Origin: Folioceros fuciformis
Taxonomy: Eukaryota
Assembly: GCA_049999805.1 (NCBI GenBank)
Contig: JBNGIO010006236.1
Location: forward strand, 168,164 to 203,631
Direction: 5' to 3'
Length of the DNA: 35,468 nucleotides
Below, piece after piece: positions 1 to 35,468 of the stretch. The notes beneath the pieces are model-generated. The model ran no database searches and was not told the DNA's origin. It was given only the letters and a program-made list of their open reading frames with translations. A program made the translations under genes and the position numbers. Positions within the stretch are counted from its first letter, which is position 1; each line of letters opens with the position of its first letter.

Positions 1-84
1 CCGTTTCCAGGCATGACAAGTTGCACGGATCCAACCATGGTTAGCCAGCGCGACAGGGCTCCCCTAACCTCGGGTCAGGAAAAC

Positions 85-310
85 GTCCGGCCCACCGTGC
101 TTGGCGCTGCGCAACGGGCGCATCGGCGATCGGATCGCGCCTGTGGGCCCGCGCCTGAGTGACCACCACCCTGCCCTATCTCATTTCGTGGCCCCAATTG
201 CGGGCCCAATTCGGGCTCTCCAAGTTCCAACCCAGCCAGTAACCGGAAACGCGCGGGGGCCGGGCCAAACCGCGCCCTCCCAGATCCCGTTCGGCCCCTG
301 CATTGGGGCC
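85..310. promoter_or_regulatory. GC-rich promoter-like segment with clustered site II (TGGGCC/GGCCCA) elements, probably serving a gene off the left edge
   Basis: GGCCCA at 89-94 and 203-208, TGGGCC at 144-149, plus further GGGCC/GGCCC variants. A minus-strand ATG at 38 opens MVGSVQLVMPGN, which runs off the window. Confidence 0.4.
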
Positions 311-709
311 TCAGATCGACACACACAAGGTCCTGTTTCCTTTCTAGATCTCCCGTTCGCTGACTGTGTCAGCCTCATTGGCCGCCTGAGCTGGTATGCT
401 CTCTCATCTCCATCCGCTAGGGCCATGCAAAATTTCTGTCATTGTCGTCATTGCAATCATATGCTCCCATGGTTCTCACGGGTACAGTCCAAGCAGGCGG
501 CCAAGCAAAGCACGCGCAGAGGCCTGATCACAACAGGGAGTTTATCATGGAACTCCATCCAGCGCAGGCCCCAGATGGCTGCGCTCCGCGTTTTCATTGG
601 GCAACCAAAACAGTGCCTCTCTGTACATAAACTATGGCACAGCTAACAACAGAAGCAGGAGCTGAGGCTGGGTCTGAACCCAGCTGGAGCTGGAGGAAGT
701 CCGTCCCAG

Positions 710-3515
710 TCAAATCAGGTAAGGACTATCCAACACGCCGTAGCCAGCCACAACTCCTCCCTCGGAAGAGGAGGACACCTTGGTTCGCACCAGGTGACCT
801 GTTTGCCGGTTCACAAGGACTCTCTCTCCTTGTCTGCGACTCACAACAGCCCACTGTTAATGCTCCAGTAATCAGGCAGCATCATGCCCCCCTACGATCA
901 TGGCCAACACCGACGCTTACCGGAGGTAAGCACCGTAGATCCCCACTTCCGACACCGTCTCGTACATGTTCCATGTACCTTGTCGTACCAAGTATGTCAT
1001 GTGAACAGGCGGACAAATTCTCTGCTGAAGGATGTATGCTGCCAGTCCGCTGCCGCCACCCGCTTTCAGCTCCGATAGCGTCCTCCTCATATCCTCGCCG
1101 TATAGGTTGTTTCCTGCCAGACAAACAACATTAAAATGTGGGAAAACTTGTAAAATCGAGCCCCCATTCTGCGACAAGCGAAGGGACCTCACCTCCACCC
1201 TCTCGCTGAGGCTTGAGAACGAATTTGTCTGGATCAGAGATTGCTTGCTCGATAATTGCCTCAGCGCCTTCGTCTTCCAGACCCCACAGACCACCGAAAC
1301 ATCTCCGAACTTTCCTAGCATCAGCAGCACTAGGCAAAAATCTGAATGGGACCATCCCCATGGAATAATATCAGTCCATACGTCACAAGGTGATGCTCGT
1401 CCCCATGGCAGCAGCGCGTACAATTTTACCACTTACCTTTCAACAACACCAGGCTTTGCTAACTCCTGCTGAACCTTCTTGGTTCCAGCTAAATGGTAAG
1501 CGATGGAGGGGCACTTGATGGCTCTTGATCTTTCCAGCAGCAGCCTAGCAACCCATTCCTGCACTCAAGTCATGTTGTACGTCTCAAGCACATGCTGGGA
1601 TGTGGCTGCCTGGTCAACACTGAGAGGACGACACTTTGTCAAAGACAAGACATCTAGCGAGCAGAACTGAATGCGCAAAAAAGTCACCGATTCAGACGGG
1701 TAGTCAGTGGGGGTGTATCCAGCTCTGAAATAAACCACAGACACAGCTTCCTCCTCACTGCAAGCACGCCCACACTGGTGTTAGGGGTTCAAACACATAC
1801 ACATATACGCGTAGTGAAAAGGGACATGAAGAATCATACATGAGCAGAGTGCCGTCATCGTCGATAGTCCCTTGCTCATGTATCTCTGTTAAGGTCCTCC
1901 GGATGGATCGCACTCCATATGTTCTTATCTGTCAAGGTGTAACCTCTACGGGGCTAGTCATGTTGGACATGCGCACCCTCACCAAAACTGCAGGGATCTT
2001 CTCGAGAATAACAGAAACAGCTTAAAGAGATTCAAAGCTCAAAAACAAGAGGATATGAATCATACAGCCGGAAAGCCAGCCAATGTTGATCATACATGTT
2101 CTTTTCGTCAGGCTGCACAACGAAAAGCACTGCTGCACTGACAGTGCAAATTCAGTGTCAGTAAAACGTCCAAGCTGGCCCTCCATGTGAGCATCCATCA
2201 AAAAAAAGCCCTTGTAAGTGAAAGGAAAGCACCTCTTATGGCCATATGCATCCCAAGCTAAGGCCAATGCTTCTGCATATCCATGATCGGCTTTGTTATC
2301 AGGGACCTTACTGCATTCCAAGATGCTGCGGTCTCCAAGCTGGCCAACCAGGTATCTAATAAAAAATATCACACGTGAGAAGACAGGAATTTTGAGGAGC
2401 TCATCCAATCAGATCAGTCAGGGAGCTTGGACGCTACTTGTGCAGAGAACTGATGAGAGGAGCAAGACCAGCAAACGAGGAAGAAATGGTATTGATCTCC
2501 ACTTGCAGAAGTAGTCCAGTTGGCATGTCAAGCATATAATCTGAACGGTTCAACCCCAAAACAACCTCCTGGAACCACGTAAGTGCCGTAGAAGAATCAG
2601 GGGAGGGCAACCGACTCATCCCGCAAGCATTACCAAGCAGAAAGCATGAACCACAAAATACATACCGGCTTCAACTCCGCACTTCTAACACTGGCATGGA
2701 TATCGAGTAATCTGTCCGTAAAGGGGTCAGCCAATCGCGTTCTGCAACATCGAATCCTCCAACAAGCATTGTCAGCAAGGTGGCTTTTTGGGCTTCCTAT
2801 GCCAGAAGTGCTCACGACTGGAGGATTGGCAACAAACCTGGCATGTACTTGTTCCAAGAACTCTCCGTCAGCAGCCACCCTGTCCACAAGCGTGTTGAAA
2901 AGAGGTGCCAGCTCCACGGCCTCGAGGAAAGCATCTTTCGTCATAGGAGCAGGCAGTAGCGACAACGGTGCATGTGCAAGGCCAACACCTGGAATCTTGC
3001 CAGAATTCTGCCTTCCAAGAACAGTCCCAAAAAATGCAGCATTAGACCCCAAACAGAACAATTAGACCACAAAATTCCACCCATACAAGCATGCACAACC
3101 GTCCCAATACCTCCACATTCTTGTCTCCCACCACAAGCCCGTGCAGAGAAGCCCACACCAAGGCATCTTCCACAAGACTAGCAGCAACCTCAGGCGGAAC
3201 CAATCCCGTAGACTCCAGATTCACATCTGCGGCAACAGGCGGGCCGCCGTGGCCTTCAGAGCCGGAGGCAGGCGTGCGGGGAGCTGTGTCAGTTGCCGCC
3301 TCCATTGCCTTCCCCACAGCTCCGCTCCTCAAATGCCAATGCCGCCGGGGAACAAAATCCTGAACCAAATGAACTCCGTTCCAGGCATCTACCCCCACAT
3401 CTCCGGCTTGAAGCGCCACAAAACCTCGCCTCAGCCTGCAAGATCGGCTGCTGAGAGCCGGCAGAGCATAGGACAGGGCAGGGCTGGCGACTCGGGGTGC
3501 TGCATCCAGGCTCAT
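710..3515 (-). CDS. GSH2: Glutathione synthetase (eukaryotic type) with N-terminal transit-peptide-like extension, 12 exons
   Basis: Exons 3515-3111, 3007-2838, 2741-2666, 2568-2438, 2355-2233, 2137-2057, 1920-1840, 1757-1688, 1558-1437, 1341-1193, 1113-921, 833-710 join in frame. Motifs: [92 protein letters not shown]. Confidence 0.95.
1921..2056 (-). other. U12-type (minor spliceosome) AT-AC intron, GSH2 intron 6, 136 nt
   Basis: Minus-strand 5' end ATATCCTC, branch point CCTTGAC (1937-1931) 10 nt from the intron 3' end, terminal AC. Removal joins ...[17 protein letters not shown] in frame. Confidence 0.92.
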
Positions 3516-3534
3516 GACTCGACTCGACTCGACT
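3516..3534. repeat. (GACTC)n pentanucleotide microsatellite immediately 5' of the GSH2 ATG
   Basis: gactc gactc gactc gact abuts the CAT at 3513-3515. Confidence 0.7.
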
Positions 3535-4450
3535 AGCTTCGCTTTCTGAACTCCACCCGCCCCAGCTCAACTCGTGCTTGCCTGCCGCCGCATACGATAA
3601 TCACGGCGTTAGAGCACAGAGATCAGCTCGCACTTGCCTTCGCTGGACCACTCAGTGGCTCCACGGAAGGCTTGCCACATGTAGGAATCTGCAGTGCATC
3701 GGACAAAGTGTCCCGGACAGGACTAGTAGTTGCTCAAGGGATACGTCTCCACGTCAGTTACGTGTTTCCAGTTTAGTCTACATATTTTTACAAACACCTG
3801 ATAAAGGACGCTTCCCCCCTAGCGATGCATCGGCTCTGTTTATGCGGGTGCCTGTGAGATCCAGCGGTGCTGCAAAGCGACAGAGATTGTAAGCTTTCAG
3901 TCTTGCACACCTCCTTGCCCATGCCGACAACTTGGGGCCTGTGAAAGTGTTCAGCATTGTTGGAGCTTAGTTCCCCATTTCCTGACAATCGTGGTCTGTT
4001 TCCAGCTTGCATCTCAGAGAAAAATCACATTCTCGACGAGGTATAACCCTTACGATGAAACCGGTATGGACGACCATAAAATTTTTCATTGCGAGGGGCT
4101 GATGGCTCATCGGGTGTCAGCCAGTAGTCCCTTTCCAAGATCCATGACGTGGGCGATGTTGGGCGCTGGTAGAGGCACAGAGAGCATCAACGCTTGTTAG
4201 CAGTTCCATGGTCTGGTTTAATACCATGGAGGAAGAGGGCTTTTCGTTGCTACCAGAAGTGGGGATGTTCTGGATGTATCAACGATTGGTTACATCCTGT
4301 CTCCCTTGGTCCCTTCATCCTGGTGGCGTGCCTGGACTTGATGGGAAGTCCTGCTCGACGAGCCCACTGGAAACGCTCGCTCCGGGCTGAGAACTGACTT
4401 AACGTCGGCAGTGGTCTTATGGTGCCGACTTATATAAAGTTGGCGGGCCG

Positions 4451-7400
4451 ATGAGGTTTATGTGGATCCTTTTGCAGAGATGCGTCCAGCGGACAGCCCT
4501 GGCAATGGGCAAGCAGCATCCATGGGGTGCTAACTCTGGCTTCCATGCCAACATGTCCGTGAGCTTTCGATCCACGTGGCATTCAGTTCAGGGGAAAGGA
4601 GGCGTACGTGAAGAAAGCGGTCAGTCATGGTCCACGTTGATATCAAGGTACGTCAAGGACGGGAAGCTGCGGGAGAGCATCACAAGTTACAAGCACATGG
4701 TTAACCAGGGCATGAAGCCAGACAAGTACACTATTCTGAACTTACTCAAAGCCTGTGGCAGCTTGGCAGACCTGAGACTTGCAAGATGGATGCACAATGA
4801 AGTCGCGAAGTACAAATGGGATACAGATTTGTTTGTGGGGAATTCCGTAGTTGCGATGTATGCAAAATGTGGAAGTATGACTGATGCTCAGCATGTGTTC
4901 GATACGTTGTGTCACCGCAACGTGGTGTCGTGGAATGCCCTGATTGCAGGTTACGCTAATCAGGAACAAGGGAAGAAGGCGCTGGAGCTCTACTCCCAGA
5001 TGCAACAGGAAGGGGTGAGAGCAAGCATCCGGACGTTTGTCTCAGTGCTGCAAGCTTGTGGCAGCTTAGCAGCTACACTGCATGGCATTGGGGGGCATGT
5101 GAATGCGTTGAAGGGAGATTGTTTAAAACTCGGGACAGAAGTTCATAACGAAATTCTAAGGAGGCATCTACAGGTCGATAATTATGTGGGCAATACTCTC
5201 GTCTATATGTATGCAAACTGTGGAAATCTGGTGGAAGCAGTAAATGTTTTTGACACCTTGTCTCATCGTGATGTAGTGTCATGGACAATATTAATGGCCA
5301 TTTATGCTCAGCAAGGTCAAGGCGAGAAGGCTCTGCAGTTGTATGCCCGAATGCAAGAGGAAGGTGTGAGACCTCAATCTCGAACTTTTGTTAGTGCACT
5401 GAAAGCTTGTAGTAACCTGGCGGCTTCTGAAGAGGCTGTGAAGGTGAATGGAAAACTTGTAAAAGCGCAGTGGCTGAAGAAGGGAAAGGGCATCCATGCC
5501 GATTTCCTTCAGGCTGGCTCTGAAATGGATGTTTATGTTGGCACCACTCTAGTCGACATGTACGCAATATGTGGGAGCATGGTGGATGCACAAAAAGTTT
5601 TTGATTCCATGCCTCGACATGACGCATTGTCATGGACTGCACTGATTCGTGGATATGCTCAGCAAGAGCAGGGAGGAGTCATTGCTGTGCAACTGTTTGC
5701 CGACATGCTCAAAGATGGTGTAGAACCCAACGCTCGGACATTTCTTTGCGTGCTGAAATCCTTGGGAAGCATTGCATCCATGGGCACGGCTTCTCATCTA
5801 ACAGGTCAGTCCCGGACATCAGAGTGCCTGCAGGAAGCCAGGCAGGTTCATGCCAAACTAGTGGAGGCGGGGCTTGGAGTCGACGTTTTTCTGTGCAACA
5901 CGCTTATTGACATGTATGCTAACTGTGGCAGCATGGAGGAGGCTAAGCAAGTCTTTGATGCCATGCCCGAGCGTGATGTTGTTTCATGGACAACAATGAT
6001 AGGAGGCTATGCCCAGCAGGGTCAAGGCGAGACTGCCCTGCAGGTTTTTGCCAAAATGGGGGAGGCAGGTGTCCGACCGAATGGTCGTACTTTTGTCAGC
6101 CTGCTCAAAGCATGTGGGAGCCTTGCAGTCTTTGAGCAAGCCACCATTGTAGAGGGCCTGCTTGTGAAACTGGGCTCCCTGCGAATGTTGAAGGCGATTC
6201 ATGAACAAGTCATAAGAAGCGGTTTTGAATCTGACATCTTTGTTGGTACGAGTCTTCTTGGCATGTATGTGAACTGTGGATCAATGGTGGATGCAGTTCG
6301 CGTGTTTGATGCTCTGCCATATCGAGATGTGGTTTCATGGACAGCAATGATTTCTGGGTATGGACAGCAGGGGCAAGCTGAGACGGCCTTGCAACTCTTT
6401 TCTCGCATGAAGGAGTCAGGAGTTGCACCAGACAGATGGACCTTCACGAGCGTGCTGAAAGCGTGTGGAAGTGAGGCAACCAAGGAGCAAGCTTTGGCTG
6501 TGGATGGGCAGTCAGTCAAAGTGGTGTGCCTGAGCAAGGGCAAGATAATTCATGCTGAAGTCCTGAAGAGAGATTACGGATTGGATGCGTCGGTTGGCAG
6601 CGGTCTTGTTACGATGTACGTCAACTGTGGGAGCATGTCAGACGCTTGGCTTGTGTTTGAATCTTTACCGGAACAGACCGTGGTTTCATGGAATGCTATG
6701 TTAGCTGGATATGCTGAGCAGGACGAGGGTCAAAATACTCTGACCCTGTTCAACCAGATGCTAGAGGCCAACGTCAGGCCTGATAACTGGAGCTTCGTGA
6801 GCACTCTAAGGGCATGTAGCAGCCTGGCTGCCACGGAACAAGCTACCATTTTCAATGGGGAAACTGTGAAACTGGGGTCCCTGCGAAAGGGAAGGTGGGT
6901 ACACTCTCAGGCTGTCAACAGAGGCTTGGAGAGGGATATGTTTGTGGGCACGGCTCTGATTGACATGTATGCAAAGTGTGGGAGCATGAGAGATGCGCAG
7001 CATGTGTTTGACGGATTGCCGCACCGTGATGTGGTATCCTGGAATGCATTAATACTGGGATATGCGCAGCAAATGGATGGCACTAGGGGCCTGAAACTCT
7101 ACGCTGAGATGCAGGCAGAGGGTGTTAGACCAGACGGCTGGACGTTTGTGAGTGTGCTAAAAGCATGTGGCAGCCTTTCAGACACGGAGACAGCCAAGGG
7201 CAGAAAGTTGTTGAAACCCGAGTCCATGCAGAAAGTGAAGGAGATCCAAGCTGAAACCGTGAGAAGAGGACTTGCAAGTAACATCCATGTTGCCAACACT
7301 CTGATTGACACATACGCTGATTGTGGATACATGGAAGATGCGGAGCATGTCTTCGAGTCCCTGGACCGACGTGACGTGGTCTCATGGAATGCGATGATGG

Positions 7401-8353
7401 CAGGCTATGCACAGTGTGAAGAAGGTGCAAAGTCGATGCAGATCTATCTCCAGATGAAGCAGGAAGGCTTGAGACCAAACGAAGCCACCTTTCTGTGTGC
7501 TCTGAAGGCCTGCAGCATGACGGGATCCCTAGATAGCTGCTCACAGATCCATCAAGACTGGACAGAATCGGGACTCCCTTGGAGCACTGATCTGGCCACC
7601 ACCCTGGTCCACGCCTACGGGAAGTGCGGGGACATGGTTCGTGCCCGCACAGTGTTCAACAGCGCTGAGGATCCTAATATCGCTCTTTGGAACTCACTTA
7701 TCACAGGATACTCCGCGCAAGGAGAGTGCCAACAGTGCTTCCAATGTTTGCACGACATCAAGCAGGCGGGACTTCATCCCACCGGCGCCACATACGCTCC
7801 CATCCTTGCTGCGTGCAGCCACGCCGGCCTGGTGGAGGAGGGCCGCAACCACTTCCAGTCCATGACGCAGCATCACGGCATCACTCCAACCATCGAGCAC
7901 TACGGCAGCATGGTCGATCTCTTCGCCCGCGCCGGGCTCTTCGATGACGCCGAAGCCCTGCTCTCCACCATGCCCATGCAGCCTGACCTCCCGATGTGGT
8001 CCTCCCTTCTGGCCGCATGTCGCATGTCCGGCAACATCCCTCTCGCCAGCCGCGCGTTCCAACGCGCTGTCATCCTCGCTCCCTCCTCCAGCTCTCCGTA
8101 CATCCTCATGTCCCAGATCTACGCTCAGGCCGACATGCGAGAGGAAGCCGAGAAGGTGGAGCGTCTAAGACAGCGCACTGGCGCCTGGAAGGAACCCGGA
8201 ACCAGCTGGTTGGAGGACGCCGGTCTCATGCATGCGTTTGTGGTCGGCGATCGCCGGCCGCGATGCCAACGGGATGCGCCTGTCTCCGGGCTCTTCAAAC
8301 TGTCGAATGAAGCGGAAGACACAACCTCGGGGAGGCGAATGAAACGTGGATAA
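4451..8353 (+). CDS. PLS-class pentatricopeptide repeat protein, E+ subclass (PG box, no catalytic DYW), with seven elongated L motifs; putative organellar editing specificity factor
   Basis: Single 1300-aa ORF with 10 P-L-S triplets (VVSWNALIAGY / TFVSVLKAC / LVDMYAKCGSM), the last being P2-L2-S2 (ACSHAGLVEEG, EHYGSMVDLFARAG), then E1, E2 and PGTSWLE...HAFVVGD. Ends before any HxE/CxxC. The start Met is uncertain. Confidence 0.93.
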   Translation: MRFMWILLQRCVQRTALAMGKQHPWGANSGFHANMSVSFRSTWHSVQGKGGVREESGQSWSTLISRYVKDGKLRESITSYKHMVNQGMKPDKYTILNLLKACGSLADLRLARWMHNEVAKYKWDTDLFVGNSVVAMYAKCGSMTDAQHVFDTLCHRNVVSWNALIAGYANQEQGKKALELYSQMQQEGVRASIRTFVSVLQACGSLAATLHGIGGHVNALKGDCLKLGTEVHNEILRRHLQVDNYVGNTLVYMYANCGNLVEAVNVFDTLSHRDVVSWTILMAIYAQQGQGEKALQLYARMQEEGVRPQSRTFVSALKACSNLAASEEAVKVNGKLVKAQWLKKGKGIHADFLQAGSEMDVYVGTTLVDMYAICGSMVDAQKVFDSMPRHDALSWTALIRGYAQQEQGGVIAVQLFADMLKDGVEPNARTFLCVLKSLGSIASMGTASHLTGQSRTSECLQEARQVHAKLVEAGLGVDVFLCNTLIDMYANCGSMEEAKQVFDAMPERDVVSWTTMIGGYAQQGQGETALQVFAKMGEAGVRPNGRTFVSLLKACGSLAVFEQATIVEGLLVKLGSLRMLKAIHEQVIRSGFESDIFVGTSLLGMYVNCGSMVDAVRVFDALPYRDVVSWTAMISGYGQQGQAETALQLFSRMKESGVAPDRWTFTSVLKACGSEATKEQALAVDGQSVKVVCLSKGKIIHAEVLKRDYGLDASVGSGLVTMYVNCGSMSDAWLVFESLPEQTVVSWNAMLAGYAEQDEGQNTLTLFNQMLEANVRPDNWSFVSTLRACSSLAATEQATIFNGETVKLGSLRKGRWVHSQAVNRGLERDMFVGTALIDMYAKCGSMRDAQHVFDGLPHRDVVSWNALILGYAQQMDGTRGLKLYAEMQAEGVRPDGWTFVSVLKACGSLSDTETAKGRKLLKPESMQKVKEIQAETVRRGLASNIHVANTLIDTYADCGYMEDAEHVFESLDRRDVVSWNAMMAGYAQCEEGAKSMQIYLQMKQEGLRPNEATFLCALKACSMTGSLDSCSQIHQDWTESGLPWSTDLATTLVHAYGKCGDMVRARTVFNSAEDPNIALWNSLITGYSAQGECQQCFQCLHDIKQAGLHPTGATYAPILAACSHAGLVEEGRNHFQSMTQHHGITPTIEHYGSMVDLFARAGLFDDAEALLSTMPMQPDLPMWSSLLAACRMSGNIPLASRAFQRAVILAPSSSSPYILMSQIYAQADMREEAEKVERLRQRTGAWKEPGTSWLEDAGLMHAFVVGDRRPRCQRDAPVSGLFKLSNEAEDTTSGRRMKRG

Positions 8354-9384
8354 AGCGCAATTTTTTTTTGTAGTATGTTTTTTCGGGTTTGTGCGGGTTT
8401 CACGACCGGTTCCAGTATGTAGAATGTTGTACCTGCTGTGCGCGCAATGTATGCTCCCCGATGCACGACACGATAGCAAAATATTGAAGCATGGATGAAA
8501 GCCTGGAAAGGATAATGCGGCGATGGTAGGCTGCGAGCCTCCTTGCTGGCGGCGTGGGGCGTTTTTTTCCAACCAAATGAGGCTCATCCACTCTAGGCGG
8601 CGGGTGAATCGTGACGTGGTGCGTAAATATCTCATCCTGGGGGATTTATTGGTTTTATATTGTGCAAGATTCGAGCCCGCCCTGCAAGGTCGGCCACATT
8701 CTCAATGATTGACTGGACTCGGATGTTTCATGTAGCCAAGGTGTTGGGGGAGGAAGGGGAAGAGGAGATGCGGATGGGCCCCATGGTCGATAGTACCGAG
8801 CTCACGATTGGGGTTGCCAGGGGCTGCTCACAACCTGGCCTGCGCCTCCTCCTGTAGCACTCTCTGCCCCGCTGCCGGTTAAACTCGCATCTCCGGGGTT
8901 GGGCAGTCGCCTCCAGCTGCCGCCGTCCAGTCCAGCAGGAGCTGCTGCAGCCTAGCCATGGCTTCCGGGCCACGCTGCAGCGGGTGCAGCACTTCGCTTT
9001 ATAGTAGTCGCCGCTTGGCAGGAGGCACAGGCGGCCGGGTCAGGTAATGCTGTGCAATGCGGGGGGTCGTGGTGCGAATGCAAGCTTGTTTGTTGTTTTG
9101 TGGTGTTGGGTGGTGCTGGAGGCGTGGATTCGAGAATGGGTGGTTGTGGAGGTCTGCATTTGGGCCTGGAAGCTGATCGTGGTATGGCGATGGTTTTCAG
9201 ATTTGGGAGTTCATCGGATGGCCGGACCCGGGTCTGGGTGAACGTTGAGTGAGCGAGTGTTGTGGGAGTGTGACGAGTGGGTGCACATTTCATGGAAACT
9301 AGCAAAAAAAAGGGGTCATGGATGGCTGCAGAATTTCCTTCCAGTAGGTGAAGCATTGGGAGATTGTGGTGAGGAAGGGAGGTG

Positions 9385-12300
9385 ATGGCTAGCGGTGCTT
9401 CCTTTTTGGGGGAGGCTTCGTTCCCGAGTGCTTCTGTTACAGGAGGGGCCACTGCCCATGGACCCTTGCCTACTCGGTCGGGGAGTAGCAGGGGGCGGCG
9501 GGGGGGAAGGATTCATTCCGGGCCTCGTGCTGCGCACGACACGCAGGAGCAGGCTTGGGGCACTTCTGTGCAGCGGGTTGCGCTCTCGGGGTCTGGAAGG
9601 GGAGGTGGATGCGTGGGAGGAGGAGTATATGTGAGGCCGGGGCCGGGGGCTGGAGTGGCCACCGCTCTGCACCAGACCGAGCATTTGCAAGGAGGCCTCA
9701 GTGCCGAGTTTTGTGGGCGGAGATCGACCAGGCTTGTGTCCAAGTTCCACCATGGCCGCCAGAAGTTGTACCTGGGGAAGCATTCGTCGGAAGCAGATGC
9801 GGCCTTGCAGGAGGTTTTCAGCCTACCGTCTTCAGCTGGGACAGGGTCTTTGCTTAACAGGTGGTGTCACAAGCTTGTTGGGCTGGAGGACTTTCCTTAC
9901 ATGTTGCGGGAACTTGGCAATAAAGGGGAGTGGGAGAAGGCGCTGAAGAGTTTCGACTGGATGGTGTCGCAGCAAAGTATCAGGGGTGAGTGGAGCAAGT
10001 TGGCCAGTATTATGATCTCCACTCTTGGGAGGTTGGGTAAGGTGGATCTGGCTCAGAAGGTGTTTGATAAGGCTGTGGCAGCGGGATTCGGGAAGAACGT
10101 GTATGCCTTTTCTGCCCTTGTTAGTGCGTATGGTCGGAGTGGGAGGTGTAGGGAAGCGCTGGATGTGTTTCAGGCCATGAAGAAAGCTGGATGTCCTCCA
10201 AATTTGATCACGTATAACTCAATTATAGATGCCTGTGGGAAGGGTGGTGTGGATCTGAACAAGGCCCTCGAGATCTTTGATGAGATGCAGAGGGAGGGTG
10301 TCGAACCTGATCGCATCACCTTCAATTCTTTGATTGCTGTTTGCAGCCGAGGCAGTCTTTGGGAGGAGTCGCAAAGAGTCTTCGCTGAGATGCAACGACG
10401 AGGGATTGAACAGGATATTTTCACGTATAATACTTTGGTAGATGCCGTTTGCAAGGGTGGCCAGATGGACATCGCAGCCTCCATAGTAGCAACTATGCGG
10501 CAGAAGGGTATTATGCCGAATGTCGTGACCTACAGTACCATGATCGATGGGTATGGAAAAACTGGGTGTTTCGGCGAGGCCATTAGGGTGTATCATGAGA
10601 TGAAAGATGCTGGGATTCGTCCTGACAGAGTTTCGTATAACACGCTGCTAGATATCTATGCCAAGATGGGCATGTTTGAGGAAGCTCTTACTATTTGCGA
10701 GGAGATGGAGAGAGCGGGCTGGAAAACCGACGTTGTTACTTACAACGCTCTCATTGATGCTTACGGGAAGCAGGGCAAGTATATGGAGGCAGCCAATCTC
10801 TTTAGCAAAATGAAGGACGAAGGCCTCGTCCCAAATGTGCTGACATATTCAGCTTTGATTTATGCATTCTCTAAAGGAGGCCTTCACCGAGAGGCCAGGC
10901 AAGTGTTTGAAGAATTCAGAGATGCAGGGTTGAAGCCAGATGTTGTACTCTATAGTGCTTTGATAGACGTTTTCTGTAAAAGTGGTTTAGTAGAGGAAGC
11001 CGTGCAGTTGCTTGAGGAGATGATGGCCGAGGGCATACAGCCCAACATTGTGACTTATAATTCCTTGATCGATGCCTATGGGCGAAGGGGCCAGGTACGT
11101 GCTTGCTTGGAGCCTATTGGCTGATGTGGAGTCAGGATCTGGTTGATGCGAGCTTCCTGTTCTTTGTTTTAGTTTCTCCCTGAAATTTGATCTAGCAGTT
11201 ACATGCTTTTTCGGACAGCGTTTCGCGATCTGCCAGGCAAAACAGGCCTGTGACCGAATATGTCCGTGGCTTTGGGTCGTGCAGGTTGATCATGCTTTGA
11301 GCACAATGGAGAGGATGAGAGGTGTTGGCATCGTCCCAGATAGTCGGACGTACAATTCAGTCATTAATGCACTTGGCAATGATAGTCTTCAGACACCAGA
11401 GCAGGTGCGGGCTAGGAGTGTAGAATTTGACATTCCACCGGTCCCAAGACCCTTGGATTCACAAGGTGGCCAAGGGGACATCTTGGCAGCCGTTCGAGTT
11501 TTCCATGAGATGCAGGAGCTGGGTGTGAAACCAAACGTAGTGACTTTTTCAGCCATTCTCAACGCGTGCAGGTGAGTTCACATTACCCTTTTGCTACGTG
11601 GTGGGTGCAACATGGTGGTAGCTGCAGACTCATCTGTCTTGTGTGACGTATTTGCTTCTCCACTCCCTGTCCCTGCGTGCAGCCGGTGCGCATCATTTGA
11701 AGAGGCATCCCTCTTGCTCGAAGAAATGCGCCTCTTTGACAGCCGTGTCTATGGAGTAGCTCACGGCTTGTTGATGGGACTGCGGGAGCAGGTTTGGCAA
11801 GAAGCCGAGGCCTTGTTTGATCAGATGTTCTTCATGGATCTTGCTACTGCCGGAGCGTTCTACAACGCCCTGACAGACGTCCTGTGGCATTTCGGTCAGG
11901 TAGTGGTTCGGTCTTCGCAGTTGTGCACTCCTCGCCACCGCCGCTAACCTTTCTTCCATAGTTGCTCACTCCCTCACCTGTGTCATGCAGAGAGAGGGAG
12001 CCCAGAAAGTAGTGATAGCAGCAAAACGACGCCAGGTGTGGGCCAATGCATGGTGGAGGTCCGAGCAGCAATTTTGTCTAGATTTGCATCTGATGTCTGT
12101 GGGAGCAGCTCAAGCCATGCTTCACGTCTGGCTCCTGCACATCCGAGGTCTGTTGTTTGAGGGGCATGAGCTACCGAGATTGTTGAGGTACGTCATGAGA
12201 ACTCTGTAATGTCCAGCTTGTTGAGCTGGATGTCCGACCGACTGACACCATCATGACAACTGGCATGGCAGCATTCTTACAGGGTGGGGTAAGCACAGCA

Positions 12301-12542
12301 AAGTAGCGGGTGACAGTTCGGTGAAGCGAGCTGTTGAGGCTCATCTGGTAGACATCGGAGCGCCGTTCCACGTCGCCAGACACAACGAAGGCAGGCTAGT
12401 TTCCGCAGGCCATGTGGTAGGAGCCTGGCTTCGCGAAGGCCGGACTGAGCAATTTTTGCGCCTGCGAGACCAGGTGTGCATAATCAACAACAGGAGGGAC
12501 TCCGTGACCGATCCTCGGCTTCTATTGGCTACTACCAGGTGA
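9385..12542 (+). CDS. GUN1: GENOMES UNCOUPLED 1, plastid P-class PPR protein with C-terminal SMR domain, 5 coding exons
   Basis: Exons 9385-11094, 11285-11571, 11683-11899, 11991-12187, 12272-12542 (all GT-AG, in frame). GUN1-typical segments [70 protein letters not shown] and SMR LDLHLMS...[11 protein letters not shown]. First in-frame ATG is 9385 (the track start at 9382 is GTG). Confidence 0.93.
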
Positions 12543-13843
12543 ACGAGTAGGGAACGACGGGGCCACACGCCTTTCTCGAACTCTCACCCCCCGACTTGCT
12601 GTATATATAAATATCTCTCTTAAATTTTGTGTGCGGCATCTGGAAAGTTGTGTAACACAGGATCTCCCTACTTTCTCCTCGGGGTATCTCTTCTCTTCAA
12701 GTGTATATCTGGATGAGCAATTTGCCAGCCTTCACCAAGTTTAGATTTTGAAGTAGATCAGCGAGAGGAACCCGTCTTGGATTGAGGAAGAACATCATGT
12801 ATTGTTGGTTTTAATCGTCATAGGCAAGCCCTTTACTGCCACGTCCTTTTCGAAAAGGAGAAAACGTCTATTTTTTCTGGTACACTAGTTGAATGAGTGA
12901 CAATCTCGGCTCTGACATCACTCAACCTCTAACTTAGGGTTCATAACAAAAGAATTAGGGCTGCAAATGAGAAAGGGGAAGGAAGGTCTAGTCTTGCAGA
13001 CACATGCAAGGTGAGGAGGTATGAAAACCATTCACTTTCAACATTAAGTGAAAGTTAATAACACTTTAGTCTGGTTGAGACGAATTTGAAGGCAAAGGGT
13101 ACAAATTCAAATTATTTTCCTCACGTTTAAGAAGTAAATTTTAAACCAAGGCAAAGTGAGGAAAAATGAGAATCTTAGATCCAAAAATGAGATCAGGTTC
13201 ATAATTGGAGTCTTTAATTGGATTTGTGATGGCCACATGATTTTTTGGTTTTTGAGAACATGATTGTCGTAAACAGCATCATATTTCCTCGCCATCAACA
13301 ACATGGCGCCTCATATAGCATTATGTGCAGTAATGCACTTCTAAAGCTGGCTGGCTGAAATTATTTTTTGGATACATAGGGATTTCGCGTTCCAAATGTA
13401 CATGGTATAGCCTACGGTCCCTCGACCTCCAGTGGTTAAAGCTGAGCGCATACTCAAGGAAACATCATCCAGCAAATACACCTGTCACGCAAGACATCTA
13501 CCCGGAGTAAGCAAGTACAGTATTTGAAAGCTTGGACACATCATATCAGAGCCTTGCCACATCAACCTGGGATTTATTATTGCAAATACCTCATTAGTCA
13601 TGGCATGGTTCGAAAATTAGCATTAAGTCTGCAGCATATTCTCCACAGCCACTAACATCATATCCTGCCAGTGAAGCGGTCGGGTTTTTCTGGCGGATTC
13701 CTGTTGCAGATTCCAGCATTGAAGTACATACAAGGTAAGCTTGTACAGTTTACAAAGCTGTGAGTTCACGAAGCAAAAAAGCCAAAGCCCCTAGCAGATG
13801 CAACTGAGCAAGTATCACTCGCCATGTAAAACTTTCAAAACAC

Positions 13844-15163
13844 CTACCAAGGAATGAGGGAACCGAAGAGGAAGTGTTGCATGATGGGGACTTTTTCAAG
13901 AACTTCTGCCTTGTACATTTTCAGCATTCCACTGTTCACCTTGCTCCATGTAGGAACCCCGCTGACATCGTCAATCATCGGAGAGTGCTCAGCGAGATGC
14001 CCCTTCTTAACAGACTTCACAAACTGGACGCAACCAAGGTATAGATATTCCTTGGAAAAGTTTTCAAGAATGTCGGGGTTGTGAATCGACTTAGGCTTCA
14101 TGTACTTGTGATCAATCAGCTGCGAAGATCCGAATACGAAGGGAAGAAAATGATAATCATCCAACCCCCACACTCCGTGCGAGCCTGCAGGCTCCAGCCA
14201 GTATGTTGTCTGCATCTTTCTCATCAGATTCAAGTACGATACCATCACTCTGGAAACAACTGCCTGGAAATCATCAGGTTGGAGCAGCCCGAGCCTGGCC
14301 AGACAGAGCAACCAAGCAGCAAAATTTGCCTCATGACCTGTCCCGTAGTCAATCCTAGTGGCATTCCCAAAGCTGTCAGCAAAGTAGGGGAATATCTCTC
14401 CCACAGCAGCGCGGAGAGACACTGGCAGGATAGACAGCATCAGCTGTGGACCTTGCGCGTCCAACCTAGCATGCCATTCCCTATATGCTGGATTGCCGTA
14501 CCTCACAGGTTGCTGCCTAGGGGGAATCTCATCCACCCACTCGTTCATCACCGACAACACCTTCAGTATGACATTCAGCGTGCGAGACTCCTTGCAGAAA
14601 TCCGAGAGCTTATGACCCTTCATGGACTCGCTGAGCGCTACGATGAATCCTAAAAACGTCTTGCCAGCTTCAGACTGGTGAAAAAGCTCAATGTCCTGCA
14701 TTGATGTGATCCGTTTCCTGGGAGTCTGGAAGGAGTAGGGAGGCTGCACCACCGGCACTTGCCGAGCCTGCGGCACCGGACTGAGAGCCGCCAACGACAT
14801 CCCAGGATGTCCAGGCACAGGAGGAGGCCGCATTGGCCTGACGTTGATGCTCGGCCATGACACCGTGCCTCCCTGCGACCCGTAACCGAACGATGCTGCT
14901 GGCCCGTAGAATTGCCCCGGGCCGCCTGTACTGACATTGGATTCCGGCGAAACCGAGTTCGAGTTCGGATCCGGAGGCTCCTTGAAAACCACAGAACTCG
15001 GCTCGGCAGGAGGTTTGAAACCTTCATCTTCCACCAATTGCCGCTGCTCCCCATCGTCTCCCACCTGAGCTTGCTCCCCGCCGGAGTCGGATCGTGCAGG
15101 AGGGCCCGGCGCAGCAGACGGAGAGGCCGGGGATGCAGCATCGCTAATGCCGGGACTGTCCAT
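13844..15163 (-). CDS. PTPA: Serine/threonine-protein phosphatase 2A activator (phosphotyrosyl phosphatase activator)
   Basis: Motifs RYGNPAYREWH, SFGNATRIDYGTGHE, LEPAGSHGVWGLDDYHFLPFVFGSSQL, GMLKMYKAEVLEKVPIMQHFLFG. First ATG at 15163 (gccATGG). Pro/Ser-rich N-terminal extension. May extend to a small terminal exon at 13700-13658 (see findings). Confidence 0.93.
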   Translation of the reverse strand: MDSPGISDAASPASPSAAPGPPARSDSGGEQAQVGDDGEQRQLVEDEGFKPPAEPSSVVFKEPPDPNSNSVSPESNVSTGGPGQFYGPAASFGYGSQGGTVSWPSINVRPMRPPPVPGHPGMSLAALSPVPQARQVPVVQPPYSFQTPRKRITSMQDIELFHQSEAGKTFLGFIVALSESMKGHKLSDFCKESRTLNVILKVLSVMNEWVDEIPPRQQPVRYGNPAYREWHARLDAQGPQLMLSILPVSLRAAVGEIFPYFADSFGNATRIDYGTGHEANFAAWLLCLARLGLLQPDDFQAVVSRVMVSYLNLMRKMQTTYWLEPAGSHGVWGLDDYHFLPFVFGSSQLIDHKYMKPKSIHNPDILENFSKEYLYLGCVQFVKSVKKGHLAEHSPMIDDVSGVPTWSKVNSGMLKMYKAEVLEKVPIMQHFLFGSLIPW

Positions 15164-15336
15164 GGCCACCTCAGAGCAAACCACTTCAGCCCCTTCAGGT
15201 TTTAGGATGCAAACACCTTGCAGCAATTTCTTTCCTTGCTTGAAACGGAAGCAGGCGAGGTACTCAAAGGAATCAACAGGACGTCCAATTCAGAATGCAT
15301 CACCTCGGATTCTGTATATTCTGCATCAAAGAATTC

Positions 15337-15344
15337 TAGGGTTT
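15337..15344 (-). promoter_or_regulatory. Telo-box (AAACCCTA) upstream of PTPA
   Basis: tagggttt at 15337-15344 reads AAACCCTA on the minus strand, about 175 nt upstream of the PTPA ATG. Confidence 0.5.
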
Positions 15345-15461
15345 ACAGACAGTACAGTCCTTGGCACAGGACTTGTGTTATACAATACTCTATGTCTAGG
15401 TGTCATGGCCGAACCCAAATGTAGTTGGTCCAGAAAGAACGGTCCGTCTGCTCGCGGCTTG

Positions 15462-18400
15462 TCATGTACCCGCTGCAAGTCGGACTGTCACATCAGTGTC
15501 CAGAAGAGCAGGAGACTCTGTGCTATCTTGCGTGCTCCCACCACCACCCGCACCAAGGACACTGTGCTCCACGCCATAGAACACATAGATGAAGACACCA
15601 ATCACCAGCCAGATTGATACTCTGATCCAAGTCGATACTCTGCATGCGGAAAGAACACGTCAAGTGGGAAGGAGAACACTCCAGCTGGAAGTCTCTCAAA
15701 TGTGAGGTACTTGAAAGATTACCCGAGATTCACAAGGAGATAGACGTTGATCAGAATGCTGGCGATTGGCAGCCCAGGCACAAAAGGACAGATGAAACCT
15801 GGAGGAAATGGGGTAACCATCAGCCCTGTTTGCTTCGGCCCAATAGCGAGTAAAGAAAATGAACTCCTGCACTACCTCCTGTTTGCCCAAAGCTGTGACG
15901 TTCTTCATCTTGATCGATCAGAAACAACACTATGGTGCCGGCTACAAAGACTGGAAGCCCAACCAATCCCAGGGTCCACCTAATCCAGCTGCACAAAAGC
16001 GGAGAAGGTCAGGACTTCGACCCCACAAGCTTGTACAGATGATTCACGTGTTGGCTTTAAACCTACGAGCTTGAGGGGATGAAACAACTACTGGTGAAGA
16101 AGGCACCTTGCCAATTTATCGGCGGATGTTGCTAGGCTGATACAGATGACTCCAGCAGAGACGGACGCAATTGCGATGGAAGCAGCTATTCTTCTCCTTG
16201 CCTCTTTCGAATTATCTGGTCGTCAAACAGAGTTGAGGAGAGTTTCAGGAATGCCAGATGACAAGTTCTGAATGAAGTCCATTTACCTGACGTCTCGTTC
16301 TCTGGGACCAGCAAAAGGTTCGTCTGCTTCGTGTCTTCCAGGGAGGCATGTTCGTCAATGTCTTCATCTGACGCTATAGCATCTTCAACTGAAAGGTCAC
16401 TACTGCTACTGGATACATCGCCCGTGTCCTTGCCAGGTAAGCTCTGCATTGAAGCCTCAGAGAAGAGAGACATGACGGGCGAAAAGTACCCTGTTGTTCC
16501 AAAGAACGGGAATGTAAAAATTGCTTCCGATTTATTTCCTACAGACCGGGGAGACAGTAATGCTGCACTTGGGGAGGCGGGCACGACTGGTGCAGGGACC
16601 CCAGATGGAGTAGGAATATCATCAATAGGTGGAACGTATCGTAAGATCAGAATAGCTACACCCACAACAGTAAACGCCAGAAGTGTTCCAACGCTGACCT
16701 GCAGTCACGGAGTAGGACGAAGACCAGGTTCACAAGATAAGGGAGACAGCTGAAAGAGTCATCAAAGAGTGCCCACAACAGTCTCCGAGTCTGAAGAGAA
16801 CGGTAGATCCCATACCATGCCAGATAACTCATCCACCTCCATGAACACCGCCATAAGGAGCGCTACTATGCCAGATAAAATGGTACCATTCACAGGCACC
16901 CGTGTTCTGTTGTTGATAGTGCTGAGGAACGGAGGTAGCAACCCGTCACGCGACATTGCCATTAGGATTCTGGGCTGTCATAACAGTTGGCAACCAGTTA
17001 TAGGAAGCGAAGCAATGCAATCTCAGGGAAACATAGAAAAGCTGTACGGTACACCAACCTGGGGAAGCAAAGAGCCCATAAGAGTAGTACAAAGGGCAGC
17101 CATTGCACCACCTGACACGACAAACCTGAAGAAACAACAAGTACGCGAAATGGTCAAGATAAGCTCCACAGCACCAGGTAGTGACGTGTATTCAGGACGA
17201 GCCCGTGTTTTTAGAGGCAGCAAGAAACCTACGTAGCCCATGGCATGCCGTTATCTGCGAACGCACTAGATATTGGTGTATCTGGATCCATCAGTTTGTA
17301 GGGAACAAGACCTACAATCACGGCCGACACCATCATGTACAAGCTGGCACAGATGAATAGGGCCAAACCAATCCCGAGTGGCAGATCCCGCTGAGGATGT
17401 TTCACCTACAATGAAAAAGAAAAGGCTGGGTTGTGTTCGTCAAACCAGTTGGTGAGCAAGAGATCCAGCATTGCAGTCACTTGCTCAATTTTTTTGCTGC
17501 TGAACATGTTCTAGTGCAGGGAACCAGGAAGCCACAAAGCGTCAAACACCATCCGGAGTAGTTACCTCCTCAGCGGTGCTGGCCACAGTATCAAACCCAA
17601 TAAATGCGAAGAACAAGGTAGCTGCCCCTCCGAGTGTTCCATTCAGCCCGAAGGGGAAATAACTACAAAATAATGTTCGGATGAGAATGGCATCACTTGA
17701 ATACTGAGAAACGAAGAAACGTAGAATAACAACCACTTTGATGTTCACCTGTCCACCTGCTCATAGCCTGGCCAACCGTTGCGGAAACCAGCCCATGCTC
17801 CGACAATTATCACAAACAGAAGGACACAGACATTCCCTGCCACCATGACCGAGGCGAAATTTGCACTCTGCAACATATTGGCAACATTACAAGCGATTAC
17901 ATCATTAAGATAGTATTATACCATGCTGCCTCCTTCTGCATGAACCTGGGGCAAAACATGCTAGAGCAGAATCTGTGAGACGAAAGGCAATGGTTTGCAC
18001 CTCCCTAATCCCGATGCAGAGCAGGACAGTGACCACACTCACAATGACACCCGCGAGTGGGTCCGCTACTACATCTATCCCGGGAATTTCCCTCCTCATA
18101 AATATTGCTGGCAGTTTATCTGCACCTCCGAAAAATGTCGCCTAGCCACAACAGGGATCAGTGCACAACTCCAAGCACGTAACAAGTTTCCTTGGGAAGG
18201 CAAGTGCATTAAGTTTGTGAGAATTACACACCAGATTCGGAGACACGCCACGAGCAACAGCAGATCCACCGACAGTGTACTCCAGTACAAGGCCCCACCC
18301 GATTATCCAGGCAACCCTGCAAATCAGGAGCTGGGCTTGAACATTCCATGAAGCAGGATCAGATACTGGGGCCATAAGGACCGGACAAGGCTTACCCCTC

Positions 18401-18838
18401 CCCGACACATGTGTAGGCATAGTGGTACGCACTGCCAGCCGATGGGCATCGACTAGCCAGCTCGGCATAGCAGAAAGCTGACAGAGCCGCAGCTATACCA
18501 GCGATGAGAAATGAGAGAGAGAGTGAGGGACCAGTGCGTTCGCGAGAAACTGTTCCTATAAGCACATACACACCAGCTCCAATCGTAGTGCCAATACCTA
18601 GGGGCAACGCCAATGATCCTGTGAGCCAACATCGCATCCACACCAGCAATGCCACTACGACAATCTCCACAGAAGTTCCACGTTGCTCACCAATGGGAAT
18701 CAACTGGGCGACTGTAAGATGCTTAGCCAGCTGGTGACCTGATCGACGAGGAGCAGAAACATGCTTCCGCCTTGTAAGCGTTTCCACTGACAGCGTACCA
18801 AAATTTCTCGCAGCGCGACCCACAACAGTTGTACCCAT
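15462..18838 (-). CDS. Cationic amino acid transporter, CAT2/3/4 (vacuolar) clade, APC superfamily, 14 exons
   Basis: GT-AG exons join in frame to give [111 protein letters not shown]...[18 protein letters not shown]...FYG. Stop TGA at 15464-15462. The 5' end lies next to an assembly gap. Confidence 0.92.
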
Positions 18839-18855
18839 GGCCTGAGGAACTTTGG

Positions 18856-18955
18856 NNNNNNNNNNNNNNNNNNNNNNNNNNNNNNNNNNNNNNNNNNNNN
18901 NNNNNNNNNNNNNNNNNNNNNNNNNNNNNNNNNNNNNNNNNNNNNNNNNNNNNNN
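18856..18955. other. Assembly gap (100 N)
   Basis: Run of exactly 100 n, typical of a placeholder of unknown true size. Confidence 0.99.
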
Positions 18956-19673
18956 CTCAACGTGCCAGCCTCCGCTTTCCTCTGGGCACCTTTACGCAAA
19001 CGATCTTAGCTGGTCGTTGGACAGGAATCCAAGGCGGCACGCAGTGGGAAACCGATCACACCTGCCGTGATCAACTTGGCCACTTCACCGATAACACGAA
19101 CACCTACCACCCAAGCACGTACGTCTTTCCGAAAAGCCGGACAATGAAAGCCGCAGAGTCAAGGCACGGTGTCACTCAGGTTGTTGCACACTCCAATTTT
19201 GCGTGTAGAGGCCCACACGACACAATGATCAACAAGCGCTAGATGTAGCGTCCACAGCCATCGAGCACGCAAGAATCGATGGCTCCACACAATGTCATTT
19301 TTGTCCGGAGTGACAGTCAGAACCGATCGCAGTTTAGATCCAGAAATCCGACTGTTTAAGTCTCTGCCGATTCCTTAGAGCTTGACTAGACTGCTTATAC
19401 TTTCGTGGCCGCTGTACCGAACAATGGCTCATACGTCACGGACACCGTTTTGCATTGGCTGGCCGTGATTGAAGCATATTCCATTAAACACCGGCCTTGA
19501 GTGTGGCTCTCGATACCTGTCACTGTGGCATACGACGTGGGACATAACTTGCGCAACAGGATTCCAACTGAGCCTCATTTGTTGCTCAGAAAATTTAGTA
19601 CATCGAGGTGCGGCACTGTGCTTCCTGTAGTGGAACGACCTACACAAGGAGTAAAATAGTCACGAGGTTTGTC

Positions 19674-20495
19674 TCAGGGAGACTTGGCCTCCATCTCCTT
19701 GAGCTTAGCTTCGTACGAGGGAGGAGCTCTGTAGACGATGCTCCGCTGCCATGCCCTATCGATCTTCCTGGACTGACGCTTATTGATACCCTGTTCAAGC
19801 TCCCTCTCTCTCCTAACCGTCAGCATGCGGGCAATCTGTAAGGCATCGGAAGTCATTGATGAGTCAGGTGGGAAAGGACCGGTCACGCACAGGGCTGAGC
19901 TAAGAGCACAAACCTAATTACCCCCAGACCCCTTCCCTTGCCCGCTGAGCGACACAACACCAAACCATCCACTTACTCTCTTGCGGATCCGCCTGAAGTC
20001 GCTGGTTTTAAGCTCCTGCCTAGTAGCCTGCATTGCTCGGAGAATGAAAAGTTCACCCTTCAGATCTTGCACGTTGGCTTTGATTTCCTCATCGGTGAGC
20101 TGCCTCAGCTCCTTGAGCTCTTCCTCTCTCTTGGCCGCCTTCACGGCGGTGGTGACTGCTGCTGCCGCCCTCGGGGTGGAGACTTGGCGTTGCAGCTGGC
20201 AATTGCCGAACAGCGTTCTACGGGGAGCTGCCAATCTCACAGCGCCCGGATGAGCTTCAAGCTTCACCCGTCCTTGATTACTGGCGGAGACATTTACAAA
20301 ATGCCGGTCAGCTCAGGCCAAGAAGACAAAGTAGCAGCAGCCACGGATTCAACCGCGCAATCCACTCGCCGAATCCAATGCCAGTGCACATTCCATGCCA
20401 CTTGCGCTTCCGTCGCTGAAAAGTAACAAACTGTTCATGCACCTCAAGGAGACTCCCACGCAAGGCCGTGCTTGCGCCGCCGCTGCCAGCGCCAT
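19674..20495 (-). CDS. RPL29: Plastid 50S ribosomal protein L29 (uL29c) precursor, 3 exons
   Basis: Exons 20495-20443 (MALAAAAQARPCVGVSL), 20280-19977 and 19835-19674 join in frame. L29 core KREEELKELRQLTDEEI...LKGELFILR...DFRRIRKRIARMLTVRRERE plus plastid-type tail GINKRQSRKIDRAWQRSIV.RAPPS. Ala/Arg-rich transit peptide. Confidence 0.9.
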
Positions 20496-20759
20496 GGTCC
20501 GAAAGCCTCCCGCAGGTCTGCTCGATGTCCGAGAGGTTTTGTGCCCAGAGCGTATAGATAAGGTCGACCCCTAATCGTCTCAGTCCATATGCTCTGTGCA
20601 TACGCCGGTACTTTTTTCAGGACGAGTCTGACTTCACAGAGCGAAGAAAACCGCCACCAGGTGTGCATTAAGTTAGAGGGCCAAGGTGTTTTCGGTTGTC
20701 CCAGCTCACAACCCAGCACTGCCCAAGCCACATCCTCATCGGATAAAGTCATAAACGTT

Positions 20760-21290
20760 CGACTAATATGAAATATAATTAGATATAATTTATAGGATGT
20801 CAAAGTATTACACCCTACTATATTACAAAAAGTGTTGAGAAACTATAACAAGCAATTATGTTTTATAATTTATGCTTTTTAAAGAGAGCTAATATATTTT
20901 ATATCAAGCACCTATAGTTTATGTTTACTAACTTCCACGTTGTGGTGGGGGTTAAGGAATTAAGAAATTGCTAAGCATAATGCAGTGCCATATGTTATGT
21001 TTTTCTTGATCAAGGAGGCTGGCTTTTTACCCTTTATCGAGTGTGTACTCTCTACTTAATGATATTTCTCTTAGGGTATTCCTATCATGGTTTATCTTCC
21101 TCTCTAAGGATAGATAGGTTTTTCTATTTTATTCTTCTAAAATAAATAAGTTTAATTTTTAATGCAAGATACTATATTTTATAATAATCAACTATATTTT
21201 ATTGTTATGTCTTTAATGCAAGTCACTATATTTTATATCAAACATCTATATTTTTATGTTTCCTATCTCTAATATCGATACAATATGTTG
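20760..21290. repeat. AT-rich intergenic block with degenerate direct repeats
   Basis: TATATTTTATATCAAGCACCTATAGTTTATGTTT (~20893) vs TATATTTTATATCAAACATCTATATTTTTATGTTT (~21228); TTTAATGCAAGnnACTATATTTTAT twice (~21158, ~21212). Confidence 0.55.
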
Positions 21291-22143
21291 GCCGCATGGT
21301 CACACCCATGTATTATTTCCCTCATTGTCTTCATCTCCTTCACTCCATGCATCACTGTCATTCCCATCTTCTTCCAACTTGTTATATAGTTGAAAAAGTA
21401 TAAATAGTTGATAATGAGGATGATTCCCTTTTTATGTTGAATGTCGTTTTGGAGGTGTTCAGTAGAATAATGCAATGAGAGGAGAGGGTAAGTGCCAACC
21501 AGTGCCCACTCTTTGGATTACCATGATGTCGAGGACCATAGCCATCCAAGAAAGAGTCGAGACCAGTCACATGCAAAGGTGGTAATTGGAGGACAGAGCC
21601 GGGTGCAAGGCAAAAGAAATACTATTATAAAAAATTATAAGAGATGGTAGAACTTTATTTTTTGCACAGCTTAGATTAAATTCAAGTCATAATGGATGAG
21701 GGGAGGCTGGATGAATCTACTTGGGAAGAAGACCCTTGACAAGCATGAAACAAAATGAAGGAGACTATACTAGTTAAGCTGGAGAATTTTGGGTCCGCCA
21801 TCGCACATTACTCTACATGCTCGGATTCAGGGAAGACAAATTATCTATGGAGATCGTATCCAAGGGTAGAGTAGAGGAGGGTGTATTGCCATTGGTGCGT
21901 GCGAGTGGGGGCAACATGTGTGCAGTAGGACAATCTTATTAAGGTGTGAGAACTACGATATTCACATGTTTAAAAGTCTACTGGTTTGCGTTAACTGCAT
22001 TCAGGTTTAGGCTGGTCGCAGGCAGCTGGTATGGTGTGTCATATACAGTCCCTGGGCAGCCTGCCAGATTCATGGCTGTATGACTATGTGGTCGACATAT
22101 GTAGTCTGATGTTAGACTCTTTCTCCGACAGCAGTGCCTAACC

Positions 22144-25100
22144 ATGGCTGCTGTATTGCAACCGGACCCGTCGAGGACCCAACAAATGGGTGGGTGTGCA
22201 GCGATTCTAGTAGGAGCTCCCGCTCACCTCACTGTAGGGAATCAAGCCCTGGGAAACGAAGCCTCCAGGTGCAGCACTGGTAGGAGCCAAGTATTGCCAC
22301 TTCCGATAGAATGTGTGGGTGGGGTTGGGATTTCCGACGATGGTCGTTGTCAGGAGCAGGAACACTCGTGGCAGCAACTTTTTCTGGATTCTACCATGCG
22401 GCGGGACAACAGACGAGATAAAAAGAGCTCGCTTTGTCCTCACTTCCGGCGTAAAGGGTCCAGAGAGGTCTTGAGCGGAAACAAGTGGAAGCCAGCTTGG
22501 GGTGATGAGCAGCACATTTGCTTTGACATGGAGATGGGTCATGGTGCCTCTCATTCCAAGTCGACACCGTGGGATCAGTGCCAACCTGGCAGGTGTGAAG
22601 GATCGGAAATTGACGTGATGGCTCGAACAGTGAGTATGCTGTGTCAGCAGGGGAAGCTTCCTGAGGCCGTTGGAGCCCTGGAATCTTTGGCGCAGACAGA
22701 CTCTGCCATTTCACACTCTCTGTTTTACGCTGTGCTGAAACTGTGTACAACGAAGAAGGATTTCGTTGTGGGGCGACGGGTTCATGATCTCACTGTCAAA
22801 CTTGGGTACGATTTAAATGCATACTTGGGGAACCATATCTTGCGCATGTATGCATGTGGAGGTAGGTTAGAGGAGGCCATGGATGTGTTCACGAGAGTGC
22901 GCAAACCGAATACCTTCATGTGGTTTTCCATAATTTCTGCACATGTTAAGCACGGGAGATCTAATGAGGCCATACAACTCTACCGCGAGATGCGTAGGTC
23001 AGGAGTCAAGGCGGATGCTCACGTGTTTGCAGCTGCCCTTCAAGCTTGTGCATTTGCTGCCGACTTGGTATCTGGCAGAAGACTGCACTGTGATGTGTTG
23101 CACAGTGGCATCCCTCTTAACTTATTTGTTGGCACATGCCTGGTGGACATGTATGCGAAATGTGGGGAGCTGGAAGATGCACGCAGGGTGTTTGACAGCT
23201 TGGTCTCAAAAAATGTGGTAACGTGGACGGCCCTGCTTGCTGGGTACTCAAATCATGGGTTTGGCCATGACGCTCTTGTTCTGTATGGACAAATGGAGCT
23301 GGAGGGCCTTACTGTGGCTGATCATGTGACGTTTTCTTGCCTTCTAAAGGCCTGTGCAAGCGCTGGAGCCTTACAGAAGGGCAGGCAGGTTCACGCACAG
23401 ATTGTGAAAAGGGGGCAGCTGCATGACATAGTGCTGGGAAACTGCCTGGTGGACATGTATGCAAAATGCGGTGAACTGAAAGATGCACATCAGGTCTTTG
23501 ACAGCTTGGCTACGAAGGACGTGGTGACATGGACGGTGTTGATTGCTGGTTATGTCCAGCAAGGGCTAGGACATGAGGCGCTTGTGTTGTATGGACAAAT
23601 GGAGCAGGAGGGGTTGATTTTGGCTAACCATGTTACTTTTGCTGCCCTTCTGATGGCGTGTGCAACCAGTGGTGCTTTACAGAAGGGCAGGCAGCTGCAC
23701 TCAAAGATTGTTGAAAGACGACTGCTGGATGACATTGTGGTGGCCACGTGCCTGGTGGACATGTATGTAAAATGTGGTGCACTGGAAGATGCACGCCAGG
23801 TTTTTGACTGTTTGACCACGAAGAATGCAGTGACATGGACGGCGCTGATTGGTGGGTATGCACAGCAAGGACTCGGCCAAGAAGCCCTTACTGTGTATGA
23901 ACAAATGGAGGAGGAGGGCCTCATTTTGGCTGATGATATTACATTTGCTTGCCTTCTAAAGGCCTGTGCAAGCACTGGTGCCTTACAGAAAGGCAGACAG
24001 CTGCACTCGCAGATTTTTGAACGAAGTCTGTTGGATAATACAGTGGTGGGCAACTGCCTGGTGGACATGTATGCAAAATGTGGTGAACTGGAAGATGCAC
24101 GCCGAGTTTTTGACAGCTTGGCCTCAAAGAATGTGGTGACATGGAATGCCCTGATTACTGGGTATGCACAGCAAGGATTTGGCCAGGAGGCCCTCGTTGT
24201 ATACGGACAAATGGAGAAGGTGGGCCTCATTTTGGCTGACAAAGTTACATTTGCTTGCCTTCTGAAGGCCTGTGCAAGCACCGGTGCCTTGCAAAAGGGC
24301 AGGCAGCTGCACTCGCAGATCGTGGAAAGAGAACTGTTGGATCAGGACGTGTTGTGCACCTGCCTGGTGGACATGTATGCAAAGTGTGGTGAACTGGAAG
24401 ATGCACGTCAAGTTTTTGACAGCTTGGCCACAAAGAACGTGGTGACATGGAATGCCCTGATTGCCGGGTATGCACAGCAGGGACTCAGCCAAGAGGCGCT
24501 GGTTGTGTATGGACAAATGGAGGAGGAGGGCCTTATTTTGGCTGACAATGTTACCTTTGCTTCCCTTCTGAAGGCCTGTGGAAGCACTGGTGCCTTACAA
24601 AAGGGCAGGCAGCTGCACTCACTAATTGTCGAAAGAGGACTGCTGGATGACGTAGTGGTGGGCACTTGCCTGGTGGACATGTATGCGAAATGTGGTGAAC
24701 TGGAAGACGCACGCCAGGTTTTTGATAGCTTGGCGTCGAAGAATGTCGTGACGTGGAATGCCATGATATCTGGGTATGCAAAGCAAGGACTTGGCCAAGA
24801 GGCACTTGGTTTGTATGGACAAATGGAGGAGGTGGGCCTCATTGAGGCTGACGAAGTTACTCTGGCTTGCCTTGTGAAGGCCTGTGCCAGCACCGGTGCC
24901 TTACAGAAGGGCAGGCAGCTGCACTCGCAGATTGTGGAAACAGGACTGTGGGATCACGAAGTGTTGTGCACCTGCCTGGTGGACATGTATGCAAAATGTG
25001 GTGAACTCAAAGATGCACGTCACGTCTTCGACAGCATGAACACGAAGAACGTAGTGACGTGGACCGCTTTGATATCTGGGTACGGTACTTGTGATGAAGG

Positions 25101-25965
25101 TCACAAGGCACTAGCTTGTTTTGAGGAGATGTTAGCTGCCGGTATTCAGCCCAACGACGCAACCTTTACTTGCCTTTTAGTGGCATGCAGTCATGAGGGA
25201 CTGGTGCACGAGGGTCGCAAGGTCTTAGATTCCATGGCTGAAAAGTATGGCATCAACCCCACGCGCGCGCACTACAACTGCATGATTGATCTTCTTGGGC
25301 GTGCGGGCCATTTGGATGAGGCACAAGAGATGCTACTATCACGCGAGGGCCGAAGTGATGTTGTGGGTTTGACGTCGTTGTTGAACGCCAGCAAAAGTCA
25401 CGGGGATATAGGGAGAGCGATGTGGTGTTTTGAAAACATTGTCAGGCTGGATCCCAAGCATGCGCCAGCTTATGTCCTCATGGCCAATGCCTGTGCGGAT
25501 GCAGGTAGGTGGACCGATGTAGACAGGATTGAAACAGAGAGAAGGGCAGCAGGGGCTAACAAGAAATCAGCAGTGGCGACCATTGAGGTGAACCAGCAGG
25601 TCCATAAATTTCAGGTAGGAGCAACGAGAGAGGATATTGCGCTTAAGGTAGAGAGCACGAATGCACGTGTGAAGCAGGAAGGAGGCCACGTACCTCACAC
25701 GAACTTGGTGTTGAAGGCAGTGAGTGAGAAGGAAAAGGAGGATGCGCTTTGTGGGCATGCTGAGAAGTTAGCGCTTGCGTTTGGTCTCTTGAAGACTCCG
25801 GGTGGGACACCTCTGGTGGTAACGAAGAATCTACGCATGTGCAGTGATTGCCACAGTTCCACGGAGATCATGTCAAGGCTTGAAGGAAGAGACATTGTTG
25901 TAAGGGATGGGTATCGCGTGCATCGCTTCGTAGGTGGCTCTTGCAGTTGCAAAGGGCGATCGTAA
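22144..25965 (+). CDS. PLS-class PPR protein with E1-E2 and variant DYW:KP (GRP-type) domain; candidate U-to-C organellar RNA editing factor
   Basis: Single 1273-aa ORF with 9 PLS triplets, E1 and E2. KKSAVATIEV replaces the PG box. Zinc motifs HAEKLA (25756) and CSDC (25840). Ends HRFVGGSCSCKGRS* rather than ...DYW*. Confidence 0.92.
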   Translation: MAAVLQPDPSRTQQMGGCAAILVGAPAHLTVGNQALGNEASRCSTGRSQVLPLPIECVGGVGISDDGRCQEQEHSWQQLFLDSTMRRDNRRDKKSSLCPHFRRKGSREVLSGNKWKPAWGDEQHICFDMEMGHGASHSKSTPWDQCQPGRCEGSEIDVMARTVSMLCQQGKLPEAVGALESLAQTDSAISHSLFYAVLKLCTTKKDFVVGRRVHDLTVKLGYDLNAYLGNHILRMYACGGRLEEAMDVFTRVRKPNTFMWFSIISAHVKHGRSNEAIQLYREMRRSGVKADAHVFAAALQACAFAADLVSGRRLHCDVLHSGIPLNLFVGTCLVDMYAKCGELEDARRVFDSLVSKNVVTWTALLAGYSNHGFGHDALVLYGQMELEGLTVADHVTFSCLLKACASAGALQKGRQVHAQIVKRGQLHDIVLGNCLVDMYAKCGELKDAHQVFDSLATKDVVTWTVLIAGYVQQGLGHEALVLYGQMEQEGLILANHVTFAALLMACATSGALQKGRQLHSKIVERRLLDDIVVATCLVDMYVKCGALEDARQVFDCLTTKNAVTWTALIGGYAQQGLGQEALTVYEQMEEEGLILADDITFACLLKACASTGALQKGRQLHSQIFERSLLDNTVVGNCLVDMYAKCGELEDARRVFDSLASKNVVTWNALITGYAQQGFGQEALVVYGQMEKVGLILADKVTFACLLKACASTGALQKGRQLHSQIVERELLDQDVLCTCLVDMYAKCGELEDARQVFDSLATKNVVTWNALIAGYAQQGLSQEALVVYGQMEEEGLILADNVTFASLLKACGSTGALQKGRQLHSLIVERGLLDDVVVGTCLVDMYAKCGELEDARQVFDSLASKNVVTWNAMISGYAKQGLGQEALGLYGQMEEVGLIEADEVTLACLVKACASTGALQKGRQLHSQIVETGLWDHEVLCTCLVDMYAKCGELKDARHVFDSMNTKNVVTWTALISGYGTCDEGHKALACFEEMLAAGIQPNDATFTCLLVACSHEGLVHEGRKVLDSMAEKYGINPTRAHYNCMIDLLGRAGHLDEAQEMLLSREGRSDVVGLTSLLNASKSHGDIGRAMWCFENIVRLDPKHAPAYVLMANACADAGRWTDVDRIETERRAAGANKKSAVATIEVNQQVHKFQVGATREDIALKVESTNARVKQEGGHVPHTNLVLKAVSEKEKEDALCGHAEKLALAFGLLKTPGGTPLVVTKNLRMCSDCHSSTEIMSRLEGRDIVVRDGYRVHRFVGGSCSCKGRS
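23125..25050 (+). repeat. Coding tandem array of 306-bp (102-aa) S-P-L units, about 6.3 copies
   Basis: Anchor TGCCTGGTGGACATGTATG recurs at 23137, 23443, 23749, 24055, 24361, 24667 and 24973, an exact 306 period. Confidence 0.97.
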
Positions 25966-26894
25966 GGATCATGAAGGAGGAGGCAGTGTCATCTGACTGG
26001 GTCGTGAAGTTGGTCGAGCCCGATAGCGAGGCACAGGCAGCTGTAGGAGATTAGGGGTTGGAGGTGCAGGCCAGGAATTTGGCTGACATGTTCTGGAATC
26101 GGCGCTGCCATTGCTGGATTGAACTTGTAGCTGTGGCAGGCAGTGTCCCAGGCGGGTGCCGCGCTGTGAACATCCCAAGTATGTATTTCCCTTCGTGTTG
26201 CAGGGCCACATCGGCGGTGTCCATCCCTACCATTCCGGTGTGTTTCGGCCTCTCCTCTCGTTTCTCCTCCTCACAGTTGCTGTGGAAGCTCCTTCTGTCT
26301 CCTTTCTCACTCCTGGCAGTCAGTGTTGACATGATGCTCGATCAATTGCAGGACGGAAGCTCTGATTAGTTGAAGGCCTGCGGTGTGATCGAGCTGCGGA
26401 AGCACTAACCCGCCTGATCACACGCAAGGCTCTCCGCAACCAAGTTTCTCCTACTTCTCGCCAACATCTGTTGGATGGCGCTTAGGTTGGCGGATTAGCT
26501 GTCCACATTTGTCTGGTGGCTGTGTGTGCAAAATCGTGGCGAAAGGAAAGATGCTGGATATTTGTGTGCCTGGCCACAACAAGTGGTAACATGCACCACC
26601 ACTCTTGTACATCATACACAATCATGCACATCACATCAGGTAAATGAGTTGGTCTTCTCCTTCAGCTCCGTGCCATAGGTTGTCGTCCTACGAAAGGAGT
26701 TTGATTGCAGCTGATGCTAGACACACTGCCTGATTCAGATCTGCCATGCATTCACTGAGGAGAAGGCGGTAGCAGCAGAATAGACAAAGCTTGGATCGTT
26801 GTGAGGCACGAAGTGAGACAAACCGTGCTCGTATGGACTCTCAGGCTGGGAGGGGTTCGTGATGAGGAGCAGTGGAGTAGATGGCCGTCTGAGG

Positions 26895-27270
26895 AGGTGC
26901 ATTCGCAAGGCGAGCTCATAGGCAGAGGAAATGGCGCCATTTAAGACGTAAGCACGGGCCACAGCAGCTCCAAGGCCTCGAAATAGGTTCGAGTGTCCTT
27001 CCTCCATGATACTCTTTCTCAAGCAGTCAGCAGAGACAGCATATCTCGGGTTAGTCTGGGGCTGGGCTTGTAGCCTGGACTCCACGACATCTAGAGGGTA
27101 ACAGCTCATCACTCCCGCGATTCCGGCACCTGGAAGGAGCCTTGCAGAGCTGTGATGGTGTGTCCGTAGCTTCCCTGATTCTTTGCCCTAATCTGTCCAG
27201 GGCTACGCTCATTTGCCCAAAGAGCCATCAAGGGCACCACTTTCTACTAGGTCTCGACGAAGAATTTAAT
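26895..27270 (-). pseudogene. Decayed fragment of a mitochondrial basic amino acid carrier (BAC2-like, SLC25)
   Basis: GAGIAGVMSCYPLDVVESRLQAQ...DCLRKSIMEEG...LFRGLGAAVARAYVLNGAISSAYELALR matches the third carrier repeat of BAC2-type proteins. Upstream only the broken remnant GHTITALQ survives. The carrier signature PxDxxKxR has K->E. Confidence 0.75.
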
Positions 27271-27774
27271 TCGGTGACGGGGACTCTTGGCGCCGTCCAG
27301 GCTTCTTGGAAAGAGCTGTCGCGAATTTAGCTGTTCCGTACGTCATAGAGAGTTTCCCGGATATCTCCGTTGTTTGCGGATTAAGCGCCTGCCCGTCTCG
27401 GGTCTGTTTTGGCCAAACTTTTCCTTTAATCCGTCTGCTTTTATCACGGAAAAAATGTCACCTAAGTGGATGTCGGCCGCGAAGGTCACTTCGTACATGC
27501 ATACCTACTGAGTAGGCCAATCACCAATGTATAAACTTTCAGGGGTGTAATTTACATGGAGTACACATACGTATGAAGCGATCAGCGTGGAACGTAGGGC
27601 GGGGCGACTCGCGAGTCTCAGATCGAAGGAGGATGGTCATGTCGTCTACGCAATTCTCGTGACGTGATGGCTGATTGAGAGCCAGACGCCCTTGGCGGAG
27701 CTCGGCAATGCAATTCAGAGTCATGTAAATCACGTTGGTGAAGGTCAGATCTGGGAAGCAGGGGCCGATCGGAC

Positions 27775-30700
27775 ATGGCAGCAGACCAGTTCGCTGTGGT
27801 GGCCGGCAACGTGCGGCTGGGCCGCGTGCTGGCACCGGCCTTGGACAAGGTGATCAAGAATACGTCGTGGAGAAAGCATGGCAAGCTGGTGCAAGATTGT
27901 AAGCTGGTGCTTGACCGACTAGCATCGTCGGAGGATGCAGCGGCTCCTGCTACACCTCCGGCTACTCCTGCCACTGAGAAGCCAGTGCAGCAGCAAAACG
28001 GGGACTCTGGCGTCCACGCCCCTGCTGCGGCTGTTGACAGTCCTCTCTTCGATGGCAACCTCCCTTTTAGTCCAGCCGACGCGGAGATGATTTTGCAGCC
28101 CTTGTTTTCGGCCTGCGACACCTTGTCTATCAAGGTGGCAGAGCCGGCTTTGGATTGTTTCCAGAAGTTGATAGCTCATGGGCATCTGCGGGGGGAGATG
28201 GATGCTGGAGAGGGTGTGGAAAGCAAGCTCCTTTTGCAGGCGATGGATTCTGTGTGCAGATGTTATGATCTGGGGGATGAGAACGTCGAGCTCCTCGTCC
28301 TCAAGACTTTGCTCTCAGCAGTGACATCCACGTCGTTACGGGTGCACGGGGACTCCCTCCTTAAGGCTGTGAGGACTTGTTACAACATCTATCTGGGCAG
28401 CAAAGTGCCGGTCAATCAAACAACTGCCAAGGCCTCTCTGACGCAAATGCTGGTGATTGTCTTCAGGAGGATGGAAGCCGACTCCTCGACCATACCGGTC
28501 CATCCAATTGTAGTGGCTGATCTGATGGAACCTGCAGAGAGGTCGAATTCCGACACCAATGTTGTGCAGTTTGTCCAAGGTTTCATCACGAAAGTGGTGC
28601 AGGACATTGAAGTGGTTCTTAGCCCGTCCCCGTCACTCAGATCTCAGAGGCATGATGGAGCCTTTGATGTGAAAGCAAGCGATGGCACCAATCCCACTGA
28701 CATATTGGAGTCCACCGACAGAGATATGTTGGATGCAAAGTATTGGGAAATCAATATGTTCAAGAAGGCTGTAGAGGACAGGAAAGGCGAGCTTGTGGAA
28801 GGGGATGGAGATAAGGATGGGGATCTGGAAGTTTTGATCACTAACAAACTTCGGAGAGATGCTTTTCTTGTCTTTCGAGCTCTCTGCAAGTTGTCTATGA
28901 AGAACCCTCCTCAGGAAGGTGCCACTGACCAATTCTCCATGCGTGGGAAAATCATAGCTTTGGAGCTGCTGAAAATATTGTTGGAGAATGCTGGAGCTGT
29001 GTTCCGCACCAGTGAGAGGTGAGGCAGGAGTCCTGTATTCGTGCATGCAAATGGAAACTGACAACAGCTCATGCTCTCTCTCGTGCATTTGCTGCTGTGT
29101 CTGATGGTCTGTCAGTCTTGCAGGTTCTTGGGAGCTATCAAGCAGTATCTGTGCCTGTCGCTTCTAAAGAACAGTGCATCATCATTGATGAACATCTATC
29201 AGCTCTCTTGTTCAATCTTCATGAGTCTGGTATCCAGATTCAGGGCCGGTCTTAAAGCTGAAATAGGAGTCTTCTTCCCCATGATAGTTTTGCGAGTGTT
29301 GGAGAATGTGGGGCATCCGAACTATCACCAGAAAATGATTGTCCTTCGCTTCTTGGAGAAGCTCTCTGTGGATCCACAGATTCTGGTAGATATATTTGTC
29401 AACTATGACTGCGATGTTGACTCCTCCAACGTCTTTGAAAGGTAAATCTATGAGTTTCATTGCCTTCACTTCAGATCAAGAAGACGTTTGAAAAATGTTC
29501 ATGAATTGGTCCATTTTATGTGCAGATTGGTCAATGGGCTTCTGAAAACTGCCCAAGGGGTTCCTCCAGGTGCAGAGACAACTTTGTCACCACTCCAAGA
29601 TTCGTTTTTGAAGCTTTCTGCCATGAAATGTTTGGTGGGGGTTCTGCGATCGATGGGGGACTGGATGAACCGCCAGTTACGACTGTCAGATTCTCCATAC
29701 CTTAAGGCCCCAGATTCTGAGGACACCACCGCTGTGGAATCTTTGCCATCAGTTTTGACAACTGTGCAGGAAGGTGGGGAGGAAAGCGGTGAGAGTACTG
29801 AGAATGGGGGTGAAACATCGGAAGCTGCAACTTTCGAACAAAGGCGTGCCTACAAGTTGGAGTTTCAGGCAAGCAGAAATTGTGGTTAGATCATTTGTCT
29901 TTGCATTAGCTTAGATGATTGTGGAACACTAAGTGAGGTGTGCCTCTGTACAGGAAGGCATATCACTCTTCAACCGCAAGCCTCGAAAGGGGATTGAATT
30001 TCTTATGAAGGCTAATAAGCTGGGGGGAACTCCTGAGGAGATTGCTAACTTCCTGAAAACTGCCTCTGGTCTGGACAAGAACATGATTGGCGATTATCTT
30101 GGGGAAAAAGAGGATTTGTCTCTGAAGGTGATGCATGCGTATGTTGACTCGTTTGATTTCCAAAGTATGGAGTTTGATGAGGCAATACGAGCATTCCTAT
30201 TGGGATTTCGGCTTCCGGGAGAGGCTCAGAAAATTGATCGTATAATGGAGAAATTTGCAGAGCGCTTTTGCAAGTGCAACCCTAAATTCTTCACAAGTGC
30301 TGACACGGCTTATGTCCTTGCCTACTCCGTTATAATGCTTAACACGGATGCCCATAATCACATGGTGAAGAATAAGGTGAGTTTCTTGTTCTGAGTCGTT
30401 AGTGTATTGCAGCCAGTGAAGCTTGAATCAGAGCCTGAATGTCATCCTGCGCAGATGTCCAAAGCAGAGTTCATAAGAAACAATCGAGGGATTGATGACG
30501 GGAATGACTTACCAGAAGAGTTTATGGGCGCTCTGTATGATCGTATTGTCTCAAATGAGATAAAAATGAAGTCAGACACACCCTTCGTACCAGAGAAGCA
30601 GCCTACTAATTTGAACAGGATATTAGGTCTTGACAGCATACTAGGTCTTGTCATGCGGAAGCCAAGGGAGGAAAAGGTTCTCGAGACAAGTGATGATGTT

Positions 30701-33700
30701 ATAAAACACATGCAAGAACAATTCAGAGCAAAGGCTGGTCGTTCAGAGTGAGTGCATCATATTCAGGTGGAGATTGCTGCCTGTTTCTGACATTGCACCC
30801 TGAAATGTTTGAGTAACACTGGTTCTTTGATGTCAACATGCAGGTCAGTCTACTATGCTGCTTCAGATGTTGATATCTTAAGGCCGATGGTGGAGGTGTC
30901 TTGGGCTCCCATGCTTGCTGCTTTTAGTGTTCCCCTGGATCAAAGTGATGACGAGGTTGTAACCTATCAATGTCTTGAAGGTTTCCGGCATGCAGTTCAC
31001 ATCACTGCAGTCATGTGCATGAAGACTCAGCGTGATGCCTTTCTCACTTCGCTGGCAAAGTTCACATCTCTCCACTCAGCAGCTGATATCAAGCAAAAGA
31101 ACATTGATGCCATAAAGGCAAGTAGCAATCTCATGATTCTCAGAAGTAGCAACCTGATGGTTGTAAGCAGTCATTGTTTGGCACCTGGTCTACTGTCACA
31201 TGGCTTTCTAGAGATGCTGTCAGTTTGCATCTGGCGAGCAGGCTACCTTGTGCAGAAGCTAACGTATTACTCTGGTGACTGCTTGCAGGCCATCATTGCT
31301 ATCGCAGATGAAGATGGGAACTATTTGCAGGATGCCTGGGAGCATATCCTGACTTGTGTCTCTCGGTTTGAGCATCTTCACCTTATTGGTGAAGGGGCCC
31401 CACCTGACGCAACCTTTTTTGCAGCACCTCAGAGCGAGGCAGAGAAGCGGCAGATGCTAAAAACTCCTGTACTTCCAGTCTTGAGGCGGAAGAATCCTGG
31501 CAAACTTCAGTATGCTGCTGCTGCAGCCAGGCGAGGATCTTATGACAGTGCTGGAGTTGGCGGGCATGCTGCAGGGGTGGTCACAACAGAGCAGATGAAC
31601 AATCTAGTATCCAACTTGAACATGCTGGAGCAGATCGACAGCTTTGAGATGAATCGCATTTTTACCCGCAGTCAAAAGCTGAAGGGTGATGCCATTGTTG
31701 ACTTTGTAAAAGCACTTTGCAAGGTCTCCATGGAAGAACTGAGATCGCCCAGTGACCCACGTGTCTTCAGTCTGACAAAAATTGTTGAAATATCGTAAGG
31801 AATGCAACTTGGTTTGATCTTTTTCCTGCTGTTTGATAGAGCTTGTGGTCCAGAGACGAATTGATTCTCTGACCCTGACTGCTGAATGTTGTTCTGTTTC
31901 GTTTCTTTTTCTTTCGTAGGCACTTCAACATGACCAGAATAAGGCTTGTCTGGTCGCGAATTTGGAGTGTGTTGTCTGATTACTTCGTCATTCAAGGCTG
32001 TTCCGAAAATCTCTCTGTTGCTATGTATGCAATGGATTCCTTAAGACAATTGGCTATGAAATTCTTGGAGCGTGAGGAGCTCTCAAATTACAATTTTCAG
32101 AACGAGTTCATGAAGCCTTTTGTCATTGTCATGCGAAAGAGCAGTTCTGTGGAGATTCGGGAGCTTATAATACGCTGTGTTTCCCAAATGGTTTTTGCGC
32201 GGGTTGGAAGTGTGAAGTCAGGGTGGAAGATCATGTTCATGGTACAGTGTTTTCCGGTGCACTTACTACTGTGATTGTTTTTTAAGTGGAGTCTGGAGGC
32301 TGATGTTGACTCTTTCTGCTATTTTGGCTTGCAGGTTTTCACAACTGCTGCCACTGATGACCATAAGACGATCGTGCTACTGGCCTTTGAAACCATTGAG
32401 AAGATTGTCCGGGAATATTTCCCATATATAACTGAGACGGAGACTACAACATTCACGGATTGTGTGAATTGCCTCATTGCATTCACAAATAGTCGGTTCA
32501 ACAAGGACGTTAGCCTTAATGCCATTGCCTTTCTCCGATTCTGCGCCTTGAAATTGGCTGAGGGAGAACTCGGTTCTTCTGCTCAGTACAAAGAGAGTAA
32601 ACTGGCCAAGTCTTCCGGCATCTCCCCACGACTGTCAACAGAGTCCCCTACATTTACAGACAAGGATGATCATCTTTACTTTTGGTTCCCGTTGCTGGCA
32701 GGTATGCTTTGGGTAGTGAATGATGTTTAATGGGGTTGATGCAGGCTGGTTGTAGGAACATTCAGCCCTAGTTGTGAAGATCTTGTATGAGCTGAACAAC
32801 CTGCTGTGTGCAGGTCTATCTGAACTGACTTTTGACCCCCGACCCGACATTCGCAAAAGTGCGTTGGAGGTGCTTTTCGACACCCTTCGTTATCACGGAC
32901 ATATGTTCTCTTCTGGACTATGGGAGCGTGTTTTTGATTCGGTTCTATTTCCTATTTTTGATCATGTACGCCGAGCAACTGAGCCTGCAGCCTTGAGGCA
33001 GCAGCTGGAGGGTACCTCAGAGAAGGAAGCTGATGAAGTGGAAATGGATGCTTGGCTTTATGAAACTTGCACATTGGCTCTACAGCTCGTGGTGGATCTA
33101 TTTGTGAAATTTTACCCTGTAGTATGTACATTGCTGGGGAAAATCTTATCATTGTTGACTGGGTTCGTCAAAAGGCCACATCAGAATCTAGCAGGAATTG
33201 GAGTGGCTGCCTTTGTGAGGTTGATGAACAATGCTGGAAGTCTGTATACGGACGAGAACTGGGAAGAATCCTTGACAGCTTTGAAAGAAGCCGCTGTGGA
33301 CACCCTACCTGATTTGTGGAAGATGGTTGGAGTTTCGGTGTTTCCCATCTCTGCAGAGAAGGCAGTGGGAAGCAATGGAACCGGTACTGGTGAATCACTT
33401 GTCTCCGAAAATCACCTGGCAAATTTACAACTGTTTATTGCAGATGCAAGGTCTCGTGTTGCCGTTCAGACTCTGATCGTACAGGTAGGTGATTGTGCGA
33501 GGTGTCCATATCATTTGCATGATTGTCCTGGTGCTCTTTTTGATGTATCGGACAAGAGCTCTGAGTTGGTGGGTTGTGAGGGGTAGTGCGTTAATCAATA
33601 ATTCAATGTCTGTGCAGGCTGCCAATGAAATCTATGCCAAGCATGTAGTTCAACTACAGCCAGGTCACACGATGCTGCTGTTGGACACACTTCATATTGT

Positions 33701-34235
33701 GGCAAGGCATGCGCACAAACTGAATGGTGACCGAGAGCTTCGAACAAGACTGCATCCTCTGCGACAAAAGACACAGTTGCCGGATCCACCACTACTGCGC
33801 CTGGAAAATGAGGTTTATCAGGACTATCTGACAATGTTGCAGAACCTACGGGTGGATAAGCCTGACCTTGCAAAAGCAGTGGAGGTAGAGGTCCGCCTTG
33901 TGGAGATATGCGATGAGGTATTGAGATTGTACATTGATACTTCTGCAATTCGCACAGCTGACGATACAGTTGAGAATGGAAAGATAACGCAGCCATGTTG
34001 GCCTGTCCCTCTTGGGTCTGCTAGACGCCGAGAACTCTTGGCAAGAGCCCCGTTAGTGGTAGCAACCCTTCACGCTGTTAGTAACCTTAGAGACTCGTCT
34101 TTGGAGAGGCATCTTGTCCGCTTTTTCCCTCTTCTGGCTAAGCTAGTAGGCTGTGAACATGGATCCCCGGATGTGCAGTTAGCGCTGAGTGACATGTTTA
34201 CGTCCTGGATAGGACCCATATTGTTACAGGCTTGA
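27775..34235 (+). CDS. Brefeldin A-inhibited ARF guanine-nucleotide exchange factor (BIG1-4 clade, BIG2-like), 11 exons
   Basis: Exons 27775-29018, 29124-29441, 29526-29868, 29954-30376, 30455-30747, 30844-31117, 31289-31794, 31920-32241, 32335-32701, 32814-33484, 33618-34235. DCB, HUS box (FVNYDCD), Sec7 ([35 protein letters not shown]) and HDS segments ([23 protein letters not shown]). Confidence 0.95.
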
Positions 34236-35468
34236 CCTCCAGTAAAATCTCTTATTCTGACATCGGTCAGTGGCCCAAGGCTTGAGGCTGATAATTTGGC
34301 ATTCGGATGAGGGAAAAATCCTGTTGGTGTGATTACTGTGACATCCTATGTTGAAGATGCAGAGACAAGATTTGCAAGGGGGGTGGAATCCGTTCGATGG
34401 CCGTCGGGACAGTATTCGAGGGTTGTACGCATGTTGAAGAGCATCATGTTTGCGTTTTGGAGGCCTTTTGTGGCAGAGTACAGAGGGGGTGCGGCCTTTT
34501 ACAGTTGCATAAGTGCAGGACAGTAAAGCCACTGGGTCAGACAACGGTACAGAAACTTGAGAGGTACATGCCACGAGCAGCTCGGCTGTGCGTGACGATG
34601 TGTTGTGGTGAGTGTTTTATGTAGCTTGTTTGCAGAGGGAAGTACCGAAGCGTCTGCTTCGGTCGCTGTGTGGAGGCAGCCATGTGTGTTAGCACTGAGG
34701 CATTTCTTTTAGTTTCGTTGGATTGACCAAGCCTGCTCATAATTACAGGAAGTAGGCGTATATTTGTTGTCCATGGTTGGCAGTTAGAGAAAAATTTAGG
34801 TTGATTCCCTTTTGTCTGGTGGCCTTGCGTAATCGTGTATTCCTCCTCCTGCTCAGTTGCTGGGTTGTTAACAGCCTGTGGCGCATGGAGTGGTAGGAAA
34901 GTTTTGTGGCGCCTTCATGATTGTGGAATGGGTGTAGTCGAGGCGGCCGGTATCTCCTGTCGCTCACTGGAGGGTGGCGCAATGCATAGGCAAGGAAGTG
35001 GCAATGAGGCTTGTATTGGAGAGTCATGGACTCGGCCGCACCCTAGGGGGGTGCACGAGATTCTTTTTCCACACCCTTTTACGTCACGAAAATGTTTTGA
35101 GATGGTTGACGCGCACCAACGGACATGGATGCCATGCATTCATGGCCATCAAGATACCTTGTGAAGCACAGAGACAAGTATGCATGTGGGCAGTATCCAA
35201 GGATGCGGAAATGTTTGAAACTCGGGATGCGTGAATTTTTGTAAAGATATAGAATTGTTGGGGCCCCGGGGGGCGCGCGCTTGGGAGGGGACAGGTGGGT
35301 GAACCGAGGGGAGAAAATCCGATTCCAAGATTCATACATACATGCGCCGACCTGCGTTTGACGTTCACAGCAGAGCAGAGGAGGCGACATGAAAGGACGT
35401 GGGTGATGATGCTGTTTGTACTTGGGGTGTCACAGCCTGTGGTCACAGAGTCACAGGATGTATGTATG

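Follow-up and report, generated by a model that had tools for sequence, protein, structure and literature searches.

A GRP-type DYW:KP protein with putative U-to-C editing activity and a predicted target in plastid rps3

The window (the whole stretch of DNA analysed, 35,468 nucleotides) is gene-dense plant nuclear DNA that encodes a new PPR protein of the GRP/DYW:KP family found in hornworts. Judged from its domains and nearest relatives, this protein is very probably a PPR editing factor encoded in the nucleus and imported into an organelle, from the GRP subgroup of hornwort DYW:KP proteins, with putative U-to-C activity. Its PPR array points to nucleotide 568 of plastid rps3 as the most likely target, a prediction given somewhat less than even weight. 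A wider proposal built on it is more tentative still: a natural stand-alone GRP-type editor may remove a genomic stop at Arg190 of rps3, one protein serving one site, with S motifs on wobble bases, L motifs reading by their last residue, and a subset of editors carrying an N-terminal PDF-like nucleic-acid-binding motif. The family and its matching to editing sites have already been published and hornworts possess very many such proteins, so that by itself the gene is nothing out of the ordinary. Its long, clean array and named candidate site nevertheless make this natural protein a ready test case for natural U-to-C editing. If the prediction is true, a ribosomal protein would depend on this single gene.

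The gene, its DYW:KP domain and its relatives

An intact open frame of 1,286 codons (22105-25965, plus strand) contains Pfam matches to PPR, E-motif and DYW_deaminase. Both ends of the gene are matched without differences by contigs of two sequencing runs of organism A. The encoded protein has an N-terminal extension of at least 60 residues, followed by the motif series L-S-P-L, six S-P-L units, S, P2, L2, S2, E1, E2 and a DYW-type domain, which is the (P1L1S1)n-P2L2S2-E1-E2-DYW order of the PLS class. The features are as follows.

22144..25965, plus strand: single-exon open reading frame of PLS-E1-E2-DYW:KP (GRP) type; first ATG at 22144, next likely start at 22618, stop TAA at 25963-25965
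22357..22524, plus strand: N-terminal motif of about 55 amino acids, degenerate in the window protein and common to three other DYW:KP proteins
22714..23121, plus strand: four upstream motifs, L (YN) at 22714, S (NN) at 22819, P (FD) at 22912 and L (AN) at 23017, for positions -29 to -26
23122..24957, plus strand: six tandem 306-nt S-P-L units with the S/P pairs TN/TD, ND/TN, TN/TD, NN/ND, TN/ND and TN/ND, for positions -25 to -8
24958..25359, plus strand: last S (TN, -7), P2 (TN, -6), L2 (TT, -5) and S2 (ND, -4), from the motif parse
25360..25563, plus strand: E1 (TH) and E2 motifs, from the motif parse
25564..25962, plus strand: DYW:KP domain of 133 amino acids, with KS for KP, HAE at 25756-25764, Lys88 at 25825-25827, CSDC at 25840-25851 and a GRS end

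The DYW:KP domain carries HAE, rather than HSE, at residues 65-67 of its HxE(x)nCxxC core and CSDC at 93-96. Its length falls within the 132-133 residues of the type, Lys88 is present, and the numbering agrees with positions 64 and 88 as used in the accessible text of PMC11845758. The C-terminus reads GRS, a GRP-like triplet. In a quick IQ-TREE analysis of 72 of the 112 domains, for which the careful search was unfinished, the window domain groups with the GRP-ending domains of P0003, P0007, P0008 and P0018 (SH-aLRT 99), and the HSE/DYW branch is separate. Both the triplet and the clade therefore place it in the GRP variant despite the GRS end, and HAE, Lys88 and the position in the tree bear out the preliminary description's suggestion of a putative U-to-C editor. 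It is from these family traits that the protein is assigned to hornworts. The domain opens with KS (25564-25569) where its relatives have KP; it retains the lysine and the AxAxIEV context after it. Because paralog pieces from all four sequencing runs have a proline codon at this site, the KS change is particular to the window gene.

According to the available parts of PMC9478123, GRP is the hornwort variant of DYW:KP, and the designer GRP proteins KP2 and KP3 performed U-to-C editing, and no C-to-U editing, in Escherichia coli and HEK293T cells. A 2025 study found Lys88 to be required for designer KP activity (PMC11845758, in part). An equivalent lysine also occurs in C-to-U domains, so Lys88 is necessary for, and not diagnostic of, the direction of editing.

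These observations bear on an improbable alternative, in which the gene has no current U-to-C target, being a paralog of a large young family that is orphaned, inactive, or active in C-to-U or in both directions. The KS and GRS deviations and the shared lysine are compatible with it, as is the report that designer KP6 performed both reactions (PMC9478123, in part). The consulted portion of PMC11845758 calls the activity of natural DYW:KP proteins unknown, with editing demonstrated for consensus-built proteins only. The family is large, since paralog contig pieces 88-99% alike number in the thousands (4,765 in X1 and 49,693 in X4). They swamp the sequencing reads over the array, where the code residues of an ortholog are not separable. 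No ortholog was found, the best relative being 66% identical over the C-terminal region, and none of 23 parsed relatives has the same code. Against decay or a change of direction stand the intact 1,286-codon frame, the presence of every catalytic residue, the restriction of the code positions in all six units to T/N and N/D, and the lack of C-to-U activity in the designer GRP proteins mentioned above.

The N-terminal motif also occurs in P0003, P0018 and P0020 and, weakly, in the fern protein P0010, giving five of the 121 PPR proteins searched, four of these five being seeds of the search. It has no match in Pfam or the Atlas. P0003 and P0020 contain Pro-Asp-Phe within it, and the window protein has PHF instead. 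The motif may resemble the single-stranded DNA-binding PDF motif of OSB proteins. The latter comprises about 50 amino acids with a Pro-Asp-Phe signature (PMC6963530; PMC4166229).

Other genes in the window include a second long PLS-E PPR gene (4403-8353, plus strand) with long L-motif insertions and no DYW domain, whose product might depend on a DYW protein supplied in trans. A P-class PPR gene (9373-12209, plus strand), which is presumably GUN1-like, has an apparent C-terminal SMR-type region and is preceded by a short AP2-like stretch. A run of about 100 N lies within an amino-acid permease-like gene at approximately 18800-18960.

The PPR array and its code

The preliminary description listed 15 pairs of code residues between 23122 and 25359 and derived from them a target pattern with S2 aligned at -4. 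The parse of the open reading frame returned the same series (S TN, P TD, S ND, P TN, S TN, P TD, S NN, P ND, S TN, P ND, S TN, P ND, S TN, P2 TN, S2 ND), and a second, independent parser read the first 14 pairs as AGnUAnAGnYUnAUnAUnAAn. The statement that all pairs are canonical holds for this stretch; upstream of it lie four motifs that had been left out, one of which, the P motif at 22912, has the non-canonical pair FD.

A fully canonical stretch had been regarded as unusual, and this view did not survive comparison with relatives. Among 36 HAE-type relatives, 210 of 239 P and S motifs (88%) are canonical and 15 proteins are wholly so; at this rate, 14 canonical pairs in 14 have a probability of about 0.16. 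The canonical stretch is not beyond chance expectation. The four types TN, TD, ND and NN by themselves account for 134 of the relatives' 239 motifs, and their sole use is less common. The S-P-L units are 75-87% identical to one another and are therefore tandem copies of one unit rather than independent motifs. Within the six regular 306-nt units, the true length of the L motifs is 35 amino acids. All six P1 motifs (23215-24852) have 36 residues, not 35, with a tail of the type LI(L/E)A(D/N), a mark of tandem copying.

The pattern proved informative enough for a shortlist of targets, as had been proposed. Proxy plastid DNA totalling 735,689 bases, with C accepted at U positions, contained no exact match, one match with a single mismatch and 36 sites with up to two mismatches. 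The window itself contains two matches with three mismatches, compared to a chance mean of 1.38. Viral contigs yielded more than 118 exact matches, which shows that the pattern cannot be called rare when a sequence set is large and AT-rich.

Plastid rps3 as the candidate target

The proxies were 85 plastid loci from metagenomes, each taken around chlL; they belong to algae, mosses, ferns and conifers, and none was recognised as hornwort. A search with a chlL motif for hornwort organelle DNA found none in viral contigs and one 568-base contaminant in GTDB. This contaminant (L204:1-568) is a plant plastid chlL fragment that forms a contig of its own within the assembly of a Pseudomonas genome. 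Two other metagenome plastid contigs, L124 and L157, contain fern-type chlL with an ACG start and an in-frame stop, both visible editing sites. Viral contigs, 401 Pseudomonadota genomes, the contaminated genome, plasmids and phages yielded no land-plant rps3 DNA. For the scan, amino-acid classes were derived from the pattern for every codon frame; edits at position 3 would be silent. It was confined to protein-coding sequence from part of the plastid gene set.

The preliminary description had placed the L motifs on wobble bases and the edit at codon position 2, which corresponds to the peptide class [SR][YQH][SR][LF][IM][IM][NK]x[PSTA]. Once this frame is assumed, the geometry fits, with S2 at -4, and position-2 edits dominate C-to-U editing. 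Across 180,329 proxy codons, however, the class was never matched in full. Its single one-mismatch match lies in a non-conserved insertion of algal rpoA, and the best DNA matches in this frame have three mismatches at non-wobble positions. The fern U-to-C sites listed in the accessible part of PMC12548569 also speak against it: among 27 listed rows for fern mitochondrial rps3 in Table S5, all 12 U-to-C sites fall at codon position 1, and 10 of them remove stops. Genes outside the scan could still harbour a match, yet an edit at position 2 appears improbable, and the inference of this frame was probably wrong.

The frame with the edit at position 1, typical of U-to-C edits that remove stops as in the fern sites above, gave several near matches in the proxies and the best conserved fit. 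A full class match is expected by chance 0.27 times per 25,000 plastid codons, or 0.16 times if a Gln or Arg end is required; the proxy open reading frames held three full class matches, at two unrelated peptides. Algal Rps3 is one residue off the class, with His for Gln, where Rps3 of land-plant type has Gln. The plastid Rps3 peptide EGRVPLQT(I/L/V)R conforms fully to the position-1 class in 28 of 28 sequences, which were selected by motif from 116 new matches, are mostly bryophyte and streptophyte (mosses, liverworts and Takakia are named) and include no hornwort. The same peptide is found in the uS3c chain of the spinach-type chloroplast ribosome, EGRVPLQTIRAKIDY. Its conserved Arg is codon 190 in all six bryophyte Rps3 sequences checked, and the candidate edited base is the first of this codon, nucleotide 568.

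All 15 pairs are compatible with the conserved Rps3 peptide. Two ND motifs (-15 and -9) would face C in rps3, the second choice of ND; the literal regular expression of the preliminary description needs T at both positions and misses this candidate unless both bases are also pre-edited. The rps3 DNA of two algae has five and six mismatches in 15. The last residue of each L motif was unused in the search. Read as D for G or U and as N or T for A or C, a rule that extends the code and was made in this analysis, it agrees at five of six testable rps3 positions (p 0.15), the second codon bases being fixed by the peptide. This is the best agreement among seven candidate genes, the others reaching zero to four of six. 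Nothing about L motifs in relation to wobble positions was found in the available literature, including the parts of PMC6029061 consulted.

Among the other candidates, which were set aside or placed below rps3, an edit in rbcL would break a Tyr, and edits in ccsA, rpoA or atpA would be silent on Leu. The land-plant versions of ndhA, ycf1, rps15 and atpB have 4-10 mismatches, and for ycf4 and rps4 the fit is confined to algae. These cases also bear on an alternative that is unlikely, though more probable than those above, in which the protein is an active U-to-C editor of a different site. The edit could fall at the first codon position of a different plastid gene, in a divergent gene (ycf1, ycf2 and matK are examples), in a mitochondrial gene, in an intron or in a UTR. 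Its best proxy is ndhJ, where ETLQIK-S/P would change from Ser to Pro; in locus L193 this site has two mismatches in 15 and T at the edited position, but it would need two adjacent transversions at -16 and -15. Algal ycf4 and rps4 likewise have two mismatches, a fit that does not extend beyond algae. Natural factors are known to tolerate mismatches, PPR_98 being an example in the accessible text of PMC6029061, and the scan covered a minority of organelle sequence space.

With rps3 as the favoured target, a mechanism can be proposed in which the nuclear-encoded protein would be imported into plastids, where its P and S repeats would each bind one base upstream of a uridine, with S2 at -4. The array would lie on the codons for E-G-R-V-P-L-Q-T such that P motifs face first, L motifs second and S motifs third positions, and E1 would face the first base of the codon that follows. 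The zinc-binding DYW:KP domain, using Lys88 as in the designer proteins, could then aminate the U of UGA to C. The edit at Arg190 is probably UGA to CGA, which would convert a genomic stop and restore the conserved arginine. For this scheme we infer T at nucleotide 568 in this hornwort, the third-position bases, plastid import and editing itself. Removal of stops is described as a main role of hornwort U-to-C editing in the consulted portion of PMC12548569. The label rps3eC568 is absent from the Salviniales supplement, and the 109 plastid edits of Leiosporoceros in the accessible supplement of PMC6082510 are all C-to-U; both concern other lineages.

Relation to known editing systems

The matching of the family to U-to-C sites is credited to Gerke 2020 (cited in the available parts of PMC9478123 and PMC10030945), so the pairing of the window protein with rps3 may already stand in its tables. 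More generally, the site or the protein may already be listed in published supplements. At the level of titles and listings, no natural U-to-C factor for rps3 was found named in the literature. No relevant 'rps3eC' label was found there either, and one supplement of Li 2020 has no rps3 entry.

The closest known system is the hornwort GRP variant of DYW:KP (Gerke et al., 2020; Gutmann et al., 2020; via the accessible parts of PMC9478123 and PMC12548569), which shares with the window protein the PLS array, P2L2S2, E1, E2 and a 133-residue HAE domain. For hornwort GRP proteins as a class, these sources report agreement between the PPR code and U-to-C sites. The window protein differs in having KS for KP, GRS for GRP, and six near-identical units with P motifs of 36 residues. 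The designer editors KP2 and KP3 (PMC9478123; PMC11845758; both in part) resemble it in their GRP-type domain, with HAE, Lys88 and G at position 64, and in the placing of S2 at -4. They are, however, consensus constructs directed against Arabidopsis rpoA, whereas the window protein is natural, has an array of its own and is known here from sequence. With the DYW:PG C-to-U factors (OTP86, DYW1 and synthetic PPR-DYW; PDB 7o4e, 7w86 and 9kfx), it has in common the zinc-binding HxE...CxxC core and the lysine of KNLR. In contrast to these factors, the window domain has no PG box, HAE in place of HSE, a four-residue gap near its N-terminus and no DYW ending, and it belongs to a separate branch of the tree.

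What the first reader, a model, noticed from the sequence alone, without database searches (positions are those of the whole stretch)
25561..25965. Natural DYW:KP (GRP-type) domain: candidate reverse U-to-C RNA editing enzyme
Seen: KKSAVATIEV in place of KxPGxSWIE, a shortened segment after FQVG (no D..HP), HAEKLA in place of HSEKLA, intact CxxC, and C-terminus SCKGRS in place of SCxDYW. Known: this signature set defines the DYW:KP variants found in hornworts, ferns and some lycophytes, the lineages with U-to-C editing; engineered consensus KP domains have been reported to edit U-to-C in heterologous cells. Inference: this is a full-length native reverse editor. It departs from the consensus at both diagnostic prolines (KP->KS, GRP->GRS), which makes it a natural test of whether they matter. 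The class is known; this protein and its target are probably uncharacterised.
Basis: partly seen in the sequence, partly recalled or inferred. Interest (0 to 1): 0.85.

Follow-up and report, generated by a model that had tools for sequence, protein, structure and literature searches.

The report
Hornwort-type DYW:KP PPR editing-factor gene
This is an intact plant nuclear gene for an RNA-binding repeat protein ending in the enzyme-domain variant linked to uridine-to-cytidine RNA editing in organelles; it is one more member of a large known family, and its own activity is untested.

Summary
Window 25561-25962 encodes a 134-residue DYW-type deaminase domain. It has KKSAVATIEV where canonical domains have the PG box, and a four-residue gap where they have xHP. 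It has HAE in place of HSE, an intact CSDC, and ends in KGRS. The domain closes an uninterrupted 1273-aa ORF (22144-25965, +). Its layout is eight P-L-S triplets (the first degenerate), then P2-L2-S2, E1, E2 and DYW.

In trees of 158 and 103 DYW domains it falls with the only four ...GGRP-ending proteins found (UFboot 100 / SH-aLRT 92). That group sits inside a clade rich in ...DRH endings and is separated from canonical DYW:PG domains. An AU test rejects grouping it with PG (p 0.0014). It also shows the published GRP-subgroup pair of changes: Lys to Glu after CxxC, and the C-terminal Asp lost.

The classification as DYW:KP, GRP-like, hornwort type is well supported. U-to-C activity is inferred from designer consensus proteins, and the 2025 paper says no natural KP protein has been assayed.

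The "two lost prolines" are less special than claimed. The KP proline is absent in 11 of 50 natural clade members, and C-terminal triplets are highly variable.

Verdict: new member of a known kind, of moderate to low interest.

The parts
22144..25965 (+). Uninterrupted ORF of 1273 codons plus stop: a PLS-class PPR protein with a C-terminal DYW:KP domain.
   Evidence: ORF and translation. (Pfam PPR families, E_motif, DYW_deaminase).
22144..22608 (+). N-terminal region without PPR motifs (residues 1-155). It probably holds the organelle-targeting part. The true start codon was not verified.
   Evidence: residues 71-190 align to residues 60-174 of the GGRP relative P0003 (39.7% identity, E 3e-14), so at least that part is coding. 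Targeting was not tested.
22609..25359 (+). PPR array (residues 156-1072): one degenerate P-L-S triplet, seven P1-L1-S1 triplets, then P2-L2-S2, 27 motifs in all.
   Evidence: manual motif table anchored on the 102-aa period found. (Pfam PPR hits).
23131..25082 (+). Tandem 306-bp repeat (6.4 copies, 81% matches). It is the run of near-identical P1-L1-S1 triplets.
   Evidence: TRF; triplets are 65-85% identical in protein and 76-87% in DNA.
25360..25560 (+). E1 (residues 1073-1106) and E2 (residues 1107-1139) motifs.
   Evidence: Pfam E_motif, residues 1086-1148, 38.6 bits..
25561..25962 (+). DYW:KP deaminase-like domain, 134 residues (1140-1273), GRP-like, ending in KGRS.
25561..25590 (+). KP-type box KKSAVATIEV in place of the PG box. 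Ser stands where most relatives have the Pro of 'KP'.
   Evidence: Pro in 39 of 50 KP-clade rows, Ala at the next position in 46 of 50.
25756..25764 (+). H1205-A1206-E1207, the HxE part of the zinc and catalytic signature, with the KP-type Ala.
   Evidence: HAE in 49 of 50 KP-clade rows.
25825..25827 (+). K1228, equivalent to Lys88 of the 133-residue KP numbering. Published work proposes it as the nitrogen donor that cross-links to uridine.
   Evidence: My mapping to the paper's numbering uses the K88/M92 spacing (PMC11845758, PMC9478123); this Lys is present in all 158 rows, PG-type rows included.
25840..25851 (+). C1233-S-D-C1236, the CxxC part of the zinc site. It is preceded by Met1232, the KP-typical 'M92'.
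   Evidence: Met in 50 of 50 KP rows, Val in 28 of 32 PG rows.
25951..25965 (+). C-terminal K-G-R-S plus the stop codon, in place of G-D-Y-W.

Best explanation
The feature is the catalytic end of an intact, intronless nuclear gene (22144-25965, +) for a PLS-class pentatricopeptide-repeat RNA editing factor of the DYW:KP kind. It belongs to the hornwort-type branch and is closest to the GRP subgroup.

Proposed mechanism. Steps 1 and 4 are inferred from the family. Steps 2 and 3 rest on sequence features shown here plus published work on designer proteins.

1. The protein is imported into a plastid or mitochondrion.

2. Its 27 PPR motifs lie along a single-stranded organellar transcript, one nucleotide per motif, with S2 opposite position -4. 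The fifth and last residues of the P and S motifs predict the site 5'-YnnAGnUAnAGnYUnAUnAUnAAnU-nnn-[target]-3'.

3. The DYW:KP domain holds zinc through H1205, C1233 and C1236, with E1207 as the proton shuttle. [quoted passage not shown]

4. In the plant this intermediate resolves to cytidine, giving a U-to-C edit.

Ser for Pro in the KP box and KGRS for GGRP at the end are most likely tolerated natural variation.

The confidence given (0.68) is for the whole statement, native U-to-C activity included. Membership of the DYW:KP clade alone I put at about 0.95.
For: Architecture: Pfam finds PPR families, E_motif (residues 1086-1148) and DYW_deaminase (residues 1181-1271, 110.7 bits).

Fold: the AlphaFold2 model has pLDDT 94.4. 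Its best Foldseek matches are DYW structures: 9kfx_A (E 5.6e-18, TMq 0.90), then 7o4f, 7o4e and 7w86.

KP signature: the 19 best of 33 hits all carry HAEKLA. Met precedes CxxC in 50 of 50 KP rows against 3 of 32 PG rows. The xHP segment is missing.

Placement:
- In the quick tree of 158 domains, the query and the four GGRP-ending rows form a clade (SH-aLRT 96). The 111 PG rows lie behind a branch with support 100.
- In the careful tree of 103 rows, the same five-row clade has 100/92. It sits inside a 29-row DRH-rich clade (98/95) and a 40-row clade (99/88). PG rows have 100/100.
- The AU test rejects the query grouping with 34 PG rows (delta lnL 91, p 0.0014).
- With the diagnostic columns removed the five rows still form one clade (SH-aLRT 89).

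Own profile HMMs score the query 211.1 bits for the KP group with the four-residue deletion, 167.7 for the fern-type KP group and 151.1 for PG.

GRP markers named in PMC9478123 (Discussion passage read) are both present: the conserved Lys after CxxC is Glu (K in 45 of 50 KP rows; T, E, E, Q in the four GGRP rows), and the C-terminal Asp is Gly.

No sign of decay: the query departs at 4 of 58 KP-conserved positions, and 24 of 50 rows depart as much or more.

Activity of the class: designer GRP-based KP2 and KP3 edit U-to-C, and this is abolished by HAA or AxxA mutations (PMC9478123). Lys88 is essential for U-to-C editing (PMC11845758).
Against: No natural DYW:KP protein has a measured activity (PMC11845758, Introduction). 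Two literature searches found no later report.

The designer GRP proteins were weak (about 26% and 22% in E. coli). In heterologous cells the reaction stalls as a protein-RNA cross-link (PMC9478123, PMC11332814, PMC11845758).

Single substitutions can flip a KP domain towards C-to-U (PMC11845758), so direction cannot be read from class alone.

The query lacks both prolines and has K131, seen in 0 of 50 relatives.

Lys88 does not discriminate: it is present in all 158 rows, PG rows included.

The GRP sample is only four proteins. My HMMs do not separate GRP from DRH (222.7 against 221.2 bits). The bootstrap of the careful tree had not settled (correlation 0.95).

No target site could be searched for, because no organelle genome is held. 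The PPR code used is recalled knowledge.
Confidence: 0.68

Rival explanations
1. It is a true member of the KP clade, but it works as a C-to-U editor or in both directions. Its own substitutions (Ser3, K131, Ser134, Gly-Tyr in RDGYRVH) would tip the balance.
For: Designer KP6 edits in both directions in human cells (PMC9478123). Single or triple substitutions make it purely C-to-U or purely U-to-C (PMC11845758, Results read). In the paper's 133-residue numbering, as I map it, the query has Gly64 and Val113. These are the states that pushed KP6 towards C-to-U.
Against: Gly64, Val113 and Val119 are invariant in all four GGRP relatives as well. The GRP-based designers KP2 and KP3 showed U-to-C editing only (PMC9478123). 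The KP6 results come from a fern-type background, which is a different clade in my tree.
Confidence: 0.15
2. It is a young, redundant or decaying paralogue with no editing site of its own. Its ORF is intact only because it is recent.
For: The family is very large: hundreds of short contigs at 90-99% identity cover the domain in each run laid. The PLS triplets are unusually alike: best self-identity is 0.84, the highest of the 71 long proteins compared, which suggests recent internal duplication. It lacks two residues that all four closest relatives keep. Its end branch is slightly longer (0.30 against 0.18-0.23).
Against: The frame is open for 3.8 kb. All catalytic and zinc residues are kept. 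Departures from conserved positions are typical for the clade. Specificity residues differ between the duplicated triplets while the scaffold is kept, as expected of an array under selection for a particular sequence.
Confidence: 0.12
3. It is a canonical C-to-U DYW:PG editing factor whose motifs have merely drifted.
For: It has the same Pfam family and fold. It is 45% identical to the synthetic PG-type domain in 9kfx.
Against: The AU test rejects it (p 0.0014). A branch with 100/100 support separates the PG rows. The PG profile scores 60 bits lower than the KP profile. PG, HSE, xHP and DYW are all absent.
Confidence: 0.02

Closest known systems
Natural GRP-type DYW:KP proteins of hornworts (defined in Gerke et al. 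2020 and Gutmann et al. 2020, as cited in PMC9478123). Here they are represented by four unnamed database proteins ending in GGRP (P0003, P0005, P0007, P0009).
   Same: 63-70% identity over the domain. One clade (100/92). Shared HAE, Met before CxxC, the four-residue deletion, loss of the conserved Lys after CxxC, and Gly-Arg in place of Asp-Tyr at the end. Same PLS-E1-E2 architecture. N-terminal homology to P0003.
   Different: Ser in place of Pro in the KP box. Thr in place of Gly at box position 7. RDGYRVH where three of the four have RDAHRVH. KGRS in place of GGRP. A longer array (1273 aa against 753-950) with much more similar triplets.
Designer consensus proteins KP2 and KP3 (GRP-based; Ichinose et al. 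2022, PMC9478123).
   Same: Same subgroup by description. They are the only GRP-type domains with shown U-to-C activity, which depends on HAE and CxxC, and on Lys88 (PMC11845758).
   Different: They are synthetic consensus domains on a three-triplet designer array. Their sequences are in figures and supplements that I could not see, so no direct alignment was made.
DRH-type DYW:KP proteins of hornworts.
   Same: The GRP-like clade is nested among them in my tree (29-row clade, 98/95). My DRH profile scores the query almost as well as the GGRP profile (221.2 against 222.7 bits).
   Different: DRH rows keep the Lys after CxxC and the C-terminal Asp. Their box is typically KKPAKACIEV.
Canonical DYW:PG cytidine deaminase domains (OTP86 7o4e/7o4f, DYW1 7w86, synthetic PPR-DYW 9kfx).
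   Same: Same fold (TMq 0.90 to 9kfx). Same HxE...CxxC and CSC zinc ligands. Same position at the end of a PLS-E1-E2 array.
   Different: PG, HSE, xHP, Val before CxxC and the terminal DYW are all replaced. It is a separate clade. The PG domains catalyse C-to-U deamination.

Membership tests
DYW:KP domain (candidate U-to-C editing domain) | DYW-family deaminase domain (Pfam PF14432) with the deaminase fold | tested here: met
   110.7 to 115.5 bits against a cut-off of 24; pLDDT 94.4; 9kfx_A E 5.6e-18, TMq 0.90.
DYW:KP domain (candidate U-to-C editing domain) | HxE(x)nCxxC signature intact | tested here: met
   H1205, E1207, C1233 and C1236.
DYW:KP domain (candidate U-to-C editing domain) | Ala (or another small hydrophobic residue) in HxE where PG domains have Ser | tested here: met
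   HAE in the query. HAE in 49 of 50 KP-clade rows, and HSE in all 32 rows of the PG-like group, which was itself defined by HSE.
DYW:KP domain (candidate U-to-C editing domain) | N-terminal box of the KP kind (K-P-A-x-A-x-I-E-V), with no Gly of 'PG' and no Ser-Trp | tested here: met
   The query has KKSAVATIEV. Ala follows the P position in 46 of 50 KP rows and in the query. Gly is there in 28 of 32 PG rows.
DYW:KP domain (candidate U-to-C editing domain) | The literal Pro of the 'KP' pair | tested here: not met
   The query has Ser. The Pro is conserved but not invariant: it is absent in 11 of 50 natural clade members, and P0192 also has Ser. I therefore do not treat it as defining. Membership rests on phylogeny and profiles.
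DYW:KP domain (candidate U-to-C editing domain) | Domain of 132-133 residues that lacks the xHP segment of PG domains | tested here: met
   A four-residue gap after FQVG against 9kfx and 7o4e. The domain is 133 residues counted from the second Lys. PMC9478123 and PMC11845758 describe 132- and 133-residue KP domains.
DYW:KP domain (candidate U-to-C editing domain) | Met in place of Val before CxxC ('M92') | tested here: met
   The query has KNLRMC. Met in 50 of 50 KP rows against 3 of 32 PG rows.
DYW:KP domain (candidate U-to-C editing domain) | Conserved Lys88 | tested here: met
   K1228 is present. The feature does not discriminate: Lys is there in all 158 rows.
DYW:KP domain (candidate U-to-C editing domain) | Groups with KP and not with PG domains in a DYW tree or by profile scoring | tested here: met
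   (AU p 0.0014). The profiles were my own, built from clades of my tree. The published PG/WW/KP profiles were not available.
DYW:KP domain (candidate U-to-C editing domain) | U-to-C editing activity | not testable with these tools
   Shown only for designer consensus proteins (PMC9478123, PMC11845758).
DYW:KP domain (candidate U-to-C editing domain) | Host lineage with U-to-C editing (hornworts, some lycophytes, ferns) | not tested
   No genome is held for the window. The lineage is inferred. GRP and DRH variants are described for hornworts (PMC9478123). Fern-named rows fall in a different clade. A neighbouring truncated E+-like PPR gene fits the hornwort enrichment reported in PMC13386178.
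GRP subgroup of DYW:KP | C-terminal triplet G-R-P | tested here: not met
   The query ends in G-R-S. Gly and Arg are kept and the final Pro is Ser. All four relatives have GGRP. I therefore call it GRP-like.
GRP subgroup of DYW:KP | Loss of the C-terminal Asp, and Glu in place of the conserved Lys after CxxC (the paper's K103) | tested here: met
   The query has Gly132 and Glu102 in my 134-residue numbering. Lys is there in 45 of 50 KP rows and 31 of 32 PG rows, while the GGRP rows have T, E, E, Q. Mapping this column to 'K103' is my inference, and the numbering may be off by one.
GRP subgroup of DYW:KP | Forms a clade with GRP proteins | tested here: met
   100/92, SH-aLRT 96, and 89 without the diagnostic columns. 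Only four GRP rows were available, and HMM scores do not separate GRP from DRH.
PLS-class PPR editing factor | (P1-L1-S1)n-P2-L2-S2-E1-E2-DYW arrangement | tested here: met
   (Pfam). (manual motif table covering residues 156-1273 without gaps).
DYW:PG (canonical C-to-U domain) | PG box, HSE, xHP and terminal DYW; groups with PG domains | tested here: not met
   All four motifs are absent. The AU test rejects the grouping.

The most novel reading that the evidence does not exclude
The three departures at the two ends of the domain (Ser for the KP proline, Lys131, Ser for the final proline) are not neutral. In the DYW fold the two ends pack near the active site. These changes could alter how the Lys1228-uridine intermediate is resolved, or which way the reaction runs. 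That would make this a natural GRP-type enzyme with different turnover or direction from the consensus designers. Separately, the unusually uniform and recently duplicated PLS triplets could mark a newly born specificity.
Probability: 0.08. Interest if true: 0.6.

Novelty: new member of a known kind. Interest (0 to 1): 0.3.

Why it matters
U-to-C RNA editing is the one pyrimidine transition without a characterised natural enzyme. All biochemistry so far comes from consensus designer proteins, which are weak and stall as protein-RNA cross-links outside the plant. Any intact native DYW:KP gene with a readable PPR array is therefore a usable candidate for the first assay of a natural enzyme on its own site. 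This gene offers a full-length GRP-like example with a long and fairly specific predicted binding site. Hornwort genomes carry many such genes, however, and nothing found here sets this one apart in kind. Its value is as one candidate among many.

Tried and rejected
- **Whole-genome search of the window's own assembly:** no genome is held. Paralogue counts and a search of organelle DNA for the predicted target were therefore impossible.
- **Sequencing runs:** no RNA holder is listed. X3 is only guessed to be RNA. Exact contigs cover just the last about 80-110 bases of the ORF plus the 3' flank (X1 record 8, X3 record 24). The rest of the domain is covered by hundreds of short paralogue contigs, so nothing can be said about expression or editing.
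- **Metagenome scan with the GRP alignment:** 7 loci, the best 51% identical. No further GRP-type domains were found.
- **Profile search for more GRP proteins (348 hits, 120 listed):** many more DRH-type rows but no further GGRP ending (one search printed the 30 best new rows; one search found 5 GRx rows among 103).
- **Earlier findings of this scan:** nothing.
- **My GGRP and DRH profiles:** they do not discriminate between the two subgroups.
- **Published DYW:PG, WW and KP profiles and the KP2/KP3/KP6 sequences:** they are in figures or supplements I could not read. The WW class was not tested.
- **Third homologue search:** not used. Searches already showed that no close orthologue is in the collection.
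- **Pseudogene reading:** considered and given low weight.
Full report
**Observation.** The stretch 25561-25962 (+) lies in frame with an ATG at 22144. It forms the last 134 codons of an uninterrupted 1273-codon ORF that ends at 25965. The translation reads KKSAVATIEVNQQVHKFQVGATREDIALK...LCGHAEKLALAFG...VTKNLRMCSDCHSSTEIMSR...GGSCSCKGRS. Pfam recognises PPR repeats along most of the protein. It also finds an E motif (residues 1086-1148) and DYW_deaminase (residues 1181-1271, 110.7 bits against a cut-off of 24). HMMER alignments to solved PG-type DYW domains (9kfx 1.6e-39, 7w86, 7o4e) show a four-residue gap after FQVG and HAE opposite HSE.

**Anatomy of the gene.** Anchoring on a strict 102-residue period, I divided residues 156-1273 without gaps into these parts:
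- a degenerate P-L-S triplet;
- seven P1-L1-S1 triplets;
- P2-L2-S2;
- E1 and E2;
- the 134-residue DYW domain.

The first 155 residues carry no PPR motif. Residues 71-190 align to residues 60-174 of the closest GGRP-ending relative P0003 (39.7% identity, E 3e-14). The N-terminal extension is therefore coding and the gene model is plausibly full length. I could not verify which ATG is used, nor organelle targeting.

An AlphaFold2 model of the last 159 residues is confident (pLDDT 94.4, pTM 0.86). Its best Foldseek matches in the PDB are the DYW structures 9kfx_A (E 5.6e-18, TMq 0.90), 7o4f, 7o4e and 7w86. All of these are PG-type; no match was described as KP-type.

**What kind of DYW domain.** The papers give the following, from passages I read in PMC9478123, PMC11845758 and PMC11332814:
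- DYW:KP domains are confined to hornworts, lycophytes and ferns.
- They carry a KP pair in place of PG and Ala or Cys in place of Ser in HxE.
- Most lack xHP, so they are 132-133 residues long, and they have Met where PG has Val95.
- Their C-termini are variable.
- In hornworts they fall into DRH and GRP subgroups.
- GRP proteins have also lost the C-terminal Asp, and they carry Glu for the Lys that pairs with that Asp.

The query shows all of these except the two prolines.

**Relatives.**
- A word-indexed search with the C-terminal 159 residues gave 33 hits among 563 candidates. The 19 best (47-69% identity) all have HAEKLA. The named ones among the rest are PG-type at 43% identity or less.
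- An exhaustive HMMER search of 1.84 billion representatives gave 2476 hits at E up to 0.001, of which the best 150 were listed.
- A profile of the query with the four GGRP proteins found 348 more at E up to 1e-20, of which 120 were listed. This added many DRH-type rows but no further GGRP ending.

**Trees.**
- *Quick tree.* From 181 proteins with a domain hit I kept the 158 that cover the domain nearly end to end. A quick IQ-TREE puts the query with P0003, P0005, P0007 and P0009 (SH-aLRT 96). This group lies inside a 22-row clade with the deletion (21 HAE rows and one HVE; SH-aLRT 97). The 111 PG rows (109 HSE, 2 HGE) lie behind a branch with support 100.
- *Careful tree.* I used all 73 non-HSE rows plus 30 of the 182 HSE rows drawn at random, leaving out the other 152. 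With LG+C20+F+G4 and 103 rows, the five-row clade has 100/92. It sits in a 29-row DRH-rich clade (98/95) and a 40-row clade (99/88). The fern-named KP rows (Adiantum, Ceratopteris) form a separate 13-row clade (100/99). The main PG clade of 35 rows has 100/100. The bootstrap had not settled (correlation 0.95).
- *AU test.* It rejects the best tree that holds the query together with 34 PG rows (delta lnL 91.0, p 0.0014).
- *Without the diagnostic columns.* After removing the box, the indel region, the x of HxE, the Met column, the Lys/Glu column and the tail (108 of 160 columns kept), the five rows remain one clade at SH-aLRT 89, with no starred support.
- *Own profile HMMs.* Profiles built from my own clades, with the query left out, score it 211.1 bits (KP with the four-residue deletion, 37 rows), 171.5 (mixed HCE and other rows, 18), 167.7 (fern-type KP, 13) and 151.1 (PG, 34). 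A 4-row GGRP profile and a 13-row DRH profile score 222.7 and 221.2, so profiles do not separate the two hornwort subgroups.

Assignment to GRP rather than DRH rests on the tree and on the Lys-to-Glu and Asp-to-Gly pair.

**How unusual are KS and GRS?** The figures below come from the 50 other KP-clade rows.
- The 'P' position is Pro in 39 rows. It is Ala or Leu in 3 each, Arg in 2, and Val, Ile and Ser in 1 each (Ser in P0192).
- The last three residues take 28 different forms: DRH 13, DMF 5, GRP 4, and so on.
- The last residue is Pro in 8 rows and Ser in 1.
- All four GGRP relatives keep both prolines, so within that small subgroup the query is the odd one.
- The query also has Lys131, where 40 of 50 rows have Gly and none has Lys.

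Across the 58 positions that are at least 80% conserved in the KP rows, the query differs at 4. Two of these are the GRP-typical changes. In a leave-one-out comparison, 24 of 50 rows differ at as many positions or more. There is therefore no sign of decay. The prolines are conserved but not diagnostic residues.

**Mechanism.** The following is shown here by sequence:
- a complete PLS-E1-E2 array;
- intact H1205, E1207, C1233 and C1236;
- the CSC and His ligands of the second zinc site;
- Lys1228 at the position that PMC11845758 calls Lys88.

Published work on designer proteins shows that GRP-based KP2 and KP3 convert U to C in E. coli and HEK293T cells. The activity is lost with HAA, AxxA or K88A mutations, and it is detected only after proteinase treatment because enzyme and RNA stay cross-linked (PMC9478123, PMC11332814, PMC11845758).

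The following is inferred for this protein:
- It is imported into an organelle.
- It binds the site 5'-YnnAGnUAnAGnYUnAUnAUnAAnU-nnn-[U], with S2 opposite position -4. This uses the PPR code recalled from Barkan 2012, Takenaka 2013 and Yagi 2013, with L motifs left as n.
- It aminates that uridine.

Lys88 cannot serve as evidence of direction, because the same Lys is present in all 158 rows, PG rows included.

**Rivals.**
- *C-to-U or two-way activity* is the serious one. KP6 works both ways, and a few substitutions switch it (PMC11845758). The query carries Gly64 and Val113, the states that favoured C-to-U in KP6. All four GGRP relatives carry them too, and KP2 and KP3 gave U-to-C only.
- *A redundant young paralogue* is possible, given the very large family and the recent-looking triplet duplications.
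- *A drifted PG domain* is excluded as far as sequence can show.

**Lineage.** No genome is held for the window. The clade that holds the query has no named member. The named fern rows fall elsewhere. The GRP and DRH endings are described for hornworts. I infer a hornwort source with good but not complete confidence. [quoted passage not shown] That fits both the reading and the ordinariness of one more such gene.

**Novelty.** The class, the subgroup and their genome-wide catalogues are in print: Gerke 2020 and Gutmann 2020 as cited, and 22 hornwort genomes surveyed in PMC13386178. The supplementary gene tables of those papers, which I could not see, may already list this gene. Two literature searches found no assay of a natural KP protein, and PMC11845758 states that none exists. 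This is a new member of a known kind. It is useful as a candidate for a first native assay but is not surprising in itself.

Noticed in passing
window 23131-25082 (residues 358-969 of the ORF): The P1-L1-S1 triplets are unusually alike. TRF finds a 306-bp period, 6.4 copies, 81% matches. Triplets are 65-85% identical in protein. The best 204-residue self-identity is 0.84, the highest of the 71 long PPR-DYW proteins compared (group medians 0.28-0.56). Differences include the specificity positions (T/N at the fifth residue, D/N at the last), which suggests recent internal duplication followed by retuning.
   Followed up: partly
window 4451-8353 (+): A second large PLS-class PPR gene (1300 aa). 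It has an E motif and a PG-type box (KEPGTSWLE) but stops about 45 residues later, with no DYW_deaminase hit. This is a truncated E+-like protein, a type reported as enriched in hornworts (PMC13386178).
   Followed up: partly
window 9385-11124 (+), 13844-15163 (-), 27775-34235 (+): Neighbouring genes: a P-class PPR protein; a PTPA phosphatase activator (Pfam 411.7 bits, apparently a single exon); and exons of a BIG/Sec7-type ARF-GEF (DCB and HUS domains). This is ordinary plant nuclear context.
   Followed up: partly
window 25000-25940, runs X1-X4: Each of the four runs laid holds hundreds to thousands of short contigs at 90-99% identity to the E2-DYW region. This points to a very large paralogue family in the organisms coded A and B.
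   Followed up: no
window 25888-26400, run X3: A 1324-base contig of a run guessed to be RNA matches 25888-26236 exactly. Depth then drops between about 26237 and 26360 and returns. This could be a spliced 3' region or a transcript of the minus-strand gene downstream. It is unresolved.
   Followed up: no
alignment of 158 DYW domains: The lysine reported as the only invariant Lys of KP domains (Lys88) is equally invariant in the 111 canonical PG rows. Its presence alone cannot explain the direction of the reaction.
   Followed up: partly
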